This document shows positions 1-64,000 of a stretch of DNA of 64,000 nucleotides, piece by piece. Position numbers and translations under genes: made by a program. Positions within the stretch are counted from its first letter, which is position 1. Each line of letters opens with the position of its first letter. Source of the stretch: Candidatus Thorarchaeota archaeon (GTDB taxonomy: Archaea; Asgardarchaeota; Thorarchaeia; Thorarchaeales; Thorarchaeaceae); NCBI GenBank assembly GCA_048882485.1, contig JBHLRP010000002.1, positions 6,527 to 70,526 on the forward strand, read 5' to 3'. The notes under the pieces were generated by a model. That model was given only the letters and a program-made list of their open reading frames with translations. It was not told where the DNA came from and made no database searches.

Positions 1-51
1 ACTGATCAGGCAAAGCCCGCTCTCAGCGATTATAAACAACGCTTGGATCAT
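1..51 (-). CDS. 5' end of a gene running off the window; longin-like N-terminus (MIQALFIIAESGLCLIS...)
   Basis: ATG at 51-49 with GAGGTG SD at 62-57; the M-I-x-x-h-F-I-I-x-x-S-G-L-C-L pattern is typical of the first beta-hairpin of longin/AP-sigma-like domains. Only 17 codons visible. Confidence 0.5.
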   Translation of the reverse strand, partial: MIQALFIIAESGLCLIS

Positions 52-219
52 GCAAGCACCTCATATGGCGTATGTCTTTAGTGTGAACGCGTTACCAATC
101 TAGTCTTATATCACTATTCGTGGTCTCCTAAACCAATAAGGCGCGGCCTTTATCAAGGTCACATACACGTTTCTTCTTGGTGAACCACTCTGGACACTGC
201 AAAGGATGCTAGAGTTCTG

Positions 220-888
220 GTGCTCGAAGATGCATTGAGGCGTCTGAACGAAATTGTCGGCAACCGGAAACTAAAGATGCACATTGAGTACACAAAACTG
301 GCAAGCACGTTGAAAACTGCGGGAACTTTGCTCTATGAGGTGAAGTATTCCTATGTTGATGCCAAGACCTTGGCTGAACTTGATTCGACGCGGAACCTTG
401 TTAGTGCAATTGCTGAATTTGCAGATTTGTTCAGAAATGCATCAAAATCACAGGCATACAAGCCACAATCCGTGAAAGAGAAGCTAGCTTTCACAGAAAC
501 ACAATACTCTCTTTCCATTGTGGAGGGGTTCGAACAGCGACTTCTGAGGGCTGATGATGACCCTGCTCGTGCAATTGACATTCTAGCTGTAGAAATCAGC
601 CAGACAAGATCTGTGGAAGGCTCTTCCAATCTCACAGAGTGTAGATGTACAGATGGCAGCCGCATTTGGACTATTGTAACGAATATAGCTAGGGTTGAAC
701 CTGGGATGAAGTTGGCATGTGCTATTCTTCCCCCGTCTGATATGATGGGCGTGGTGAGTGAGGCGATGTTTCTGGGTGGAGCGCCACTATCTGATGATAC
801 AGTGCTTGGGCCCATCAAGAATCCATTAAGTCAGGCAATGGACCAAACACGATCTCAGGTACTGCAAATAACCAGGAGGATGATCTAG
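220..888 (+). CDS. tRNA-binding OB-fold protein (Trbp111/CsaA/MetRS-C-like) with N-terminal helical extension
   Basis: C-terminal IVTNI...LPP..MMGVVSEAMFLG motif of the tRNA_bind domain. Confidence 0.8.
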   Translation: MLEDALRRLNEIVGNRKLKMHIEYTKLASTLKTAGTLLYEVKYSYVDAKTLAELDSTRNLVSAIAEFADLFRNASKSQAYKPQSVKEKLAFTETQYSLSIVEGFEQRLLRADDDPARAIDILAVEISQTRSVEGSSNLTECRCTDGSRIWTIVTNIARVEPGMKLACAILPPSDMMGVVSEAMFLGGAPLSDDTVLGPIKNPLSQAMDQTRSQVLQITRRMI

Positions 889-1227
889 GTGGATCTTAGT
901 GAGATTCAGAGGATAACATCGGAATTTGAGAAGGAGAGGGGATGGGACAAATTCAATCCGTCTCTTGTCTTTGCCCATCTCATCGAAGAACTCGGAGAAA
1001 TATCGCGCCACATCACTGTTGAGGCGGGGTACAAGGTTATTGGACTAGGTCATGATGCACCATCTCGAGATGAACTATCTCGAGAATTCGCCCAAGTCTT
1101 AGCCCTCTTCATACAGCTCGCCAACTTCTTTGAAGTGAATCTTGAGAAGAGCCTCCTTTCTGAGCTTGAAATCATGAAAGACCGCTTTCCTGCTGATAAA
1201 TGGTCTGAGCATATGAAAGATCTTTAG
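889..1227 (+). CDS. MazG-like nucleotide pyrophosphohydrolase
   Basis: RGW...HLIEELGEI...E.A motif; GGAGG SD upstream of GTG. Confidence 0.85.
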   Translation: MDLSEIQRITSEFEKERGWDKFNPSLVFAHLIEELGEISRHITVEAGYKVIGLGHDAPSRDELSREFAQVLALFIQLANFFEVNLEKSLLSELEIMKDRFPADKWSEHMKDL

Positions 1228-1476
1228 CTAATTGCCTTGCGTGATAGACTGAATGCCAAAGGTGACAACTGTCCGTATAACGCCTTCAGTTCCACGAAGT
1301 CTTTCATTGACGTAGTGATTAATCTCCTCTGTGTCTTCACCCTTGATTACAAGGAGCACATCGTATTCTCCGGTTGTAAGCCACGCCTCTTGGACAATCC
1401 TATCCTTCACTAGTTCCTTGACGATTCTCTCATCTTCACCTGGTGTGACTGACATACTAACAAAAGCAGTAATCAG
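1228..1476 (-). CDS. Lrp/AsnC ligand-binding (RAM) domain protein
   Basis: TTGEYDVLLVI...GVIRTVVT motif; frame extends to CTG at 1476 (MITAFVSMSVTPG) 9 nt after a GGAGG SD. Confidence 0.85.
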   Translation of the reverse strand: MITAFVSMSVTPGEDERIVKELVKDRIVQEAWLTTGEYDVLLVIKGEDTEEINHYVNERLRGTEGVIRTVVTFGIQSITQGN

Positions 1477-1573
1477 TACACAATCCCTCCTCTTTCTCCG
1501 ATGATAGAACTTCCTTTAATCCCAAACTTAGCATTTCTATCAAAAAACCCTCATAGAGAATCCATTGAAGTGT

Positions 1574-2005
1574 CTATTTCATCCTTCGAAATGCTTCAAG
1601 TTCCTTCTTTGCCATCTCTTCAAGATCTGTAGTTGCTGCTAAGAGGCCCCGTGCTTTATTGTATACAGCTTTGATGTTTTGCTCCTTTGCCCATTGAGCA
1701 AGGCCGCCAACAAGGGGTCCAAGTGCGGTTCTAGCCGCTTCAACTGTACCAACAGCTTTCCCGTAGAGTTCCATTGCGTTATGCTTATCCATTCCAGCTT
1801 CGGCAACTCTGAGCCAAACCAGAGCATGAATCATATGCAAGGCTTCAAGCATTAGAGTTGGTGACTTGGGGTTGTCCTGGACTCTTTGCAGGAATCTTTC
1901 TTTCCTGTCTTCGAAGACATCTTTGAAAACGCCGAATGCTTTCTTATGGTTCCCCTTCTCCAGTTCTATAATTCCTCTCTGAAGTTTTTCATCGGATTCA
2001 GACAC
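1574..2005 (-). CDS. hypothetical all-helical (TPR-like) protein
   Basis: 143-aa ORF with GGAG SD; amphipathic helices. Confidence 0.6.
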   Translation of the reverse strand: MSESDEKLQRGIIELEKGNHKKAFGVFKDVFEDRKERFLQRVQDNPKSPTLMLEALHMIHALVWLRVAEAGMDKHNAMELYGKAVGTVEAARTALGPLVGGLAQWAKEQNIKAVYNKARGLLAATTDLEEMAKKELEAFRRMK

Positions 2006-2187
2006 TGCTTGAACACTCCTTGACCTTAGGGTTTGGGCCGATTCACTGAAGAAGCCCGCACTATTATGGGTTTCTCCTTTGTTTCCTTATTCAGTGGGTG
2101 TATTACTCTAATAAACGACAACTCGGAACTTTTATCTAATGGACAAGAAGACCCGCCTCCCGTGAGCCCCAAACCAGAGGTTGTTTC

Positions 2188-3783
2188 ATGACGAAGACTA
2201 CTCTAACATTTCAGGAGTTAAAGAGAACTAACCACCGTGAAATCAAGCAAATGCAGGACCGGAAATTTCGGGCATTCATTCGATATCAGATATGGCCCAA
2301 CCATCCCTATTACAGGCGGCTGTTCAAAGAAAACGATATTGATCCTTACAATATCAGCTGCATCGAAGATTGGGCGAAATATCAGATTCCACTTGTTAGG
2401 AAGACCGACTACAAAGATAACCTTACACAATTTGTGCTGAATCCGTCTGAGGTCGATGGCAAAGAGCGAGATCCTGCGGAGATTGTTCGAAATTTGATGG
2501 ATTTTTCCAAGGAAACAGGGAACAAGCATCAGTACAATTTTCTGCGCAACAATGGGGCACGCGTGAAGCTAAAGATTGGAGCTTCAGCAGCGATGGATCG
2601 AATTAAGGAGAGATTGACATATACCTATTCTCCACTTCAATACTGGCTGAGTTCCGGAAGGGCATCAGGATTGCCATCACCAGTGTTTCTGACACGCTAT
2701 GACAATGAACTGCTATCCAGCAATAGTGCGAAGTGTGGCCAGCTTGCCATTGATCCCTTTATCGACGGCGGGTGGGAGGCTTCTAGCATGAATCTGTTTC
2801 CGTATGCTCCACATCTGGGCTGGCATGCTGTCAATGAAGGTCTCAAGCAGATTAGCAAATTCTATAATGCCACAAGTGCAGGTGGAGCGATACCCAGTGA
2901 AAAGCTCGTGGAGCTCGCAAGGACCTTCAAATCAAACGCTTTTACTGGAATGCCGAGCTATCTCAGAAACAGGTTCTTCCGAGCTATGAAGGAAGACGCC
3001 GACTATGAAGCTCCTGAGAAAGTAGTTGTACTACTTGCAGGAGAGAAAATCTACCCCCGAGTTGCTGATGATATCACGCAAATCTTGACTGAGAAGGGAG
3101 CAAAGGAAGTCAGAATCGTTGGGGGATATGCATCATCAGAGAGCAAGGTTTCGTTTGCAGTTCAATGTGAATACGATGGACCTTATCATAACTTGTCTCC
3201 TCTTATGATGTCATGGGAATTCATTAGGCTGAATGATGATGGAAGCTATGAGTTTGTGGGAGAGGATGAACCGGGTCACACATTGCTCTTTCATCTAGAC
3301 AGCACTGGAACAGTCTTTGAAGGCTTTCTATTGGGAGACGTTGCATCAAAGCATGAGCGTGGAAAATGTCCATGTTGTGGAATAGATGGTCCCTTTTTCT
3401 GGGACATAGGTCGTACCAACGATGCCCAGGCTCAGATTGAGGTGATGGGTCTTGCTGAGAAGAAGATTAAAGGCGCAACAGTCAATCTCACTGCTTTAAG
3501 GGCTGATTTGTTGAAGCTTTCAGAAATTGAGGAGTTACAGATTGAGGTAGCCAAAGAGGACATGACTGATCCCTATAGTATGGATGTACTCAATCTCTAT
3601 GTGGCTCCAAAGGATGGACCAGGAGGCAACAATGAATCTCTCATCCTCGAGATTCAGAGGCTAACGAAAATCAGCACAGAAGTAACCCCCGGCATATTCA
3701 TCGTATCCTTCGAGGAATTGCTAGAACGGGCCGGTGGAATGAAATTCATGGAGATTCTCGATGCTCGTCCGAAACCAGCCTAG
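2188..3783 (+). CDS. phenylacetate-CoA ligase/coenzyme F390 synthetase-like adenylate-forming enzyme
   Basis: HPYYRRLF, SSGRASG P-loop variant, GMPSY, GYASSE, GDVA...CPCCG...GR motifs. Confidence 0.8.
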   Translation: MTKTTLTFQELKRTNHREIKQMQDRKFRAFIRYQIWPNHPYYRRLFKENDIDPYNISCIEDWAKYQIPLVRKTDYKDNLTQFVLNPSEVDGKERDPAEIVRNLMDFSKETGNKHQYNFLRNNGARVKLKIGASAAMDRIKERLTYTYSPLQYWLSSGRASGLPSPVFLTRYDNELLSSNSAKCGQLAIDPFIDGGWEASSMNLFPYAPHLGWHAVNEGLKQISKFYNATSAGGAIPSEKLVELARTFKSNAFTGMPSYLRNRFFRAMKEDADYEAPEKVVVLLAGEKIYPRVADDITQILTEKGAKEVRIVGGYASSESKVSFAVQCEYDGPYHNLSPLMMSWEFIRLNDDGSYEFVGEDEPGHTLLFHLDSTGTVFEGFLLGDVASKHERGKCPCCGIDGPFFWDIGRTNDAQAQIEVMGLAEKKIKGATVNLTALRADLLKLSEIEELQIEVAKEDMTDPYSMDVLNLYVAPKDGPGGNNESLILEIQRLTKISTEVTPGIFIVSFEELLERAGGMKFMEILDARPKPA

Positions 3784-3841
3784 AGTCAAGTCCGGAGATA
3801 TTATAAGGCGCAGAAAGCGCTTCGCCAAATAGGTGGGCTAA

Positions 3842-4768
3842 TTGGCATTCGAAGATGTAGAGAAACCGGATTATGTCGACGACCAGTATGCAATTGGATT
3901 GAGTACTCAGGTTTCCACTGTCCTAAGCCTATTTGGGAGAAGAATTTCTGCCTACATAGGCATCATGATGGTTCCTGTGATCTACAGTTTCATTTACAGC
4001 GCAATAATATACCTAGTCTTCGGAGAAGAGATGCTCCTATACATTGGATATCTAGGCTCTGAACCCGTTTCTTTTATTTATGGCACGTACCTGCTCCTAG
4101 GCGAACCAATTCCTCCCGGAGTGTTCGTCCCATATGTAGGTGTGGGTGGTGTCTTGATGCTGATTGGCTTCGTTCTAAATTTGCTCGCACTTGGTGCAGC
4201 AGTTAGCATAGCACTTCGAACTTACACTGGACAGGACTCTTCGATGGGGTCTGGGTTTGGTTCTGCCCTTGAACGATTCCCTACTCTACTAGTCGTCGCG
4301 TTGATCATTGGTTCAATATATGCAATAATCATGGTACCGATTCAAGAATCCCTAGTCCTGATTCTTAACGCAATGGAAGTCATGGATTTTGATGCGATGA
4401 CACAGGCATTAAGTACGATTCTGGTTCTGGTTATTGTCTATGTCTTGGTGGTGACATTCTTCTATCCTAATGCAGCGGTGGTCATGGGAGAAGACATGGG
4501 TGCAGGAAGATCAATTAGCAGGACCTTCAGTATCACGAGGAGCAGCTTTCTACATACTCTAGGAGGTATCATTCTATTTCATATCATCTTGATTGTTATT
4601 ACGATAGTAATTGAGCTGGGCCTTATTCTATTGCTAGGCGCTCCTGCAGTGCTCATTGCCCCGTTTGCAACTATGCTGCTTATAACGCCTCTTACCTACA
4701 TATACCAGGGTGTTCTCTACAAGGATTTGGCGGCAAGAACTGTTCAGACAAAGCAGGAATACTGGTAA
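3842..4768 (+). CDS. multi-pass membrane protein (DUF975/GDPD-membrane-domain-like)
   Basis: ~6 hydrophobic helices; terminal LYKDL motif. Confidence 0.65.
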   Translation: MAFEDVEKPDYVDDQYAIGLSTQVSTVLSLFGRRISAYIGIMMVPVIYSFIYSAIIYLVFGEEMLLYIGYLGSEPVSFIYGTYLLLGEPIPPGVFVPYVGVGGVLMLIGFVLNLLALGAAVSIALRTYTGQDSSMGSGFGSALERFPTLLVVALIIGSIYAIIMVPIQESLVLILNAMEVMDFDAMTQALSTILVLVIVYVLVVTFFYPNAAVVMGEDMGAGRSISRTFSITRSSFLHTLGGIILFHIILIVITIVIELGLILLLGAPAVLIAPFATMLLITPLTYIYQGVLYKDLAARTVQTKQEYW

Positions 4769-4807
4769 AGAAAGCCTATACCCGGGAGCAATCCTGGGCG
4801 TCCTTTC

Positions 4808-6142
4808 CTATTTCTTCAAACCTTCTTTCTCAGCAAACTCCGAGAGAATGTCTTCGAGATTTGGTCGGCCAATCTCCTGTAGGTCATATCTGATCCTGAC
4901 ACTCGGTTTGTTGATTTTGATGAGTCGCCCCAGGTCAATTGGAGTGCCAATCACAACCGCGTCAACATCAGCCTTATTGATTGTGTCTTCGAGTTCCTTC
5001 ATCTGCGTCCTGCCATATCCCATCGCAGGTAGGACATCCTCCAGGTGGTAGTACTTTTCAAAAGTGTCATTAATTGAGCCAACGGCAAAAGGCCTTGGAT
5101 CAACAATTTCTGCTCCAGCCTTCCTGGCTGCAATGTATCCAGCGCCATAAGGCATGTCACCATGAGTGACAGTAGGCCCATCCTCAACAACAAGTACTCG
5201 TTTTCCGCGAATGATGCTCATGTCTTCTATAGTGACAGGCGAGGCAGCCTCAATGACGATTGCATTCGGATTGACACGCATGATGTTATCTCTGACCTCT
5301 TCAACAAAGTCATAGTCGGCAGTATCGACCTTGTTAATGATGACAACATCAGCCATCCTAAGGTTGGTTTCGCCGGGATAATAGGAAACTTCATGCCCTG
5401 GTCTATGTGGGTCGGTAATCACGATGTAGAGATCAGGACGATAAAACGCAAAGTCATTGTTGCCTCCATCCCACGTAATCACATCAGCTTCCTCTTCTGC
5501 TTGCCTCAGTATCTTACCATAGTCAATGCCAGCATAGAGAATCACTCCCATGTTTATCATAGGTTCATATTCTTCCCGTTCCTCAATTGTGCAGTTGTAT
5601 TTGTCCAAATCCTCTAGAAGCTCATAGCGCTGTGCTATCTGAGTTGTGAGATCTGGATCATATGGCATCGGATGGCGAATGTTAACAGGCGTGAGACCCA
5701 TATCAACCAGAATTTGATTCACTCGCCGAGAGGTCTGGCTTTTTCCGCATCCCGTTCTAACAGCGCAGACCGCAACGACTGGTTTCTTGCTCTTCAGCAT
5801 CGTTGTATTGGTGCCCATGAGTCTGATGTCCGCACCAATGCTATTCACCCACGCAATCTTGTGACCTACTGTGTCATATGAAAGGTCTGAATATGCCAGG
5901 ATGCACTGTTCTGCTTCAAACTTCTCAACCAATTCTGGCAGCATGTCTTCAGGGTAAATCTTGATGCCATCAGGATAAAGGTCCCCAGATAATTCTGGAG
6001 GATACAGCCTATCCTCAATGCCCGGTATCTGCTCAGCTGTGAATGCAACAACCTCATAGTCCTCATTGTTACGAAAGAATACGTTGAAGTTATGGAAATC
6101 CCGGCCAGCTGCGCCCATGATTATTACTTTCTTTCTGGTCAT
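4808..6142 (-). CDS. P-loop protein of the cyclic 2,3-diphosphoglycerate synthetase family; probable arginine synthetase (ArcE-type)
   Basis: N-terminal IMGAAGRDFHNFN, AVRTGCGKSQT P-loop, RHPMPY, TIEEREEYEP, WDGGNND, EDGPTVTHG. Confidence 0.8.
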   Translation of the reverse strand: MTRKKVIIMGAAGRDFHNFNVFFRNNEDYEVVAFTAEQIPGIEDRLYPPELSGDLYPDGIKIYPEDMLPELVEKFEAEQCILAYSDLSYDTVGHKIAWVNSIGADIRLMGTNTTMLKSKKPVVAVCAVRTGCGKSQTSRRVNQILVDMGLTPVNIRHPMPYDPDLTTQIAQRYELLEDLDKYNCTIEEREEYEPMINMGVILYAGIDYGKILRQAEEEADVITWDGGNNDFAFYRPDLYIVITDPHRPGHEVSYYPGETNLRMADVVIINKVDTADYDFVEEVRDNIMRVNPNAIVIEAASPVTIEDMSIIRGKRVLVVEDGPTVTHGDMPYGAGYIAARKAGAEIVDPRPFAVGSINDTFEKYYHLEDVLPAMGYGRTQMKELEDTINKADVDAVVIGTPIDLGRLIKINKPSVRIRYDLQEIGRPNLEDILSEFAEKEGLKK

Positions 6143-6396
6143 TGGAATCTCTCCGTTGAAACTTGTCAGAAACGTTTGAATTAGCCAGAGGTGCGTGTTA
6201 AGTAATTAACGGTGGATACCCTCATCAAAACACCGTCGATTTTTCGAAAATTCGTTCCAATAATGATAATTATGGTTATCAGTGAATAAGTTCGGAAAAT
6301 CGAGACATAACACCTACCTTTAAATAGAGTCGATGATTCCTATAGTGGAAGAGTGCCATGTGGAAACTCTAGCCGGCTTGTCAGTGGGGTGCGACT

Positions 6397-6951
6397 TTGA
6401 AACTTGTAGATTTGGCAAAAACTGCTCTTAGAATACTACAGGGACGTGGGGAGGAAGGGATTAGGAGCGATGAATTAGCTGAGCAACTTAATACTCCCAA
6501 ACGGCGAATCTATGATGTAATAGCTGTTCTAAAAGCTCTAGGACAAGTATCAACAAAACGTCGGTTTGATGGAACTACTATCACTTGGATCGATCAAACC
6601 CGAAATCTGGTTTCAAAGGCTCAGTATGATGAGATTGCTGCAAAATTCGAGGAGGCAGATTGTGAGCGAATCGACCTTCAGCTCCAGCTAGTTCAATTGA
6701 AGGAGCAGCTTCGAATAGCAAAGACAAAGCTGCGCAGAGACGTCAAGGCAGTCGAAGCCGCAGATAGGACGGAGTTCGACACGACGCAATTGCGAGTAAG
6801 AGCTCTCTCACATTCAGGGATAAAGAAGGTTAGTCAATCTGGAATTGATGTAGTTATTGAGGCCCATGAATCTGGCATAGTAGTAGATCCTACCGTAGTA
6901 GAACCTGATGAGAACGAGCTACTTCTACGGAACCTTCAGCAGAGCCTATAG
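6397..6951 (+). CDS. E2F/DP-like winged-helix protein with coiled coil
   Basis: LAEQL..PKRRIYDVIAVLKALG..(W) matches the E2F/DP RRxYD signature; heptad region follows. Confidence 0.7.
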   Translation: MKLVDLAKTALRILQGRGEEGIRSDELAEQLNTPKRRIYDVIAVLKALGQVSTKRRFDGTTITWIDQTRNLVSKAQYDEIAAKFEEADCERIDLQLQLVQLKEQLRIAKTKLRRDVKAVEAADRTEFDTTQLRVRALSHSGIKKVSQSGIDVVIEAHESGIVVDPTVVEPDENELLLRNLQQSL

Positions 6952-6958
6952 AGCCCCA

Positions 6959-7357
6959 TCACTTTGCTCTGAGCAAGGCCTTGCTTCCCCGTTTGATGCT
7001 CTTAAGTTGGTTCAGCTTTTCCCCGTCTGATTCTATATGCCCGATGACTGTGACCGGGCTGAAGGTGGTTTTCTCAGTAATATAGATACAGAGATTGTCG
7101 CCCAAGGGCATGTATGCTATATCTCCTCGTTTTACGTCCTTAGTCGGCTTTATGTTGCCTCTTCCTATGCCGAGCGTTATTTGCATCTCATCACGCATCA
7201 GCGCAGCTCTGCCTTCAAGCGGCAGCTTTGATTTGATGTCTTCGATAATTAGGGGCGCCATCACTCTTTGTAGAACTGCACTCAGAACAAGTTCCCCCTC
7301 AAACTCCACATCCACTGGCAGGTCGCTCTCACTCATCTGAAACACCATTGCCACCAA
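6959..7357 (-). CDS. cyclophilin-like fold protein (DUF369/TM1367-like)
   Basis: AP..I..KLP, VKRGDIAYMPLGDNLCIY, PVTVIGHI. Confidence 0.75.
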   Translation of the reverse strand: MVAMVFQMSESDLPVDVEFEGELVLSAVLQRVMAPLIIEDIKSKLPLEGRAALMRDEMQITLGIGRGNIKPTKDVKRGDIAYMPLGDNLCIYITEKTTFSPVTVIGHIESDGEKLNQLKSIKRGSKALLRAK

Positions 7358-7432
7358 ATTGAATTAAGCTACTAAAATCTCCTACGTCTGCTCCCTCAGC
7401 AAAGGCTTAATTGTGGCATATTCTAGGTTCAA

Positions 7433-8575
7433 ATGGAGTGGATTGGGCTGCAGCGAGCCAAACTTGACGTTGCCTTTGTGGTCGATACGACCGGTTCAAT
7501 GAAAGATGACATTCGTGCAGTGAAAGACAGCCTGTTTGACATTGTCGACAAAATAACTACACGAACCAAGGAATTGAGTATACGATTCGCGATAGTTTCC
7601 TACCGTGACCATCCTCCTCAGGATCACTCCTATGTGACGCGGATTTTCGATTTCTCAGAACGTATCAAGAATGTACATAGGGAGATATCGAATCTTAATC
7701 CTTCTCAGGGCGGTGATACGCCGGAAGCTGTCGGTGATGGACTATTTGATGCTAGGACAAAGCTCTCATGGGATGAACATGCCTACAAGGCATTGCTGCT
7801 TGTTGGTGATGCACCACCGCATGGCCGAAAGTATAACTCCCTAAGCGATGATTACTTTCCGGACGGGTGCCCCAAAGGTCATGACCCTCAGAGGGAAGTG
7901 CAATCTCTCAAGAGCCGATACGGGGAAACTGTATTCATTTTCGTTTGTGGCTGCAATCCTCTTGTAAAAGAATCATTCAAAAGCATCGCAGATTCCGTAG
8001 ATGGAGGGCGATACTATTCTCTGCAGGAGGCACACGAATTACCGGAAGCTATTCTTCGAATCCTTGAAGGGGTAAGCGATCTTATTGAATCTGATCGAAG
8101 AGTTCTTTCCTACTATGAGGCAAATGACGGGACATTTGACATCGGGGAGGCCGCAGTTCAGCTTGGATTGGAGATTAGAGATGTAAAGACATCGCTCTCA
8201 CGGCTCCTTGAGCTCAGCAAAATTGCTAGATGGCCAAAGGGACGTCCGCTTGCAGCATCAAAGATGGGAATGAGTGTTGAGCTTGGTGAAGTCCCTGACG
8301 CTCTGATCGCAGGAAGACCATTCATGTATGACTTGAGAGTGAAGAATCCGAGTCGAGCTGTCATAGGAATCCGTCTTATCGTCACATTGATCACGCCTGA
8401 AGGAGTGTCTGAGGTCACGAATGAGAAGCATGAAATTGGCCCCAATTCTGAACGACTTATTGAGTCGCAGCTCACGCCGATGACAGATGAAAAAGGTAAG
8501 GCAAGTATTCGTGTTGAGGTCATGTATGGGTCCAAATCCCTTGCGACTGCGATATACAATACCCGTCTGTATTAG
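7433..8575 (+). CDS. vWA domain protein with C-terminal winged helix and beta-sandwich domains
   Basis: MIDAS DTTGSM, YRDHPPQD, GGDTPEAV, GDAPPHG. Confidence 0.8.
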   Translation: MEWIGLQRAKLDVAFVVDTTGSMKDDIRAVKDSLFDIVDKITTRTKELSIRFAIVSYRDHPPQDHSYVTRIFDFSERIKNVHREISNLNPSQGGDTPEAVGDGLFDARTKLSWDEHAYKALLLVGDAPPHGRKYNSLSDDYFPDGCPKGHDPQREVQSLKSRYGETVFIFVCGCNPLVKESFKSIADSVDGGRYYSLQEAHELPEAILRILEGVSDLIESDRRVLSYYEANDGTFDIGEAAVQLGLEIRDVKTSLSRLLELSKIARWPKGRPLAASKMGMSVELGEVPDALIAGRPFMYDLRVKNPSRAVIGIRLIVTLITPEGVSEVTNEKHEIGPNSERLIESQLTPMTDEKGKASIRVEVMYGSKSLATAIYNTRLY

Positions 8576-8589
8576 GTGCGTGGCTGGTC

Positions 8590-9717
8590 TTGGAGCTTGA
8601 TGCTATCGAAGGACGAAGCCAGAGAGGAATCTCATTTGTGCATCCCTCGGTTACCACGATTTCCACGGCTCAATTGAGCTATGAAGGCGTGACAGTTTTC
8701 ACTGACATACGCACTTCAGAGAGAATAGCATCTGGCTCCATTGTAATCGATTCCAGAATATTCAATGAGTTGGGATGTGAAGAGCACAACGAAGTTACCT
8801 TGACAGCTGTTCCTGAGGTGATACCTGACTCCAGTGAGCTAACTCTGCTTGTTGATTCTCTGGAAGGACTAGAGAATACAAAAGCTGTGGATGCCTTATC
8901 CAGACGAATCGATGATCTCAAGGATCATCTTGATGGTCTGATTGTACGAATGGGGCAGCGGATTGATATTACTGAGCTTGGCATAGGATTGATCGTGGAT
9001 GACTCAAAGCCCGTTGCGGAACAGCTGCAGGCATCTAGGATTATGTGGGATCAGCTTTTGAAGGTCAATCTTGCGGCGCAAGCTGAATTTCCTTCTTGTT
9101 TCAATTTATGCTGCGTGGTAGACGTAGGAGCATCATCTGGTATTGAAGATGTAGAGATGGAAGATGGCACTGCAGGAATCACACGATTCGAAGCTAGTCT
9201 GTGTGCAATTAAGGCCATACTATCCTCTGCCAAGGAGTGCGATGACGCTTTGGTCTCAGCTGTTGCGTTTGGTGAGTCGTCCGTAGAATTGGCAAGTAGC
9301 GAAGGTAGCATACTTCAATTGAGTTCAGAATCGTATCAGCCAATCCACGATTGGCTTTGTGAACAGAATAATGACCGCAATGATGAACCATCAAATCCTG
9401 GGAGTGCCATGGATTTGTCTATTGGAGTAGCACACCAACTGAAATCGCGGAATGGACTCCCTGCCCTTGTGATATTCGTATCTGGTGGTGCATTCACTTC
9501 AGGTCGCAATCCGGTCATTACAGCAAGAAGAATGGGAGCGAGCGAAGGCATCTTTGTTACATGCGTGGCACTGGGAACCGAATCAGACATGGATTTAATG
9601 CAAGCTATTGCGGTTGCGGGTAAAGGGAGTCTGATTCATATAGACAAGTTCAAAGAAATTACATCAAGGATTGAGAGAATATTCGATAGGATTGATAACG
9701 AGGTTGTTGACAGGTGA
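8590..9717 (+). CDS. Cdc48-N-like + vWA protein with degenerate MIDAS
   Basis: FNLCCVVDVGASS; TRFEA; VIFVSGGAFTSG; alignable by eye to 15622..16902. Confidence 0.7.
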   Translation: MELDAIEGRSQRGISFVHPSVTTISTAQLSYEGVTVFTDIRTSERIASGSIVIDSRIFNELGCEEHNEVTLTAVPEVIPDSSELTLLVDSLEGLENTKAVDALSRRIDDLKDHLDGLIVRMGQRIDITELGIGLIVDDSKPVAEQLQASRIMWDQLLKVNLAAQAEFPSCFNLCCVVDVGASSGIEDVEMEDGTAGITRFEASLCAIKAILSSAKECDDALVSAVAFGESSVELASSEGSILQLSSESYQPIHDWLCEQNNDRNDEPSNPGSAMDLSIGVAHQLKSRNGLPALVIFVSGGAFTSGRNPVITARRMGASEGIFVTCVALGTESDMDLMQAIAVAGKGSLIHIDKFKEITSRIERIFDRIDNEVVDR

Positions 9718-10955
9718 ACGATGAAGCAATAACCAGACTTCAAGCAATGTATAGCAGTAGCGAAGTCCTTGGATATCTAATCTCGCAACTTCCAGAAAAG
9801 GGACTCAAATCGGGATGGGTTGAGGAAGGGCTGCTAGCAAAAGGACTCCAAGAGTCTTCAACTACGAAATTCAACCAAGAGAATTACATTGAACCGACTC
9901 ATGAAGCTATACATTTGATGGCTGATCGCGCAATGGATGCTCCTGGAAGAACTGGCATCTTCATTCTTGGAGAGCCGGGGCTGGCTTCATCAAAGCTCGT
10001 CGTTGTGCTATCAGACGATGAACGCGCGCGAGGGCGAGTCAAGCTGGCCACAACTATCTGGCTTCGTGACTATTCCCCACACGAAATCATTCGCCTTGTC
10101 TTGAAGTATATTCTTGGAGAGAAGCTCTCTCCGGAATTTGAGGAACCGCATCTGGATTATATTGAACAATTGAGAATAGACGCCATAGAATGGGAGGCTG
10201 CTGAAGTCCTTAGTCTGACTATCCCCGGGAGAAAATTCAACACTTCAATCTGGATAAAACAAGCAATTGAACTACCAGAGGAGGAATACTCAATTGCCCT
10301 GCGATGTGGGAAGTTGAGACAGATTCCAGCCTTTGCACTTCTCTTCAGCCGTTGGCTTATTGATTTGCCGATCTTTGAGGATTTGAATCTGGGAGTAGCC
10401 GCGGCTATTCTTAGAAAGGAGGACAGGGTGGAGCTAGCTATCTGGGATAATCCACGAGAATTAGCTACCTTCGCCATACTACTGGATACAGATCTTGAAG
10501 ACATTACACGCAAATTCCTGGTGCCTGCTTGGTTCGAGAGGGGTGACAGAGTTCATCCTCCAACAAGAACTAGAGAGGTGGTGGTGAGCAAACCTGGAGG
10601 TATAATTGAGGGGGTGAAGAAGTCCTTCACCTTTGTAGAACCAGTCAAAATAATGCTTAGTGATGAAGAGAAACAAGCAGCTCAATCTCTTACGAAATTG
10701 GTTGATGACTTAAGAGCGCGCATGGAGAAATTCCCAGTTGAGGAAATCATTGAAAGGCTGGAGATTGTTGAGAACCAATCCCAATTACTTGCCAAGCAGC
10801 TGAATTCATCCATGATGACAGGTGATTTTGGAGGAGATGAAGGTGTAGCTCTAGGGATGCTGCGTAACAAGCTTGGACATCTGCTTGATAGACTTGAAGA
10901 GCTATCTGCCAGACTGGGAAACATCGAGGAACGTGCCTCTCAGCTCATCGAATGA
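9714..10955 (+). CDS. hypothetical protein; candidate longin/uDENN (FLCN/SMCR8-like) N-terminus, C-terminal coiled coil
   Basis: GTGA overlap with upstream gene; VVVLSDDERARGRVKLATTIWL motif; heptads at the C-terminus. Confidence 0.55.
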   Translation: MNDEAITRLQAMYSSSEVLGYLISQLPEKGLKSGWVEEGLLAKGLQESSTTKFNQENYIEPTHEAIHLMADRAMDAPGRTGIFILGEPGLASSKLVVVLSDDERARGRVKLATTIWLRDYSPHEIIRLVLKYILGEKLSPEFEEPHLDYIEQLRIDAIEWEAAEVLSLTIPGRKFNTSIWIKQAIELPEEEYSIALRCGKLRQIPAFALLFSRWLIDLPIFEDLNLGVAAAILRKEDRVELAIWDNPRELATFAILLDTDLEDITRKFLVPAWFERGDRVHPPTRTREVVVSKPGGIIEGVKKSFTFVEPVKIMLSDEEKQAAQSLTKLVDDLRARMEKFPVEEIIERLEIVENQSQLLAKQLNSSMMTGDFGGDEGVALGMLRNKLGHLLDRLEELSARLGNIEERASQLIE

Positions 10956-11242
10956 AGTCGGATGTGAATCCTGTGCCAGAGAGTCCGAGAACCCCTCCTG
11001 CGGTAGGCCGGGTAGAAGAAACACTGACCATAATTGAGGAAATTGATGCGCGTTTAAATGATGTCAAAAAGATTCTATCCTTTATAGATGCGGAATCTAG
11101 GCGGCTAGAGGGATTGAGTATTCGTGACCATTTCAATACTATCGAGGAAATTGGCAATACAATAGATGCAATTGAAGTTGAAGTCAATGTGCTGGAAACC
11201 CGAATAGCTACAATTGAATCTCTCAAAAAACATCAGAAGTAG
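10952..11242 (+). CDS. small coiled-coil protein
   Basis: ATGA overlap with upstream gene; heptad pattern. Confidence 0.6.
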   Translation: MKSDVNPVPESPRTPPAVGRVEETLTIIEEIDARLNDVKKILSFIDAESRRLEGLSIRDHFNTIEEIGNTIDAIEVEVNVLETRIATIESLKKHQK

Positions 11243-13886
11243 AACGGTCAAGGTTTCCCATCACTAGTTTCTCAATAACATTTGCTAAGTAGCCCTCAAA
11301 AACATCAGCCGCAAAACTGGTCATGTGGTGCACTCTTACATTGATGTTTCTGAAATCAGGACTGAGGCTCTGAGCATCTTCTCCTAGGCTAAGAATCTCT
11401 ATTTGGTATCTATTTCTTGATGCTATTGCTTGGAGGAATGGTTTTGCATCTTCGAAGGTTTCACTGCCCAGATTCGCCATCAATACAATTAATGTTGGCA
11501 TTTCAGAACCGAAGTCCTCTAGGAACTCGGCTATAGCTCTAAATGCGCCTGATAACCTGGCTGAACCTCCGAAATCACGGGAACTATCCAATAGCGAATA
11601 GAGGATTGACACCAGAACATCCTCAGATGCAAAGTCATTAGAGAACTGCATTCTCGTCTGAATGATCTCTCCCTTTTGAATTGAGAATTTGGTGGGGGTT
11701 TCTCCAATTGTGACGATGCCCAGCGACCCATCAGTCCTATTCCCCGACAGACTCTGAATCAACAGCAAAGCTGCAAGTGTCGCCATATCCATTCTAGTTA
11801 TTGAGGTTCCAAGCTTGGATAGGAGGTCTTCAATCTCCGGCACCATCGAGGACAATGCGCCCAATCTTCGCTTTAAAGACTGCACGGTCTTGAGTTCTAT
11901 GTCTTGCACACCCATTCCACTATCCGTCGATATGGCTAGAACCATGTTGAATGGTCTGAACATCTGTGAAGGTCTGAATTCCAATGAGTCGCCAGTTAGT
12001 CTAGCTAATTCTCCGGGTTCCAGAGGTGGAACAGAGTGCGTGAGTGTCATGCAAGCGCCAGCATCACGACCATTGATCCAGATTGAAGTTCCCTTGCCCA
12101 AGATTTGGCCATTCAATGTCTTTTGCAGTCTTTCTGCATGCAGATATGCATATGACAGTAGTTCCGCTCTTGAGAATCCCTTAGTCGAGTCCAAGGCAAA
12201 GACAGCTTTCTCTAGGGTCTTAATCTTCCCTTCGCTCTTGACCATGTCCACAACCGATTCTTCCGAGAGTCCAAGAATAAGTGCATCATCTTTTGAAACA
12301 CAGACTGTTCGTTGAGGACATCCTGCATCTTGTTCGACATGCCCTGCCCACCACTGGCCTTCCATGGCATCCATGCCCAACACCAGGTCTCCATTTGCTA
12401 CACCCATAGCACGCATATCGTCTTCTGACATCAGCAGCGTTCCATTCTTAGTGCCTGACGTATTTAGCTTGAAATGCAGCGCAGAAAGAATCTCCTGCAT
12501 ATTCTTCACTTTCAGGCATTCTAGGAGGGCATGATTGAACCGGTTTATATCTGATGGCGACCGTAGAATGGGACCATCTGATCTGGCTGTTGATTGAACT
12601 AGAGCTTTGAGAGGGTCTACCACTCTATCCGGTGATTTTCTTGTGAGAGAATTTCTCCAACCGGAAACCGTGAGGGAGTCATCAGGCTCGTTAAGCAACA
12701 CAACAGTGTTGGCGGTCTTTGATATAGGATTTCTTACAGTTAGAATCGAATCATTGAGATGGATTTCGCCGCCTTCGTTTGCAATCATGTAATCAAAAGA
12801 CTCGATAATTTGGACCTTTCTGGCCGCGAGGATTCTAAAGATTCTTGACATCTCACTGAGTGATGCCTTTCCGATCAATCCTTCTGCAACCACACTGGAT
12901 GTGTTGTCCACATACTCGTAATAAGGAGGCCTTGGCGGTAACATACTGAGAAGGTTCCCTGCAAGAATCCTCTGTAGCTCTTCAGGAGTAGCTCCCAAAC
13001 TATTACTCAGAAGGAAGCTAATGATTTCTGTAATGCTATCGCCTTTCTGAGTTTCAGGATATGCACTCGCAAATACAAACTTCTTGGACCAATCAGAATC
13101 GTCTGTTGAGTTGCGAAGGTCTTTGATTAATGTTGACAATGAGGTTATAGTTGCACCAGCAAGCAGTAATCTGGAGTTTGGAATCTGAAGCAGCCGCATG
13201 ATCTCAGAGTTCCACGCCTTATGATCTCGAACCAAGAAAAGTGTGGGTGGAGCCTCAAGTCCAGCATCCTTTAGGAAGACCAGCCATTCCATTAATAAAT
13301 TTAGGTCCTCCTTCTTTTCCATCTCAATTAGCAGCGGCAACTGGGATTTGAAATAGCTCAGGAGATCTGGGCGATTGTCGTTTCTCAACGACTCTTTGAG
13401 GTCCAAAGCGGTCATTACCGCACCCCAGCCATTTCGACCTCGGCTGCCAAATCTCATGTCTTGAAGTCGATATAATCTTGAGCTAAAGGGTGGAGTGACA
13501 CTCCAGTTCTCAGTGCGTGTGATATTATTCCTACGCTGGTCAAGGGGCAGTTTCGTATCTCCCAGGCCTAGAAGTGGTCTAACTGCGAAGAGATCGGCAA
13601 ACCAGCCTAGTTCTGAAGAGGAAACATCGTGATATAGTTCGCTAAGAATAGGAGGTTTCTTGAGGTAGGCATATGCTCTTCGTGGGACATATTTGAAAGC
13701 CTCAGGATATTTGCTTGAGTAATCGAGTAGCTGATTCTCAACCATATCATAGAATGAGAGCACCCTATTCGGGTCAAAGATTCTGCTTTGAGAACCGGCC
13801 TGAATCTCTCCTAGTTGTATCAGCGCATCAACCACTAGGAAGCGCTTGACCTCGCCCTCTGCAGTGTCTTCAACAACAAGCATCAA
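11223..13886 (-). CDS. fusion of degenerate amidohydrolase, Cdc48-N-like and degenerate vWA domains
   Basis: Collinear similarity to 14028..15536 (VVDALIQLG vs IVDAHHHMG; LQRILAGN vs AQRILGGN) and to 15622..16902 (PFNMVLAISTDSGM vs PFNAVLCIDTSGSM). Confidence 0.75.
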   Translation of the reverse strand: MMLVVEDTAEGEVKRFLVVDALIQLGEIQAGSQSRIFDPNRVLSFYDMVENQLLDYSSKYPEAFKYVPRRAYAYLKKPPILSELYHDVSSSELGWFADLFAVRPLLGLGDTKLPLDQRRNNITRTENWSVTPPFSSRLYRLQDMRFGSRGRNGWGAVMTALDLKESLRNDNRPDLLSYFKSQLPLLIEMEKKEDLNLLMEWLVFLKDAGLEAPPTLFLVRDHKAWNSEIMRLLQIPNSRLLLAGATITSLSTLIKDLRNSTDDSDWSKKFVFASAYPETQKGDSITEIISFLLSNSLGATPEELQRILAGNLLSMLPPRPPYYEYVDNTSSVVAEGLIGKASLSEMSRIFRILAARKVQIIESFDYMIANEGGEIHLNDSILTVRNPISKTANTVVLLNEPDDSLTVSGWRNSLTRKSPDRVVDPLKALVQSTARSDGPILRSPSDINRFNHALLECLKVKNMQEILSALHFKLNTSGTKNGTLLMSEDDMRAMGVANGDLVLGMDAMEGQWWAGHVEQDAGCPQRTVCVSKDDALILGLSEESVVDMVKSEGKIKTLEKAVFALDSTKGFSRAELLSYAYLHAERLQKTLNGQILGKGTSIWINGRDAGACMTLTHSVPPLEPGELARLTGDSLEFRPSQMFRPFNMVLAISTDSGMGVQDIELKTVQSLKRRLGALSSMVPEIEDLLSKLGTSITRMDMATLAALLLIQSLSGNRTDGSLGIVTIGETPTKFSIQKGEIIQTRMQFSNDFASEDVLVSILYSLLDSSRDFGGSARLSGAFRAIAEFLEDFGSEMPTLIVLMANLGSETFEDAKPFLQAIASRNRYQIEILSLGEDAQSLSPDFRNINVRVHHMTSFAADVFEGYLANVIEKLVMGNLDRSTSDVF

Positions 13887-14027
13887 TTCATGCTCCCAGA
13901 AACTCTATTCTCCATTTTCTCACGTTTGGATATATGCCTGACGCAGATGCACTTCGTGCTTCTGTCTATGAAGGAATACTTTATCTCTCACAAGTCAGTA
14001 GGCTCCACTACCCGAGGCCGCATTTAG

Positions 14028-15536
14028 ATGTTGGTTGTTCGAGCACTTCAAGACATCCCAGAGAAAGGAATCAGAAAAGGAGATGAGTACAAACTATACA
14101 TTGTCGATGCTCATCACCATATGGGCAAAGAGAAGAGCCATCGGAATACTCCTGGCGGGGCATATGAGTTCTATGCGCTTCTATGGATCGAGATGCAGCG
14201 AATGGCTGAAAGAATGATGAATGACGACGCATTATTGTATGAGCCTGTCAGGATTGAGACACCCGAGTTGCCGGAGAGGATTTTTACAGCCAAAGAGAAG
14301 TGGGCACGGATGAATCATGGCTGGCTGGTCGACCGAACGATTGCTTTTCCTTACACAGATGACTACTCCAAGAGTCGGTCTCCTGATGAGCCATCGTTTT
14401 ATGTATCAAACGACAGGATTGCAGCTTGGACATCACGTGCCCCTCATTCATCTAGGCTTATTGGTTTCGCTCGAGTGGATCCAAAGGACGCCCTGAGTGG
14501 GACACCTGATTTACCAATTCGAGAGCTTGACAGAGCTATCGGAGAGCTCGGACTTAGGGGCCTGAAGCTCCATCCTCTTGCTCAGTTATTCTTGGAAGAT
14601 ATCGAGTCCGATTATATGAAGGCTGTAGTTGCTAGAGCAGGAGAGCTAGGCATCCCGGTGATTCTGGACACAAGGAACATCCGGACAGCTGAGAGAATAA
14701 GAGACCTAGTGGTATCAATGAGGGAGGATGATAGATATGCGAATGCCATGCGGGGACTGAGTATCATCCTCGCACACTGTGCTATGAGTCCAGGAAGTAC
14801 CAAGCTCTATGAAATATTGCGGGATCCTGCTATCTATGGAGAAACCTCTACACTCCATGACAAGGACGTGCCTGTTCTCTTCAGAATGTCGAATGATCGG
14901 CTAAACATGCCTACGGGGAGTTGGTCTGATCACCTGCTTTTTGGGACTGACTACACTTTTCTCTCGGTACAAGCTGTTGAACTCGTACTTCATCTTCTGT
15001 CTCGCGATTTTCCAGGTGGATTAGAAGACGCTCAGAGGATTCTAGGCGGAAATGCGTTATCCTTGGTTAATCGTCCATTTGGGACAGATAGAGCTATTGA
15101 GCGTCCTCCACAAGCAGTCGTCTGCATTGGTTGCGAAAGCGATGCAATAGTCACCCTTGAAGATACTCTAATGAAGCTGATTGCTGGCGAGGGTTGGGAT
15201 ATCACTTCCGTAGATTACATGATACCACCAAAGCACACTTGGCCTAAAATGCAATCCATCAGATTAGGCGGTCATAACGGCATTTACTTCGACTCGTATG
15301 TTATTTCTCTTGGCGTCCGTGGCGGCAAAACAGAATTGCATCTCTGGGTCAAAAGAGGCCCTGGTACCATAACAAGCTGTACCATTCTCGGTACAAAGGG
15401 CGAAGATTCTCTTGATAGCCTTGAGTTTGGGACTCAGAAGATTAATGCCACGTTCACCAAAGCGATTAATTCAAATCCCATCAAGAGCAGGACGGCATTA
15501 GACCTTACTAGAGAGGTTTTAAAGTTACTAGCGTGA
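14028..15536 (+). CDS. metal-dependent amidohydrolase (Amidohydro_2 family) with C-terminal extension
   Basis: DAHHH, RLIGFARVDP, GLRGLKLHP, ILAH, LFGTDY, RILGGNA. Confidence 0.85.
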   Translation: MLVVRALQDIPEKGIRKGDEYKLYIVDAHHHMGKEKSHRNTPGGAYEFYALLWIEMQRMAERMMNDDALLYEPVRIETPELPERIFTAKEKWARMNHGWLVDRTIAFPYTDDYSKSRSPDEPSFYVSNDRIAAWTSRAPHSSRLIGFARVDPKDALSGTPDLPIRELDRAIGELGLRGLKLHPLAQLFLEDIESDYMKAVVARAGELGIPVILDTRNIRTAERIRDLVVSMREDDRYANAMRGLSIILAHCAMSPGSTKLYEILRDPAIYGETSTLHDKDVPVLFRMSNDRLNMPTGSWSDHLLFGTDYTFLSVQAVELVLHLLSRDFPGGLEDAQRILGGNALSLVNRPFGTDRAIERPPQAVVCIGCESDAIVTLEDTLMKLIAGEGWDITSVDYMIPPKHTWPKMQSIRLGGHNGIYFDSYVISLGVRGGKTELHLWVKRGPGTITSCTILGTKGEDSLDSLEFGTQKINATFTKAINSNPIKSRTALDLTREVLKLLA

Positions 15537-15621
15537 CGGACTAGCTTGCACAATTCTTTATAATGAATCTGAAGAAGTGTTAAACAACTTACAATAGGAG
15601 GAGAATGACATCACCAAGACG

Positions 15622-16902
15622 GTGAAACTGGAGATTGATGATGGCGGAGACCTTCGAGGATACGCCGTTCTCAACCCAAAGACTGCTAAGAAGCTGAATG
15701 CTGAGCTGGGATCTATTGTTGTGTTTGAGGATCCAGCATCATCATTCTGGGGTGCTGCTCAAATAAGAATCAATGATGGTGTTCCGGCTGATAGAATCAG
15801 AATTGATACTCTGGTCCTTGAAGCCTCGCTCTTAATGGAAGGCGACACTGGCATTGAAGTGTCTCTGTATGATGAGGACATGATTGCCCTAGAATATGTG
15901 GAATTCGGGCTCAAGCCCCTCAGCGAGGATTCCAGTACGGAAGATCTTGTCACGCGAGCTGCTGAACAAGTCGCATCTTTAGAGAAGCTCATAGGTGGGC
16001 GTTTAGTATACCCGGGAATGTCATTCATTTGGCCGGAGTTGAACGTGAAAGTCGAGATAATGACAACTCGTCCATCTCTCTCTGGCAAGAGATTCGCCAA
16101 ACTCGCTTTTGAAGCTCTTAAGGAACGAACTGGTTATCAGTTCAAGACTATAGGAATTGCTACTCCTTTCAATGCAGTTCTATGTATTGATACCAGCGGT
16201 TCGATGAAAACAACTGATGTGCCTGTTCAGGATATAGCTCATGCACGTGAAGGTCTCAAAGATCTCGCCGGGGATAATCCAGAGGTCCAAGCATTTCTAG
16301 ATCGTTTCAAGGAAGGAACAAATGTCAGTAGAGGTGAGGCTGCAGCGATGGCAGTTCTCCTGTACCTTGCAGAAAAGGTTGGGAGAGGCTATGGCGAGAA
16401 GGTTGGAGTTGTGACTTTCGAGAAGGAGGTCACTGAGATGACTTTTTTGAGTTCGGAAACGGGAGAGGTCCAACCCTATGTTGAGTGTACCGGAAGAGAG
16501 AAGGCTCTTGGTCTTCAAATCATAAGCACTCACGTGGTGGACAAAATTGAGGAAGGAGGCACTCTAACAGATATGGGGACTGCTCTCGTACGAGCTGCAG
16601 ACATCATCAAAGCATTTGGAGACCCAACCAAGCCGACAATGGTCATCATGATGACGGATGGAATGACAACATCTGGCCCTGCTCCACTCAAGGTTCTCAA
16701 GGATCGATTCGCCGATACAACAAGTCTTGTGATTTATACAATCGGACTTGGCGAACGCAGCGAGATTGACGAGGAATTGATGCTCGCGATGGCCCAGTAC
16801 GGTAATGGGACATATCGCCATGTTGACAATATGAGAGATCTTCTAGAGTGGTATGGCAAGCTGGCAAGTGAATTTGCAATTGTCATACGCGGATCGGAAT
16901 AG
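15622..16902 (+). CDS. Cdc48/NSF-N-like (double-psi barrel) + vWA protein, intact MIDAS
   Basis: MIDAS DTSGSM, T in LTDMG, MTDG; N-terminus AVLNPKTAKKL...GSIV...RIRID...GD resembles Cdc48-N; own TATA (TTTATAA at 15557). Confidence 0.8.
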   Translation: MKLEIDDGGDLRGYAVLNPKTAKKLNAELGSIVVFEDPASSFWGAAQIRINDGVPADRIRIDTLVLEASLLMEGDTGIEVSLYDEDMIALEYVEFGLKPLSEDSSTEDLVTRAAEQVASLEKLIGGRLVYPGMSFIWPELNVKVEIMTTRPSLSGKRFAKLAFEALKERTGYQFKTIGIATPFNAVLCIDTSGSMKTTDVPVQDIAHAREGLKDLAGDNPEVQAFLDRFKEGTNVSRGEAAAMAVLLYLAEKVGRGYGEKVGVVTFEKEVTEMTFLSSETGEVQPYVECTGREKALGLQIISTHVVDKIEEGGTLTDMGTALVRAADIIKAFGDPTKPTMVIMMTDGMTTSGPAPLKVLKDRFADTTSLVIYTIGLGERSEIDEELMLAMAQYGNGTYRHVDNMRDLLEWYGKLASEFAIVIRGSE

Positions 16903-16909
16903 TTATGAA

Positions 16910-18205
16910 CTAGGTGTGTTCCAGAGCCTGAACAAGTGCCTTCAGAGTGTCCAAATCCATCTCATGGATTTGCTCCTCTGGGATGCCGGCCAGCATTTCA
17001 TCAGGCACCCCTGCGAGAACTTTTGCCTTCTCTTCGCCGTATTTCTCGGTGAAGTCCTGAAGTCGACGTTCGTCATCACTCATGCTGGCGGTGGCAGCAA
17101 GCTCCTCTAGCTCCTTGACAGTCATTCGCTGCAGTTTACCATCGCCAACTGAATCGACTACTTCTGTGGGAAGCGTTTCAATTATTGCCTCTTTCTTCGA
17201 TAACTTCTTGGAAAGATCCTCTTCAGGAGCTGAGGTTTCAGTTGTTGATGCAATCAGCGCTTCAAGTTCCTCATATGTCAATGTCTTGAGAACATCGTCT
17301 GAAACAGATTCCCTCACTTCATCTGGAATCATCTCTATAAGTTCCTGCCTGCTTGGCCCTTTCTTCTTTCTGCGGACTTTTTTGACCTTCCTGACCTTCA
17401 CTGCTTTCTTCTTAGGCTTCTCTTTGGGCTTCGCAGCGGGCATCGCTGTTGTCAAGGAGGTGACCAATTCTTTTGCTGTATCGGGAGTGAGTCTTCTCAG
17501 GTCCTCCTCCGGTAGAGTTTCGCGAAGCTCATCTGGTAATTCACTAAGAATCTCTTCGACCTCTGGAGAAACACCTGCAGTCTTTCTCGGGATTTCATCA
17601 GAAGGAGCCGCTGCTGCAGCTTCGGCTACTCCTGGCAATACTATTGGCGTTTCTTCCAATCCCTTGATGAAATCTGTAACATCGATTTCAATCTCGAAGT
17701 CCTTTGCTCGCCAGGCTAAGTATCTATCAATGGCATCGGAATCTACATTCATCTTACTCAATCTCGAACGTATAACAGTGTCCTGAATGTCAGGAAAGCC
17801 AGCGATAAGATCTTCAACATCACCTGAATCAAGTCTTGCCCAAATTGGCCCATTTAAGAGCTTGGAGAGTCCTGCAGCACAATGCGATCTGACCCAAGTA
17901 TTGATGTCTTGGAGTCCTTTCAGTAGATTAGGAATTGTTCTTGGCTGATGATAAAATGCTAGAGCTTGGGCGGCTGCAATTCTAACACTGTCATCCTCAT
18001 CGGTCATTGCTTTGATTATGTCAGTCACAATGGTGGGATCGCCAACATCAATTGCTGCTAGAAGAGCCCGCTCCCTCACGACGTCGGAGGCATCAGAAAA
18101 TGCAGTAACTAGTGCCTTCTTCACCCTTTTATCCTTTGAAGCACGGATTCCGACTTCTTCCGTTTCGAACTCCAGTAGCAGACGTCTTGTTTCAGACAAG
18201 AGCAA
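16910..18205 (-). CDS. HEAT (PBS-lyase-like) repeat protein with four C-terminal ~35-aa helical repeats
   Basis: D...VRERA, D.DDSVRIAAAQAL, D.NTWVRSHCAAGL repeats; L/I-P-D/T-E repeats. Confidence 0.8.
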   Translation of the reverse strand: MLLSETRRLLLEFETEEVGIRASKDKRVKKALVTAFSDASDVVRERALLAAIDVGDPTIVTDIIKAMTDEDDSVRIAAAQALAFYHQPRTIPNLLKGLQDINTWVRSHCAAGLSKLLNGPIWARLDSGDVEDLIAGFPDIQDTVIRSRLSKMNVDSDAIDRYLAWRAKDFEIEIDVTDFIKGLEETPIVLPGVAEAAAAAPSDEIPRKTAGVSPEVEEILSELPDELRETLPEEDLRRLTPDTAKELVTSLTTAMPAAKPKEKPKKKAVKVRKVKKVRRKKKGPSRQELIEMIPDEVRESVSDDVLKTLTYEELEALIASTTETSAPEEDLSKKLSKKEAIIETLPTEVVDSVGDGKLQRMTVKELEELAATASMSDDERRLQDFTEKYGEEKAKVLAGVPDEMLAGIPEEQIHEMDLDTLKALVQALEHT

Positions 18206-18382
18206 TCCTCCGTGGCGCGAGTGAATCTAGGGGATGAACTAGTTATTTGCTTACCTAGTATCCACCCATTAAGTTCGAAGAGCCACGCCTAGTTATTAAA
18301 TTTGGCAATATGTATACCCTTCTTGTGTATCCTACCGCGCCTTACCGGATGAGATTTAGGTGTGAAACTCCTCCAGTAACAT

Positions 18383-19213
18383 ATGGGAGCCAGCAATTTA
18401 CGCCCCGATGATTTAGGGGCACGTCGAGTCTTACTATTCTCCTTGACGCTCTTTCTGATTCATCTTCTTTACGAAACCATAGGGATTGTCACAGCATCAA
18501 TGGATGAGGTAACTAGAGGTCTCATCAGCACAGTCCAATTCTTCGGTCTGTATCTACTGATGTATTTTGCAGTGATACTCTTCTTGCGTTGGGAGCGAGG
18601 TGGTGATGTAACTAGTTTGGGACTGCAGACTGAAAGCAAAACGTTGCATCATCTCATCGTAGGTGGGGTAGCTGGGGCTCTGGCAGCAGGGCTGGTTTAT
18701 TTGATTGCATTATTCTCTGGAGGTGACCTCCGACCTGCTATTGATATAACTGGGGACCTGATTGCGAACCAGATCATATTCACAATCCCTGTAGCTCTCT
18801 TCGAGGAGATAGTCTATCGCGGCTATCTATTGACTAGGATGGAGCTAGTTGTAGGACGTTCATTTGCCATTCTAGGCGGTTCGCTCTTGTTTGCATTACT
18901 CCACTTCGGCTGGTGGCTTCCATTGGGTACTATTCCAATACATCTGATTCTGATATTCACATTCAACCTATTCTTGGGTGGAGTGGTTCTAAGCTACAGC
19001 TATTTCTGGTCTGGCAAACGGCTGTGGGTTCCAATCGCCTTTCATTATGCTTGGAATATTGTAGCATTCGTCATGTTTCCAGTTTACCCTCTAGAACCCG
19101 TGAACATGGTTGAGATATTTCAGATCGAATGGGGAATCACGACAGTCCTTGGTTTTCTATTTGGCTTATCACTGATCTGGGTGCTCCTGAAAGAAGTTTT
19201 GAAGAATAAGTGA
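18383..19213 (+). CDS. CPBP (CAAX/Abi) intramembrane metalloprotease
   Basis: EEIVYRG, FALLH, HYAWN motifs. Confidence 0.9.
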   Translation: MGASNLRPDDLGARRVLLFSLTLFLIHLLYETIGIVTASMDEVTRGLISTVQFFGLYLLMYFAVILFLRWERGGDVTSLGLQTESKTLHHLIVGGVAGALAAGLVYLIALFSGGDLRPAIDITGDLIANQIIFTIPVALFEEIVYRGYLLTRMELVVGRSFAILGGSLLFALLHFGWWLPLGTIPIHLILIFTFNLFLGGVVLSYSYFWSGKRLWVPIAFHYAWNIVAFVMFPVYPLEPVNMVEIFQIEWGITTVLGFLFGLSLIWVLLKEVLKNK

Positions 19214-19234
19214 GGGTCGGGGAAACCCGACCCT
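19213..19234. terminator. GC-rich hairpin between convergent genes
   Basis: AGGGTCGGG-GAAA-CCCGACCCT, perfect 9-bp stem with GNRA loop. Confidence 0.5.
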
Positions 19235-19246
19235 GACTATAATAGA

Positions 19247-19948
19247 CTAGTGCTGATTAGACTCCCCAGGGGCCTCGTGGCCCACAATCATTGTCAAGCC
19301 GGTTATCCCGCGGACAGATACACTCTCTCCCTTACTGATAGGCGGTCCATCTGTTCTGGCTCTCCAAATGGCTGCACCTGCTTTCACCTTGCCAGTCGGA
19401 TTGATGTCTGAAATGGCAATTATATCATGCATCTTATCATACTCCGAGAATTCGGGCCACTTGTCATAGCCCCGAAGGAATATGCCATAGAGCACCATCA
19501 ATCCCATGACCGTTCCTACCATGAGATAGACGGTAATTGTCCTTGTTGGATCAATGAGCACTGATAGCAGAATTGCCACGCCATAGAATGGAAAGAGTTT
19601 GCATGTCACTTTCGCATCTATAAATCCGCCGTCAACGAATCCTCCTCCCCCCGTGAAAATAGCGAGCATCAGGAAGAGTAGTCCAGCTATGACGATTAGC
19701 TGTGTGATATTAAATGAGGTTTCTGGCCTGAAGAAGACCTGCATGGCAAAGAGAATCAGCACGATTGGAACTATGACCTGAGCCATTGCCTTGCCACTTG
19801 CTGGTTCAACTGCCACAACCATCAGGGTCAGCACAATTGCCACAAGAATCAATCCGACAAATGGATCAAACAGGACATATCCAATGAGGACACTGAGCAG
19901 TGACATCAGCAATAGCACGACGAAGACCTTAATCCATGCATCCATCAT
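19247..19948 (-). CDS. NfeD-family membrane protein
   Basis: Multiple TM helices plus C-terminal OB fold (P.GKVK.G.IWRA...I.KGE.V.V.GI.GLTM.V); adjacent to SPFH gene. Confidence 0.85.
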   Translation of the reverse strand: MMDAWIKVFVVLLLMSLLSVLIGYVLFDPFVGLILVAIVLTLMVVAVEPASGKAMAQVIVPIVLILFAMQVFFRPETSFNITQLIVIAGLLFLMLAIFTGGGGFVDGGFIDAKVTCKLFPFYGVAILLSVLIDPTRTITVYLMVGTVMGLMVLYGIFLRGYDKWPEFSEYDKMHDIIAISDINPTGKVKAGAAIWRARTDGPPISKGESVSVRGITGLTMIVGHEAPGESNQH

Positions 19949-19968
19949 GTCAACCTCTCAGTGTTACT

Positions 19969-20808
19969 CTAATCTTCATCAGCCATTCCCTTGTTCTTGG
20001 GCACTCGTAGTCCACCAGTGCCTGCAGACATCGCAGCTGCTGTAGCTGTGGTTACACCCACTTCAGGTATGTTTGTAGGCACCATGATTATCAAGTTCGC
20101 GTTCTTTGATATCTCCTGCATGATATTCCAAGTTCTGAGGACAAAGCCAACATTGGATTCTTCGTACCTCTTAGCTGCTTTCAACATATTCTCCGCAGCT
20201 TCAAGTTCAGCTGTTGCCAGAGTGATTCTTGCACGACGCTCTCTCTCAGCTTGTGCCTCCCTACTCATCGCGTCTTGTAGTGCTGCTGGAATTACAACGT
20301 CGCGGATTTCCACAGATGTGACCTTAACACCCCAGTGTTCAGTTTTCTCATCAATAAGCTCCTGCAAATGTTCCGCTATCTTGTCTCTTTCTGCTAGAAG
20401 TTCATCAAGTGTGACCTTTCCAGTAGTTTCTCGCAGAGTGGTTTGAGCAGCCAATTCGACAGCAATAGTGTACCTTTCGACACTGAGAATCGCTTTCTCC
20501 GGGTCAATCACTCGAAAGTACATGACTGCGTCTACAACTACCGGAACGTTATCCTTCGTTAGAGACCTCTCTGTCTTGAAGGCATAGGTCAATAGCCTGA
20601 GGGAAACCTTCATTGCAATCTTGTCAAGAATTGGTGTGACCCAAGTTATACCAGGACCCTTGATGCCTTGGAACTTACCGAGTCGAAGAATCGCAATGCG
20701 TTCCCATTCTCTGAGGACCTTGATTCCACTAGCAATAAACATCAGTATGAAGAGGAACACAAATCCGATGAGGAGTACCGTTCCCCAATATGGATCAATA
20801 AACTGCAA
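19969..20808 (-). CDS. SPFH/stomatin (slipin) family protein
   Basis: ER..ILRLGK...GPG, LTKDNV, AQTTLR, WGVKVTSVEIRD, AERERRA. Confidence 0.95.
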   Translation of the reverse strand: MQFIDPYWGTVLLIGFVFLFILMFIASGIKVLREWERIAILRLGKFQGIKGPGITWVTPILDKIAMKVSLRLLTYAFKTERSLTKDNVPVVVDAVMYFRVIDPEKAILSVERYTIAVELAAQTTLRETTGKVTLDELLAERDKIAEHLQELIDEKTEHWGVKVTSVEIRDVVIPAALQDAMSREAQAERERRARITLATAELEAAENMLKAAKRYEESNVGFVLRTWNIMQEISKNANLIIMVPTNIPEVGVTTATAAAMSAGTGGLRVPKNKGMADED

Positions 20809-20952
20809 TCTCTATTTTCTCCTGTCCTAGTCCAAGCATTTAGCTTAGACGAAACGGATGTGATACCCCCGTTCTGTGTGTCAATTCACGGGAACGCATA
20901 TGAAGCTTCGTCTCGATGCCGCCAAATTTCCATTCATATCTGACAAGACTCT

Positions 20953-21753
20953 CTAGATTTGTGAATCATCAATTTCTTCTTCAGAAAGTTCCAAGACTCC
21001 CTCTCCCCATGGTTGAGTCGGCAAGGGCAGAAGTGACTTGGATAGGGTCATTGAAAGCGCAAAGATGACAAAGGCAGCCGCAAATGATGCAATTAGCCTC
21101 TCAACAGGGTAGATGAAAATGATAAACGTATACCATCCTGCCACGGTAGCCGCATCGGTTCCTAAAGCAACAAATAGGAACGAGCCAACTGCTGAACCAA
21201 CCAATTGATCACCAAGAACCGCAATCAGACTGAAAATCCAGATGGCAAAGAAACCAACATATGGCTTCATGCCTTTGGTTCCATCAAGCCCATCCAACAT
21301 GGGTGTCCTGATTTTGGGTATTAGGAATAGAAATGACATCAGGAATGCAATGATATGGAACCACAGGAAATAATATGACAGAAGTCCAATTGGGCTGATC
21401 ATAAAGAGAGCAATCGCAATTATATAGACCACGGGGACAATCAGTGCTTTTCTCACTCTCAGGGCCCCAGCAATAAATGCGCTAGTTGTTGGAGCTATTG
21501 GAGTAAGCCACAGCAAGGGATGTGCAAGGACATCTATCGCCACTCCAAGGAATGAACCAATGAATACTGAAATGATACCGTAAATCGGTCCAAGTAGATA
21601 TCCAATTATTGGGGCTGCTATCAGGCCTAATGTGAGAGCACCTCCAGTCCCTATTGCAAATGTCATTGGAAAAATGGTCATTACTAGCTGTACTGCAGCG
21701 AAAATTCCCACAAGAGCCCACGGGTAAGCGCCAGTTTTCGAGAAATTCGACAT
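20953..21753 (-). CDS. ECF-type transporter S-component-like membrane protein
   Basis: APIIGYLLGPIYG motif, ~7-8 TM, YPVER near the C-terminus. Confidence 0.65.
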   Translation of the reverse strand: MSNFSKTGAYPWALVGIFAAVQLVMTIFPMTFAIGTGGALTLGLIAAPIIGYLLGPIYGIISVFIGSFLGVAIDVLAHPLLWLTPIAPTTSAFIAGALRVRKALIVPVVYIIAIALFMISPIGLLSYYFLWFHIIAFLMSFLFLIPKIRTPMLDGLDGTKGMKPYVGFFAIWIFSLIAVLGDQLVGSAVGSFLFVALGTDAATVAGWYTFIIFIYPVERLIASFAAAFVIFALSMTLSKSLLPLPTQPWGEGVLELSEEEIDDSQI

Positions 21754-21834
21754 CTCTTTTCCACCATCACTAAATGTACTTCAGTAAACTACATAGGCAG
21801 TTTTGTACACTAGACCACTGCCCTAAACGAGTAT

Positions 21835-23190
21835 ATGAACATGTTGGAGACAAGTGAAATGGCGTCAAAGGAGAATCTCTGGCCCTATGTAATGTTCTTA
21901 CCGGAGGACTTGAAGCATAAACAGCTGTTCATCAAGAAAGTGCTTGCTGCAAAAGTTGCATCTGGAGTACTTGCATCATTCGACAAGAATGGCAGAGCTT
22001 TACAACGTGATCTTGTACAGAGCCTGCCTCATTCAAATAAGAGCATACTTTCATACCTGAACACGCTCAAAGAGTTCGATCTCATTACTACAGATACTTC
22101 AGTGGAAGGCGGAAAACGTGTCGTCATTCATACTTTAACGAAAATCGGATGGGGAGTTGCCCGTCTATTTTCCGCCAGTCTTCCATCTGATCTTGGTGAT
22201 CTCACTGCATCTCTGCTTGAAGACTATCTCTCTAGTCTTGTTTCTCTATATCGTGATCGCGGCCTTGATTCGTCCGCGATCTTCGATGTGTTTGCTCGAA
22301 CGCGGGCTGCAGCCATCCTAAAAGGGTCACAAGTTTATGAGAAACCTGATTACATCTTGTTTGGCGCATCCGCATATTTTACGACAATCAGCTGTTCGAA
22401 AATACCTGCTCTGGGAGGAGAGATGGGCTGTAGTGTTCCTCATCGGGAACCTGGAGGCTCAACAGTGGAGCTAGCAATCGCCCTTTCAGATGCGGGATTT
22501 CCTGTTACGCTGGTTTCCTCTGTTGGCAATGATCAGGATGGCTGGTCTGTGATATCAAATCTTGCAAGCCAAAATGTGGATGTATCTCGTTTTGTAGTGG
22601 AGGATGAAAAGCACACAAACGAGACTATCATAGTTGATGAGGATGAAGGTACTCGAACTCTGGTTGGCATTGGAGAGATGTCCGCACTTTCCTTGACTTC
22701 TCCTTCCCAAGTGCCTTGGGATATCATTAGCACTGCTAAAGTGGTCTATCTGGGCGAGATATTCCTTGAGGTTGCAGTTTCAATCGCAGCTTATGCAAAA
22801 GCAAATGGGGTGCCTACAGTGTATCGATGCTCGCCACATTTCTGGAAGCGAGGTGTACACGAGATTGAGCCCGTTCTGAGTCAGATTGATGTGTTAGTGA
22901 TATCGAAGCGCGAATGGACTGAGGTCAAGAAACAACTAGGATCGAATCCCATTCCCACACTGCAGAGCGTGACAGATGCAGCTCTGATTGTGATGCAAAA
23001 CAAGGAAGCTTTCAAGGTCTTCACGGATAAGGCCTCTAAGCCCATTTGGCACGTTCGCGAGTACTCAACTGAAGATATCACACAATGGTTCATGGCGAAA
23101 TTCCTACAATCGCTAGCTAAAGGAGCAAGCGTATCAGAGGCGTTCGCCGCGGGAATGAAGCATGAGCAGAAAAAGAAGCCAAGAACCTAG
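21835..23190 (+). CDS. winged-helix + PfkB/ribokinase-fold fusion (likely pseudokinase regulator)
   Basis: N-terminal wHTH (SNKSILSYLNTLKEFDLI...LTKIG); PfkB PGG...VGNDQDG; lacks DTxGAGD. Confidence 0.75.
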   Translation: MNMLETSEMASKENLWPYVMFLPEDLKHKQLFIKKVLAAKVASGVLASFDKNGRALQRDLVQSLPHSNKSILSYLNTLKEFDLITTDTSVEGGKRVVIHTLTKIGWGVARLFSASLPSDLGDLTASLLEDYLSSLVSLYRDRGLDSSAIFDVFARTRAAAILKGSQVYEKPDYILFGASAYFTTISCSKIPALGGEMGCSVPHREPGGSTVELAIALSDAGFPVTLVSSVGNDQDGWSVISNLASQNVDVSRFVVEDEKHTNETIIVDEDEGTRTLVGIGEMSALSLTSPSQVPWDIISTAKVVYLGEIFLEVAVSIAAYAKANGVPTVYRCSPHFWKRGVHEIEPVLSQIDVLVISKREWTEVKKQLGSNPIPTLQSVTDAALIVMQNKEAFKVFTDKASKPIWHVREYSTEDITQWFMAKFLQSLAKGASVSEAFAAGMKHEQKKKPRT

Positions 23191-24125
23191 CTGCTGGATG
23201 ATGCAGCAATCCAGAAGAACAGGCCACCCAGAATCCATACGAACAATCCAGCACCTAGAACTATGCCTAGAGTTGCACCCATGGTCGATGATCCCAGATT
23301 GACATGGACATTAGTAAACTGCTTGAATCCACCCACATACTTTGTTTCATAACTGCAATGAAACTCCTTGTCTGTGATAGCGCCACAAATCTCGCAAACG
23401 AATCTATTCTGGGCAACAGCGCCAATCAAGCTATCGAGGTTGCATCCTATGAACCCTGTAAGGATGGACAATGGAATTATGAACATGAACTGTGCAGCAT
23501 TGGCAACTGGGACAGAACCCCACTCTGATCCAGAAGATATCAGTGCAAAGACAATGGCGATTATGCCTATCAACAGACCAGCTGCAGCGGCTACAGCCTC
23601 ACCCAGAAGCGACACAGCTCCAATTGTGCCTCTTGGGACTTTTCTCCTTAGATTGGTGATTAGTCTAGGCTTGGTTTTGCTAAATACACCTATTTCAGAA
23701 GCCAATGTGTCGGCTGCAGTTGTTGCTACCGCTCCAACGAAGCCTCCAAACATCCAGAAGGGGTCGATTCCCAAAGATGGATATGTCCTAGCAAAGTACC
23801 AGGCAGTTGAGAAGAACAGAGGGATTATCCCACTAGCTAGAACATTCCTGTAAGACCTCTTTCCCTTTGCCTCTTGAGCTAGCCCTTGCTTCGCCTTGGC
23901 TTTGTATTTGAATTTAGTAGCTAGGCCAGAAGTCAAGAAGAAGAACAGCAGAATAGTGAATGCAGGTGGCCCTCCAGTATACCAAACTGCAAAACCCACT
24001 ACAAAGGCGCTAATCATTCCTGAAATGTCAAGAAATCCTGCCTTATACGCGAGGACGCCAACTAGGGCCATCACAAGAAGCCCGGACACTACCGGGTGGG
24101 TCAATAGCTCCTGCATCAGATTCAC
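23187..24125 (-). CDS. DUF92/TMEM19 family membrane protein
   Basis: RSYRNVLASG, ADTLASEIG, LITNLRRKVPRGTIGAVS, DSLIGA, NVHVN. Confidence 0.9.
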   Translation of the reverse strand: MNLMQELLTHPVVSGLLVMALVGVLAYKAGFLDISGMISAFVVGFAVWYTGGPPAFTILLFFFLTSGLATKFKYKAKAKQGLAQEAKGKRSYRNVLASGIIPLFFSTAWYFARTYPSLGIDPFWMFGGFVGAVATTAADTLASEIGVFSKTKPRLITNLRRKVPRGTIGAVSLLGEAVAAAAGLLIGIIAIVFALISSGSEWGSVPVANAAQFMFIIPLSILTGFIGCNLDSLIGAVAQNRFVCEICGAITDKEFHCSYETKYVGGFKQFTNVHVNLGSSTMGATLGIVLGAGLFVWILGGLFFWIAASSSS

Positions 24126-24372
24126 ATCCGCAATACGTTACTTCAGTCATTGATTCACTTGTTGATTCCGACAATCACCATGTTAATACAGTTCTATGAC
24201 CATATACCTGCTTTCAGCAAACTACTCCGATTAACAAATGGCGGCCGTGCTGTCCCTATTATACCTTTGCTAATTGAAAAGACAAATGTCGAACTCTGCA
24301 TCGTTTTTCTTCTAGGATTGTTTTATGGTCTTAGAAGTGTTAGACACTTGTATGATATATCATACAAATCAA

Positions 24373-27300
24373 TCAGTACACTGTGAATTGCTTTTGGTCC
24401 TGCCGAACTGCCCTGTCTGGAAGCGCCTTTCCATCCTGAGTGATAACGGCATCCAGGTAGAATCCAGTGACCATATCAACAGGGGGTGTAGTCCAATGGA
24501 AGGTGATTTCCTCTTCGCCCCCATCAACATCGGAAAGCGAAGCCTTGAACTGTTTCACTATCTCTCTTCTTGACATAACCCTGAGAATTATCCCTAGGTC
24601 TTTCATGCCTTCTTTCAGACCGCATATCTTGGCACCGAGGTCCACCTTTGTAAGCCTCGCGACAAGTCCGGGTATATCCTCACCTGATTTCTTTCGAATC
24701 CAGAGATCGACATCAAACACTGGGCTCTCAATAGCCTTGACCTTAAATCGCTCCTTTCTCTCCATAGTGAGTCTGCCGCACTTCGCGATAGCCTTTAGAT
24801 GTGCCGTACTCATCTCTGCATTCAGTGGCACGCGCAGCTTTATGGGCAGAATCTTGCTCTGACCCGGCTCCAGAGTTCGAGAGCTTTTAAGAAGTTGATC
24901 GGTTCCTCCAATGGACTCCAATTCTATTCTGATTTCATACTTCAGTTTCTTACCTGTGATATTAGTCAGATGAAGGACAGGCCTGATTTCCTCGTCTGGC
25001 AACACAAACGCAGGCACTCCTGCAAAGCTCATGCTTGCAATCTGTCCTTCAGGACCATCGGATAGGGCTATCTCAGTGGATCTCTGATCAATGACTGTGC
25101 CGTCATATGTCAGCTTTGCAGTTAGGGTTACGCTAGCTGGTTTCTTCTTCCCTTTTGGCTCTGGAATTGTGACGGGACCAAATGCCAATGAGAGATTCTT
25201 GCTTTGCTTTACCGTCTGCTCAAGGATAGCTTGCTCATCCTCGTCTGGGAACTTCAGCGAAACTACCAATCCAGCTGGTCCACCTAGTTCTGTGTTGCGT
25301 CGAACCCTCAACCATCCAGCAATCTTGCCTCCAATGTGAGCTGTATCCGGAGCGCGTAGTGAGTCAATATTGAGCAGAACCCCGAGGCGATCGATTCTGA
25401 AACGAGTGGTTTCTATGGAAGTGACTTCCTTCCCCTTGTCCACCAATGAGGATACAATTACACCTGAACGGTGTGACAACTCTTCTGATTCGATTGGTGG
25501 CACTCGCCACGTAAATCTCACAGTCGCCTCAGTAACCTCCTTAATGCCAAATCGAGCTATTTCAAGGTGCTCGCCCGAATCAGAGCGAAACTCGACTATA
25601 AGAAATGCAGATTTGCTCATAGAATGTTTCTTTGATGAGAGTTCAATCTCGCCAACAACTAAATCTCCAGGATAATAGACTCCCTTAATGTCTGCATCAA
25701 ACAGAAGTTGAGGGCCTTTCCTAGCGAATCCAATATAGAATGGCTTTGACATCACTGAGGTGATTAGCTCTTCTTCAGCATCTACAAGATTAAGCCGCAA
25801 TATGCATCGTTCAACGCCATGTGAAGCATCAGTTGGGACTATGAGGTCTGGGAGGCTTGTTTGGTCGAAAAGCAATGTGTCCAGACTCTCTACATGAAGC
25901 TTATCCGTTACTATAGCAAGTACTCGTTCTTTTCGCGGAGATATGACTGCTATGTCTACTGTTACATCGGTTGCTTCTGGGAAGTTGGTTTCAATGTCGC
26001 CCACATAAAGAACGGGCGTCTTCCCATCAGAGAATTGTGTCGTGGTGCCGGGTTTGATGTTGGCCTTCATCCAGTATGTGGTCAATGTTCCGGTCAGGTG
26101 TATCTGTTTCCCGGCTAGAGTGATTGTCACAATAATGTTGTACGCAGTAACATCCTTGGTGGTCTGGAAAGCAATTCGTTCGGTATGAATCTGACCTGAG
26201 CTGATTTCTTGAACGGTTCGTATACCCTCGTGGACCACATTTCGGTCTGAATCTTCTATAGCAAAATCCACTCCAAGGTTGAGGAGAGGACGATCACCAG
26301 TATTCCTGAGTGAAACGACAAATTCAGCTTCCTGCCCTGCAAAAAGCTGCTCTATGTCTGTTAGAATCTCTGGTTCGAGACCAGTCCACCAGCACAACCA
26401 TGTAGGCAATTTTGGTGTTCCTTCAAGTGGGTCATATACCCAGTTAGTACAGCATTCTCTCGTGATGTCAGCCAGACTTTTCAGAAGGACTACCATATTC
26501 ATCTCCGATTTTGCGTAGACATCCAACTGGAAGTCTGCGCTGGTAGTTCTTGGTGGTACGACCTCGCTCCCAAACACCGAAATAAGAATGGACTGCATAA
26601 ATGGATTATCAACGACATCCAGCTCCTCCAACTCATCTCGAATCAGATATAGCATTGATACTACAGCATCGCCCATGAAGCGGTTTCTTCTTTTTTTCTC
26701 GATGGCACCGTCGTCATCTATAATGTGGTTGTAGATTTGCATGAATTCGGGATTATCGGTTTCAGTGCCCGGTCGAAACGGACCCCACAGTCCCGCCGAA
26801 ACAGATGATTCACGGTTTGCTGCAAGTGATTTCGCCCCAGCATTAGGTATCTTCTCTCCCCGTTCCACCATTCTCTTGGCCTTCAAAGCAAGAGCTTGAA
26901 GCAATAATGCAATGCCAATCCTACGTGGTATTGACAATTGTGTGTCAAAGACTCGCAGTTCAACCGTCCCCAGCCTATGAAATGGATACATATCGACCAT
27001 TCTGGCATAACTACGATTCACGTGCCTCGCAAAGGCTTCCTTATCAGGTTGTACCATATATGGAATGAGTTCAAACTCATTTGTAGGTCCAAGCTGGGTC
27101 GTATTTCTAATGAGTCTAATTGACCTCTTGCATCTTGGCGCCCTTGTCCGTCCCTCCTCATCAATTTCAACAACATCAGTCGGTTTCTTATTCTCGAATG
27201 GAGAGTTAACGGAGAGGGCAATGAGATGAGGGATGAAATTTCGAAGCATATTGTATACAGCTATTCTTACCTTGCCATCTACATCTGGTCCCAGAATATG

Positions 27301-27813
27301 ATGATGCTCTCCAAATGAGAGATTCTTGAGATATTCCTGAGCAGGATTCAATCCAGTTGATATGAGAATCGCACGAGCTTCCTTGGGGAGGGACTCATAG
27401 GAGATGGCAATGAGTGTTTGTATCCACCATGCCAGCTCTTCAATCGAAGTGCAGGGCGGAGTTGCAATCTCTAGTATCCAAGTCAGACTCGTAACATTGG
27501 GATCATGTCCAAGAAGTGTAAATTCGGCCGGCTCTCCCTTTGGATTATCGTATACAACCACCACCCTTGAGCCGCGTTCTCCTTCCTCTGTCTGACTGGA
27601 ACGCCTATACTTCTTTTTAACAGAATCCACTCTAGCTGTTTGAATCCTCTTATCAAGCAACACCTTGGCATTCGAGATTAGCTTGTCAAAGATGGTGAGT
27701 ATGTCTTCACCTCGAATCCACGAACCATCCTTTTTGATCACTTGAAGTTCCACTTCGATTCCGTGGACAAACGGCAGGTGCATCTCACTTTCTCTAGGAC
27801 CTGTATCTATCAT
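24373..27813 (-). CDS. GCS2/YbdK-type carboxylate-amine ligase fused to multiple beta-sandwich domains
   Basis: GIEVELQ, LEIATPP, GEHHHI, ALSVNSPF, GTVELRVFD; the ~660 C-terminal aa are beta-rich repeats (e.g. VSLRNTG, LHLTNITG). Confidence 0.8.
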   Translation of the reverse strand: MIDTGPRESEMHLPFVHGIEVELQVIKKDGSWIRGEDILTIFDKLISNAKVLLDKRIQTARVDSVKKKYRRSSQTEEGERGSRVVVVYDNPKGEPAEFTLLGHDPNVTSLTWILEIATPPCTSIEELAWWIQTLIAISYESLPKEARAILISTGLNPAQEYLKNLSFGEHHHILGPDVDGKVRIAVYNMLRNFIPHLIALSVNSPFENKKPTDVVEIDEEGRTRAPRCKRSIRLIRNTTQLGPTNEFELIPYMVQPDKEAFARHVNRSYARMVDMYPFHRLGTVELRVFDTQLSIPRRIGIALLLQALALKAKRMVERGEKIPNAGAKSLAANRESSVSAGLWGPFRPGTETDNPEFMQIYNHIIDDDGAIEKKRRNRFMGDAVVSMLYLIRDELEELDVVDNPFMQSILISVFGSEVVPPRTTSADFQLDVYAKSEMNMVVLLKSLADITRECCTNWVYDPLEGTPKLPTWLCWWTGLEPEILTDIEQLFAGQEAEFVVSLRNTGDRPLLNLGVDFAIEDSDRNVVHEGIRTVQEISSGQIHTERIAFQTTKDVTAYNIIVTITLAGKQIHLTGTLTTYWMKANIKPGTTTQFSDGKTPVLYVGDIETNFPEATDVTVDIAVISPRKERVLAIVTDKLHVESLDTLLFDQTSLPDLIVPTDASHGVERCILRLNLVDAEEELITSVMSKPFYIGFARKGPQLLFDADIKGVYYPGDLVVGEIELSSKKHSMSKSAFLIVEFRSDSGEHLEIARFGIKEVTEATVRFTWRVPPIESEELSHRSGVIVSSLVDKGKEVTSIETTRFRIDRLGVLLNIDSLRAPDTAHIGGKIAGWLRVRRNTELGGPAGLVVSLKFPDEDEQAILEQTVKQSKNLSLAFGPVTIPEPKGKKKPASVTLTAKLTYDGTVIDQRSTEIALSDGPEGQIASMSFAGVPAFVLPDEEIRPVLHLTNITGKKLKYEIRIELESIGGTDQLLKSSRTLEPGQSKILPIKLRVPLNAEMSTAHLKAIAKCGRLTMERKERFKVKAIESPVFDVDLWIRKKSGEDIPGLVARLTKVDLGAKICGLKEGMKDLGIILRVMSRREIVKQFKASLSDVDGGEEEITFHWTTPPVDMVTGFYLDAVITQDGKALPDRAVRQDQKQFTVY

Positions 27814-28495
27814 GGGATTGCACCTGAAATGATGACAACATATCTAACATTGCCAATATCTTCGCCTTGTCTGTTGCAGCACTATAGGAGAAGGTGAGCT
27901 GAACAACTAGTAGTGACCTAGATTTGGAGAATTCCTCTATGAGTTCATAAGTCATTGGGCCTCCGCCATATTGACCTGAGTCTTCGATAATTGTGAGTCC
28001 GAGCCTTTTCAGATTCTTTGTCAAATTTTTCAAGCTATCCTCTGACCCGGAGATATAGCGTTTACCTAGGACAACGGTATTGCTTCTTTCCAAGTCTTCA
28101 AACATGTGGTCCCAGCGTATAACAAGCAAAAAACTGGGTTTAAGGATGGCTTCCCTCTTATTCCATATTTCTCTCTTCATCATCATTATAACACGATTGC
28201 AGGTGCTCATTGATTCTTCAGGATCAGCCGCCTCAACAATCGAAGGCATCTTCGCATCACTTGCTCTTGCACCATCAAGGATAGGCTTCATGGGATCTCC
28301 CTCAACAAGCGCAGTAGGGAAACAGACAACCCCAGCGGACGCGCCAAGAACATAGATTCCGCTCTTGGCGAAGTCCATCGCTCCAAGCTCGTTCTCTAGT
28401 GGTTCCAATTCCTTGTTAAGGTCAGCAACCCTTCTAAAGACCTTTTGAAGAACTTCAATCGTTCTATCCAGTTCATCCGATATACTTACCGTCAC
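27794..28495 (-). CDS. hypothetical protein, degenerate N-formylglutamate amidohydrolase-like
   Basis: VVLG...L...GL.I..D..YGGGPMT...VVQLTFS resembles the FGase C-terminal pattern; overlaps the ligase gene. Confidence 0.45.
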   Translation of the reverse strand: MTVSISDELDRTIEVLQKVFRRVADLNKELEPLENELGAMDFAKSGIYVLGASAGVVCFPTALVEGDPMKPILDGARASDAKMPSIVEAADPEESMSTCNRVIMMMKREIWNKREAILKPSFLLVIRWDHMFEDLERSNTVVLGKRYISGSEDSLKNLTKNLKRLGLTIIEDSGQYGGGPMTYELIEEFSKSRSLLVVQLTFSYSAATDKAKILAMLDMLSSFQVQSHDRYRS

Positions 28496-28696
28496 ATGTG
28501 CTACCTTCGCGGATATTTGACAGCTGTCAGGTCCTTGTCCTGAGATACAGAAAGCTCATGATTTGTTATTATTCTTGCTGCCAATAGCTCAACTGTGGTG
28601 GACTGATCTACCAATGATTATTAGTCCTTGGCTAGTCCCAGATTATTCACTTGAGATTTAGTGTTTTGCTAATTAAGCTAGTCCCTATCCCAATCT

Positions 28697-29137
28697 CTAA
28701 TTCTCTGACACGAGGTTAAGTATGTTTTCAGTTTTTTCACTGATTTCACGAAGACGATACCAAACAGAATCACGTCCTCTCCGCTCTGAGAGGAACTTGA
28801 TCAAAATCCCATAGTCGAAGTCTATAATATCTCTTAGTAGAAGAAGGGCCTTGGGGTTGTCAAAGTGCGACTCATTTACTCTGCCATCGCGGACTCTTTT
28901 TGCCAAGGGGTGCAGAGCTTTCTCAGCAGCATCTAGATTGATTATAGCAGTTCTATAGTTGCCCTCTGAATTCTTTAGTATGATACCACCAAAGATTCCT
29001 GTCATAGCTGTGCGAGTCGAAGCTTTCCCTATTTCATCGAGAGCGTCCATCGCATCCTGTAAGAACCCAGAAGCATCTGAGAGACATTTCTTGATTGCCT
29101 CAAGAAACTTGGATCTATCAGTCGTATCTTCTCCCAT
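28697..29137 (-). CDS. hypothetical helical protein
   Basis: 146-aa ORF with GAGGAG SD. Confidence 0.6.
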   Translation of the reverse strand: MGEDTTDRSKFLEAIKKCLSDASGFLQDAMDALDEIGKASTRTAMTGIFGGIILKNSEGNYRTAIINLDAAEKALHPLAKRVRDGRVNESHFDNPKALLLLRDIIDFDYGILIKFLSERRGRDSVWYRLREISEKTENILNLVSEN

Positions 29138-29226
29138 TTCATCTCCTCTAGTAGCAATTTCTTGATTGCTTATGTGTTTTGAGCATTGAGTATGACTCGG
29201 ATGCTAATTGCTGCTATCTAGTTGGC

Positions 29227-30288
29227 TTAGAATGAAGGAGCATCACCCAATTCACCGGCGAAGTGACAGGCAACAAAATGGCCATCTCCCATGTCTCTAT
29301 CTTCCGGCATCTCGCGCACACATATCTCCTGCGCATAGGGGCATCTGGGATGAAACCTACAGCCAGGAGGAACATTAATTGGACTTGGCGGTTCGCCCTT
29401 CAGTGATTCGACACGCCTTTTCACTGTGGGATCACCAGAGGGCACTGCTGAGATGAGCGCCCGGGTGTATGGGTGCATTGGATTGAACGCGACCTCGTGA
29501 GCAGGTCCAATTTCCATGACTTTTCCGAGATACATGATTCCTATTCTATCAGCAATGTATGTGGCAACAGCCAAGTCGTGTGTGATGAATAGGTAGGTTA
29601 GAGCGAATTCTTCCCTGATATCCAGCAGAAGGTTCAGGATATCTGCTCGGATAGACACATCAAGCATTGATACAGGCTCATCTGCCACCATGAACTCAGG
29701 ATGAAGAATGAGTGCTCGCGCCACAGATATCCTCTGACGTTGTCCGCCTGATAGCTCGTGTGGATATCTATCAATATAGTCTTCTGCGGGGACAAGTGCA
29801 ACGCTTTCCATTGCCTCCAACACTCGCTGTCTCTTCTGACTAGGAGTAAGTGGAATCTTGTGCACCGTCAAGGGTTCTGAAACTATGCTATAGACACTCT
29901 TTTTCGGATTGAGTGATTCATAAGGATCTTGAAAGGTAATTTGCATTCTCCTACGCAATTCTTTGATTTCGTTTCTATCCAGTGTTGCTAAGTCTCGACC
30001 GGCATAGACTACGTTACCGTCACTCGGAGTTTCCAAATAGAGAATGCATCGTCCTGTAGTGGTCTTTCCGCATCCCGATTCTCCAGCGAGTACTAGAATC
30101 TCTCCTTTAACAATATCAAAGGTGATGCCGTCAACTGCTTTCACAAACAACTCTTGCTTGTATAGAATAGATGAAAGAAACCCAGTGTTTACTGGAAACC
30201 ATTTTCTCAGGTTCCTAACCTCAATTAGAGGTTCGCCCTCTCGTATGTCGGCTGAATGCTGGAAAATGGTTGATTCATTGGCTGTCAT
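29227..30288 (-). CDS. oppF: oligopeptide/dipeptide ABC transporter ATP-binding subunit (OppF/DppF type)
   Basis: GESGCGKTT, LSGGQRQR, DEPVSMLD, C-terminal GCRFHPRCP. Confidence 0.92.
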   Translation of the reverse strand: MTANESTIFQHSADIREGEPLIEVRNLRKWFPVNTGFLSSILYKQELFVKAVDGITFDIVKGEILVLAGESGCGKTTTGRCILYLETPSDGNVVYAGRDLATLDRNEIKELRRRMQITFQDPYESLNPKKSVYSIVSEPLTVHKIPLTPSQKRQRVLEAMESVALVPAEDYIDRYPHELSGGQRQRISVARALILHPEFMVADEPVSMLDVSIRADILNLLLDIREEFALTYLFITHDLAVATYIADRIGIMYLGKVMEIGPAHEVAFNPMHPYTRALISAVPSGDPTVKRRVESLKGEPPSPINVPPGCRFHPRCPYAQEICVREMPEDRDMGDGHFVACHFAGELGDAPSF

Positions 30289-30295
30289 CTTTGCA

Positions 30296-31285
30296 TTACT
30301 CCAAGTCTACCTTGATCTCGCCCTTAAGCTGCTCTGCAAAGTGGCAAGAAACCCACCTACCAGGTTCGATCTCCTCAAATCTTGGCTCCTCTCTGGAACA
30401 GATGTCCTGAGCATAAGGACAGCGTGGATGGAATCTGCAGCCCGGAGGTGGAACTATCAGGTTAGGCGGTGATCCTGGAATAGCTGTCAGTTTCTTCTTC
30501 TCAGCCTTAACCATGCTTGGAATTGCACCCACAAGGCCTGTCGCGTACGGATGGATTGGCTCTTTAAATACAGATACAACATCTGCAAGTTCCGCAATGC
30601 GACCTGCATACATGATGGCAGTCTTGTCACAGGTTTCTGCTATTACACTGAGATCGTGAGTGATCAGGATTAATGAGAGTCCAAGGTCTTTCTGCAGTTT
30701 CTGCATCAATTTCAGTATCTGTGCCTGAATCGTGACGTCCAAAGCCGTGGTCGGCTCATCAGCAATCACCAAATCTGGATTGCAGGCCAGAGCCATTGCG
30801 ATCATCGCCCTTTGCCGCATTCCACCTGAGAACTCATGAGGATAATTATGAATTCTATCCGAATCAAGACCAACCATCTCAAACAATTTGGAGCACCGAT
30901 CAAGCGCTTCTTCCTCAGTCACGCTCTCATGCATCAGAATCGCTTCTGCAATCTGTTCGCCTATCTCAAAAACTGGATTCAGTGCGTTCATCGCGCCTTG
31001 GAAAACGATAGCAACATTCTTCCACCTGACGTCCCGCATTTCTTTCGGGCTCATGCCCAACAGGTCTTCTCCTTTGAAGTATATGTTGCCTCCCACTATA
31101 TTCGCTGCTGCAGGAAGAAGCTGCATTATGGAATAAGCAAGACTGCTTTTTCCGCAGCCGCTCTCCCCAGCCAGTCCAATAGACTCACCCAGTTCAAGAG
31201 TGAGTGAAACGTCATCTACCGCCTTTACAAGACCTTTCTGTGTTTGATAATACATTCGTAGGTTCCTAACGTCAAGCAGCGGCAT
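30296..31285 (-). CDS. oppD: oligopeptide/dipeptide ABC transporter ATP-binding subunit (OppD/DppD type)
   Basis: [35 protein letters not shown]. Confidence 0.92.
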
Positions 31286-31567
31286 GATTCCTATCTCCGC
31301 AGGGAGTGAGATAATTCTCTGGGATACCTAATCCAGTCCCCACTAAATCAGGGGGGTCAGGTGTACATCTTAAATACCTAACGGAATTAGCAGTGATTAC
31401 AACTGGATATTTCACTCTTTCACAAGTTTCAATTCGATAAGTCGCATCTAGAGCCAGAGCATTATCATTAATCCCAGAATTATCATATGCGCAGGGAGAA
31501 CGGGCCTATTGAACCCAAACCAATAGAAAGCAAGTCGAGTTCGAAACCGTAAAAAGGGATAGATTGA

Positions 31568-31924
31568 TTGCAGCCAATGGTTGCTATGGGAGTAAAAGCA
31601 TTTCCAAGAACTCAAAGGGAGCCCAGAAAGCGAATACTACTGATTCCAATTTTCCTTATGATCGGGGGCTTACTTCTCAACCTGGCACATCCCTACTTTA
31701 GATTCATAGGGACAGTCATTGCGCTTGCTGGCTCACTAACGGTGTTCCTCGTCGGAATGGTCTTTGCTGACCTCTGGGTTTCTGCAAGAAGGACAAGGCA
31801 ACTCATGAAAGACCGACAGGCGAGGATGAACGACCAGGACGCCACATTGCCTGAGGAGGGAGTTGAGAGTGAAGATATTTCTGGTCCTGACCCCTTCACA
31901 GAGTCATTTGAGGAAACAAATTAG
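31568..31924 (+). CDS. small two-TM membrane protein with acidic tail
   Basis: Two hydrophobic segments; start uncertain. Confidence 0.55.
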   Translation: MQPMVAMGVKAFPRTQREPRKRILLIPIFLMIGGLLLNLAHPYFRFIGTVIALAGSLTVFLVGMVFADLWVSARRTRQLMKDRQARMNDQDATLPEEGVESEDISGPDPFTESFEETN

Positions 31925-32097
31925 CAATTGTATTCATATTTCCGAATTATGCATTGCTGATTCCGTTAAACTAATAACAAATACCAGAAGGCGAAGCCTT
32001 TTTTATAGGTCCGCTAGCGCATCTCAAAGTTATCAAATGACTCAAGAAAACCGGCTATATTGCTGGTTTCCTGAGCCCGCGCAACGGAGGTTGCCAA

Positions 32098-33678
32098 TTG
32101 TCTGATTCAAGTAGAGCACGTTGGAAAGATAGTGGCTGGTACGTTAGCATATCTGGATTTTGGTGGGAATACCGCAAGCATAGAATGGGACTACTTGGAG
32201 TCCTTGCACTAGTGATATTCTTAGTCATGGCAGTTGGCGCTCCAGTTTTTGCCACTCATGACCCCTCACCTTCGGTTAAGGTTGGCCCAAGATTCATGGC
32301 ACCACAGTGGACGGAGATTTTCGATCCTACTGGGGTAGTTACTAGGAACTACCTGCCAGACCCGGATCTGGACTCTGCATCGATTGGCGAGGTCATCCTT
32401 GAGGGCAGCTCAGGCGAATTCATTGGTGCACGGAATTTTGCCGCATCACCCGACGAAAAAAGCAACATAACATTCGAATGGATACATGTTGCTAACACTA
32501 GTATAGAATTCCGATCACCGCCTGATTCCGATGAGAATTTGCCCGATACACTGGACTTTCTCTATTATACCCAGTCATTTGAGTGGGAATATGAGCGTCT
32601 TCCAAAAGATGTTAACGTAAGTGTGAGCTACATTATAGAAACATCAGGGGACTTCCTTACTAACGAGTATGGTGGCAAGATGTTTGAGTTGATGGTCTGG
32701 CTAATTGATTCGTCTGGTAATTGGACAAGAATCTTCCAATCTGTGCCCCCCTACACTGGAAACCTTGTCAATCGGCCTGTTGACCTTGGGTTCCTTGATA
32801 TATTGGAGGGCTGGGAGGGCATGATAGATGAAGGCGAAGGGCAACAGGATCCAACTGACACTCTTACAGTGGCTGTAGGCCTCGCACCCACATATTCGTT
32901 CGCAAGCAACGCCACTGGTCCCACACCTTGGACATTCTACAACGGGTCGGTGACGGCAACAATCACACACTTGGAATGTGTGGCTTTCGGCGATTACTTT
33001 GGCATTTTAGGCACAACAGACAAGGGCGCTGATGCATGGAGTCAGTTGGTTTATGGAACAAGAATCTCATTGTACATAGGTCTTATTGCGGCTTCTCTAT
33101 CTACTGCAGCAGGCGTTGCCGTGGGACTGATATCAGGTTACTTTGGTGGGAAGGTTGACGAAGTCGTCATGCGTGTAGTGGACTTTCTCTTGGTGATACC
33201 ACGCTTGCCGCTACTAATGGTCCTCGCGGCATTTTTGGGTCCTTCAGTAGATACAATAATCATAGTGATAGCAATTCTTGGGTGGACGGGAACTTCTCGA
33301 CTTATCCGCTCCCAAGTATTGGCGGAGAAGAACAAGAGCTATGTGGAGGCTGCACGTGCGATTGGAGCCACTGATACCTACATTATCTTCAGACACATTA
33401 TGCCTAATGTGACACCCCTTCTATTCGCAGACATTACTTTGGGCGTAGTCGCAGCCATTTTATCTGAATCGGCGCTTTCGTTCCTAGGCCTGACTGATCC
33501 TAGTGAACCAAGCTGGGGTCGGATGTTGGCTGACGCTCAAATCGGCGGTGCCTTTGGAAATGGTGCGTGGTGGGTAGTGATCTTTCCGGGACTGATGATT
33601 ACCGCAATCAGCCTAGCATTCACCTTCATTGGCCACACACTGGATCAAGTGTTAAATCCAAGATTACGTGAGAGATAA
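32098..33678 (+). CDS. oppC: peptide ABC transporter permease (OppC type) with large extracytoplasmic insertion
   Basis: LGTTDKGADAWSQLVYGTRISL, EAA motif YVEAARAIGA, RHIMPN, LSFLGL, PSWG. Confidence 0.9.
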   Translation: MSDSSRARWKDSGWYVSISGFWWEYRKHRMGLLGVLALVIFLVMAVGAPVFATHDPSPSVKVGPRFMAPQWTEIFDPTGVVTRNYLPDPDLDSASIGEVILEGSSGEFIGARNFAASPDEKSNITFEWIHVANTSIEFRSPPDSDENLPDTLDFLYYTQSFEWEYERLPKDVNVSVSYIIETSGDFLTNEYGGKMFELMVWLIDSSGNWTRIFQSVPPYTGNLVNRPVDLGFLDILEGWEGMIDEGEGQQDPTDTLTVAVGLAPTYSFASNATGPTPWTFYNGSVTATITHLECVAFGDYFGILGTTDKGADAWSQLVYGTRISLYIGLIAASLSTAAGVAVGLISGYFGGKVDEVVMRVVDFLLVIPRLPLLMVLAAFLGPSVDTIIIVIAILGWTGTSRLIRSQVLAEKNKSYVEAARAIGATDTYIIFRHIMPNVTPLLFADITLGVVAAILSESALSFLGLTDPSEPSWGRMLADAQIGGAFGNGAWWVVIFPGLMITAISLAFTFIGHTLDQVLNPRLRER

Positions 33679-33689
33679 GCAACAAAGAG

Positions 33690-33711
33690 GAAGAGGCACC
33701 AACGCCTCTTC
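33690..33711 (+). terminator. hairpin followed by pyrimidine tract downstream of oppC
   Basis: GAAGAGGC-ACCAAC-GCCTCTTC then TCTCTCC. Confidence 0.4.
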
Positions 33712-33885
33712 TCTCTCCTACTTACCTGAAGTAGCATAGATTCATAACGCACCTGACGCGTCGCCGTACCCCAAGTGAAAATCCAATATTGCCTCTTAAG
33801 AACTCTTTGAACATCATCCTTATTAGGAAGTGAGTTCTGTACTACCAATCAGATAGGTACTTAGTGAAGCTAGGTACTAATCATC

Positions 33886-34968
33886 ATGACGACGGAGAGT
33901 CTGCAGATGGGACTGCGCGAATACGTGATTAGAAGAACTATCTACATGTTTCTTCTCATAGTAGCTGTTGTCTGCTTCAATTTCTTCATATTCAGACTTC
34001 CAACCTTTCTGCTTGGTGTTAGTCCACTGGACCTCATGATCGGCCCAGAGCAAAGGGCTACAATGCCATATGAATCACTCCAATATCTATATCAGAACTA
34101 TGGGCTGGTCCCGGATCCAGACATCTTTGATTGGATCTACATGTTCTGGCGTTATATTGTGAATATGTTCAGCGGAGATTTTGGTTTCTCATTTCAAACT
34201 CAGAGACCCGTCATGGATGAGATTATGGCTCGCCTGCCGAACACACTCCTTTTAATGGGTACTTCCTCAATAGTTGCAATTGTTCTGGGGATTTGGACTG
34301 GCGTTAAGGCAGCAGCAGATCCTGGCTCACGAAAGGATGTCGGCGCCGTCACACTTGCCTTGTTCACTTATTCACTTCCCATATTCTGGATGGGAATGAT
34401 ATTGCTGCTGTTCTTTTCCTATACGCTGCCCGCACTGACTGCGGAATTGGTCGAAGGAGGTATCGGACTACCTTCAGGAGGAACCATAAGCTATGAGGTT
34501 TGGATCGCCTTTAAGGACCAGCCGCTTGGTGCAATTGCGATTGCCGGCGATATCCTTCTCCACCTGTTGCTCCCAATGATAGCCCTGGGAATAGGTGGTT
34601 ATGGCGGATATTTCCTCTACATGAGAAATAACCTGATTGACGTAATGACTGAAGACTACATTCTGACAGCTAGGGCAAAGGGGCTCGACGAGAACCAGGT
34701 CTTATACAAGCATGGTATGAAGAACGCAATGCTTCCTATGGTGACAGCGATAGCAATTACTTTCGGATTCCTCATTAATGGAGCGACACTCACGGAAACC
34801 GTCTTCAACTGGTTTGGCCTTGGGAGGTATATCTTCGACAGTCTAATTCTATTAGACTATCCCGTCGTTCAGGCTATCTTTATGATAGTGGCAATTACAG
34901 CAGTGTTGGCGAACTTTATTGCTGACCTGTTATATGGGTACCTTGACCCGCGTATCAAGTACGGGTAG
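33886..34968 (+). CDS. oppB: peptide ABC transporter permease (OppB type)
   Basis: GDFGFS...RLPNTL, DYILTARAKGL, ETVF..GLG, DLLYGYLDPRI. Confidence 0.92.
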   Translation: MTTESLQMGLREYVIRRTIYMFLLIVAVVCFNFFIFRLPTFLLGVSPLDLMIGPEQRATMPYESLQYLYQNYGLVPDPDIFDWIYMFWRYIVNMFSGDFGFSFQTQRPVMDEIMARLPNTLLLMGTSSIVAIVLGIWTGVKAAADPGSRKDVGAVTLALFTYSLPIFWMGMILLLFFSYTLPALTAELVEGGIGLPSGGTISYEVWIAFKDQPLGAIAIAGDILLHLLLPMIALGIGGYGGYFLYMRNNLIDVMTEDYILTARAKGLDENQVLYKHGMKNAMLPMVTAIAITFGFLINGATLTETVFNWFGLGRYIFDSLILLDYPVVQAIFMIVAITAVLANFIADLLYGYLDPRIKYG

Positions 34969-35156
34969 TGGCAGTTTCTGAGAATAAGCGAATTTGATCA
35001 AGGCTGGAAGGTCTAATCCATTCCGCCTACCTTATCATCCAATTCGATTTCCCTTCGAAGTCAAAGGATGTTTCTCATCACATCATAACATTTTTATCAC
35101 CTACTAGAATGACATTGCTATCCGATTTCGACTCGGGGATAGGAGATAGAGAGAAT

Positions 35157-37049
35157 ATGCTAAGTAATCGAACAAGAGTAGCTATAGCTACCTTTCTCGT
35201 CGCTGGCTTTCTCCTCATGTCTATCTCGCCTATTTTTGCAACAGCGCAAACATTGCCATATTCTGGACTCCCAAGTGTGTCCAAGAATGGTCCGTATATC
35301 GATAAGATGGTGTTTAGGGTTCAACCAAACACTGAACAACAGATGTTAGCGCTTATCAACGGCGAAGTAGATATGATATGGGAGTCATCTATTGACACCA
35401 CGTATCTTCCTCAGCTTGCAGCTGCGGATAACGTGGAAGCATATGGCGACTGGAGAAATGGCTTTGGCTTTTATACATTCAACTGTGATAGGTATCCGCT
35501 CAACATAACTAGTGTTAGAAGGGCCTATGCCTATGCATTGGATAAGTATGAAGTTTCCGAGGTGCTTTGGGCCGGTGAGTCGCGACCATGGGATGCCATG
35601 GTTCCCCCAGGTCCTTGGACAACTGAGGAGGACTTCACATATTACTACTATGAAGAGAATCTTGCAATAGCTAACCAGCTGCTAGATGATGCGGGACTCA
35701 TCGATATCGATGCTGATGGTTGGCGTGAGAATCCTGATGGTTCGGAGATCGGTGTGATTCAAGTTGCAGCCCACGCCGACGATTTCCAGTCGAGTCAGGC
35801 TGGAATCATCGGTGCCGCTACGCTCAATTCTATCGGTCTTCAAGCAGAAGCCTTCATGACCGACTTCTATACGTACATCGATAAGCTGTACTTCCATGAA
35901 CCTGATTGGTGGATCGTCTTCTCTGGCTACAGCTTCAGGGAGGACTTCTTCAACGCTGTATACTACATGTACGGTGACTACTATGGTGGGTACTACGGTG
36001 TGGACTACTTCAACGAGCCTAATTTCCGAAATGCCACCTTCGACAGTTATATGGATGCTTTTCTAAATGCCAAGACCGAGCAGGACGTACGTGACACGAT
36101 TGGTCCAATGCTGGATATTCTACACTACGAATGTCCTAGAGTCATTGCCTACAACAACAAGGCCTTCTCAGCCATCAGAACGGACAAGTGGGAGGGTCAT
36201 GTCCCACAGCTAGGTGCAAACTTCCCCAACTTCTGGACCAGCATGAAGGTACACCTAAAGGAATCTGCAGGTGGACCTTATGGCGGCACCTTCTATGTGA
36301 GTTCCTCACTAGGCATTGACAGCTTCAACGTGATGTCGTCCATTGGCTACTATAGCTGGGCCATTCACTTTGAGATGTGGCCAGGCTTAATCGAAAAGGA
36401 TGAGAATGCCGAATACGTCGGCGTGCTGGCAGAGTCATGGGAGATTCAGACCCACGCTACTCATCCTGATATAGTACCGGAGGGCAACCACCGGTTTGTA
36501 TTCAACCTGATACAGAATGCAACCTGGAGTGATGGCCAGCCAGTGACTGCTGAAGACTTCGCATTCACATTCAACTACTTCAAGGATGGTCTGGCGTACG
36601 GCAATCCCAATGGAGCCACCGCCACTATTCAGTCTATGACAGCTGCATATGCAGCTACACCATTCCAGTTCGTAGTTGAATTGAATCGGGAGTCATTCTG
36701 GAACTTCGAGAATGTGGCATTCAGGACATTCCCATTACCAAAGCACATCATTGAACCTTATGGTCTAGAAGGATGGAATGTATGGGATCCAGTCAAGGGT
36801 GGTGATCCTCTCATCGTGCAGGGTCCGTTCGTTGTTACGGAATACATCGACAACGAGTTCACTGAGCTAACCCGTAGAAACTGGGCATATGCGATTGAGC
36901 ATCCCGAGCCAACGACGACTCCGCCAACTGGCCCGACAACACCTGAACCTCCGCCACCCTTTGATCCTACACTTGCGATCATTGGTGGTGCTGTGGGTGC
37001 TGCAGTGGTCATCCTGGTCGGTGGCTTTGTACTTCTCAGACAGAAGTAG
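35157..37049 (+). CDS. family-5 ABC substrate-binding protein (OppA/DppA-like), circularly permuted, C-terminal TM anchor
   Basis: Signal peptide; VRRAYAYALD; LAESWE; ATWSDGQPVTAEDFAFTF; Pro/Thr linker, TM and RQK tail. Confidence 0.88.
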   Translation: MLSNRTRVAIATFLVAGFLLMSISPIFATAQTLPYSGLPSVSKNGPYIDKMVFRVQPNTEQQMLALINGEVDMIWESSIDTTYLPQLAAADNVEAYGDWRNGFGFYTFNCDRYPLNITSVRRAYAYALDKYEVSEVLWAGESRPWDAMVPPGPWTTEEDFTYYYYEENLAIANQLLDDAGLIDIDADGWRENPDGSEIGVIQVAAHADDFQSSQAGIIGAATLNSIGLQAEAFMTDFYTYIDKLYFHEPDWWIVFSGYSFREDFFNAVYYMYGDYYGGYYGVDYFNEPNFRNATFDSYMDAFLNAKTEQDVRDTIGPMLDILHYECPRVIAYNNKAFSAIRTDKWEGHVPQLGANFPNFWTSMKVHLKESAGGPYGGTFYVSSSLGIDSFNVMSSIGYYSWAIHFEMWPGLIEKDENAEYVGVLAESWEIQTHATHPDIVPEGNHRFVFNLIQNATWSDGQPVTAEDFAFTFNYFKDGLAYGNPNGATATIQSMTAAYAATPFQFVVELNRESFWNFENVAFRTFPLPKHIIEPYGLEGWNVWDPVKGGDPLIVQGPFVVTEYIDNEFTELTRRNWAYAIEHPEPTTTPPTGPTTPEPPPPFDPTLAIIGGAVGAAVVILVGGFVLLRQK

Positions 37050-37060
37050 TTCTATCATTT

Positions 37061-37094
37061 GGGGACAACTGTCCCCGCCCCCTTCTTTTTTTTT
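37061..37094 (+). terminator. intrinsic-type terminator
   Basis: GGGGAC-AACT-GTCCCC hairpin followed by a T9 tract after the SBP stop. Confidence 0.65.
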
Positions 37095-37177
37095 GAAATG
37101 CTTAAGTATTCACATCTATTGCTTTGCGTGAATCCGACTCTCTTTAAAAGAGAAATCCTTGCCTGACTAGATTACTG

Positions 37178-38041
37178 ATGGAGCTAGATAGGTCTCGAAG
37201 AATCCTCATAATAGTTTCAATTCTACCTTTCTTACTCGGATCCATAATGGGCTTTGCAATACTTGGGAATCCCCTCTTCAACGAGGTTTTTTCGAGTCCC
37301 GCAAGAACCTACACATTAGCTGAACTAGCTATTCAGGCATTAATCTCAACTTGCTTAGGGTCTGTGATAGTTCTATCACTTTTTTGGATGCTAGAGAGGC
37401 GATCTGCACGTGGTCGCAGAATCATGGTTGCTTTCATTGTTTCTCCCCTTCTCTCGGTGGTGTTCTTCGTCTTAGGGCAGTCTCTACTTCTCATCCTCTT
37501 CAAGGGCACATCAAACACAATCTTTCCATCCCTCATTTCATTAGGTTCTCTTGGCGTGTTCATGTTTTCCATTGTGTTCATCATGATGGATGCAATACCC
37601 CCCCTCATGAGGAATCTCTTTGCTGCATTCTATGGAAGTGTCTTCGGAACTTTCCTTGGAGTTTCTTTCATATCCTCAAGTATGATAGTATTGATTTTGA
37701 CACTCGTGGTCGAGGACTACCTGCTCATACGGTACTCACCTGCTGCAAAGGCCGACAGGATGAGTGAGAAAGCGGGTTCAGATCCTTTCGACTACACCAG
37801 AATCCAATCTCAAAGCATAGCAGTCGGAGCAGGTGACTTTGTTGCTTTTTCTATGATATCTACTCATGCCCTGCTGTATTTCCCCGTATATGTATGGGCC
37901 GGGTCCATGGCTCTTGCCGTTATAGGGGTCATCATCAATGTCGCTTTCCTCCTAAGGGAGCAGGAGCCACTCCCTGGGATTCCCATTCCTGCACTACTTG
38001 CCATCTATCCCTGGTTGATTCAAATAATTGCATATCTCTAA
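37178..38041 (+). CDS. presenilin/signal-peptide-peptidase-like GxGD intramembrane aspartic protease
   Basis: ~9 TM; LVVEDY (YD-equivalent), VGAGDF (GxGD), PLPGIP (PAL-equivalent). Confidence 0.75.
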   Translation: MELDRSRRILIIVSILPFLLGSIMGFAILGNPLFNEVFSSPARTYTLAELAIQALISTCLGSVIVLSLFWMLERRSARGRRIMVAFIVSPLLSVVFFVLGQSLLLILFKGTSNTIFPSLISLGSLGVFMFSIVFIMMDAIPPLMRNLFAAFYGSVFGTFLGVSFISSSMIVLILTLVVEDYLLIRYSPAAKADRMSEKAGSDPFDYTRIQSQSIAVGAGDFVAFSMISTHALLYFPVYVWAGSMALAVIGVIINVAFLLREQEPLPGIPIPALLAIYPWLIQIIAYL

Positions 38042-38122
38042 TCTGTCTGCTAGTTCAATTTGACATGCCTGAAGCGTAAGGGAGATATTGAGCTGAACGC
38101 TCAGGAGGAACGGTGCAGCCAG

Positions 38123-38662
38123 ATGTTCGAGGGTAAAAGAATCCAAGACTTGATTATAATCATATTAATCGCTTCAGGCATCATAAGCGCGGCTCTTCTG
38201 GCTGGCAATGCAAGCTATTACAGCAATAGCGTTGCACTTGCAGAATTCGTGGAAGTAGAAGTTGATGATATCACAGTCACAAATATCGATCCGACCAATT
38301 ATAGCGTGAATCCCACCATTTCTTTTGTGCTTAATTTCAACGCCCCCGATGACATAGAGGGGGAAGCATATCTTGTGTATATTCGAATATTGGCACACTT
38401 AAACGAACAATCTATAGTATACGCTACATTTCGAAGGGATTTCAGTTTTCAACAAGAGGCCTTGCATGCAGGTTACGATGAGAATCACAATATTGGAAGT
38501 GATATCTTAGAGGATAAAGACAAGGATGTGTTATACGAAGCATACAACTCAGTAAATTGGACTTGGAGTCTTACAGTACGATATAATTATTCTGTGATGA
38601 GCTCCACTGATCTATATAGGCGCACAGTCGGATTCTTCTATGAAGGAGTCACTCTTCTCTAA
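38123..38662 (+). CDS. hypothetical protein, N-terminal TM anchor plus beta-rich extracellular domain
   Basis: Single hydrophobic segment followed by beta-strand pattern with N-x-S/T sites. Confidence 0.6.
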   Translation: MFEGKRIQDLIIIILIASGIISAALLAGNASYYSNSVALAEFVEVEVDDITVTNIDPTNYSVNPTISFVLNFNAPDDIEGEAYLVYIRILAHLNEQSIVYATFRRDFSFQQEALHAGYDENHNIGSDILEDKDKDVLYEAYNSVNWTWSLTVRYNYSVMSSTDLYRRTVGFFYEGVTLL

Positions 38663-39674
38663 TCTTTAGTCTTTTCTTCAGCTGTGCGATTCTCTCAACA
38701 GACAGCGGGTCAACTCCACGGATTTCTGCTAGCCTCACTGATACAAGGTCCAAGTACATGATGACTCCGAGGATTTCCTCGATTCTGGAGCCAAACTTGA
38801 GATCCAGATGTTCTGGGCGGCAACCATTCTCCTCGAAGATGGCGGCTGCGGATTTGATTCCTATCCTAGTTTTTTCGTCTTCTTCTCGACTTCTAAGGAA
38901 GACTGGTGAAATGGGATAATCTTTGCAAGAGAGTGTGCCTTCGATTTCATTATGATACATCTCTGGAATCTGAACGCTCGAAGCAAAGACCTTTGAGTTC
39001 TCATTGAACTGGCATTTTGCCCGATAGGCAACTGGAATCAAATGCTTCCATCCTATGAGGACGGGAATCTTGTCTTTGAGTGACTTGGCAAGGCTTCCGG
39101 GTTTGAGATTGGATGAATCCCACTTGGTTGCCGCCAGTTCCAAATTCCTTGAAACTTCCTGTAGGTTGGTCAATTTCAAATTCAGCAGAATTTCAACAAG
39201 AGGAAGAATGCCGGCGAAGATGATGGGCAGAGCGGCCCTTGGCTGGAATCCTGCTGGCATCACATGCAATCGCGATTCATCAGATGCCTCAAGTAGGACC
39301 CCCCCTGTTGTGAGGACAAAAATAGAGCATCCACGAGATTCTGCATCTCTATAGCCTGCTATCGTTTCCTCAGTATTTCCAGAGTAGCTGACTGCGACCA
39401 CAATCCAACCGCTATTTACAGTCTTGGGGAGGATGTAATCTCTGATAGTTAGAATAGGTTTCTCAGCCCTATCAACCAATAGACCCTTGACAATCTCGCC
39501 TGCTATAGCACTGCCTCCCATGCCAATAAGACAAATGCCATCAATTCCCCGTTTTTGAATTCTCTCTGCTTCACTCAGAAAGCCATCACTTGGGCTGCCT
39601 GATCTTAGCATTTGAGGGAACGATGCAACCATTGCGTTCATGTCAGAAGTATCAATATTCTCAAGCTCTTTCAA
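38649..39674 (-). CDS. bifunctional phosphoglucose/phosphomannose isomerase (archaeal PGI/PMI)
   Basis: GMGGSAI.G, SYSGNTEET, TTGG, QPRAA, FNENSK, PEMYHNEIE. Confidence 0.93.
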   Translation of the reverse strand: MKELENIDTSDMNAMVASFPQMLRSGSPSDGFLSEAERIQKRGIDGICLIGMGGSAIAGEIVKGLLVDRAEKPILTIRDYILPKTVNSGWIVVAVSYSGNTEETIAGYRDAESRGCSIFVLTTGGVLLEASDESRLHVMPAGFQPRAALPIIFAGILPLVEILLNLKLTNLQEVSRNLELAATKWDSSNLKPGSLAKSLKDKIPVLIGWKHLIPVAYRAKCQFNENSKVFASSVQIPEMYHNEIEGTLSCKDYPISPVFLRSREEDEKTRIGIKSAAAIFEENGCRPEHLDLKFGSRIEEILGVIMYLDLVSVRLAEIRGVDPLSVERIAQLKKRLKIREE

Positions 39675-39796
39675 CTGGAAGCCTCATTCAGCGATTTTGC
39701 TTCTTTCCTTAAATCTGATTGCTCCATAAAGGACAATACAATAATACAGCTAACTATGTCATAGGCACTGAACAGTTCTTAAGCGGAGAAATCGGC

Positions 39797-40441
39797 ATGA
39801 ATTTTCAAAGGGTAGAATTCACTGTTGGTGATGACCAGATAGAAGGGATTTTGAGTACTCCCAATCTGCCATTCAAAGACGTTGCCCTACTCCTTCATCC
39901 TCATCCTCTATATGGGGGCAATCGAGATGATCGAGTCATCAGATTTGCTGATGATGTCCTTCTGGATTTGGGATACACAACATTTAGGTTCAATTTCAGA
40001 GGTGTTGGCTCTCAGGCAGACTACAGGGGGTTCTCAGGTGCCATTCAAGATGCAATAGGGGCGTCAAAAGCACTTCTTCATAAAACCAACAGGGATTCCC
40101 TAGCAATTGTTGGCTATTCATTTGGCGGATCTGTTGCTCTTCATCTAGCATCAAGCGCCAAGGCAGACTTCTTGGTGACATTCAGCGCGTCTCTCGATTT
40201 GGCCAAAGAAGCTACCAGTGGGCTAGAACCTCTATCTGATATTCAATGCCCAGCATTGATGTTCCATGGGACCAACGACAACATGGTTCCATTTGATGAC
40301 ATGCGGACTCTGGCCAAGATTCTCGGAAGGAGTGATGTACAGGCTGTTGCGCTCAAAGGGGAGGGGCATTTCTATCTGACACACCTTGATTCCATTGGTA
40401 CCTACCTTCGTGAGTTTCTGAAGGAAACTGCTGAGGACTAA
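39797..40441 (+). CDS. alpha/beta hydrolase
   Basis: HPHPLYGG, RFNFRGVG, GYSFGG nucleophile elbow, HG..D..V, GH. Confidence 0.9.
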   Translation: MNFQRVEFTVGDDQIEGILSTPNLPFKDVALLLHPHPLYGGNRDDRVIRFADDVLLDLGYTTFRFNFRGVGSQADYRGFSGAIQDAIGASKALLHKTNRDSLAIVGYSFGGSVALHLASSAKADFLVTFSASLDLAKEATSGLEPLSDIQCPALMFHGTNDNMVPFDDMRTLAKILGRSDVQAVALKGEGHFYLTHLDSIGTYLREFLKETAED

Positions 40442-40484
40442 CCTTAAGAGGCTGACGCGATGCGAGAGAGTCGGCGGTTCGATA

Positions 40485-41159
40485 ATGTTGAAGGCGGTCT
40501 TCTTTGATCTTGATGGCACTCTCACAATTCTAGCTCTGCCACTTGATGCCATGAGGAGGGATACAAAAGAGTACTATTGGGGTCAGGGTGCACCAAATGA
40601 TTTATTCGATCCAGCTGATGGAATCTCAAGCTCTAGGGTGAAGGCTAGGGATTATTTTTTCTCACAAGGTGTGTCAGAGATTGAGTGGGAGCGCATGGAG
40701 CAAGAGATTGACAAGACACTCAGTGGGCATGAAGGATGGGCCGCCACAAACGCTGCGCTTATCGATGGTTCGATGGATGTTGTACGTGAGCTTAAGGCCC
40801 TCGGACTAAGGACTGCAATCCTTACAAACAATGGAAGAACTGCTGTTGATCTCATTCTGAAACAGCTTCCATTACAAGACCTATTTGATGTGATTCAGAC
40901 CAGAAACGAATCTCCCAGTCCCAAGCCATTCCCTGAAGGTCTCCGGAAATTGATGAGTGATGTCGGAGTGCAAGCTAATGAGGTAGTATATGTTGGTGAT
41001 GCCAGAATCGACGCAGCTGCTGCAAAAAGGGCCGGAATTGAGTTTTGGGGAGTGACCACTGGCGAAACTCCAAAGGAGGATTTGATTAAGGCAGGGGCTT
41101 CTCAAGTCTTCAACTCACTACACGAGATAGTAGAAGAGGTAAAATCCAGAATCGCTTAG
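40485..41159 (+). CDS. HAD-superfamily hydrolase (phosphoglycolate phosphatase-like)
   Basis: FDLDGTL, LTN, KP.P, YVGD..D. Confidence 0.9.
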   Translation: MLKAVFFDLDGTLTILALPLDAMRRDTKEYYWGQGAPNDLFDPADGISSSRVKARDYFFSQGVSEIEWERMEQEIDKTLSGHEGWAATNAALIDGSMDVVRELKALGLRTAILTNNGRTAVDLILKQLPLQDLFDVIQTRNESPSPKPFPEGLRKLMSDVGVQANEVVYVGDARIDAAAAKRAGIEFWGVTTGETPKEDLIKAGASQVFNSLHEIVEEVKSRIA

Positions 41160-41274
41160 AATGCTTCCAGAAATAGGCTCCCGGCTTCGAATTCATTTAC
41201 GAAAAAGCGCGCTTTATCTGGTAAATTTATCCTCAAACAAGATTTGCTTAAATATGTATTAATGGCTACTAATT

Positions 41275-41352
41275 GTGAAGGGTTTAGGGGCCGTTCTCTC
41301 TCATATCTCTCTCTCCTCCTTCAAGCGTTCTCCGGCCCCGCTTTTCCCTTCT
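41275..41352 (+). ncRNA. candidate small RNA 1 (closed stem, CU-rich loop)
   Basis: TTAAATA at 41248, 27 nt before GTGAA; GAAGGG/CCCTTC and GGGGCCG/CGGCCCC stems enclosing a 39-nt CU-rich loop. Confidence 0.45.
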
Positions 41353-41476
41353 GCTCAATTTTCTCACGGGAGAAGTCATTCATCCTTTTTGAACAGTTTA
41401 AGTCGGCCTATAGCCACTCATAGATGCTAATATATAATATGATAAACACTTATATACTAGTTATACAATACTCATA

Positions 41477-41580
41477 GTGAACAGGGAGTCCGAAACCCTC
41501 TCCTCTCCTCCCTCTCCCTCCTCTCAATCATCTGTCAACGAATACACGCGCTGACAAACTCTTTCTCGGACTCCCTGTGC
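41477..41580 (+). ncRNA. candidate small RNA 2 (closed stem, CU-rich loop)
   Basis: TTATATA at 41450, 27 nt before GTGAA; perfect 13-bp stem ACAGGGAGTCCGA/TCGGACTCCCTGT enclosing CCTCTCC repeats. Confidence 0.5.
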
Positions 41581-41660
41581 GAATCCCATTCTTCTTCTGT
41601 CACCGCCAATGACGGCAGGTTTTAAAGGCAAGCCCAAGTCGGCAATCCAAGGCGAGCGAA

Positions 41661-42101
41661 ATGTCGACTGCAAGGAAAGCGGTAGATAGCACACTACGGA
41701 GAATCCTGGTCTATACAGCTGAAATCATCATGTCCATTATCCTGCTAGTGGTAATTTGCATTCCCCTATCTTTTGGAATTCCAATATGGTTCCAGTCTGT
41801 TGTCCTTGGAGCCGCAGGTAATGAGCTAGTAATCAACCCTGTTGCGTGGTTTGGTACCAGTGGTGCTTTCTGGGTAACACTTGCACTATCATTGGTAAGC
41901 ATATTCATTGGCTATTTCTATGTCAACCGACTTATCCCCTCTACTGATATAGATGAGGACGAAGAGGAGGAAGAAGAGGAGGAAGAGGTTGATGAAACAG
42001 AGCCCGAGGAGGAAGAGGACGCAGACAAGGAAGAAGAAGAGGAATTTGAAGAAACCACTGATGAAGTCGCCTCTGATTCCGAAGAGGAAGAGCTTGATTA
42101 G
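41661..42101 (+). CDS. two-TM membrane protein with long acidic tail
   Basis: Two hydrophobic helices; Glu/Asp-rich C-terminus. Confidence 0.7.
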   Translation: MSTARKAVDSTLRRILVYTAEIIMSIILLVVICIPLSFGIPIWFQSVVLGAAGNELVINPVAWFGTSGAFWVTLALSLVSIFIGYFYVNRLIPSTDIDEDEEEEEEEEEVDETEPEEEEDADKEEEEEFEETTDEVASDSEEEELD

Positions 42102-42111
42102 ATTTGACCTT

Positions 42112-42927
42112 TCATAATTCGCCCCTAAAGAGTGCAAGTATCTCATTTGCTGTAGCTTCATCTGATGCTGCTACAAAGCTCATCATCTGATCTGCCACAA
42201 GGGGGAGATTGAGCCTCCTACCATCCGCTTCAGCCACATAGCCACCCGCTTCAAATACCATGTGTATACCTGATACGTGGACAATTGGGAGCATGCCTCT
42301 CAAATCCACCATCGCATCGAGAGCGCCCGATGCCAACCAACATAAATCTAGTAGATTGCTCGCAGACCGTCTTATATCATGGACTCCCCGTATCACCCTC
42401 ATGGAACTCATCAAGAATGATTCATCGCCTGATTTCTTTGTATCATAAGAAATGATGGCTCTTTCCAACGGTATTGAGTCTGCGACCTTTACGGTTTTTC
42501 CGTTTCTTCTGACTCCTTGCCCCTTCTCAGCAATGAAGGTTTCATCTGAGAAGACGGACGCAATAATGCTAATCTCAGCATCATCAGTTGTCATCTTCTC
42601 CGAAAAGCGGACTGCAGATATGCCAATGGAGCAAATGGGCAAACCTCTCTTGATGTTAGCTGAACCATCTATTGGATCAATGACTGCAACGTATTCTGGT
42701 CTATCTTGGGGTATAATGAGACCTTGCTCTTCACTAAGAATCATCATTGGAGTATCTACATGTTGAATGACTTCGAGAATTGCATCTTCAGCTTTCAAAT
42801 CCAGAAGCAGTATCTTGTCCCCGTATTGATTGGTTTCACCTGTTAGCTTAGGTGATTCTGCAAGGTTGTTCAGTATCACGTCTTTTGCAGCATCTACAGC
42901 CTTGGCAAGGTCTCTTGTTAGTGTCAT
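42112..42927 (-). CDS. inositol monophosphatase/fructose-1,6-bisphosphatase (FIG family)
   Basis: D..AE, SEE, IDPIDGSAN; the usual WD motif is altered (IVHVSG). Confidence 0.85.
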   Translation of the reverse strand: MTLTRDLAKAVDAAKDVILNNLAESPKLTGETNQYGDKILLLDLKAEDAILEVIQHVDTPMMILSEEQGLIIPQDRPEYVAVIDPIDGSANIKRGLPICSIGISAVRFSEKMTTDDAEISIIASVFSDETFIAEKGQGVRRNGKTVKVADSIPLERAIISYDTKKSGDESFLMSSMRVIRGVHDIRRSASNLLDLCWLASGALDAMVDLRGMLPIVHVSGIHMVFEAGGYVAEADGRRLNLPLVADQMMSFVAASDEATANEILALFRGEL

Positions 42928-43081
42928 GAATTGAGCCTCATCTCAATTCCAAGCAAACGGCTCTAAAACCCTATTGTCTTGGAGAGACATGTATCTTGGA
43001 TGTCAGGGACTGTATTCCAATCGTTTAAATGGGCAAAGTGATGACATCACAACAGAACAAGGCCTATCCTCGGTGGACGTT

Positions 43082-43747
43082 ATGGGCTTCCTAAGTGGAA
43101 AGAAAAAGGTAGATGCCGAACGAGGCATGCTCGAAATCAAGGGTACTATGAATGCTCTGACTTTGCGAATTAGAAGATTAGATACACGAAGAGCAGAGGA
43201 GCAGAAGAAGGCCAAGGAGGCTATGTCGCAAGGAGATCGCGATACTGCCCGTTCACACCTTTCAATCGTTGTTGAATTGGAGAGTAGACGCGGACGATAC
43301 CAGCAACAGTATCTGACGCTTGAAACCGCGCTCCTTAACATAGAGGAGGCAAAGGATCAGGCTGAAGTATTGAGGGCATTCACCATTGCAAACGACGCCC
43401 TGACAGATGCCCGGGCAATGCTGAGCCCAACAGAGATACAGATGCAGCTAGATAAGCTCTCTGAGTCGTTTGAGCATATCACTATTGCTGGAGAGCTGCT
43501 TTCTGAAGATCTCTCGACAGGTGAATCGACCGTAGAGTCTGATGAGCGGATTGAACGGCAGTTAGAGGCTATGGAAGCAGAGGTCCTTCTTGAGAAGGAG
43601 GGAGTTCTTCCTTCCCTACAGACTCCCGCTGCTACAGCTGCAAAACCCGCAGAGCAAGTCAAGTCCGAAGAAAAGAGAATTGATGAACTTCTAGCTGACC
43701 TTGAGAAGGAGGCTCAGGAAGAGCGTGAGCGTGAGGCTCAACGGTGA
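43082..43747 (+). CDS. ESCRT-III Snf7-family protein (Vps20/32/60-like)
   Basis: MGFLSGKKK start; helical hairpin ...AKEAMSQGDRDTARSHL...; acidic C-terminus with RIDELLADL helix. Confidence 0.75.
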   Translation: MGFLSGKKKVDAERGMLEIKGTMNALTLRIRRLDTRRAEEQKKAKEAMSQGDRDTARSHLSIVVELESRRGRYQQQYLTLETALLNIEEAKDQAEVLRAFTIANDALTDARAMLSPTEIQMQLDKLSESFEHITIAGELLSEDLSTGESTVESDERIERQLEAMEAEVLLEKEGVLPSLQTPAATAAKPAEQVKSEEKRIDELLADLEKEAQEEREREAQR

Positions 43748-43781
43748 CATTATTCATTCCCTCCACCGGAGTTATCCCTAG

Positions 43782-44414
43782 ATGGTTGTAAAACTCGTTG
43801 TCTTCGATGTTGATGGGACGCTAACAAGCCATGCATCCATTTGGTGGAGGCTTCACGAGTACTTCAATACAGAAAGGGAAGGCAAGCTCTATTATGACCA
43901 GTATTTTTCCGGTGAGATTTCTTATAATGAATGGGCCTACTTGGATGCAGGCCTTTGGAAAGGTCAATCTCTTGATGAAGTACTGAATCTGGTAAATGCC
44001 ACCAAATTGGTGCCAGGGGCGGCTGAGGTTGTGGCCAATCTCAAGGAGCACGGCATTCATGTTGCTATCCTCTCAGGAGGGTTAGATATCCTTGCCGAGA
44101 ATGTTGCCAAACGTCTTGGAATTGAGTACGTTCTCACCAATCGCTTAATTCACAAGAATGGGATTTTAACCGGGGAAGTTGAGGTTCATGTTGGCTGGGG
44201 TGAAAAAGTGCAAGAGCTGAAGCATATCTGCAATCATTTCAATGTCCCACTCTCAGAAACCGCATTTGTAGGCGACGGTAGGAACGATATCTCTGTCTTT
44301 GGTGTGGTGGGTCTCTCGATTGCGTTCAGGCCTGAGGATGAAGAGGTCGCAGACTCTGCCATGTTGACAATCAAGGAGAACGACCTGCGGTCAATTCTCC
44401 CTCATGTCATATAG
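43782..44414 (+). CDS. HAD-IB phosphatase, phosphoserine phosphatase (SerB)-like
   Basis: FDVDGTL, SIW..LH, ILSGG, K, GDGRND. Confidence 0.88.
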   Translation: MVVKLVVFDVDGTLTSHASIWWRLHEYFNTEREGKLYYDQYFSGEISYNEWAYLDAGLWKGQSLDEVLNLVNATKLVPGAAEVVANLKEHGIHVAILSGGLDILAENVAKRLGIEYVLTNRLIHKNGILTGEVEVHVGWGEKVQELKHICNHFNVPLSETAFVGDGRNDISVFGVVGLSIAFRPEDEEVADSAMLTIKENDLRSILPHVI

Positions 44415-45567
44415 GCGTTCCCCAAATAAGGAGTGCAAATACATACGCTTGTAGCAATATTATCATCATGCCCTCGAATGTATCTAGCTTATGATCATCA
44501 GTTATAGCCTGCTTCAGGAACCATAAGCTGCCTGCAATCACGACTATCTGAAATAGAACGTAGCGATTCATTGGTATTGGCACAAAAACTCCAATGCCCC
44601 CCATAACGAGAAGCAGAATCTGAAGAACCCCTCCCATCAGGTTTCCAACTGCGATGCCAACCTTTCCCCTCATGGCAGCAATGATTGCTATTCCGTGTTC
44701 TGGAATCGCACCTGCGGCACCAAGGATAAGGGCGGCTACTGCTATTGGATTAACCACCGCACTAATCTGAGCATCATATGTCGTAAGCAACAAATCGACA
44801 GATGAAGTGAGTAGTTCACCCGCAAAGAAGATCCCTATGAATCCCATAACGCAGAGGATTGATGCCGTTTTCATCGAGTGATCCGGCTTTGCTATATCTG
44901 CATTCTGAACTTCTTCTCCTCGCATTAAGTCAATAGAATAGAGGATATAGGAGAGGAACAGAATGAGAGACGCCTCCCATGGGAAGAGGAAATCGTCAGT
45001 GCCTCCCAAAAATGTCACATCAACAATTCCCAGCGCAAACATGCTGGCAAGGGCAACAATTGTCCAACGGATGAGAACAGAATCCTTCCTGATAGCCTCC
45101 TCAGGTACTGCCATATCGTCCTTTTTTCGAGTTGAGATTACAATAGTAATCCCGAGTAACAGCATATTGAAACCGCCTGCTATTAGAACTGAGAGTATAG
45201 CTATAGTCAGAAGTTCAGGCCTATTCTGAAAGAAACCATCAAAAGCAGTCATTCCGCTGACAACAGCCTCTGGCATATTGCTGGCAAGACTTGATAGAAG
45301 GCCTGCAATATATGTAGTATATCCTAGGTGGCCAGAAACGCTCTCAACGCCTTCTACTGCCCATTCTGAAGGTCGAAATGCAAGCCAGATTCCTCCTGTG
45401 ATTCCTAGAAAGACGATGTACAATGGATCGGCATGTGTGTATTCAGCCCAGAAGAATGCAACAACTATCAGTATTGCTATCGCAATTTCGAATTTGCCTG
45501 CATGTAAGGAATCTTTGACTCCACGAAAATGAGATTGCTCATTTTCATCTTTGCCCATTGAACTCAA
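44407..45567 (-). CDS. Ca2+/cation antiporter (CaCA superfamily)
   Basis: alpha-1 ASNMPEAVVS and alpha-2 GAIPEHGIAI repeats; ~11 TM. Confidence 0.85.
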   Translation of the reverse strand: MSSMGKDENEQSHFRGVKDSLHAGKFEIAIAILIVVAFFWAEYTHADPLYIVFLGITGGIWLAFRPSEWAVEGVESVSGHLGYTTYIAGLLSSLASNMPEAVVSGMTAFDGFFQNRPELLTIAILSVLIAGGFNMLLLGITIVISTRKKDDMAVPEEAIRKDSVLIRWTIVALASMFALGIVDVTFLGGTDDFLFPWEASLILFLSYILYSIDLMRGEEVQNADIAKPDHSMKTASILCVMGFIGIFFAGELLTSSVDLLLTTYDAQISAVVNPIAVAALILGAAGAIPEHGIAIIAAMRGKVGIAVGNLMGGVLQILLLVMGGIGVFVPIPMNRYVLFQIVVIAGSLWFLKQAITDDHKLDTFEGMMIILLQAYVFALLIWGTPI

Positions 45568-45645
45568 ATGTTATCCTCCGGAGCAAGAAGGGCTCCAATC
45601 TTGTTGGAGACTTGGATTATACCCAATAATACTATGCTATTAACG

Positions 45646-46842
45646 CTATGGCGTGCCTTTGGCTCTTTCAGTTGCTCCTTGCTTCTGTTGATCATAGTAA
45701 TATCTGGCTCCAGAGCCAGTATTCAAAAGCACAACCTCTTCATCAAAATCAATCTCTCCCATCTCTATGAGATTCCGAACGCCTGCAAGTCCTACAGCTG
45801 CTTCCGGACAAAAGTCCATTCCTTCCATTCGGGCCGCAATTCTATGGCAAGGTTCAATTTCCTGCTCGGCCACAGCTACAGCGCCACCTCCTGACTGGCG
45901 AATTGCAGCAAGAATCAGTCTTCCGGCAAAAGGACTTGGCACCCTCAGCCCTAGTGCTTCGGTTTCACTATTAAGCCATGGTTGAATTTCATCACTCCCC
46001 TGTTCAACAGCCCTAACGATTGGTGCACATCCTGCACTCTGAGCGGCATACATTCTGGGTCTACTGCTTTCTATTAGACCCAATGCCTCCAATTCATCAA
46101 AGCCCTTCCAAATGCCAATAAGAGCTGTGCCACCTCCCGTTGGGCAGATTATGGCATCAGGAACTCTCCATCCAAGCTGTTCTGCAATTTCGAAGGCAAG
46201 AGTCTTCTTGCCCTCCACTCTATAGGGCTCTTTCGTGGTTGAGAGATCTGTCCATTCTCCTCCTGTTTTCTTCATGATTTTGGCGCAATCAGTAATATTG
46301 CCCTCAACATGAACAGTTTCAGCACCGTAGGCAACACAATCTTGGAAAAAGGGCTCAGGTGTGTCTGAAGGCATGAAGATGTGGCATTCAGCTCCTCCTG
46401 CAGCACTATAGGCGCTTGCGGACACTGCTGCATTCCCCGCTGATGGCAACGCAAATGATGTAGAGCCAAGCTCCATATGCTTGGACACTGCGACACTCAG
46501 GCCACGGTCTTTGAAAGAACCAGTTGGATTCTGAGCCTCATCCTTTATGCTAAGAAACCTTAGGCCTAGATGTTTTCCGAGACGTCGCGTATTGATGAGT
46601 GGGGTCCAACCTTCTCCTAAGCTGAAAATATAGGATGGTGATTTGACAGGCAAAAGTTGAGAATATCTCCACATTGAATTGACTTTTGTTGGAAATTGCT
46701 CTCTTTGAATATCCTCGATTACACTGAATAGATCATAAACAGCAAAGAGAGGTGAACCGCACACACAGAAAGTTGCATGCGCCTCAGCCGAATGACTTCT
46801 GCTACACTGTGGACATTCCAAGTGGAGAAGGTGAGATATCAT
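45646..46842 (-). CDS. thrC: threonine synthase family PLP enzyme
   Basis: N-terminal CxxC...CxC, SLGEGWTP, NPTGSFKDRG, SAGNA, EGKKT, PTGGG. Confidence 0.88.
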   Translation of the reverse strand: MISHLLHLECPQCSRSHSAEAHATFCVCGSPLFAVYDLFSVIEDIQREQFPTKVNSMWRYSQLLPVKSPSYIFSLGEGWTPLINTRRLGKHLGLRFLSIKDEAQNPTGSFKDRGLSVAVSKHMELGSTSFALPSAGNAAVSASAYSAAGGAECHIFMPSDTPEPFFQDCVAYGAETVHVEGNITDCAKIMKKTGGEWTDLSTTKEPYRVEGKKTLAFEIAEQLGWRVPDAIICPTGGGTALIGIWKGFDELEALGLIESSRPRMYAAQSAGCAPIVRAVEQGSDEIQPWLNSETEALGLRVPSPFAGRLILAAIRQSGGGAVAVAEQEIEPCHRIAARMEGMDFCPEAAVGLAGVRNLIEMGEIDFDEEVVLLNTGSGARYYYDQQKQGATERAKGTP

Positions 46843-46916
46843 AATTACTCCCACACTTACATAGACGCGCACCCTTATTTGAGTGTGTTACTTTTTCTGC
46901 GTGGGATGAACCTCAC

Positions 46917-48110
46917 TTGGGCGAACTGAAACGGTCTGTGTTGCCATTCACATCAATAGTTGGACTAGCCAACCTGAAACTAGCTCTGATTCTAAATGGA
47001 GTAAATCCACAGATTGGTGGAGTTCTGATATCTGGGCCCAAAGGAACTGGAAAAACCACCGTGGTTAGGGCGCTAGCCGACCTTCTACCTGAAGTTGATG
47101 TTGTAGAAGGATGTCGATTTGGGTGCAATCCTCATCGTGAGGAGTATCTATGTCAGGATTGCATTGAACTATTAGCCAGCAATAAGACTCTGAAGAGCGT
47201 TACAAGGAAGATGCGTGTGGTAAACCTCCCACTCTCCACAACAGAAGATCGATTAATTGGGGCACTTGATATTGAGCGCGTCCTTCAGGATGGTATTCAA
47301 GCTCTGAAACCCGGAATCCTAGCTGAAGCGCATCAGAATGTGCTGTATGTCGATGAGGTGAACCTTCTCCCCGACCATCTAGTAGATGACTTGTTGGATG
47401 CGGCTGCAACCAAAATCAATGTTATAGAACGAGAAGGAATCTCCATTGCCCATCCTTCTGATTTCGTTCTGATAGGCACAATGAATCCGGAGGAAGGGGA
47501 ACTTAGACCTCAGCTTTTGGACCGATTTCCGCTCCACGTCGCAGTAGGTGCTGATCATACCGTAGAGGAACGCATGCAATTAGTTAGAAGGAACCTAGCA
47601 TTTGAGAGTAATCCTGAGCAGTTTGAGGAAGATTGGTCCCAAAGTCAGTCAGAGCTAAGAGAGAAGATAATCAATGCAAAAGCGATACTCCATGAAGTTT
47701 ACCTCTCAGACCACAGTCTTCGAGCGATTGCTATAGCTACAGATGCACTCGAAGTGGATGGTGTCCGACCGGATATTATCATCAGTAAGGCTGCTATAAC
47801 AAACGCGGCTTACGAAGGCCGCACTGAGGCTACACTGGAAGATATGAAGCTAGCCGCTCAGCTTACATTGAGTCATAGGACTCGGAGAGGCGGCCTTTTG
47901 GAGCCGCCCTCATCAAATGATATTGATATGGCAATAACAAAGGCCGCAGAGATAGCCAAGAAGAGGGACAAACAAGCTTCGCCTACCGAAGTCCCATCAT
48001 CAGAAGAAGATAAGTCTGGCAAACGTAGTAGTGGGGGTCGGTTTAGTCGAGGCGATAGGTTCGCTACTGGCGGCCGGCAGGAAGGTCAAAAAAAAAAGCT
48101 AAAGGTGTAA
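46917..48110 (+). CDS. chelatase ChlI/ChlD-type AAA+ subunit (0-frame product)
   Basis: GPKGTGKT, TEDRLIG.LD, PGILAEA, YVDEVNLL, GTMNPEEGELRPQLLDRF. Confidence 0.92.
   Translation: MGELKRSVLPFTSIVGLANLKLALILNGVNPQIGGVLISGPKGTGKTTVVRALADLLPEVDVVEGCRFGCNPHREEYLCQDCIELLASNKTLKSVTRKMRVVNLPLSTTEDRLIGALDIERVLQDGIQALKPGILAEAHQNVLYVDEVNLLPDHLVDDLLDAAATKINVIEREGISIAHPSDFVLIGTMNPEEGELRPQLLDRFPLHVAVGADHTVEERMQLVRRNLAFESNPEQFEEDWSQSQSELREKIINAKAILHEVYLSDHSLRAIAIATDALEVDGVRPDIIISKAAITNAAYEGRTEATLEDMKLAAQLTLSHRTRRGGLLEPPSSNDIDMAITKAAEIAKKRDKQASPTEVPSSEEDKSGKRSSGGRFSRGDRFATGGRQEGQKKKLKV
48088..48097 (+). other. A10 slippery site (putative programmed -1 frameshift or transcriptional slippage)
   Basis: The -1 frame is open from 48059 through 48155 into the vWA ORF; the 0 frame stops at 48108-48110. 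Confidence 0.7.
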
Positions 48111-48154
48111 GAAATCCCCAGGGAGATCCAATCAAGGGTACAATCTGTGCCATA

Positions 48155-49585
48155 ATGATGATTGTTGTCTTTGCTTACTTTGCATGGATTTACTGGTCAC
48201 CCATCAATCTTCTTTTTGGTCTCTTCCCCGGTGAGTTTCCAACTTTGCCTGTGATTATAGTTGACACTATCGTGTTTGCGCCAATTATCTACAACCTCGT
48301 CAGAAAATGGCTCAGCATCATGACAAGGCGTCAGAGCGGACCAGCAGCAGGCATTGATACAGTCGATGGAGGATTGGGAGTTCCAGAACCTGGAGATGAA
48401 TGGGGAGTTGCCACAAGACCCTATAGTGCCAAGAAGGAAACCACAGTCATCGGTTCAAAGTCAGAGGTCAGAGAGCCTCTTGGTATCGATGCAGGCTTCT
48501 TCATCAAGCTCCCGGACCTGGATACTGGAGAGGTGTTATTTGATATTGAGTATCTTCAGAGCAGGACAATGAGGAAGTCGGTTGTGTCTTCCGGCGGATG
48601 GATTCAGAAACGAGTAAGCTCCCGCTCTATGGGCTCTCTAAAGACGTCGGACTCAAGTCAATACGGACGGCCCGTTAGGTCACGGAAACCTAGAGGTGAC
48701 GTGAGGAGCATCAACATTCCCGCCACAATTATGGCTTCAATTTCACGAATGGGAAAGCTTCATCACACTCAGAGAATCGAAATCTCAGAGGAAGACATCA
48801 GAGAGTCTGTATTTAGTGGGAGAACGCCTCTAACAGTGTTGCTTGTCATTGATGTGAGTATGTCAATGAAGGGATCAATGAGGGAAGTACGTGACATCCT
48901 TGAAGCAATTGAGCGCGAAACAAGAGGTTCAAAGGATCGAACTGGGATTATCGCATTCAAGGACAGCGGAGCTATTGAAGTTCAAGCCCCCACAAGCAAC
49001 TGGAACAAGATCTATAGGGCTCTTGGCAAGCTGCGCGTATCAGGCTTGACTCCTCTTGCAGAAGCCTTAATGAAAGCATTAGAAACTGTCCGTAGAGAGA
49101 GAATGAGAAATAGGGACATTGAACCATTGATTGTCTTGATATCTGACTTCGCACCCAACATACCCTTGGCACAATCCGTGGGCCCTGGTCATGCTAAATA
49201 CACTCCCATTAGAGATCTTGTCAAGGCCGCCCGTCTTATCCGAAAAGCAAAGGTCCGAATTGCAGCTGTTGATGTGAACCCAGAGCATGTAAATTGGTCC
49301 AAGTTTTTGCGGCGTCCGTATTATGAGGCCTTGGAGCTGGCAGCCAATCTTAGAATGAAAAAAGAGGGGCACAATGATCCAGTAGAAACGGTTCTTGAGG
49401 TGCCGGAATTTAGAAAGACATTTGGTGCCTTCTTAGTGGCTCGTACCGGAGGTGGTAGGGCGTTTCTGTGGAAAGAACTGCTGCAAGAGCGGTCGATTAT
49501 TGGAGAATTTTTGCGCGGTAGCACGATCAAATCACGTATCAGGTCAGAGGATCTCCGAGAGGCGGAAGCATATCTTCCAGACTAG
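48155..49585 (+). CDS. ChlD-type vWA domain with N-terminal TM hairpin; probably the frameshifted C-terminal part of 46917..49585
   Basis: INIPATI...EEDIRE, MIDAS DVSMSM, GLTPLAEAL, LISD..PN; no SD before 48155. Confidence 0.8.
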   Translation: MMIVVFAYFAWIYWSPINLLFGLFPGEFPTLPVIIVDTIVFAPIIYNLVRKWLSIMTRRQSGPAAGIDTVDGGLGVPEPGDEWGVATRPYSAKKETTVIGSKSEVREPLGIDAGFFIKLPDLDTGEVLFDIEYLQSRTMRKSVVSSGGWIQKRVSSRSMGSLKTSDSSQYGRPVRSRKPRGDVRSINIPATIMASISRMGKLHHTQRIEISEEDIRESVFSGRTPLTVLLVIDVSMSMKGSMREVRDILEAIERETRGSKDRTGIIAFKDSGAIEVQAPTSNWNKIYRALGKLRVSGLTPLAEALMKALETVRRERMRNRDIEPLIVLISDFAPNIPLAQSVGPGHAKYTPIRDLVKAARLIRKAKVRIAAVDVNPEHVNWSKFLRRPYYEALELAANLRMKKEGHNDPVETVLEVPEFRKTFGAFLVARTGGGRAFLWKELLQERSIIGEFLRGSTIKSRIRSEDLREAEAYLPD

Positions 49586-49728
49586 CACCTCTCGATTAGT
49601 TTATACCGATACCACTCCCTTCATGTGTTGCGCATCTAGTCTGAGACAAGTCTGTTGTCATAGTGAGTTAGGAGAGCCCCGAATGGGGTTTCGATGAATT
49701 TCCTTTTCATGCAATAGGCACAGGACTG

Positions 49729-50772
49729 ATGCGCACCTTGACTGCAGAGGAGTATTTGATATTGCTACCAGGGAAAGTCCCTCCGGATGTATTGGGTCGG
49801 ATTGTCTTCTCTCATCTTGGCAAGACGGACAAGGATCTCATTCTTGGTCCCGGCATTGGTGAGGATGCTTCATTGATTCGTGTAGGCAATTCAGTTATTG
49901 TCGCAGCGACTGATCCAATCACTGGATCGGTTGAAGACATAGGATGGCTCGCAGTCCATATCAATGCAAATGATATAGCAACTTTTGGAGTTCAACCTCG
50001 TTGGTTTTTGGCATCAATAATGCTACCATCTGGATTTCAAGAGCCTGACTTAGAACGCATAATGACACAAATCCATGAGGCAGCAATGTCACTTGACATC
50101 TCCGTGGCTGGTGGGCACACCGAGATAACTGAAGGTATCGACAGGCCAATTATTGCTGGCTTTATGATGGGAATGACAACTGAAAATGGATACGTGACAT
50201 CTGCAGGTGCAAAACCTGGAAATACTATAATAATGACAAAGACAGCCGCAATCGAAGGTACAGCAATCCTTGCAGCCGAAGGCGCACCTCATCTCTCCAA
50301 GATGCTAGGTGAAAAGACAGTCGATGATGCTCTCAGTCTTCGAAGTCAGATTAGTGTTGTAGAGGATGGTATCGTCGCATTTGAAACAGGGCATATCACA
50401 TCAATGCATGATCCAACCGAGGGTGGTCTAATAGGGGGGCTGCATGAGATTTGTGATGCGAGTAATGTTGGATTTGAGATTGATTTGGATTCTATCCCGA
50501 TACATGATGCCACCAAATCTATCTGTGAACTTCTGTCAATCAATATACTTGAGCTAATCAGTAGTGGAAGCATGTTGATGACATGTATGCCCGAAGGTGC
50601 TGATTTGGTGACCGCAGCCTTGGAGGACAATGGGATCAAAGCAACCGTCCTCGGAACTGTTTCCTCAGATGCCTCCGTAAGAAAGGGTGTAAGGAACGGA
50701 GAGTCAATTCAAATTCCCCGTCCGAGCAACGATGCTATCTGGGAGGCTCTCAAGAAACTCAATCAGACATGA
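49729..50772 (+). CDS. AIR synthase-related protein (HypE/ThiL/PurM superfamily)
   Basis: GPGIGEDA, TDPIT, NANDIA, GGHTE, MHDPTEGG; true start probably TTG at 49756 or 49762. Confidence 0.88.
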   Translation: MRTLTAEEYLILLPGKVPPDVLGRIVFSHLGKTDKDLILGPGIGEDASLIRVGNSVIVAATDPITGSVEDIGWLAVHINANDIATFGVQPRWFLASIMLPSGFQEPDLERIMTQIHEAAMSLDISVAGGHTEITEGIDRPIIAGFMMGMTTENGYVTSAGAKPGNTIIMTKTAAIEGTAILAAEGAPHLSKMLGEKTVDDALSLRSQISVVEDGIVAFETGHITSMHDPTEGGLIGGLHEICDASNVGFEIDLDSIPIHDATKSICELLSINILELISSGSMLMTCMPEGADLVTAALEDNGIKATVLGTVSSDASVRKGVRNGESIQIPRPSNDAIWEALKKLNQT

Positions 50773-51538
50773 ATTGCTTTAGCGAATCGATATGCTGATC
50801 CGTGGCCGCCTCGATGATTATGGGTGATAGCGAGATATTTGTACTGTTCAATACTATATCTGCGTCTGTTCCTTTTGAAGGAGCATTATGAATCCCCTTC
50901 AGCCAATAGTACGGACTCTGATTAGGATCAACTCTTTTATCCAGCTCGTTGCTTATGCGTACTCGTGCAGGCTTGGTGACCACGATTTTGCTTTCTTCTG
51001 ATAGGATTGATGGGAAATTCAGGTTGATGGCATCGATTCCTTTTGGAAGCCCTTTGCCCAGCACTCTCAGAACTACATCACGAATCACTTCACAAATTTC
51101 GGTATAATCCCTCTCCTTCTCAGCGCTGTTAAACCATTCATTAGGCTCAACAATGAGTGAAGCCGCAATGGCTGGAAATCCCATCAGAGCTGCCTCCATT
51201 GCAGCACCGACGGTTCCACTCGTAAACATGCTCTGATATCCAAGATTGCCTCCAGCATTTATCCCAGATACAAAGAGGTCAATGTCATCAATGAGACATC
51301 TAGCAAGCACAACGGAGTCTGCTGGTGAACCGTCGTGTGTGATCATCTCAAACCCATTTGCGCTCTTCATCCTTTTAATGCGCAAAGGTCTATTCAAAGT
51401 CAGTGTCTTGCCAGAGGCGCTACGCTCACCATCCGGGACCACAATAGAAATGTCAACGTGCGGAGACAGGGTTTCAGCAAGCTTCAGCAGACCGCTACTG
51501 AATGGGCCATCATCATTTGTTAAACAGACTCTGTTCAA
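50759..51538 (-). CDS. surE: 5'/3'-nucleotidase SurE
   Basis: LTNDDG, GSPAD, SGINAGGN, SGTVGAA.EA. Confidence 0.95.
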   Translation of the reverse strand: MNRVCLTNDDGPFSSGLLKLAETLSPHVDISIVVPDGERSASGKTLTLNRPLRIKRMKSANGFEMITHDGSPADSVVLARCLIDDIDLFVSGINAGGNLGYQSMFTSGTVGAAMEAALMGFPAIAASLIVEPNEWFNSAEKERDYTEICEVIRDVVLRVLGKGLPKGIDAINLNFPSILSEESKIVVTKPARVRISNELDKRVDPNQSPYYWLKGIHNAPSKGTDADIVLNSTNISLSPIIIEAATDQHIDSLKQFMSD

Positions 51539-51613
51539 TCCATTTCTCTCCTACAATGTCCGATTGCCGTAACTCTGTTTGAAGATAAGAATGACGGAAT
51601 AAACACGTCCTTG

Positions 51614-52699
51614 TTACTCAAACTCCTTGCTAAGGATGTCAAGAATTTTCCTTGAGGCATCGCCTCGTCCGTACGGGCAATGTCTCGCATTATCCAATCC
51701 CTCCTGAACGCTTTCAGAAACCAAACTGGGGAACTCCCTAGGATTCACGCCTACAACTTCGGCATGCCCTGACTTCACGGCTTCTGGTCTCTCTGTTGAG
51801 GTCCTTAGAACAAACACTCTTTTGTTAATTGAGGGTGCGGTTGCCTCCTCCTGAATACCTCCAGAGTCGGTCATAATGAAGGAACATTTCTTCATTAATG
51901 AAAGGAAGTCGAGATATGCCACGGGTTCTATTACTCGAATCCAGTCAGCGCTTTTGATCATAGACATGAGACCGAACTTATTCAGCTGTTTCACAGTTCT
52001 CGGATGTGCAGGGAATAGAATCGAGATTTCAAGTTCCAAAAGACCCTCTACAAGTCCTTTCAGTACCGCCTCATTATCCACGTTTTCTGATCGATGGATA
52101 GTCAGTAGTGCGAAGGAGTCGAATCCGGCGGCAATAGTTGGGTCTGCTCGCTCTAGGGCGAGTGGTAGACGATTCTCGACTGCGTCTATCACGGTGTTTC
52201 CGGTGACAAAGACCTTGCCCCATACATTCTCCTTTCTGAGTATCTCGGCTGAATTCTCTGTGGGGGCAAACAGGAAATCAGAAACATGGTCTGTAAGTCG
52301 TCTGTTGTGCTCCTCAGGCATTCGTTGGTCATAGCTCCTGAGACCTGCTTCAACATGAGCCAATGGTATCTGAAGCTTCGCACTAGCGAGAGCTGCTGAA
52401 AGAACTGCGTTAGTGTCACCTTGGACTAGAACTACATCGGGTTTCTCATGAACGAGTTCTTTCTCAATACCTACGAGAGCTTTAGCAGTTTGCTCTGACT
52501 GTGTTCCTGATCCAACATTCAGATTATTGTCGGGCGTGCGTAATCCCATATCCTCGAAAATCAAGCTGCTCATGAAATCTGAATAATGCTGCCCGGTATT
52601 GAGGAAATAATAGTCAATACCTCTATTTTCACATTCATAGATAATGGGGGCCATCTTTACAATCTCTGGTCGCGTCCCCACTATGATGAAGGGCTTCAA
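51614..52699 (-). CDS. wecB: UDP-N-acetylglucosamine 2-epimerase (non-hydrolysing)
   Basis: GTRPEIVKM, TGQHY, QGDT, HVEAGLRS, PEE.NR, TDSGGIQEEA, TERPE. Confidence 0.95.
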   Translation of the reverse strand: MKPFIIVGTRPEIVKMAPIIYECENRGIDYYFLNTGQHYSDFMSSLIFEDMGLRTPDNNLNVGSGTQSEQTAKALVGIEKELVHEKPDVVLVQGDTNAVLSAALASAKLQIPLAHVEAGLRSYDQRMPEEHNRRLTDHVSDFLFAPTENSAEILRKENVWGKVFVTGNTVIDAVENRLPLALERADPTIAAGFDSFALLTIHRSENVDNEAVLKGLVEGLLELEISILFPAHPRTVKQLNKFGLMSMIKSADWIRVIEPVAYLDFLSLMKKCSFIMTDSGGIQEEATAPSINKRVFVLRTSTERPEAVKSGHAEVVGVNPREFPSLVSESVQEGLDNARHCPYGRGDASRKILDILSKEFE

Positions 52700-52847
52700 T
52701 CAAATCATCCAGCCAATGACCGCTGTCGAAAGCTCATAAGTATGGTGCTCTGAAGCCCATCATGCAAGGACATACATTCTGAAAACACCTAAAAGAATGT
52801 AGGCAATATTCTGATTCGTTCCAGCGTGTCTGAGGTGAGTTTGGAGC

Positions 52848-53687
52848 ATGCGATATGGCCAAGGTATCTTCATCGGCGCACTTCTTCCGGGCATAATATT
52901 CATTGGCAGCATATTTCCTAAAATAGCAGGCCAGGGTGTGACTGACCCACAAGTACTCGCATCGATATGGTCATTGTATATACTGTGGTTCTTTATCTCG
53001 CTTTGTATTGCGATATTTCCGGTCATTGTTGTATATGCGAACCGTAGGGATATTTTCCGCGAATTCATCATCTTCGAGGCTGGAGGATTTGCCCTATTCT
53101 CCCCGTTCTGGCTCTTCCTTGCGACTGATTTGTCCGGAGATTCTTGGACTGACATCATTTTCAATGGAATCGAGAATGGATTACTGGCACCTGGCCCAGG
53201 TGGGACATTGATTGGAATAGACATAAGTAACATCTTCATGGTCCCACTGCTAATTGCAATGGTGATTACCGGCCTCGTGATGTTGCGACCCTCCTTTATC
53301 GCAGAGCATGGAGGTGCCCCAGTCAAAAAGCCATCCAAGGCTCCTGATGAACCCGCAGCGGGTGGACCACCTGGAGCTCCAGCACCGGGCGGCCCTCCAG
53401 GAGCACCTGCCACAACTGTCACAGAAGACCCACTGGAGCAAGAGCTGCCTGGAGTCAAGCCCCCTGCTGCAGATGAAACTAGCAAAGTGGAACTTCGTAG
53501 CCTTCTCATGGAGTTGGGAATTCCAGATCCCACCATAACCGCGATATTCAATGCTGGCTATGCGAATGTGACTGACATAGTAGCTACCAGCGCTGAGCAG
53601 CTCGCACTGACCACAGGGCTAGACAAAGCCACAGCTGAGAATCTCCATATGGCAGTGCAGAAGAAAGTGTGGTTCGGTGGAATCTGA
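52848..53687 (+). CDS. membrane protein with Pro/Gly linker and C-terminal helix-hairpin-helix domain
   Basis: 4 TM; LGIPDPTITAIFNAGY..V.DI...S.EQLA..TGLDKATAE (HHH_5-like). Confidence 0.7.
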   Translation: MRYGQGIFIGALLPGIIFIGSIFPKIAGQGVTDPQVLASIWSLYILWFFISLCIAIFPVIVVYANRRDIFREFIIFEAGGFALFSPFWLFLATDLSGDSWTDIIFNGIENGLLAPGPGGTLIGIDISNIFMVPLLIAMVITGLVMLRPSFIAEHGGAPVKKPSKAPDEPAAGGPPGAPAPGGPPGAPATTVTEDPLEQELPGVKPPAADETSKVELRSLLMELGIPDPTITAIFNAGYANVTDIVATSAEQLALTTGLDKATAENLHMAVQKKVWFGGI

Positions 53688-53712
53688 GCCATAGGTTTAC
53701 AGTTCAAATCTA

Positions 53713-54453
53713 CTACTTCAGCGCAATCATAGCATCAAGTGCAATCGTTACCAGATCATCAAGAGGTGGTTTCCCAACAATCTTTGCTTCCTTCTCGATA
53801 TTCTCACCCACGATTACGCAAATTGCTCCGACTTTGACTCCACGAAGGTGACCAATGACAAACAGCGCAGCTGATTCCATCTCTGTAGCAAGTACGTTTG
53901 CTCTTTTCATGGACTCCCAATGTTCTCTCATGGTCTTGGAATTCGTCACGAGGTCTGGATACTCACTATAGAACGCGTCTTTGCTGTGGCCGATACCAAC
54001 ATAGTGCTTTGCACCCCGCATTTCTGCAGCATGTGTAAGTGCTACTACTAATTTTGGGTCAGCAACCGCCGGAAACTCAAGCGGAACATATTGTCTAGAG
54101 GTTCCATCATCTCTAACCGCGCCGGTGAATATGATGACATCTCCTGTAATTAGGTCTGGATGTATTGCGCCAGCTGTTCCGACTCGGACGAAGACTTTAC
54201 AGCCCACCTTTACGAGTTCTTCGATTGCAATAGCCGCAGATGGGCAGCCAATTCCAGTTGAGCAGACGCCAACTGGTACGCCTTTGTAAATCCCTTTGAA
54301 GCTCCAGTATTCACGTTTTTTTGATACCTCTACCGGATTGTCAAAAAACTGCTCAGCTATAAGTCGAGCTCTATCAGGGTCTCCAGGAAGCAAGACGAGT
54401 TCAGGTATCTCTCCAGGCGCAATGTCAATGTGGTATTCCTTGTCACTTCCCAT
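53713..54453 (-). CDS. udp: uridine/nucleoside phosphorylase
   Basis: YHI, LPGDPDR, STGIG.PS..IAIEEL, RVGT.G, EME. Confidence 0.88.
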   Translation of the reverse strand: MGSDKEYHIDIAPGEIPELVLLPGDPDRARLIAEQFFDNPVEVSKKREYWSFKGIYKGVPVGVCSTGIGCPSAAIAIEELVKVGCKVFVRVGTAGAIHPDLITGDVIIFTGAVRDDGTSRQYVPLEFPAVADPKLVVALTHAAEMRGAKHYVGIGHSKDAFYSEYPDLVTNSKTMREHWESMKRANVLATEMESAALFVIGHLRGVKVGAICVIVGENIEKEAKIVGKPPLDDLVTIALDAMIALK

Positions 54454-54577
54454 TTAGTAGCCAACCCACGGGCGCCGAGTCTGGATATAAGAAAAGCGTT
54501 TCGATGGAATGATTATCCGGATTCGTTTGGAGATAGCCTTAAAAGCGCCCTGCAGAGGGCGTGGTGCAGTGTTGAAT

Positions 54578-54802
54578 ATGAGCGAAGAGATTACTGAACT
54601 GCAACGCGAAATACTTGCACTCATTCTGGAGGACAACCGCAGAGCAGGAGCTATCATGAGAACTCTTCAAAAGCGACACATAGAGTGCAATCAAAACGAG
54701 GTTATCATGGCTCTCAATGATTTAGAGAAACGCGATTTGGTTGAGCGAGCCACTGAAAAGGCTTGGGCTGCGAAATCCAAGGCGGAAGACTATCTTGACT
54801 AG
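54578..54802 (+). CDS. small winged-helix protein
   Basis: TELQREIL...V..AL.DLEKRDLVER....W. Confidence 0.6.
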   Translation: MSEEITELQREILALILEDNRRAGAIMRTLQKRHIECNQNEVIMALNDLEKRDLVERATEKAWAAKSKAEDYLD

Positions 54803-54822
54803 GACCGCTTGCTAAAGTCATT

Positions 54823-55815
54823 TCACAGTTCTTTCACAAGTGTGTCTACGATGTTGTAGGTCAGGTCAGGCTCATCCTCACAAAATGCATGAGTTCGAAC
54901 TGTGTTAGTTGTCACGATTCTCTCCTTGCTCTTCTCAATCAAAGCTTCCAATAGCTTCTCTCCTCGGTCTCTAATTGGTAGGACATGTGCTACAGCCATG
55001 CCCACATCAGACGCGCCGAGCGAATATAGTCGCTCAGCAGCCTTCAATAAGGTGCTGCCACTCTTAGTGAGGTCGTCAATTACTATGACTTGTCGTCCCT
55101 TAACATCAAGGTCTCCATGCAGTTCAACACAGTATGAATTTGTTCGGCTTTTTCCAAAGCCCTCAATATCATAGCGTTGCTTGGCACCTTCATCTGGAGT
55201 GACAACCAGGCAATCTGAAAAACCAAATTTCTCTCGACCGAAATCGATGAGGTCCGGGATGACATCGATTGTGTAGTATATTCCTTTCTCAGTGAGATCT
55301 TTCACCCAAGGTAGGTCATCCGCTGCATGCGGATTCACAACCCACATCTTGTCGCATGCATTGGCGATCTGATAGGTGGCCCATCTTCCGGCTGACGCCT
55401 CACCAGTCAAGAATGACTTATCTTGAAGTGCAAATGGTTGAAACGTTAGAACCACTTCTATTCTAGATGGCGATTCAATAGGAGTCTCCTTGAACTGTTT
55501 GTGTCCAATTCTTTCAACTGACACGGGATTTGCCAGGATGTCAAGAAGAAGGAGTAGCTCAAGAACTCTATCAGAGGTTGTATAGCGCTCAAATTCAGCG
55601 GGGCCTGCACCAGTGCAGCTTTGAATCACAATCACTTTCCGGCCTGACAGCTCAGGGACTCTTCCCAGCCTAGCATAAATGTCAGTGTTTGGGAAAAGAC
55701 GTCTGCTGTCATAATTGAGATTCGATGTAAATACACGAAAGCCGTGTTCTTCAAATCGCTCCCTAAGATGCTCTGCACCGCTTGCAAGGACCACGTCGTA
55801 ATCCTTCATCTTCAA
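54823..55815 (-). CDS. divergent ribose-phosphate pyrophosphokinase-like/PRTase protein
   Basis: PFALQDK.F..GE, NPH, TPDEGA, VIVIDDLTKSGSTL PRPP loop, VAH, TTNT. Confidence 0.75.
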   Translation of the reverse strand: MKMKDYDVVLASGAEHLRERFEEHGFRVFTSNLNYDSRRLFPNTDIYARLGRVPELSGRKVIVIQSCTGAGPAEFERYTTSDRVLELLLLLDILANPVSVERIGHKQFKETPIESPSRIEVVLTFQPFALQDKSFLTGEASAGRWATYQIANACDKMWVVNPHAADDLPWVKDLTEKGIYYTIDVIPDLIDFGREKFGFSDCLVVTPDEGAKQRYDIEGFGKSRTNSYCVELHGDLDVKGRQVIVIDDLTKSGSTLLKAAERLYSLGASDVGMAVAHVLPIRDRGEKLLEALIEKSKERIVTTNTVRTHAFCEDEPDLTYNIVDTLVKEL

Positions 55816-55847
55816 CCACCGCCAATTTTGTGGCGGTCATCGTCCCT

Positions 55848-56411
55848 TTAAGATACTTTGCCTTTATACGCCACATCTGGGCTGTCTTGACCAACATAGT
55901 GACTTTCAGCTCGGTCATCATATCCGCGTTTCGCTGGACTACTCAGAGGTACAAACATAATCTGGACTATTGACATCCCCGGTCGGAGTAGAACTGGACT
56001 TAGATTCTCACAATAGATCTCCAATGTCAGCCTGCCAGGCATTTTCAATCCCGTTCCAGGGTTCACCAAACCAGCGGCATGTACAATGATGCCCAATCGG
56101 GCTATACTGGACTTTCCCTCCAAGAGTGCCGCATAGCTAGAGCTAATTCTGATTCGTTCAATTGTCTGGCCAAGAATGAATTGTCCTGGGAGAATCATGA
56201 AGGGCTTGCCCTCTGTATCAACGAGTTTCGTATCCTTGTCCAGCTCATCCCGATTCTCTACATCGATCGGCGTGCCAGGATTGTAGATTCGAAAAACACT
56301 ATCTAGCCTGAGGTCTATGCTACATGGACCTAATGAATCAAGAGAGAATGGATCTATGAGAATAGACCCCTCCTTTATGGCCTTCTCAATATCGACATCC
56401 GATAGCATCAT
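55848..56411 (-). CDS. dcd: dCTP deaminase
   Basis: LSDVDI, SIDLRL, EGKSSIARLG, AG.V.PG, LTLEI, Y.GQ. Confidence 0.9.
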   Translation of the reverse strand: MMLSDVDIEKAIKEGSILIDPFSLDSLGPCSIDLRLDSVFRIYNPGTPIDVENRDELDKDTKLVDTEGKPFMILPGQFILGQTIERIRISSSYAALLEGKSSIARLGIIVHAAGLVNPGTGLKMPGRLTLEIYCENLSPVLLRPGMSIVQIMFVPLSSPAKRGYDDRAESHYVGQDSPDVAYKGKVS

Positions 56412-56492
56412 CTATATGTCACTCGCCACAGTAATGTCTTACAAAGTCACTAAAAGATTGCACGCTCGCTTATCTTTGTCATCATTAGGTAT

Positions 56493-57218
56493 GTGTGTTT
56501 ATTGAGTCTGACAGCAAGAGACCTTCTCCAAAAGATTGCCCGTGACACTGGGTTGCCTTACAAGCATGTGGCTAGGAGTATCAATGAAGCAATGAATGAG
56601 GGGAAGGGACTACTTCAGGCAGTTCAAGCGCTGGCAAAGAAACATAGTCTTGATGCTGGGAATTATCAAATCGACGCCCTCAAGACTATCAAAGAGATAG
56701 AGAAGATCTTGAAAGAAGATTACACACAAACACTAATGATATCTGCAGTTCTAGGCCAAATGGTAGAAGCAAAAGGAAAGGATCGATTCCCAGCTCCTGC
56801 TTTCTTTGCCTTCCTCGAGGTTCTCTCTGCTATTCCTCAGGCACCAAGGGACGCTAAATCAGAAACATCTACCGAGATTGAAGAACTCACAACCCAAATA
56901 ATCGAACTAACCACCACACTAGTTTCAGTGATTTGCGAGTGGTCTCAGGAAGGAGTAATTGGGGTGGCAAAGGACTGCCCACCAGATTTGAAGGAACTTG
57001 CTCGTCTTGTCTTTCGGAAGACAATGATGCTTCAGTCGGGACTATGGGCATGCATCTCCTGCGGAAGAATTGTAGATGTGAAGAGTACAAGGGCATTGAT
57101 GTGCGAGGAGTGTGACATCAAGATGACTGACGATACAGTCAATCTTGGTGACTCTTCAAGGCAAACCCGAGATCGAACGGGTTTTGGCCAGACAAGGAAG
57201 TCGGAGGAGCTTAGTTAG
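56493..57218 (+). CDS. hypothetical protein with C-terminal zinc ribbon
   Basis: CISCG...CEEC. Confidence 0.65.
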   Translation: MCLLSLTARDLLQKIARDTGLPYKHVARSINEAMNEGKGLLQAVQALAKKHSLDAGNYQIDALKTIKEIEKILKEDYTQTLMISAVLGQMVEAKGKDRFPAPAFFAFLEVLSAIPQAPRDAKSETSTEIEELTTQIIELTTTLVSVICEWSQEGVIGVAKDCPPDLKELARLVFRKTMMLQSGLWACISCGRIVDVKSTRALMCEECDIKMTDDTVNLGDSSRQTRDRTGFGQTRKSEELS

Positions 57219-57883
57219 TCGGAGCCAGATTCATACCCCGGAATCCCCGCCATATTCAGAGTGAGTCCCTTGTCAAGGAGACTGAGTCCCATTTCTACAT
57301 CGCCCTGATGAACTGTTATGTCATCTACTTGGAGGATATGATCTGTTTCAGTTGCTTTCTCAAGAAACAATACAACTGGATCCAATCCAGCAACCGGTCC
57401 AATGCTAAGGAGTGGTGCAGTCAGACCATCGTAGAAATCGGATTTGCCAAGGGGTACTTCTATCCTCTTTAGAAGGCGATTGCCTTTTGATGACATCACC
57501 TGTCCGCATGTTGCCCCATCATGAGTCATAAGGGCAATGACGAATCTTGTTGGAACTTTCCCCCGCAGGTAGAATAACATGTCCGTGACCCATTCATATT
57601 CCCTTATCAGGATGTCACCGAAAATCAGCATTAGGTCGCCTGAAATCATAGCGTGGACCGGAACAACAGGAGCTTTCATCTCTGTTGGATATCTAGTCCA
57701 AGTTGAGAACGAGGGGGAATTGAAGACAAAAACGGTTTCAAACGTATTGTGTTCATAAAGCCGTCGGCAAATTGACTGTCCTATCGGATTCAAACCGAGG
57801 ATTATACTCACTTCTTCAAACCTAGTATCTTTCTTGTAGACCTCAAGAATTGGTGATATCCATTCCTGCTCGAAATCAACCAT
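57215..57883 (-). CDS. PAC2 (proteasome assembly chaperone)-like protein, divergent
   Basis: IILGL.PIG...L...F.SPSF, LIFGD, DGLTAPLL..G..GL..VVL. Confidence 0.5.
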   Translation of the reverse strand: MVDFEQEWISPILEVYKKDTRFEEVSIILGLNPIGQSICRRLYEHNTFETVFVFNSPSFSTWTRYPTEMKAPVVPVHAMISGDLMLIFGDILIREYEWVTDMLFYLRGKVPTRFVIALMTHDGATCGQVMSSKGNRLLKRIEVPLGKSDFYDGLTAPLLSIGPVAGLDPVVLFLEKATETDHILQVDDITVHQGDVEMGLSLLDKGLTLNMAGIPGYESGSD

Positions 57884-58057
57884 GTTCTTAATCCGGTAGA
57901 CTTTGGCTAATGACTGTTCTTGTCATTGCATGGAGCATGAGAATTCAATGAATCGCGCTATTAGAGCAATTTCGAATGATTGAGCCATTATCGATTCATT
58001 TATGTGTAAGTCCCGACGCGACCCGCCTCGTCAATCACTACAGGTGAGTGAGGTCTG

Positions 58058-59404
58058 TTGGATAACTACATAGAGAGTGTATACAACAAGGTCGTTGAGA
58101 AGGACCCACATCAGAAGGTCTTTCATCAGGCAGTTCTCGAGGTATTGGAATCTCTGGAACCTGCAGTAAAGAAATATCCAAAGTATAGGGAATTCTCGAT
58201 TCTTGAAAGAATAACTGAACCGGAGCGTATAGTTCAATTCAGGATTCCTTGGAAGGATCGAGATGGCAAGGTTCAGGTCAACAGAGGTTTCCGAATCCAG
58301 TTCAACAGCGCAATTGGCCCGTATAAGGGAGGCCTTCGCTTCCATCCAACTGTGACCCAAGGGATTTTGAAATTCCTGGGGTTCGAGCAGGTCTTCAAGA
58401 ATAGCCTGACAACGCTGCCTATGGGCGGTGGAAAAGGTGGCTCTGACTTCGATCCAAAGGGCAAGACTGATGCTGAGGTTGAGAATTTCTGTACTAGCTT
58501 CATGCTTGAGCTCTACAGGCATATTGGCCAGTTCATAGATGTTCCAGCTGGTGACATTGGCGTTGGAGCACGGGAGATTGGATATCTCTACGGCGCTTTT
58601 AGAAAGGCCACAAACGTTCATGGTACCTGCGTCCTTACTGGAAAAGGGCCCACTTATGGGGGGTCACTTATTCGTCCTGAGGCAACTGGCTATGGCTGTG
58701 TCTACTTTGTTGAGGAAATGTTGAAGACAAGAGGCGAAGACATGAAGGGCAAGACAGCTGTTGTTTCAGGCTCCGGCAATGTTGCCCAATATGCCACTGA
58801 GAAATGCATCGATCTAGGTGCTAAGGTCATTGCTCTGAGCGACTCAAGCGGCTGGATTCATGATCCAGATGGTATCGACAGAGAGAAGCTTGCATGGGTC
58901 AAGGAGTTAAAGAATGTTCGGAGAGGGCGAATCAAAGAGTACGGTGAACACTTCAAGGTAGACTATACTGCTGGTGGGAGTCCGTGGGAATTGAAGTGTG
59001 ATATCGCACTCCCAAGTGCTACTCAGAACGAGGTGGATGCCAAAGAGGCACAGGCACTTGTGGACAATGGCGTTTTAGCTGTCGGTGAGGGCGCAAATAT
59101 GCCATGCGTACCGGAAGCAGTCGAGATATTCCATGAGGCTAAGGTCCTCTATGGGCCTGGAAAGGCAGCTAACGCTGGTGGCGTTTCAGTATCTGGACTT
59201 GAGATGGCTCAGAACAGTCAGCGATACTTCTGGACCCGAGAGGAAGTCGACAAGAGATTGCATGGCATCATGGTTGCCATCCATGAAAATGCATACAAGA
59301 CCTCCGAGAAATTCGGCGAAAAAGGCAACTATGTCCTGGGTGCAAACATTGCAGGTTTCCTGAAAGTGGCTGATGCAATGATTGCTCAAGGATTCTATGC
59401 ATAA
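58058..59404 (+). CDS. gdhA: NADP-specific glutamate dehydrogenase
   Basis: GPYKGGLRFHP, GGGKGG, DVPAGDIG, SGSGNVA, EGANMP, KAANAGGV. Confidence 0.96.
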   Translation: MDNYIESVYNKVVEKDPHQKVFHQAVLEVLESLEPAVKKYPKYREFSILERITEPERIVQFRIPWKDRDGKVQVNRGFRIQFNSAIGPYKGGLRFHPTVTQGILKFLGFEQVFKNSLTTLPMGGGKGGSDFDPKGKTDAEVENFCTSFMLELYRHIGQFIDVPAGDIGVGAREIGYLYGAFRKATNVHGTCVLTGKGPTYGGSLIRPEATGYGCVYFVEEMLKTRGEDMKGKTAVVSGSGNVAQYATEKCIDLGAKVIALSDSSGWIHDPDGIDREKLAWVKELKNVRRGRIKEYGEHFKVDYTAGGSPWELKCDIALPSATQNEVDAKEAQALVDNGVLAVGEGANMPCVPEAVEIFHEAKVLYGPGKAANAGGVSVSGLEMAQNSQRYFWTREEVDKRLHGIMVAIHENAYKTSEKFGEKGNYVLGANIAGFLKVADAMIAQGFYA

Positions 59405-59415
59405 TTCTTATTTCC

Positions 59416-59439
59416 GCAGGCCCCGTCATAGGGGTCTGC
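59416..59439. terminator. hairpin between convergent genes
   Basis: GCAGGCCCC-GTCATA-GGGGTCTGC (one G-U pair). Confidence 0.45.
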
Positions 59440-59443
59440 ATTC

Positions 59444-60046
59444 TCATTTTCTTATTATCTCAAGAAGCTCGGCTAGTCTCCTCTTCACATCTGATTCAAC
59501 AGTTGACAGTTGTGCCAGCTCTTTAATTTGCTCAACACGTTGACTTCGATACTTCTGTTCTGAAATTGCACCCTGCCTTCTCTGAACCTCCAGCTTGTCC
59601 ATTTCGCCCGCAATCTTCCGCCGTTTCTGCTCCACCAACTCGAAGCCCTGTTTTAACGACATCCATTCAATCATAGCATTGCTCTTTTCCTGTTCCAAGC
59701 GTTCTCTTCGATGCTTCTCTTCTTCCAGTTGTTTCAACTGTCTATTTGCCGCGCGTATCTCTTTCTGAATCTCATAGAGGCGGCCTTCCACTTCTCTTTT
59801 GACCTGTACCATTTGTGTCGAAACACGCCATTTCTCTCTATATTCCTGAATGTGCTCTTTTTCAGATATCTCCCCTTTCTCTAACTTACTGTCAAGTTCA
59901 GAGAGTTCAGCTTTCACTTGGTCTAGTTGAGCCTTTAGTTCTTCGTAGGACTTCCGGAGAGAGACCCATTCAACACTATATTGAGCTAGTACATCTTTGG
60001 GGTCAAGGTAATAATCATCCCTTGAACTTCCCTCGTGGTGACTCAT
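59444..60046 (-). CDS. coiled-coil protein with two internal repeats, CdvA-C-like
   Basis: Two EW.SL...L....G.ISE..(H/Y) units. Confidence 0.65.
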   Translation of the reverse strand: MSHHEGSSRDDYYLDPKDVLAQYSVEWVSLRKSYEELKAQLDQVKAELSELDSKLEKGEISEKEHIQEYREKWRVSTQMVQVKREVEGRLYEIQKEIRAANRQLKQLEEEKHRRERLEQEKSNAMIEWMSLKQGFELVEQKRRKIAGEMDKLEVQRRQGAISEQKYRSQRVEQIKELAQLSTVESDVKRRLAELLEIIRK

Positions 60047-60130
60047 GAGCAGCTCTCCTATAATCGCATTTCACGTATCATTCATCCAGGCTTAAGGATT
60101 TTCTTAAGTACCTGCGAACGGTGCCGGGCT

Positions 60131-60535
<405 letters not shown>

Positions 60536-60638
60536 CTAGTTGGCTCATTCCGAGTTCTACTAATAAATGATTCACACATCCGGATAATACCTAGACTTTA
60601 TGAGGAGGTTGAATAGACCATTGTCTGAGGGAACAACG

Positions 60639-61706
60639 ATGGATTTGAGGATTGATCTTGTTCCGGAGGAGAATCGAAACCCTAAGCCAACAGATGTTAT
60701 GAGTGTTGCTTTTGGCACAATATTCACCGACCATATGTTCTCAATGACTCACTCAGAAGGGAAGTGGAAGAACCCTCTAATCGGACCTTTCAAATCCATA
60801 TCATTGAATCCCGCGGCTCTTGTATTACACTATGGCCAAGGAATCTTTGAAGGATTGAAAGCTTATCGACGTGGAAACCGAGTATTTCTTTTTAGACCTG
60901 ATAAGAACATAGAGCGGTTGAACGCTTCGGCAGAGAGAATGGTGATGCCCACTCTGGATAACGAATTTGCTTTGGAGTCCCTGAAGAAACTCATTCATAT
61001 TGAGCGTGACTGGGTTCCACAAGTTCCTGGTAGTTCATTGTATGTACGCCCAACCTTGATTGGCACTGAACCAAAGCTCGGTGTTAGGCCTTCCACGGAG
61101 TACCTGTATTATGTTATTCTAAGTCCTGTTGGACCCTATTTCAAAGAAGGATTCAATCCAGTTGGCATTATGATTGCTGAACGGCATGTAAGAGCCGCAG
61201 ATGGTGGCATAGGTTCAGCCAAGACTATGGGCAACTATGCTGCCGGGCTTTTGGCCGGTACGGAGGCTATTCAGGCTGGCTACTCACAAGTCTTGTGGCT
61301 TGATGCACATGAGAGGAAGTTTCTCGAGGAAGTTGGCACAATGAATATCTTTGTGGTATTTGATGATGAATTGGCGACGCCTCCACTAGCAGGCACGATT
61401 CTTCCTGGCATCACACGAGATTCGGTGTTGCAACTTGCCACTGACTGGGGCTTGAATGTCAAGGAACGAAAGATATCGATTGATGAAGTCATGAGCGGCC
61501 TCAAAGATGGAAAGGTCAAAGAGATTTTTGGATGTGGTACTGCAGCAATAATCGCTCCTGTCGGCACTCTTCACTATAAGGACACTCCTCATTCTGTTGG
61601 TGATGGAGGAATTGGCCCAACAACTCAGAAGCTCTATGATGAGATAGTAGGTATCCAATCAGGAGAGCGAGAAGACCCGCATGGATGGGTTATGGAAGTA
61701 GAATAG
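60639..61706 (+). CDS. ilvE: branched-chain amino acid aminotransferase
   Basis: FG..FTDHM, LHYGQGIFEGLKAY, SLYVRP, AKTMGNY, EVGTMN, ILPGITR, GTAA. Confidence 0.95.
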   Translation: MDLRIDLVPEENRNPKPTDVMSVAFGTIFTDHMFSMTHSEGKWKNPLIGPFKSISLNPAALVLHYGQGIFEGLKAYRRGNRVFLFRPDKNIERLNASAERMVMPTLDNEFALESLKKLIHIERDWVPQVPGSSLYVRPTLIGTEPKLGVRPSTEYLYYVILSPVGPYFKEGFNPVGIMIAERHVRAADGGIGSAKTMGNYAAGLLAGTEAIQAGYSQVLWLDAHERKFLEEVGTMNIFVVFDDELATPPLAGTILPGITRDSVLQLATDWGLNVKERKISIDEVMSGLKDGKVKEIFGCGTAAIIAPVGTLHYKDTPHSVGDGGIGPTTQKLYDEIVGIQSGEREDPHGWVMEVE

Positions 61707-61774
61707 ATGCAAACTGTCGTTCAGGAAGCTTTTTCCGCAGCTATGCCTTCATGTTGACTCCTGAGGTGGCCTAT

Positions 61775-62281
61775 CTGACATTACAATTGTCTGTTGATTT
61801 CACCAAATGTACCGGTTGTCGAATGTGTGAATTGGCCTGCTCCGCAAAACATGAAGGCAAATTCCAGCCAAGTTTGTCCCGTCTGAAGATAATAAAGTAT
61901 GACGATCTTGGCGTGGACATCCCAAATGTCTGTGGACCTTGCGAAACGGCACCCTGTATTGATATTTGCCCTGTCTATGCTATGCGACGAGACCCAATAT
62001 CAAAGATGACATTCCTTGTTGAGGAAAAATGCATCTTATGCAAGTCCTGTGTTGGTGCTTGTGTCAATGGTGTGATTCTCCTAGACAACGAGCGAATGAG
62101 AATTATCAAGTGTGACCATTGTGATGGAGACCCTGAGTGCGCCAAGGTTTGTCCCACTGGAGCCATAGTCTATGGGCCTGTATCTACAGTACGGACAGTT
62201 GACCGTCACTCCAAGATTCTAAGCTACCTCAAAGAGATACAGCGCACTGCTGATGCAACTAGTTCTAGCGGAGAGAGCTGA
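61775..62281 (+). CDS. 4Fe-4S dicluster electron-transfer subunit (AOR partner)
   Basis: CTGCRMCELAC, C..C..APC..CP, CILCKSCVGAC, KCDHC.GDP.C..VCP; start probably CTG at 61775 after GAGGTG (alternative ATG 61751). Confidence 0.9.
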   Translation: MTLQLSVDFTKCTGCRMCELACSAKHEGKFQPSLSRLKIIKYDDLGVDIPNVCGPCETAPCIDICPVYAMRRDPISKMTFLVEEKCILCKSCVGACVNGVILLDNERMRIIKCDHCDGDPECAKVCPTGAIVYGPVSTVRTVDRHSKILSYLKEIQRTADATSSSGES

Positions 62282-62282
62282 C

Positions 62283-64000
62283 TTGAAGTATGGCGGCTAT
62301 AGTGGCAGGATTCTCCGTGTGCTTCTAAATGAGGGTGAGTTCAAGTCGGATCCCCTTCCAACCGAATGGATTCGTGACTACATTGGAGGTGATGGCTTTG
62401 CAGCCAAACTCCTCTATCAAGAAGTGCCAGGGCGGATAGATGCACTTAGTCCCAAGAACAAATTGCTTATTGCAACAGGCCCCATCACTGGTACGCTATG
62501 GCCCATGAGCGGTAGAACTGTGTTTGTATCAAAGGCTGCTCTGACAGGAATATGGGGCGAGTCTCATGTGGGTGGTTTTCTTGGACCAGAGCTGAAGTAT
62601 GCTGGATATGATATGCTAGTTGTTGAAGGTGCAGCTGAGAAGCCTGTCTACATTCTCATAGAGGACGATGACCTCCAAATTATTGATGCAAGCGATTTCT
62701 GGGGAATGACGACAAATGATGTCACAGCTGCAATAAAGGCCAGACACAAAGACCCTGATATACAGGTTGCTGCGATTGGTCCTGCAGGGGAGAATAAAGT
62801 CCGCTTCTCTGCAGTGATAATTAATAATGCTAGAGCCGCAGGACGGACCGGGATGGGTGCAGTCCTTGGTTCAAAGAACGTGAAAGCTATTGCGATTCGT
62901 GGTCACGGGGCCGTCGAAGTGTATGACCATGAAGGCTTTGCTGCTCTAGCGAAGAAAGCTCATCGAAGAGTTAGAGATAATCCCCAAGCTCAGGAGATGG
63001 GTCGTTGGGGAACATGGATTCTAACTGCAGTGAAACAAGAGATTGGAGAGCTGCCCACATATAACCATAGAACAGGTGTATTCTCGGGCTGGGAAAAGCT
63101 GGCAGCCGATTATATTCGTCCTCGATATACTATTTCTGACCGAGCATGCTTTGGCTGTAGCCTTGGCTGCAAGAAAGTCAACTATGTACGTGAGGGCCTC
63201 TTTGCTGGGACACTTGAAGAAGGTCCTGAGTACGAGGGTCTCATGGCTTTTGGCAGCTCCCTAGGTATAGACGATTATCCAACTACGCTTAAGGCCAATC
63301 AGATATGCAATAGATATGGAATGGACATTATTTCAGCTGGCGCGACAATTGGTTTTGCCATGGAGGCATTTGAGAACGGGATAATAGATGAAAAGGACAC
63401 TGGCGGCCTTCGCCTAGAATGGGGAGATCGTGCGATGACCATTCGTCTTTTGGAGATGATGGGGAGGCGCGAAGGATTTGGTGATATTCTCGCAGAAGGG
63501 AGCGCCAAAGCCGCACAGAAGATAGGCAAAGGCGCAGAACAATACGCGCTTCATGTAAAAGGAATGGAGATATCAGGCCAAGATGGAAGAACTCATCGGA
63601 GTATTGGTCTAGGGCATGCAACTGGTGCTCGAGGAGCCGACCATCTTAGAAGCCTTGTTGTCGTTGACCAACTGGGCTATGAGGATATAGCTGCTGAGCG
63701 CTGGGGTGCCGACAAGCTCCCAGAGATCGTGGACCCGTACACAGAGAAATACAAGGCAATTGCAGTATTCGAGTCTGAAAACAGCTATTGCATCCGCGAT
63801 ACGTTGATTGTCTGCTGGTACTCGGTTTCGTGGCCGCCAATATTCTGGATGCAGGATTTCGCAGATATGTTGCCTTTGGCAACAGGCGTCAAGGAGTTTG
63901 GCAACGTAGACACGCTCATTCAGATAGCGGAGAGACAGGTCAATTTGAAGCGACTATTCAATGCAAGAGAAGGCATTTCGCGCAAGGATGATAACCTTCC
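62283..64000 (+). CDS. tungsten-containing aldehyde:ferredoxin oxidoreductase family protein (runs off window; absent from the ORF track)
   Basis: Translated by hand: MKYGGYSGRILRV...YIGG.G...GGFLGPELKYAGYD...IGPAGEN...RAAGRTGMGAVLGSKNVKAI...CFGC..GC...EGPEYE...GMD.IS...RGADH. Confidence 0.93.
   Translation, partial: MKYGGYSGRILRVLLNEGEFKSDPLPTEWIRDYIGGDGFAAKLLYQEVPGRIDALSPKNKLLIATGPITGTLWPMSGRTVFVSKAALTGIWGESHVGGFLGPELKYAGYDMLVVEGAAEKPVYILIEDDDLQIIDASDFWGMTTNDVTAAIKARHKDPDIQVAAIGPAGENKVRFSAVIINNARAAGRTGMGAVLGSKNVKAIAIRGHGAVEVYDHEGFAALAKKAHRRVRDNPQAQEMGRWGTWILTAVKQEIGELPTYNHRTGVFSGWEKLAADYIRPRYTISDRACFGCSLGCKKVNYVREGLFAGTLEEGPEYEGLMAFGSSLGIDDYPTTLKANQICNRYGMDIISAGATIGFAMEAFENGIIDEKDTGGLRLEWGDRAMTIRLLEMMGRREGFGDILAEGSAKAAQKIGKGAEQYALHVKGMEISGQDGRTHRSIGLGHATGARGADHLRSLVVVDQLGYEDIAAERWGADKLPEIVDPYTEKYKAIAVFESENSYCIRDTLIVCWYSVSWPPIFWMQDFADMLPLATGVKEFGNVDTLIQIAERQVNLKRLFNAREGISRKDDNL

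Follow-up and report, generated by a model that had tools for sequence, protein, structure and literature searches.

Positions 7433-18205 of the window, the 64-kb stretch of Thorarchaeota DNA analysed here, hold eight to nine tightly packed genes (g1 to g8), including four that encode vWA proteins, and the question is what such a locus does. The first-pass annotation had read it as a forerunner of GATOR1 or FLCN; of that reading a DEPDC5-like layout stood, but GATOR1-like function and a longin GAP found no support. We think that the locus is probably the Thorarchaeota-expanded form of an Asgard-wide trio, comprising a GCS2-type ligase, an Amidohydro_2-type hydrolase (g6) and an ATPase-less Cdc48N-vWA protein (g7), in which an amide bond on a ligand would be made and broken and the ligand read by g7.

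Gene content of the locus

All open reading frames of the first-pass annotation were found in place, and g4 was an extra one that it had not counted (Table 1). The g3 start lies inside the g2 stop (GTGA), as had been noted, and g3 and g4 also overlap (ATGA). Four vWA proteins were recovered as described, g1 and g7 by Pfam and g2 and g5 by BLASTP as paralogs of g7 (g2 to g7, 2e-6; g2 to g5, 1e-3). Their division by the MIDAS motif (D-x-S/T-x-S...T...D) was likewise borne out: the motif is intact in g7 and in g1, where the translation reads DTTGS...T...D, and is lost at the corresponding columns in g2 and in g5. No product reached the cut-off of any NCBIfam family, and a scan for bacterial-type promoters and terminators, a type of scan that does not apply to archaea, stayed at chance level.

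Table 1 Genes of the locus and the ligase gene encoded elsewhere in the window
Gene	Position	Strand	Product
g1	7433..8575	+	vWA protein, 380 aa; Pfam VWA_4 4e-13, VWA 2e-10
g2	8590..9717	+	Cdc48N-vWA paralog, 375 aa; MIDAS degenerate
g3	9714..10955	+	413 aa; tandem alpha/beta region, C-terminal coiled coil
g4	10952..11242	+	96-aa coiled-coil protein
g5	11223..13886	-	887-aa dead fusion: pseudo-amidohydrolase, Cdc48N, degenerate vWA
g6	14028..15536	+	Amidohydro_2-type metal hydrolase, 502 aa, C-terminal extra domain
g7	15622..16902	+	Cdc48N-vWA adaptor, 426 aa, MIDAS intact
g8	16910..18205	-	HEAT-repeat protein, 431 aa; Pfam HEAT_2 1.8e-13
GCS2-type carboxylate-amine ligase	24373..27813	-	1146 aa; outside 7433-18205; Pfam GCS2 1.5e-4

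g7 joins a Cdc48-N fold to a MIDAS vWA domain

A Cdc48-type N domain had been proposed for three of the four vWA proteins, and both profile and structure comparisons agreed. Pfam CDC48_N matched 14 of the 37 members of the Cdc48N-vWA family (best 1e-8), the family profile found N domains of Cdc48 among PDB entries (E 9e-4), and the isolated p97 N domain (5epp_A) matched the g7 model with a TM of 0.70. The MIDAS of g7 reads DTSGS...T316...D346, and D190, S192, S194, T316 and D346 are conserved across the family, as is an EKVGRGxGEK insert. Residue 426, at the end of the vWA domain, is the last of the chain; the D1/D2 AAA+ domains of Cdc48/p97 are absent from it and it contains no Walker motifs. 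The two joined parts of g7 are a Cdc48-N fold and a MIDAS vWA domain. With g7 as query, an Atlas shape search recovered the protein's own Asgard family (TM 0.84), the remaining matches being vWA-only. No cluster of IML1 was among them, which says little because the search is global.

An intact hydrolase, its fused copy and a predicted complex

The suspected pairing of an enzyme with a pseudoenzyme on the opposite strand was upheld. g6 matched Pfam Amidohydro_2 (3.6e-13), and D27, H29, H31, H182, D214, H250 and D308 are invariant in 17 orthologs. The signature of that family (HxH, two more His and a strand-8 Asp) is satisfied by H29, H31, H182, H250 and D308, and g6 is catalytically intact as judged by these residues. 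In g5, about residues 1-465 form the pseudo-amidohydrolase part; residues 266-368 match g6 299-399 (4e-4) and residues 470-805 match g7 1-346 (BLASTP 1.4e-14). The catalytic His and Asp are lost in all five g5 orthologs, so g5 is a pseudoenzyme. The g5 proteins form one clade common to three families (f1, f2, f7). From these alignments, g5 is best described as an ancient fused copy of g6 and g7 without catalytic and MIDAS residues, and g2 as a second dead Cdc48N-vWA paralog, placed in a separate clade confined to Thorarchaeota.

Structure prediction for g6 with g7 gave a complex with an ipSAE of 0.64, compared with 0.00 for the best control, at least 75% of contacts in agreement between runs and a partner pLDDT of at least 77. 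Among solved complexes 58 of 80 attained this ipSAE, as did 2 of 110 mismatched pairs, a calibration that is only rough for g6 and g7 because their alignments were our own. On the g6 side the predicted interface is made of the loops directly after H31, H182, D214, H250 and D308, and on the g7 side of residues 7-10, 39-42, 63-75, 98-106, 207-218 and 254-258, with the MIDAS residues lying outside it. In this prediction g7 covers the active-site face of g6, docking there through its N domain and the vWA insert specific to its family.

Conservation of the trio across Asgard archaea

The ligase, the hydrolase and the Cdc48N-vWA protein are all encoded within the window. Matches of the ligase to known families were weak, both to Pfam GCS2 (Table 1) and to YbdK (1r8g/1tt4, about 2e-3), and in most families the protein has about 1000-1400 aa with a long non-catalytic tail, which gave only noise-level scores in Atlas feature searches, as did g3 (0.76-0.78).

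A synteny comparison, which the first-pass annotation had put forward as a check, found the cluster kept in related genomes: entire in another genus (G024), and as g1, g5, g6, g7 and g8 in another family (G025). In distant families the g6-g7 pair is kept. Hydrolase, Cdc48N-vWA and GCS2 ligase genes are adjacent in 12 loci of other Asgard families (L014, L015, L017, L031, L035-L039, L046, L047, L049), with hydrolase and ligase genes overlapping or abutting in several families. In Lokiarchaeia a distance of 40-50 kb separates the Cdc48N-vWA gene from the hydrolase-ligase pair, and at 10 of 26 sampled Cdc48N-vWA loci neither partner was present within 10 kb. In Sigynarchaeota the orthologs have a ubiquitin domain at the C terminus and adjoin a ubiquitin/E1/E2/JAB operon. 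A related-locus search with alignment A4 returned only fused orthologs of Lokiarchaeial type.

Across 301 Asgard genomes from 30 families, all three protein families occurred in the same 10 families, about a third of those sampled. Within these 10 families the Cdc48N-vWA protein was found in 179, the hydrolase in 173 and the ligase in 170 of 197 genomes, counts that overstate the support because related genomes are non-independent samples. In the remaining 20 families (103 genomes) no genome had the ligase, and the Cdc48N-vWA protein and the hydrolase gave weak matches only. Conservation of the module extends over Thor-, Loki-, Heimdall- and Sigyn-type lineages and to records deposited under the name Odinarchaeota. 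A literature search found no paper describing a ligase-hydrolase-vWA module, and this three-gene Asgard module is apparently new to the literature.

Components specific to the Thorarchaeota locus

Orthologs of g1 lie inside the cluster in G024 and G025; its C-terminal ~170 aa matched no family. Orthologs of g8 adjoin the cluster in these two genomes and in G019. g8 had been labelled a HEAT-UBM protein, and the HEAT part of that label holds but the UBM part is not confirmed, because no UBM-type Pfam family matched at E <=0.1. Residues 260-285 of the protein are rich in Lys, and four copies of an acidic repeat of ~26 aa, of the form LP[DT]E, start at 223, 293, 345 and 400.

The g2-g3-g4 set is family-specific. 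At the position of g4, G024 and G025 have ORFs of 88 and 105 aa. A 463-aa protein that stands in place of g2-g3 in G025 was rejected as a counterpart, its likeness to either being confined to the C-terminal coiled coil. In g3 a tandem alpha/beta region (~63-285), the second half of which is weakly Roadblock-like, is followed by a coiled coil at 317-412; residues 1-66 of the model have a pLDDT below 50. A search of the PDB with this model by Foldseek gave no match below E 1e-3, the top rows being hot-dog folds, EspG and PCNA, and the g3 profile matched only coiled coils among PDB sequences and Pfam.

Proposed role and a small-molecule alternative

Our preferred reading, that of an adaptor-guided system making and breaking an amide bond, is the most likely one. 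The ligase would form, and the hydrolase would cleave, an amide bond on a carboxylate-bearing and probably macromolecular ligand, which the free MIDAS and the Cdc48-N domain of g7 would recruit or read. In Thorarchaeota, g5, the coiled-coil set g2-g3-g4, g1 and g8 may be the non-catalytic members of a larger assembly, with scaffold or regulatory roles. Substrate and chemistry we infer from family membership alone.

The ligase and hydrolase could equally form and then hydrolyse a small amide metabolite, gamma-glutamyl-type or other, as has been proposed for FluG and for bacterial gamma-glutamylation pathways. The vWA protein would then be no more than a hydrolase subunit with a regulatory or scaffolding part. 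In favour of this reading, GCS2/YbdK relatives are small-molecule carboxylate-amine ligases, Amidohydro_2 enzymes act mostly on small molecules, the two genes overlap or abut in several families, and FluG combines both enzyme types (PMC6478659). We nevertheless consider a small-molecule pathway unlikely: the giant size of the ligase and its tail argue against it, as do the retention of dead paralogs as scaffolds and the fusion of Sigynarchaeota relatives to ubiquitin, and both the fused copy and the predicted binding over the active-site mouth tie the hydrolase to a MIDAS-bearing protein-interaction adaptor.

Shared architecture with DEPDC5 and the GATOR1 question

When the g7 model was compared with the PDB by Foldseek, the top nine matches were DEPDC5/Iml1 (including 9xzy, 9o5e, 8fw5, 9v0j, 7t3a and 8ae6), with E from 3.7e-14 to 3e-11, 420-490 aligned columns and a TM by query of 0.35-0.43; p97 N-D1 ranked behind them (about 1e-10, TM 0.27-0.33). 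The NTD of DEPDC5 resembles a Sec18/NSF domain and its SABA domain resembles a Sec23 domain (PMC8534245). Like g7, the N-terminal half of DEPDC5/Iml1 (Sea1) lacks an ATPase and places a vWA/Sec23-trunk-like alpha/beta domain directly after an N domain of NSF/Cdc48 type. The DEPDC5-like layout of g7 is real, a shared two-domain architecture that is possibly ancestral to DEPDC5.

This shared architecture does not show GATOR1-like function. The likeness extends to fold and domain order and no further: g7 ends at the vWA domain and has no counterpart of the SHEN, DEP and C-terminal domains of DEPDC5, and the vWA domain taken alone is nearest to classical MIDAS vWA domains. No product of the locus matched the Pfam families IML1 or DEP at E <=0.1, and in the whole genome the PF12257 (IML1) HMM found nothing at E <=10 and the NPR2 HMM nothing. 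In a GTPase-regulator reading the Cdc48N-vWA proteins would form a DEPDC5-like scaffold, g3 would be a GAP of longin type that uses an arginine finger, and the enzyme would sense nutrients. No longin signal was found by sequence, and the Foldseek search with g3 found nothing. The D-x-x-A-R-G of g3, which the first-pass annotation had singled out, is not confirmed as a functional motif because D101 alone is conserved among 16 orthologs, the arginines varying even within Thorarchaeota. None of the 13 Gtr1_RagA-like matches in the genome is on this contig, and no GTPase gene recurred in 26 sampled Cdc48N-vWA neighbourhoods, where the conserved partners are the ligase and the hydrolase and g2-g3-g4 do not extend beyond one family. 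A GTPase-like gene lies upstream in L037, with ORFs of similar size and position in L038 and different ORFs in the congeneric L039; such sporadic GTPase, longin or Roadblock neighbours could be due to chance, given their reported abundance in Asgard genomes. In the library searched, a single paper names both Asgard and DEPDC5, and it reports NPRL2-like longins and no DEPDC5 relative. A proto-GATOR1 function is accordingly very improbable.

Unfoldase adaptor and metalloenzyme maturation readings

A role as an unfoldase adaptor, in which the Cdc48N-vWA protein would, like Ufd1 or Rpn10, deliver clients to two Cdc48/VAT ATPases or to the proteasome, would account for the Cdc48-N fold and agrees with the two bona fide Cdc48 ATPases in the genome and with the ubiquitin-linked Sigynarchaeota orthologs. 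Both Cdc48 genes are on other contigs, however, and on that ground we rejected a link to Cdc48 in this genome. Ubiquitin and E2 were not found by HMMs in the genome (90.5% complete), no AAA+ gene recurred in the 26 neighbourhoods, and we regard this role as very improbable.

CbbO, NorD and CoxE act on their enzymes as maturation or activation factors. That g7 similarly loads or remodels the metal site of the hydrolase would fit the predicted interface over the metal-site face of g6 and weak Pfam VWA_CoxE matches in 11 of the 37 family members, but is highly improbable, since such systems require a MoxR-type AAA+ partner, of which none is linked here, the MIDAS lies outside the interface and the co-inherited ligase is left unexplained.

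Implications

Going beyond the amide-bond system that we favour, a bolder and unlikely idea is that the NTD-SABA half of DEPDC5/Iml1 descends from the archaeal Cdc48N-vWA proteins of Asgard lineages and that the ligase and hydrolase write and erase an amide-linked protein modification read by the MIDAS. Should the common architecture be due to descent, GATOR1 would have a scaffold half of prokaryotic origin; if the enzymes act on proteins, the closest archaeal relatives of eukaryotes would have a new reversible modification system. Were both parts true, this lineage would possess a new reversible signalling system, part of which would later have been recruited into the GATOR1 scaffold. Both ideas are directly testable with recombinant proteins and cultured Lokiarchaeia.

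Comparison with known systems

With YbdK/GCS2 carboxylate-amine ligases and the PafA/Dop logic of pupylation the module has in common an ATP-dependent carboxylate-amine ligase, here set beside an enzyme that might undo its product, a combination that would write and erase. The match to YbdK is weak, however, and the Asgard ligase is 3x longer. Dop has a ligase fold, whereas the putative Asgard eraser is an amidohydrolase TIM-barrel, and pupylation uses a small tag protein, for which no candidate gene was identified in the Asgard module.

In FluG, an amidohydrolase is joined to a gamma-glutamyl ligase (PMC6478659); the two enzymes are fused there and encoded by separate, adjacent or overlapping genes in the Asgard module. 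The FluG ligase is glutamine-synthetase-like and not GCS2, and a partner with a vWA or Cdc48-N domain is missing from FluG. The g6 family is also remote from characterised Amidohydro_2 enzymes, the hydrolase profile finding no close solved relative in the PDB (best E 6e-3).

ArnB, a Sulfolobus vWA protein, takes part in archaellum regulation together with ArnA, an FHA/zinc-ribbon protein. Unlike g7 it has no Cdc48-N domain; PDB entry 8s05 is titled 'ArnAB complex an archaeal ortholog of the Sec23/24 core motif'. With the N domain of Cdc48/p97/VAT/NSF and with Ufd1, g7 shares a double-psi barrel and a second subdomain. In Cdc48/p97 this N domain is joined to AAA+ rings, whereas in g7 it is joined to a vWA domain and, unlike in Cdc48/p97, its residues are predicted to contact a TIM-barrel hydrolase.

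A three-gene set conserved across Asgard archaea

Of 301 Asgard genomes sampled, 187 contain an ortholog of the adaptor g7 (Cdc48N-vWA). An exhaustive search (E <= 1e-10) gave 81 clusters at 50% identity, and those looked up came from MAGs of Thor, Heimdall and Sigyn type, from records deposited as Odinarchaeota and from a single Korarchaeota MAG. We fetched 26 neighbourhoods from ten families and sought partner genes within 10 kb, which placed a hydrolase of the g6 type near the Cdc48N-vWA gene in 16/26 and a GCS2-type carboxylate-amine ligase in 14/26. All three genes cluster directly at 12 loci (L014, L015, L017, L031, L035-L039, L046, L047, L049), and the hydrolase and ligase genes overlap in some loci. 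In Lokiarchaeia the hydrolase and ligase are adjacent and the Cdc48N-vWA gene lies 40-50 kb off on the same contig. Within a single genome sample the three genes share one set of ten Asgard families, whose 197 genomes contained Cdc48N-vWA in 179, the hydrolase in 173 and the ligase in 170, and in the other twenty families the ligase occurred in 0/103 genomes and the other two gave weak, paralog-level matches, counts which overstate statistical support given that related genomes are not independent. The co-occurrence of the three families reaches across deep branches. A literature search on archaea found no link between GCS2, amidohydrolase and vWA proteins.

The window's ligase, a 1146-aa product, is matched by Pfam GCS2 (1.5e-4) and YbdK (~2e-3). 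Lokiarchaeia, f24 and f28 have ligases of ~470-600 aa, and Thorarchaeota and families f6, f7, f19 and f22 have ligases of ~980-1400 aa; as length varies by lineage in this way, the long tail is accessory. It is possibly made of beta-sandwich repeats, with a weak CARDB lead.

Active and inactive copies in the Thorarchaeota locus

Nine ORFs, the ligase included, make up the region and are arranged in alternating transcription units. Stop and start codons overlap as GTGA between g2 and g3 and as ATGA between g3 and g4. Close homologs carry a Thorarchaeota annotation.

Genes of the locus and its flanks (window positions)
Gene	Position	Strand	Assignment
444-aa protein	4808-6142	-	weak CobW/HypB/UreG-type P-loop match (9e-5)
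E2F-like	6397-6951	+	184 aa; E2F/DP-family winged-helix domain (Pfam E2F_TDP 2e-9)
g1	7433-8575	+	vWA (Pfam)
g2	8590-9717	+	no Pfam match; vWA part resembles g7
g3	9714-10955	+	no Pfam match
g4	10952-11242	+	
g5	11223-13886	-	no Pfam match; fusion, g6-type + g7-type
g6	14028-15536	+	Amidohydro_2 (Pfam)
g7	15622-16902	+	vWA (Pfam); Cdc48-N domain
g8	16910-18205	-	HEAT (Pfam)
CAAX protease	18383-19213		Rce1-like
NfeD-SPFH/stomatin pair	19247-19948, 19969-20808		
GCS2-type ligase	24373-27813	-	outside the first-pass cluster

Within the locus, g5 470-805 matched g7 1-346 (E 1.4e-14), g5 266-368 matched g6 299-399 (4e-4) and the vWA part of g2 matched g7 (2e-6). The MIDAS ligands (D190, S192, S194, T316, D346) and an EKVGRGxGEK insert are invariant or nearly so among g7 and its orthologs and are lost in g2 and g5, in agreement with the two degenerate vWA domains noted in the first-pass annotation. 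Its pairing of an amidohydrolase with a degenerate fusion copy was also borne out: g6 retains D27, H29, H31, H182, D214, H250 and D308, as do 16 orthologs drawn from distant Asgard families, and the histidines and D308 are gone from 5/5 g5 orthologs, which retain structural residues. Judged by these matches and losses, g5 is a doubly dead fusion of one g6-type and one g7-type protein, which argues that the two types function jointly. In a long-branched tree built from the Cdc48N-vWA parts, g5 copies of families f1, f2 and f7 tentatively form a single clade (91/82 support) and g2 a separate, Thorarchaeota-only clade.

The HEAT protein g8 carries four acidic repeats of ~26 aa each; no Pfam UBM profile matched it, which leaves its earlier 'UBM' label without confirmation. 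Neither ubiquitin nor E2 was detected by HMMs in the genome (assembly completeness 90.5%).

The E2F-like gene also adjoins the cluster in genomes of another genus (G024) and another family (G025) and in G019; its product could be a cluster regulator or a mere synteny-kept neighbour. The 444-aa protein is 81-83% identical between genera, far above the cluster genes, and in both G024 and G019 its gene has the E2F-like one as a neighbour. In G025 the CAAX protease gene likewise abuts the HEAT gene.

Predicted g6-g7 complex

The predicted g6+g7 complex passed its controls, with a median ipSAE of 0.64 compared to 0.00 for the best control. This ipSAE was reached by 58/80 solved complexes and 2/110 mismatched pairs, a calibration that holds only approximately because custom alignments went into the prediction. 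At least 75% of contacts agreed between runs, and partner pLDDT was at least 77. On g6 the predicted interface comprises the loops after H31, H182, D214, H250 and D308, which form the active-site mouth. On g7 it comprises N-domain residues 7-10, 39-42, 63-75 and 98-106 and a family-specific vWA insert (207-218, 254-258). The MIDAS ligands lie outside it and would therefore stay free for a third partner.

Variant loci

On a Heimdall-type contig (L031), one 11-kb stretch encodes Cdc48N-vWA in three paralogous copies, alongside the hydrolase, a short ligase of 493 aa and a coiled-coil protein of 241 aa; paralog expansion with coiled-coil partners thus recurs beyond Thorarchaeota. Lokiarchaeial Cdc48N-vWA orthologs (L042-L045, L019; ~690-760 aa) carry a further two double-psi barrels together with a long linker rich in proline, in a neighbourhood, kept between genera, of a Roadblock/LC7 protein, an ACT-domain protein and an actin homolog, together with an 869-aa protein without family match. 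On two different contigs (L032 8757-10454, a Sigynarchaeota record; L033 5098-6810), Cdc48N-vWA carries a C-terminal ubiquitin domain closely like free ubiquitin encoded nearby, and the gene has a ubiquitin/E1/E2/JAB operon next to it. Family f22 encodes a small GTPase-like protein of 193 aa (L037 3471-4052; GTP_EFTU 4e-5) and a 304-aa protein without family match upstream of the hydrolase, ligase and vWA genes and on their strand; ORFs that match in size occupy this position in L038, and L039, of the same genus, has different ones.

Proposed mechanism

Co-inheritance of a carboxylate-amine ligase with an amide hydrolase suggests that the two make and break one amide bond. A vWA MIDAS site binds a ligand carboxylate, so the g7 adaptor could supply the hydrolase with a carboxylate-bearing ligand or discriminate that ligand's free and amidated forms. 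The additional Thorarchaeota proteins (g1, g2-g3-g4, g5, g8) would serve as subunits without catalytic activity. A macromolecular substrate is favoured because of the giant non-catalytic ligase tail, the retention of dead scaffolds and the Sigynarchaeota relatives fused to ubiquitin; a FluG-type small-molecule pathway (PMC6478659) is a possible alternative.

Comparison with GATOR1 and DEPDC5

The first-pass reading of the locus as a proto-GATOR1/FLCN-like module does not hold up: IML1 and NPR2 HMMs had zero matches in the whole genome, and 0/13 small-GTPase matches lie on the cluster's contig. Its longin-like GAP candidate, g3, has just 30 detectable homologs, Thorarchaeota nearly throughout, and the D-x-x-A-R-G loop proposed as an arginine finger reads DDSSDPG, DLKESPSGG or DGTKKPN in other homologs, leaving D101 as the sole invariant residue of the motif. 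The structure predicted for g3 is of mediocre quality (pLDDT 62; residues 1-66 below 50), and Foldseek, Pfam, PDB sequences and the Atlas returned nothing for it. An unrelated 463-aa coiled-coil protein stands in place of the g2-g3 pair in G025. Within the literature searched, a single paper names both Asgard archaea and DEPDC5, and it reports NPRL2-like longins and no DEPDC5 relative.

The Cdc48/NSF-N-like domain ahead of the vWA domain was upheld. Pfam CDC48_N matches 14/37 family members (best 1e-8) and the related barrel Molydop_binding 9/37; against the PDB, the family profile matched Cdc48 N domains and Cdc48-derived designed double-psi barrels (3.7e-5 to 1e-3) and the DEPDC5 NTD (6.8e-3). 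AlphaFold2 gave a confident model of g7 (pLDDT 88.9). Its top nine Foldseek matches in the PDB were all to DEPDC5 or to Iml1/Sea1 of yeast, with E of 3.7e-14 to 3e-11, TM by query of 0.35-0.43, rmsd of ~10 A and 420-490 columns aligned. Next came p97, Cdc48 and NSF N-D1 (~1e-10, TM 0.27-0.33, rmsd ~20 A); for the p97 N domain in isolation TM was 0.70. The DEPDC5 NTD resembles a Sec18/NSF domain and SABA a Sec23 domain (PMC8534245), consistent with the earlier premise of a Cdc48-N-like domain followed by a vWA-like SABA. Given these Foldseek figures, the modelled likeness does not show that the vWA domain is specifically akin to SABA and comes from a shared domain pair: DEPDC5 and g7 have the same two domains in one order, in a partly similar arrangement.

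Follow-up and report, generated by a model that had tools for sequence, protein, structure and literature searches.

The 64,000-nucleotide stretch of Thorarchaeota DNA analysed here (the window) encodes a protein, P0001, in which a two-lobed N-domain of the Cdc48/VAT type is followed by a vWA domain in which the MIDAS site is intact. P0001 belongs to a widespread family that is, in the collections we searched, the only non-eukaryotic one with the NTD-SABA layout of DEPDC5/Iml1. We rate at about even the chances that it is a non-enzymatic adaptor or scaffold which, in the short subfamily, serves an amidohydrolase and a giant carboxylate-amine ligase encoded nearby.

P0001 belongs to a conserved, mainly Asgard family

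The P0001 open reading frame (15622..16902, + strand) starts with GTG and encodes 426 amino acids. Orthologues with 62-97% identity are present in many Thorarchaeota assemblies, and database proteins that are nearly identical carry the name Candidatus Thorarchaeota, placing the window in an Asgard archaeon. In a collection clustered at 90%, 137 proteins match P0001 at E<=1e-3, and searching 1.84 billion representatives exhaustively with HMMER returned 185 relatives, among which approximately 70 clusters (50% identity) span both the N-domain and the vWA domain (query residues ~10-420). On the strength of these 137 matches and 185 relatives, we conclude that the P0001 ORF is a real, strongly conserved gene. 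A search of the ESM Atlas with P0001 returned its own cluster and generic vWA clusters only.

Of 301 Asgard genomes sampled, 178 carry a match to the N-domain profile; among the 90 high-quality genomes, the figure is 64. Its presence is patchy by family: it was detected in 67/76 and 60/68 genomes of the two largest families, and in 0/28 and 0/19 genomes of two others. Named family members come from Thor, Loki, Hermod, Hod, Sigyn, Freya and Odin. The family also occurs on a few contigs with a Korarchaeota, Bathyarchaeota or Thermoproteota label, two of which have Asgard-type synteny. The Cdc48N-vWA family is thus mainly Asgard archaeal.

The N-terminal region has the two lobes of a Cdc48-type N-domain

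The fold of P0001 was modelled with AlphaFold2 from 59 family members, giving a pLDDT of 91.4 and a pTM of 0.80. [quoted passage not shown] The second lobe (15883..16149, + strand; residues 88-176) is an alpha/beta structure covering residues 92-176, with strands at 92-99, 134-150 and 172-176 and helices at 109-124 and 163-168.

Comparison with known structures using Foldseek showed that isolated p97/Cdc48 N-domains fit P0001 from residue 1 to approximately residue 180, across both lobes, with target-normalised TM scores of 0.64-0.73 and an rmsd of 3.4-4.0 A over 172-192 columns. For complete p97-N chains, 168-184 amino acids in length, the alignment spans 188-192 columns, with target-normalised TM scores of 0.69-0.73. 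At the level of sequence, the family profile matches VAT-N, Cdc48, TER94, FwdD (formylmethanofuran dehydrogenase subunit D) and designed double-psi barrels, weakly and always in register.

The original prediction had read the first ~170 residues as a double-psi barrel and second lobe of the Cdc48 type, a reading which the model, the p97-N fits and the in-register profile matches all bear out. The motifs that it quoted are present, at residues 15-25 (AVLNPKTAKKL), 28-33 (ELGSIV), 58-62 (RIRID), 73-75 (EGD), 125-132 (GGRLVYPG) and 190-195 (DTSGSM). Comparison with Pfam, which it had put forward as a further check, gave no recognition by either of the families named. CDC48_N (PF02359) scores 12.1 bits on P0001 (E 0.7), below its cut-off of 35.1, and hmmscan of residues 1-180 gave no Pfam match even at E<=10; the result for the second family, IML1, is given below.

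The vWA domain combines an intact MIDAS with a family-specific insert

The remainder of the protein is a vWA domain (16150..16902, + strand), the fold of which occupies residues 184-422 in the AlphaFold2 model. VWA_2 (PF13519) is the only domain that Pfam detects in P0001, with 36.2 bits over residues ~181-405, and P0001 scores above the cut-off of the Pfam vWA family model (VWA_2 PF13519 / VWA PF00092). A Cdc48-type N-domain is therefore fused here to a vWA domain in place of an AAA+ domain, as predicted, and Pfam found no catalytic domain in P0001. The MIDAS residues D190, S192, S194, T316 and D346 show little or no variation across the 59 sequences.

The helical insertion that had been noticed after DTSGSM lies in the model between the DxSxS loop and helix alpha1 (16210..16329, + strand; residues ~197-236). 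According to DSSP, this family-specific insert adds a strand-helix-helix-strand element of approximately 40 residues. The most conserved residues outside the MIDAS lie in or beside it, namely F225, L226, F229, E231, V235 and R237. In total, 183 of ~246 vWA residues align to canonical vWA domains.

Taken alone, the vWA domain is nearest by sequence to ArnB (8s05) and by structural Z to 4fx5, TFIIH p44, ITIH1 and Sec24. DEPDC5 is absent from the 50 best matches by Z, and rigid alignment of the whole model gave vWA matches only. Genome-wide searches used the host assembly (3.96 Mb in 157 contigs, 90.5% complete), in which the sole Pfam match to Sec23_trunk is in a different gene, on contig C25.

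Two paralogs that have lost the MIDAS lie upstream of P0001

The same domain order had been reported at two further places in the window, and profile comparison with hhalign identified both as paralogs of P0001. P0002 (8590..9717, + strand) is a divergent Cdc48N-vWA protein of 375 amino acids, recognised by BLASTP and hhalign. Its residues 36-361 align with residues 44-411 of P0001 (hhalign probability 98.6%, E 9.7e-16), an alignment that leaves the first half of the P0002 barrel uncovered. The MIDAS of P0002 is degenerate (DVGAS, SGG), and the insert is largely missing.

P0003 (11223..13886, - strand) is a fusion of 887 amino acids, with an amidohydrolase-like N-terminal half and a Cdc48N-vWA C-terminal half. 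The latter (residues 468-837; 11376-12485) covers the whole of P0001 with an hhalign probability of 99.5% (E 6.5e-23; BLASTP 3e-14), and has lost the MIDAS ligands. A weak match to Molydop_binding, a DPBB family, was also seen in P0003. Residues 266-368 match the amidohydrolase encoded next to P0001 at E 3e-5, with the histidine motif replaced, leading us to regard P0003 as a fused, dead copy of the amidohydrolase/P0001 pair. Such a fusion is Rosetta-stone evidence that the amidohydrolase and P0001 work together.

Thor-type loci link P0001 to an amidohydrolase and a GCS2-type ligase

Synteny was compared across 24 loci, all from named genomes, that contain a family member. The order conserved in Thorarchaeota is a vWA gene, P0002, a gene for a 413-residue protein, a gene for a small coiled-coil protein and P0003 (- strand), followed by the amidohydrolase gene, P0001, a gene for a HEAT-repeat protein (- strand) and a CAAX protease gene. 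The first of these (7433..8575, + strand) encodes a plain vWA protein (VWA_4 4.3e-13, VWA 1.7e-10) that is syntenic in Thor, and opens a run of genes spanning 7433-11242. The HEAT-repeat gene (16910..18205, - strand; Pfam HEAT_2 1.8e-13) is convergent to P0001, and is a conserved neighbour in Thorarchaeota.

The amidohydrolase gene (14028..15536, + strand) encodes a metal hydrolase of the Amidohydro_2 type (502 amino acids, Pfam 3.6e-13), and such a gene immediately precedes the Cdc48N-vWA gene in the Thor loci, in Freya (L007) and in locus L009. Alignment shows that it keeps the conserved residues HHH 29-31, K180, H182, H250, H277 and D308. Given that these residues are retained, the enzyme is apparently intact and can be predicted to be active. 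The second enzyme, a giant carboxylate-amine ligase (24373..27813, - strand; Pfam GCS2), has related genes (BLASTP 8e-118 to L009, 5e-76 to L019) that adjoin the gene of the family member in Freya (L007), L009 and Sigyn (L019). In the window, it is found ~7.5 kb from P0001 with seven genes between them, and it is within 8 kb in the Thor loci with sufficient flank (L001, L003, L005 and L006).

The adaptor or scaffold role that we favour would draw on both halves of P0001. In this view, the N-domain packs against the vWA domain, which carries a presumably working MIDAS and a conserved 40-residue insert. The MIDAS metal might capture an acidic side chain or carboxylate of one partner, and the N-domain, like others of the Cdc48 type, may bind another partner. 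In the short subfamily (Thor, Freya and Sigyn), we infer that these partners are most likely the adjacent amidohydrolase and the giant GCS2 ligase; P0001 would then deliver a substrate to enzymes that form and cleave an amide bond.

The architecture most resembles the front of DEPDC5/Iml1

The original prediction had also recognised in P0001 the domain order of eukaryotic DEPDC5/Iml1. The NTD of DEPDC5 resembles the N-domain of Sec18/NSF and its SABA domain resembles Sec23, a composition that a review describes as occurring in no other protein (PMC8534245). The front of DEPDC5 acts as a surface for docking, and its SABA domain binds NPRL2 (PMC8534245, PMC9646525). In the searchable literature on Asgard eukaryote-like proteins and on GATOR/SEA, we found no prokaryotic counterpart of this front.

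When the P0001 model was compared by Foldseek with the whole PDB, ranks 1-9 were all DEPDC5/Iml1, with E from 1.9e-14 to 1.5e-11 over ~420-490 columns. Seven of these are human DEPDC5 (9xzy, 9v0j_C, 9o5e_H, 8fw5_A, 9o5a_B, 7t3a_A and 7t3b_A) and two are yeast Iml1/Sea1 (8ae6_W and 8adl_W). The best match to a vWA domain only, ITIH1, scored 1.7e-10, and the best p97 match 2.7e-10, so that the best DEPDC5 value is some four orders of magnitude better than that of any single-domain match, a margin expected where two domains match in the same order. These ranks agree with the published folds, and we therefore consider the architectural likeness to be real and the closest available. However, the query-normalised TM scores of the DEPDC5/Iml1 fits are only 0.37-0.40, with an rmsd of ~10 A. 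Such values are compatible with a single well-fitted domain, and hence do not establish that the N-domain and vWA domain pack together as in DEPDC5. The prediction is thus supported in part, by the ranking of DEPDC5 and by the p97-N fits.

The sequence gave no comparable signal. Pfam IML1 (PF12257) has no match in P0001 at E<=1, and none in the whole genome at E<=10. A profile of the N-domain alone matches VAT-N and FwdD, while DEPDC5 is absent at E<=10, and Cdc48/VAT N-domains score as well as or better than DEPDC5 with the family profile. The predicted order is accordingly upheld as a layout and not as a sequence relationship. The vWA domain, when taken by itself, sides with ordinary ArnB, TFIIH-p44 and ITIH vWA domains. 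One HMM match to DEPDC5 (8.7e-5) was discounted, being the sum of two stretches on a 3384-residue artificial tandem DEPDC5 chain. A search for longer fusions, confined to proteins of 1685-4810 amino acids and so excluding those of DEPDC5 size, returned generic vWA giants alone.

These results bear on whether the two domains were brought together more than once. Cdc48/VAT-type N-domains and vWA domains are both promiscuous, and could have been joined by separate events, one in Asgard archaea and one in the eukaryotic stem, with P0001 acting as a substrate adaptor of an AAA+ unfoldase or proteasome in the manner of Ufd1 and Rpn10. The preference of the N-domain profile for VAT, Cdc48 and TER94 over DEPDC5, the ArnB, TFIIH-p44 and ITIH-type neighbours of the isolated vWA domain, and TM scores that fit one domain only are all consistent with such an origin. 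The genome contains two genuine Cdc48 genes, and prokaryotic vWA proteins often pair with AAA+ MoxR ATPases. We nevertheless think this reading unlikely. No AAA+ gene was found among the Pfam-scanned neighbours (those in the Thor window and in a single locus of each of four types: Loki, L009, Sigyn and Bathy), and the conserved partners are instead a hydrolase and a ligase. Furthermore, the Foldseek margin of DEPDC5 over single domains needs both domains in the same order.

Asgard archaea are the archaeal lineage closest to eukaryotes. That they share an otherwise unique layout with DEPDC5 makes it plausible, at near even odds at most, that the DEPDC5 NTD-SABA descends from this family. Orthology and convergence had been left side by side in the original prediction, and either could explain the shared layout.

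Loki-type loci have a different set of neighbours

A second type of locus (n=14) is labelled Lokiarchaeia/Promethearchaeota, Hermod or Hod, or carries no name. It encodes a longer protein of ~720 amino acids, in which the complete module occupies residues 314-721 and is preceded by additional barrel-like segments (one or two) and a linker rich in proline. The genes are ordered 2DGel gelsolin, Roadblock, long Cdc48N-vWA, AbrB/MraZ-like, coiled coil, actin-family and CHAT-like, each neighbour being seen in 9-10 of the 14 loci, as far as the contigs reach. The 2DGel gelsolin matches PDB 7whg_G at 4.7e-11. Intergenic gaps of 100-250 bp separate these neighbours, meaning that they do not form a tight operon. 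Members of the Loki type are without amidohydrolase and ligase neighbours, and therefore one shared set of partners cannot hold for the whole family. Our conclusion is that the family has at least two types of genomic context, with a docking module in common and an enzyme set that is not fixed.

In a more specific evolutionary reading, the DEPDC5/Iml1 NTD-SABA would descend directly from this archaeal family, which would already have scaffolded a regulator of Rag/Arf-like small GTPases built on longin and Roadblock proteins. Its proposed partners are the Roadblock gene beside the Loki form and the 413-residue protein encoded beside P0002. In keeping with this, DEPDC5 and Iml1 head the structural matches, and P0001 fits the first ~425 residues of DEPDC5 in size and order. 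NPRL2-like longins and Rag-like GTPases are reported in Asgard archaea, Thor in particular (bioRxiv 10.1101/2020.10.19.343400; PMC12290439), and the genome studied here has 13 Gtr1/RagA-like matches. A Roadblock/LC7 gene is directly upstream in the 10 Loki-type loci with captured upstream flank; Roadblock genes are, however, very numerous in Asgard genomes, making this adjacency weak evidence.

The 413-residue protein is specific to Thor, and its gene (9714..10955, + strand) overlaps the stop of P0002. A weak model (pLDDT 62.8) gives it two alpha/beta domains and a C-terminal coiled coil, with the second domain weakly resembling Roadblock. Foldseek returned nothing significant for this protein, no match to NPRL2, FLCN or longin was obtained, the comparison with the Loki Roadblock by hhalign was null, a candidate arginine is not invariant, and the ESM Atlas gave matches at noise level only. 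Beyond this protein, Pfam NPR2, like IML1, is blank across the genome; none of the Gtr1/RagA-like matches is on the P0001 contig, and no NPRL2/3 or Rag-type gene is linked to P0001. The Thor-type neighbours are enzymes rather than GTPase regulators. We therefore consider an ancestral GATOR1-like scaffold to be improbable.

Even more doubtful, in our view, is a scaffold in which actin regulation is ancestral and the Thor enzyme pairing secondary. In its favour are the recurrent gelsolin-Roadblock-actin-family order of the 14 Loki-type loci, the confirmed gelsolin and the long form's proline-rich linker; against it, 100-250 bp gaps separate those genes, and none of their kind was found near P0001 in Thorarchaeota.

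Discussion

DEPDC5/Iml1 is the scaffold of GATOR1, a brake on mTORC1. A widespread and highly conserved Asgard protein with the layout of the DEPDC5 front is thus a candidate for the missing third piece of GATOR1. Should the ancestral reading prove true, the Asgard set of mTORC1-pathway components would grow from NPRL2-like longins and Rag-like GTPases to include a third GATOR1 subunit. With this protein, the origin of the DEPDC5 scaffold can be put to the test in cultured Asgard archaea. Under the adaptor or scaffold role that we prefer, and independently of any link to DEPDC5, the family marks an undescribed Asgard gene set, consisting of the putative adaptor, an amidohydrolase, a giant carboxylate-amine ligase and a dead fused copy.

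The known systems to which P0001 can be compared each share part of its structure. Canonical MIDAS vWA proteins (8s05, 4fx5, p44/Ssl1, ITIH1 and Sec24) have neither the Cdc48-like N-domain nor the 40-residue insert, both of which are found in the P0001 family only. In ArnB and the Sec23-24 core, the vWA domain is followed by a beta-sandwich and a helical domain, whereas P0001 ends with its vWA domain. The N-domain of Cdc48, p97, VAT and NSF (CDC48_N and CDC48_2) has in common with P0001 the double-psi barrel and second lobe, but is followed in those proteins by AAA+ D1/D2 rings, where P0001 has the vWA domain instead.

DEPDC5/Iml1 differs from P0001 in continuing with SHEN, DEP and CTD, while P0001 stops at residue 426, after the vWA domain, with no DEP match in Pfam. 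P0001 has an intact MIDAS and gene partners other than those of DEPDC5, which suggest another function, and the family-specific insert after DxSxS may be a further difference. In the NTD-SABA portion, comprising approximately the first 425 residues of DEPDC5, the two proteins share the same two folds, in the same order and at approximately the same size.

Conserved residues and neighbours of the Cdc48N-vWA family

Five residues past the DxSxS motif of P0001, the 426-residue Cdc48N-vWA protein (window 15622-16902, + strand), lies D199 (DxSxSMxxxD; window 16216-16218), an aspartate that is invariant throughout the family and that may coordinate metal as an additional ligand or serve as an internal MIDAS ligand.

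In the N-terminal half of the 887-residue paralog P0003 (window 11223-13886, − strand), the neighbouring Amidohydro_2-type enzyme is repeated in degenerate form, with the HHH motif replaced; despite this, we find the gene full-length and conserved in every Thor locus examined. On a contig labelled Bathyarchaeota, the Cdc48N-vWA gene is followed by one for a neutral-ceramidase-like amidase (L021:6947-8351; Pfam Ceramidase_alk, 2.4e-12), which takes the place of the Amidohydro_2 enzyme; with it, the family would have two kinds of amide hydrolase as neighbours.

Two further genes accompany the Cdc48N-vWA gene in the Freya, L009 and Sigyn loci: that of a giant GCS2-type ligase (1146 aa; window 24373-27813, − strand), and the gene upstream of it (window 27794-28495, − strand), which overlaps it by 20 bp and whose conservation across these loci is weak (E 8.5e-4). 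A 184-residue protein with an E2F/DP-type winged helix (window 6397-6951, + strand; Pfam E2F_TDP, 2.1e-9) is encoded at the border of the vWA gene cluster, and is seen again in Thor locus L005.

A different run of genes recurs across the 14 Loki-type loci among L008-L024 (for example L018:5493-17170), whose labels include Loki/Promethearchaeota, Hod and Hermod. Its order is 2DGel gelsolin, Roadblock/LC7, a long Cdc48N-vWA protein whose linker is proline-rich, an AbrB/MraZ-like protein, a coiled-coil protein, a divergent member of the actin family (Pfam Actin, 1.5e-46) and an 869-residue CHAT-like protein, each gene being present, within contig reach, in 9-10 of the 14. This may be a cytoskeleton-related neighbourhood.

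The sole Pfam Sec23_trunk match in the assembly containing the window falls on another contig (C25:28266-28868; 39.8 bits), within a 556-residue open frame. This is a Sec23/24-like vWA protein, separate from P0001 and encoded elsewhere in the genome.

Follow-up and report, generated by a model that had tools for sequence, protein, structure and literature searches.

What is encoded in the longest intergenic gap of this stretch of Asgard archaeal DNA, and what might its products do? The stretch, called the window below at its full length of 64,000 nt, comes from Candidatus Thorarchaeota archaeon (GCA_048882485.1, JBHLRP010000002.1:6527-70526), whose genome (3.96 Mb) is 90.5% complete. With a crude ORF set, the longest gap in the window extends over 501 bp (41160-41660). 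The initial annotation had placed two tandem units of the same design in this gap, given there as 500 bp, and all of their features were found where it had put them. As read from its sequence, the gap consists of two predicted, independent small non-coding RNA genes on the plus strand, each with an archaeal TATA promoter of its own. It is very probable that both units are transcribed as structured RNAs.

Architecture of the two units

Both units have a GC-rich end-to-end helix around a long C/U-rich loop, followed by T-rich sequence. As first described, the TATA boxes (TTAAATA at 41248 and TTATATA at 41450) each lie exactly 27 nt from a GTGAA, which is located at 41275-41279 in unit 1, counting from the first T of the box, and at 41477-41481 in unit 2. 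GTGAA as the start held for both units here but not beyond the closest relatives, in which the start is merely purine-rich; a TATA-like box at the same distance from the start was present in every family locus inspected. The pairing of the 5' and 3' ends, over 6+7 bp in unit 1 and a perfect 13 bp in unit 2, is also present, and the predicted folds agree with it. The features of the locus are as follows.

41216-41247, plus strand: block upstream of the unit 1 TATA box, near-invariant in the genus (13 same-genus loci aligned) and partly kept in a second genus
41248-41254, plus strand: TATA box of unit 1 (TTAAATA), first T 27 nt before the purine-rich start; invariant in the genus
41275-41362, plus strand: putative unit 1 small RNA gene, about 80-90 nt, from the fold, covariance model R1 and covariation; ends predicted
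41277-41282 with 41346-41351, plus strand: outer helix of unit 1, 6 bp (GAAGGG/CCCTTC)
41287-41293 with 41333-41339, plus strand: inner helix of unit 1, 7 bp (GGGGCCG/CGGCCCC)
41294-41332, plus strand: open loop of unit 1, 39 nt, C/U-rich, from the fold
41310-41322, plus strand: loop core of unit 1, TCTCTCCTCCTTC (RNA UCUCUCCUCCUUC), containing CCTCCT; at least 90% conserved in the family alignment
41359-41362, plus strand: T-run of unit 1, likely terminator, from the sequence
41450-41456, plus strand: TATA box of unit 2 (TTATATA) inside the conserved ACTTATAT motif, 27 nt before the start
41477-41600, plus strand: putative unit 2 small RNA gene, about 100-120 nt, from the fold, stem replacement and covariation; 3' end uncertain
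41481-41493 with 41566-41578, plus strand: closing helix of unit 2, perfect 13 bp, from the fold
41496-41525, plus strand: C/U tract of unit 2, 30 nt of pure C/T, from the sequence
41533-41540 with 41549-41556, plus strand: internal hairpin of unit 2, from the fold
41560-41565, plus strand: U-rich stretch of unit 2 directly before the 3' arm, from the sequence
41620-41628, plus strand: TATA box of the downstream gene, TTTTAAAGG; the AGCAAGTTTTAAAGG motif before the gene is conserved in all loci
41661-42101, plus strand: gene for a 146-aa protein that has two hydrophobic helices and ends in a poly-acidic tail, from the translation

The minimum-energy fold of unit 1 is that of the described helices with the loop unpaired (z of -2.9 against dinucleotide shuffles). 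Across the family, the inner helix reads G4-5CC/GGC4-5 with compensatory variants, and the outer 6-bp stem is weaker, 87.9% of the cells being paired versus 96.7% in the inner helix (31 sequences). The loop often begins with UCUCUCUC; the 13-nt core, near-invariant in the family, is followed by a GU-UCU element. The 32-nt block at 41216-41247 is conserved to the same degree as the RNA itself and is partly common to genus g5, in whose loci the motif GTAAAT..TATCC....ATTTGC recurs upstream of unit 1. The block is possibly a regulator site plus BRE, a function that we infer.

In unit 2, the minimum-energy fold is the described helix with the C/U strand unpaired (z of -4.9 against dinucleotide shuffles); the helix closes a loop of 72 nt and is followed by a pyrimidine-rich tail. 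The 30-nt tract is the fourth longest C/T tract in the 3.96-Mb genome, and the internal hairpin is genus-specific and deleted in one relative. Across the family, unit 2 consists of the closing helix, a C/U tract variable in length and sequence, and a small variable 3' hairpin, and the CTTATAT motif before it is kept across genera. A U-run stands immediately before the 3' arm in most genera and is missing in three. A T-run follows units 1 and 2 in most genomes of the family; the window's copy of unit 2 has no T-run of at least 4 after the helix, and its relatives have one. T-runs of 5-7 are also found just before the 3' arms in several genomes, and these might end transcription ahead of the closing helix in some of them. 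Because the arms covary, at least part of the transcripts would include the 3' arms.

The genome's longest pure C/T tract lies elsewhere in the window (60247-60311, plus strand). It is 65 nt long with a TCC/TCT-type period, and a poly-Glu coding run probably lies on the opposite strand.

In the conserved helices, G-U pairs on the plus strand are in excess over A-C pairs (27 against 11, and 6 against 1), A-C pairs being the wobbles of the minus strand. Because of this G-U excess, of the TATA boxes at archaeal distance and of the T-runs on the plus strand, we take the plus strand to be the RNA strand; an RNA read from the minus strand is disfavored on the same three grounds. The antisense of unit 2 folds more stably (-38.6 versus -26.7 kcal/mol) because the internal hairpin has an A-C on the plus strand, and this hairpin is not kept outside the genus. 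ORFs of 51-59 codons overlap unit 1. The loops of the units carry 2- and 4-nt indels among relatives, which break every frame, and a coding reading is therefore excluded; the small ORFs at 41244-41423 and 41275-41430, which were considered and rejected, have no Pfam match either.

The initial annotation had named a known RNA family or a MITE as what would speak against it. Neither was identified: the comparison with Rfam, at E-values up to 10 between 40500 and 42500 and at gathering scores over the whole window, gave no match beyond chance. BLAST of the gap against the whole genome returned only the gap itself, and each model had one match. The units are single-copy and therefore not a repeat family, by which a MITE or other repeat is ruled out. 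No tRNA or tmRNA was found at the locus. A C/D box sRNA was rejected, since no C box (RUGAUGA), D box (CUGA) or K-turn was visible and no Rfam C/D family lay inside the units, and neither an H/ACA nor a bulge-helix-bulge circularization motif was seen in the unit sequences. A retron-like non-coding RNA was rejected because the neighbors include no reverse transcriptase; there is no transposase gene nearby either. When the genome was scanned for the same design (an ORF-free C/T tract of at least 12 nt with a bracketing stem of at least 8 bp), only unit 2 had a TATA box. We regard both units as uncatalogued, predicted small RNA genes of one Thorarchaeota family (Asgard archaea).

Outside the window, an ORF-free hairpin at G000:C1:322479-322564 has a 12-bp closing stem around the C/U tract CUCUACCUCCCCUUCCUU. 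A simple pattern found no TATA box there. The design is similar, and the hairpin may be an additional small RNA.

Distribution in the family and covariation of the stems

Of 16 same-genus genomes, 12 have the gap, and the four without it are 62-81% complete. In the same-genus alignment there are only two conserved islands, each made up of a promoter and its unit, and the intervening spacer and the flanks are unalignable. Covariance model R1, which describes unit 1, found exactly one copy in each of 21 of the 26 same-family genomes. On 124 other genomes of the phylum, R1 gave nothing credible; the weak matches lay inside long ORFs, and occurrence outside the family was rejected because such matches are due to chance.

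Unit 2 diverges faster than unit 1, and its first model had matches in three genera only. When the sequence downstream of unit 1 was read, unit 2 was found in almost every locus as a CTTATAT box, about 27 nt, a closing helix of differing sequence, a C/U-rich loop and a T-run, and the broader model R3 detected it in nearly all family loci. Unit 1 is 2-3.5 kb away in some genomes, in which unit 2 still adjoins the downstream gene. Walking upstream from this gene recovered both units in genera that the models had missed, with stems that are wholly new (AACTCAAGAGTCA/TGGCTCTTGAGTT, AAAGGCACGGG/CCCGTGCCTTT and CGACCCGA/TCGGGTCG). Predicted copies of unit 1 by the model, and of unit 2 by model plus synteny, extend over the family and occur in nearly every genus.

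Pattern scans of the metagenome and genome collections gave many chance matches in GC-rich bacteria. In the genome collection, 21 records were confirmed by the model, of which 16 are titled Candidatus Thorarchaeota archaeon and the other five Promethearchaeota, Hermodarchaeota or 'uncultured archaeon'; the metagenome scan gave 8 model-confirmed contigs, which come without organism names. JBHLLF010000003.1, titled Candidatus Hermodarchaeota archaeon DZ1M.409, has a unit 1 copy near-identical to that of the window (99.3 bits), and its taxon label is probably a misfit.

The initial annotation had argued for a structured RNA family from an architecture that is kept while the stem sequences differ. 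This argument is strongly supported by conservation, by the placement of promoters and terminators, and by compensatory changes in the copies that the genome-wide and cross-genome search found throughout the family. Standard pairs are formed by 94.1% of the cells in unit 1 (31 sequences) and by 91.8% in unit 2 (alignment A8, 36 rows, two of which are cross-matches of unit 1), with two-sided changes at 6 of 10 and 8 of 9 pairs, respectively, in alignments that were fitted to the model structure and so favor it. None of 500 shuffles reached the covariation score of unit 1, and none of 500 that of unit 2. When the 3' partners were slid by one column, the paired cells fell to 72-74% in unit 1 and to 61-69% in unit 2. 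Stem replacement is independent of the alignment: 19 distinct closing-stem sequences of unit 2 occur across the family, and stems are swapped outright between genera (GGGAGTCCG, GGGGACC, GGGTGACCC, GGGGCTCAC and AACTCAAGAGTCA). At individual loci, 0-11% of the shuffles gave a stem of at least the observed quality.

Each unit's model weakly matches the other unit (E of 2e-4 and 0.05-0.6). Units 1 and 2 are probably old tandem duplicates, a view with which the cross-matches are compatible without proving it. Loci of other genera contain a third small RNA, next to unit 1 and in the opposite orientation (L206:2413-2581, L213:2315-2447 and L042:1738-1861, in relatives G024, G042 and G120). Its terminal helix is GAGGAGCGCC/GGCGCTCCTC, its loops contain CCUCUCCUCC and CCCUCCUG, and a TTTTAAAT box of its own is present. 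A motif search and BLAST did not find this divergent RNA in the window's genome. Just before the unit 1 promoter, same-genus relatives have a remnant-like string, GGCGCCAAAA.

The gene for the 146-aa protein is present in 25 of the 26 family genomes, always downstream of unit 2, and matches outside the family were only marginal and contained stops. The TATA box at 41620-41628 means that this gene has its own promoter. The protein matched no Pfam family above threshold, only sub-threshold ones; several orthologues lack its tail, in which about 50 residues are mostly Glu/Asp. A locus search of genome contigs with this protein found nothing. The RNAs and the gene may be linked in function, or just by position.

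The C/U-rich loops and their possible partners

Because the paired ends expose a pyrimidine-rich strand that copies the mRNA-docking sequence of the ribosome, an action on translation is probable. The window's assembly has no SSU rRNA, and two family members stood in for it; in both, the 16S 3' end is ..ATCACCTCCT (..GGAUCACCUCCU; tail GAUCACCUCCU). By these tails, the core of unit 1 holds the exact anti-Shine-Dalgarno hexamer CCUCCU. GGAG/GAGG peaks 11-15 nt before first ATGs, with 140-250 counts per position versus a background of about 30. The claim that the loops are complementary to the GGAGG/GAGG Shine-Dalgarno sequences used here is thus correct as a matter of sequence, CCUCCU being the core of the 16S tail. 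Start regions (about 3500) pair with the loops about 3 kcal/mol better on average than internal windows do, an advantage that any CCUCC-bearing RNA would show.

In these two 16S genes, the last helix ahead of the anti-Shine-Dalgarno tail contains inserted sequence, located between GTAGCGG and the terminal ..ATCACCTCCT. The insertions are about 95 nt in G098 (L070, contig C2) and about 30 nt in G019 (L071), and may be an expansion segment or an intron.

The open strand is conserved and accessible, so we consider it to be the business end of these RNAs. It would pair with the purine-rich Shine-Dalgarno regions of mRNAs in competition with the 30S subunit and thereby reduce the initiation of translation, possibly with the aid of an Sm-like protein bound to the U-rich stretch beside the 3' arm. 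Taken by itself, such masking of ribosome-binding sites is plausible from the complementarity. The joint statement, that the gap contains two small RNA genes and that their products mask ribosome-binding sites, is held tentatively and falls a little short of probable. Several observations weigh against masking. The 13-nt core is longer than Shine-Dalgarno pairing needs, and fits a protein or other fixed partner at least as well; CCUCC is absent from unit 1 in 3 of about 31 family members; and the T-runs of 5-7 before the 3' arms could stop transcription before the closing helix forms. The target prediction against Shine-Dalgarno regions that the initial annotation had suggested did not advance its proposal, as core complements, duplex energies and the neighbor's start gave only the generic Shine-Dalgarno signal and no target that was specific or conserved. 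A full-length complement of the core near a start occurs once in the genome, and the start region of the neighboring gene is not a preferred partner (percentile ranks of 0.04 to 0.96 in 11 genomes). Pairing of the loops with the neighbor's poly-Glu codons was rejected because several orthologues lack the acidic tail.

The excess length of the core, together with the absence of a conserved complement in the genome, leads to a different reading, in which the C/U strand and maybe the U-rich stretch bind an Sm-like, KH or other protein, and the RNA titrates or assembles that protein rather than pairing with mRNAs. An Sm-site-like U-rich stretch precedes the 3' arm in most genera, the genome has three LSM-domain genes (contigs C23, C51 and C14), and several sister RNAs with repeated C/U motifs would suit a multi-site design. 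However, no candidate partner is encoded beside the RNAs, and the only conserved neighbor is a small membrane protein without a recognized RNA-binding domain. Sm-like proteins prefer U-rich over C/U-rich RNA, and the U-rich stretch is missing in three genera. We consider a role as protein sponge or scaffold somewhat unlikely. If Sm-like protein binding is true, it would bear on the early history of Sm RNPs.

In a further reading, the RNAs are something other than ordinary mRNA-pairing regulators. They would then form a Thorarchaeota-specific class of RNP, in which free copies of the 16S 3' tail with an Sm-site-like U-run are held open by the closing helix, are bound by Sm-like proteins and act globally. 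They would compete with ribosomes for all Shine-Dalgarno-led mRNAs, or hold these in reserve. We regard this as improbable; if true, it would be an Asgard example of an Sm-bound small RNP in translation control.

The position of unit 2, directly upstream of the 146-aa protein gene in all genera even where unit 1 is 2-3.5 kb off, and the common taxonomic range of the RNAs and this gene would also suit cis-acting control parts of the gene, that is, a leader or attenuator RNA or transcriptional interference. However, a conserved BRE/TATA belonging to the gene separates unit 2 from the gene's start, and T-runs follow unit 2 in most genomes. The start region ranks anywhere from 0.04 to 0.96 as a pairing partner in 11 genomes, and the acidic, GA-rich tail, a possible pairing partner of the loops, is absent from several orthologues. 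Cis control is quite improbable.

Y-RNA-like or vault-like RNP RNAs, as relatives or analogues of eukaryotic small cytoplasmic RNAs, had been among the options of the initial annotation. The size of about 80-105 nt, the 5'/3' pairing, the pyrimidine-rich internal loop and the clustered genes, each with its own promoter, accord with this option, and the GGUCCGA that relatives have in the 5' arm of their unit 2 presumably resembles Y RNAs. Nevertheless, Rfam gave no match to Y_RNA (RF00019) or Vault even at an E-value of 10, and the 90.5%-complete genome has no TROVE/Ro60 (PF05731) gene, for which the control genomes were positive. La and vault-repeat (PF01505) genes were not found either, which is weak evidence because the controls were negative too. 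The perfect helix has no conserved bulged Ro-binding site, and its sequence is freely replaced (19 stems). The option did not hold up without a Rfam match, a Ro60/TROVE gene or a conserved bulged helix, and is very unlikely. Finally, terminal inverted repeats bracket each unit and the 51-59-codon ORFs overlap unit 1, as DNA-level elements (a MITE, a recombination site or a protein-bound palindrome) or a small protein-coding gene might have it, but each unit is single-copy, pairing is kept through G-U wobbles that exist on the plus strand only, and the indels break all frames of ORFs that have no Pfam match, so this last explanation is hardly credible.

Comparison with known small RNAs

Full-text literature searches found no paper on these RNAs or on any Asgard small regulatory RNA. 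Models R1 and R3 can be used to annotate the family in new Thorarchaeota genomes. If masking of ribosome-binding sites is true, the RNAs would offer a handle on translation control in organisms that are not yet routinely grown.

Y RNAs with Ro60 are alike in size, paired ends, pyrimidine-rich loop and clustered genes, and differ in that the units here have no model match, no accompanying Ro60/TROVE gene and no conserved bulged helix. In Firmicutes, the sRNAs with C-rich motifs (RsaE/RoxS, and the UCCC loops of RNAIII and Rsa RNAs) bind several mRNAs at their G-rich Shine-Dalgarno sites through unpaired C-rich motifs. They differ from the units in being bacterial, with short hairpin loops and intrinsic terminators, and share no homology with them.

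Among archaeal RNAs, sRNA41 of Methanosarcina mazei (and also sRNA154 and sRNA162) is intergenic and separately transcribed, and sRNA41 is proposed to pair with ribosome-binding sites and thereby repress translation (PMC5867862). The units are likewise intergenic and archaeal, putative stand-alone transcription units with a conserved TATA box at -27 and T-runs after them, and in the predicted folds they too have an accessible region complementary to ribosome-binding sites (unpaired loops with CCUCCU, against GGAG/GAGG). The sequences are unrelated, however, and the Methanosarcina RNAs have measured expression and identified targets (PMC5867862), whereas the units are predicted genes. Those RNAs are genus-restricted regulators of nitrogen and carbon metabolism, and an end-to-end closing helix is not described in the review (PMC5867862).

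The cuckoo RNAs of Alphaproteobacteria (RSs0680/CcsR1-4, the alpha-r14 group) have two to four hairpins side by side, each 24-50 nt long with a 9-27-nt loop, and masking of ribosome-binding sites has been proposed for them (PMC4615179). As in the present locus, sister RNAs are clustered in one intergenic region by a conserved gene of unknown function, and compensatory changes dominate their stems, with sequences that are little conserved outside the genus (PMC4615179). The sole conserved sequence is in both cases an unpaired, anti-Shine-Dalgarno-like C/U loop motif, CCUCCUCCC there and UCUCUCCUCCUUC plus C/U tracts here (PMC4615179). The exact form of CCUCCUCCC is absent from the units, in which similar strings are CUCCUCCUU (unit 1) and CCUCUCCUCUCCUCCCUC... 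(unit 2). In nearly all genera of the family, one and the same family-specific gene follows the pair, an arrangement that is analogous to that of the cuckoo RNAs and not homologous. The cuckoo RNAs are bacterial and built of adjacent hairpins, whereas each unit here has one end-to-end helix, which closes a 39-nt loop in unit 1 and a 72-nt loop in unit 2; there is no sequence or model match between them, and each unit has its own archaeal TATA promoter. By this analogy, the cuckoo/CcsR RNAs are the nearest described design, a likeness that we attribute to convergence and not to membership. If masking of ribosome-binding sites is true, the two Thorarchaeota RNAs would be a case of convergence with the cuckoo and RsaE-type RNAs of bacteria, in the archaeal lineage most closely related to eukaryotes.
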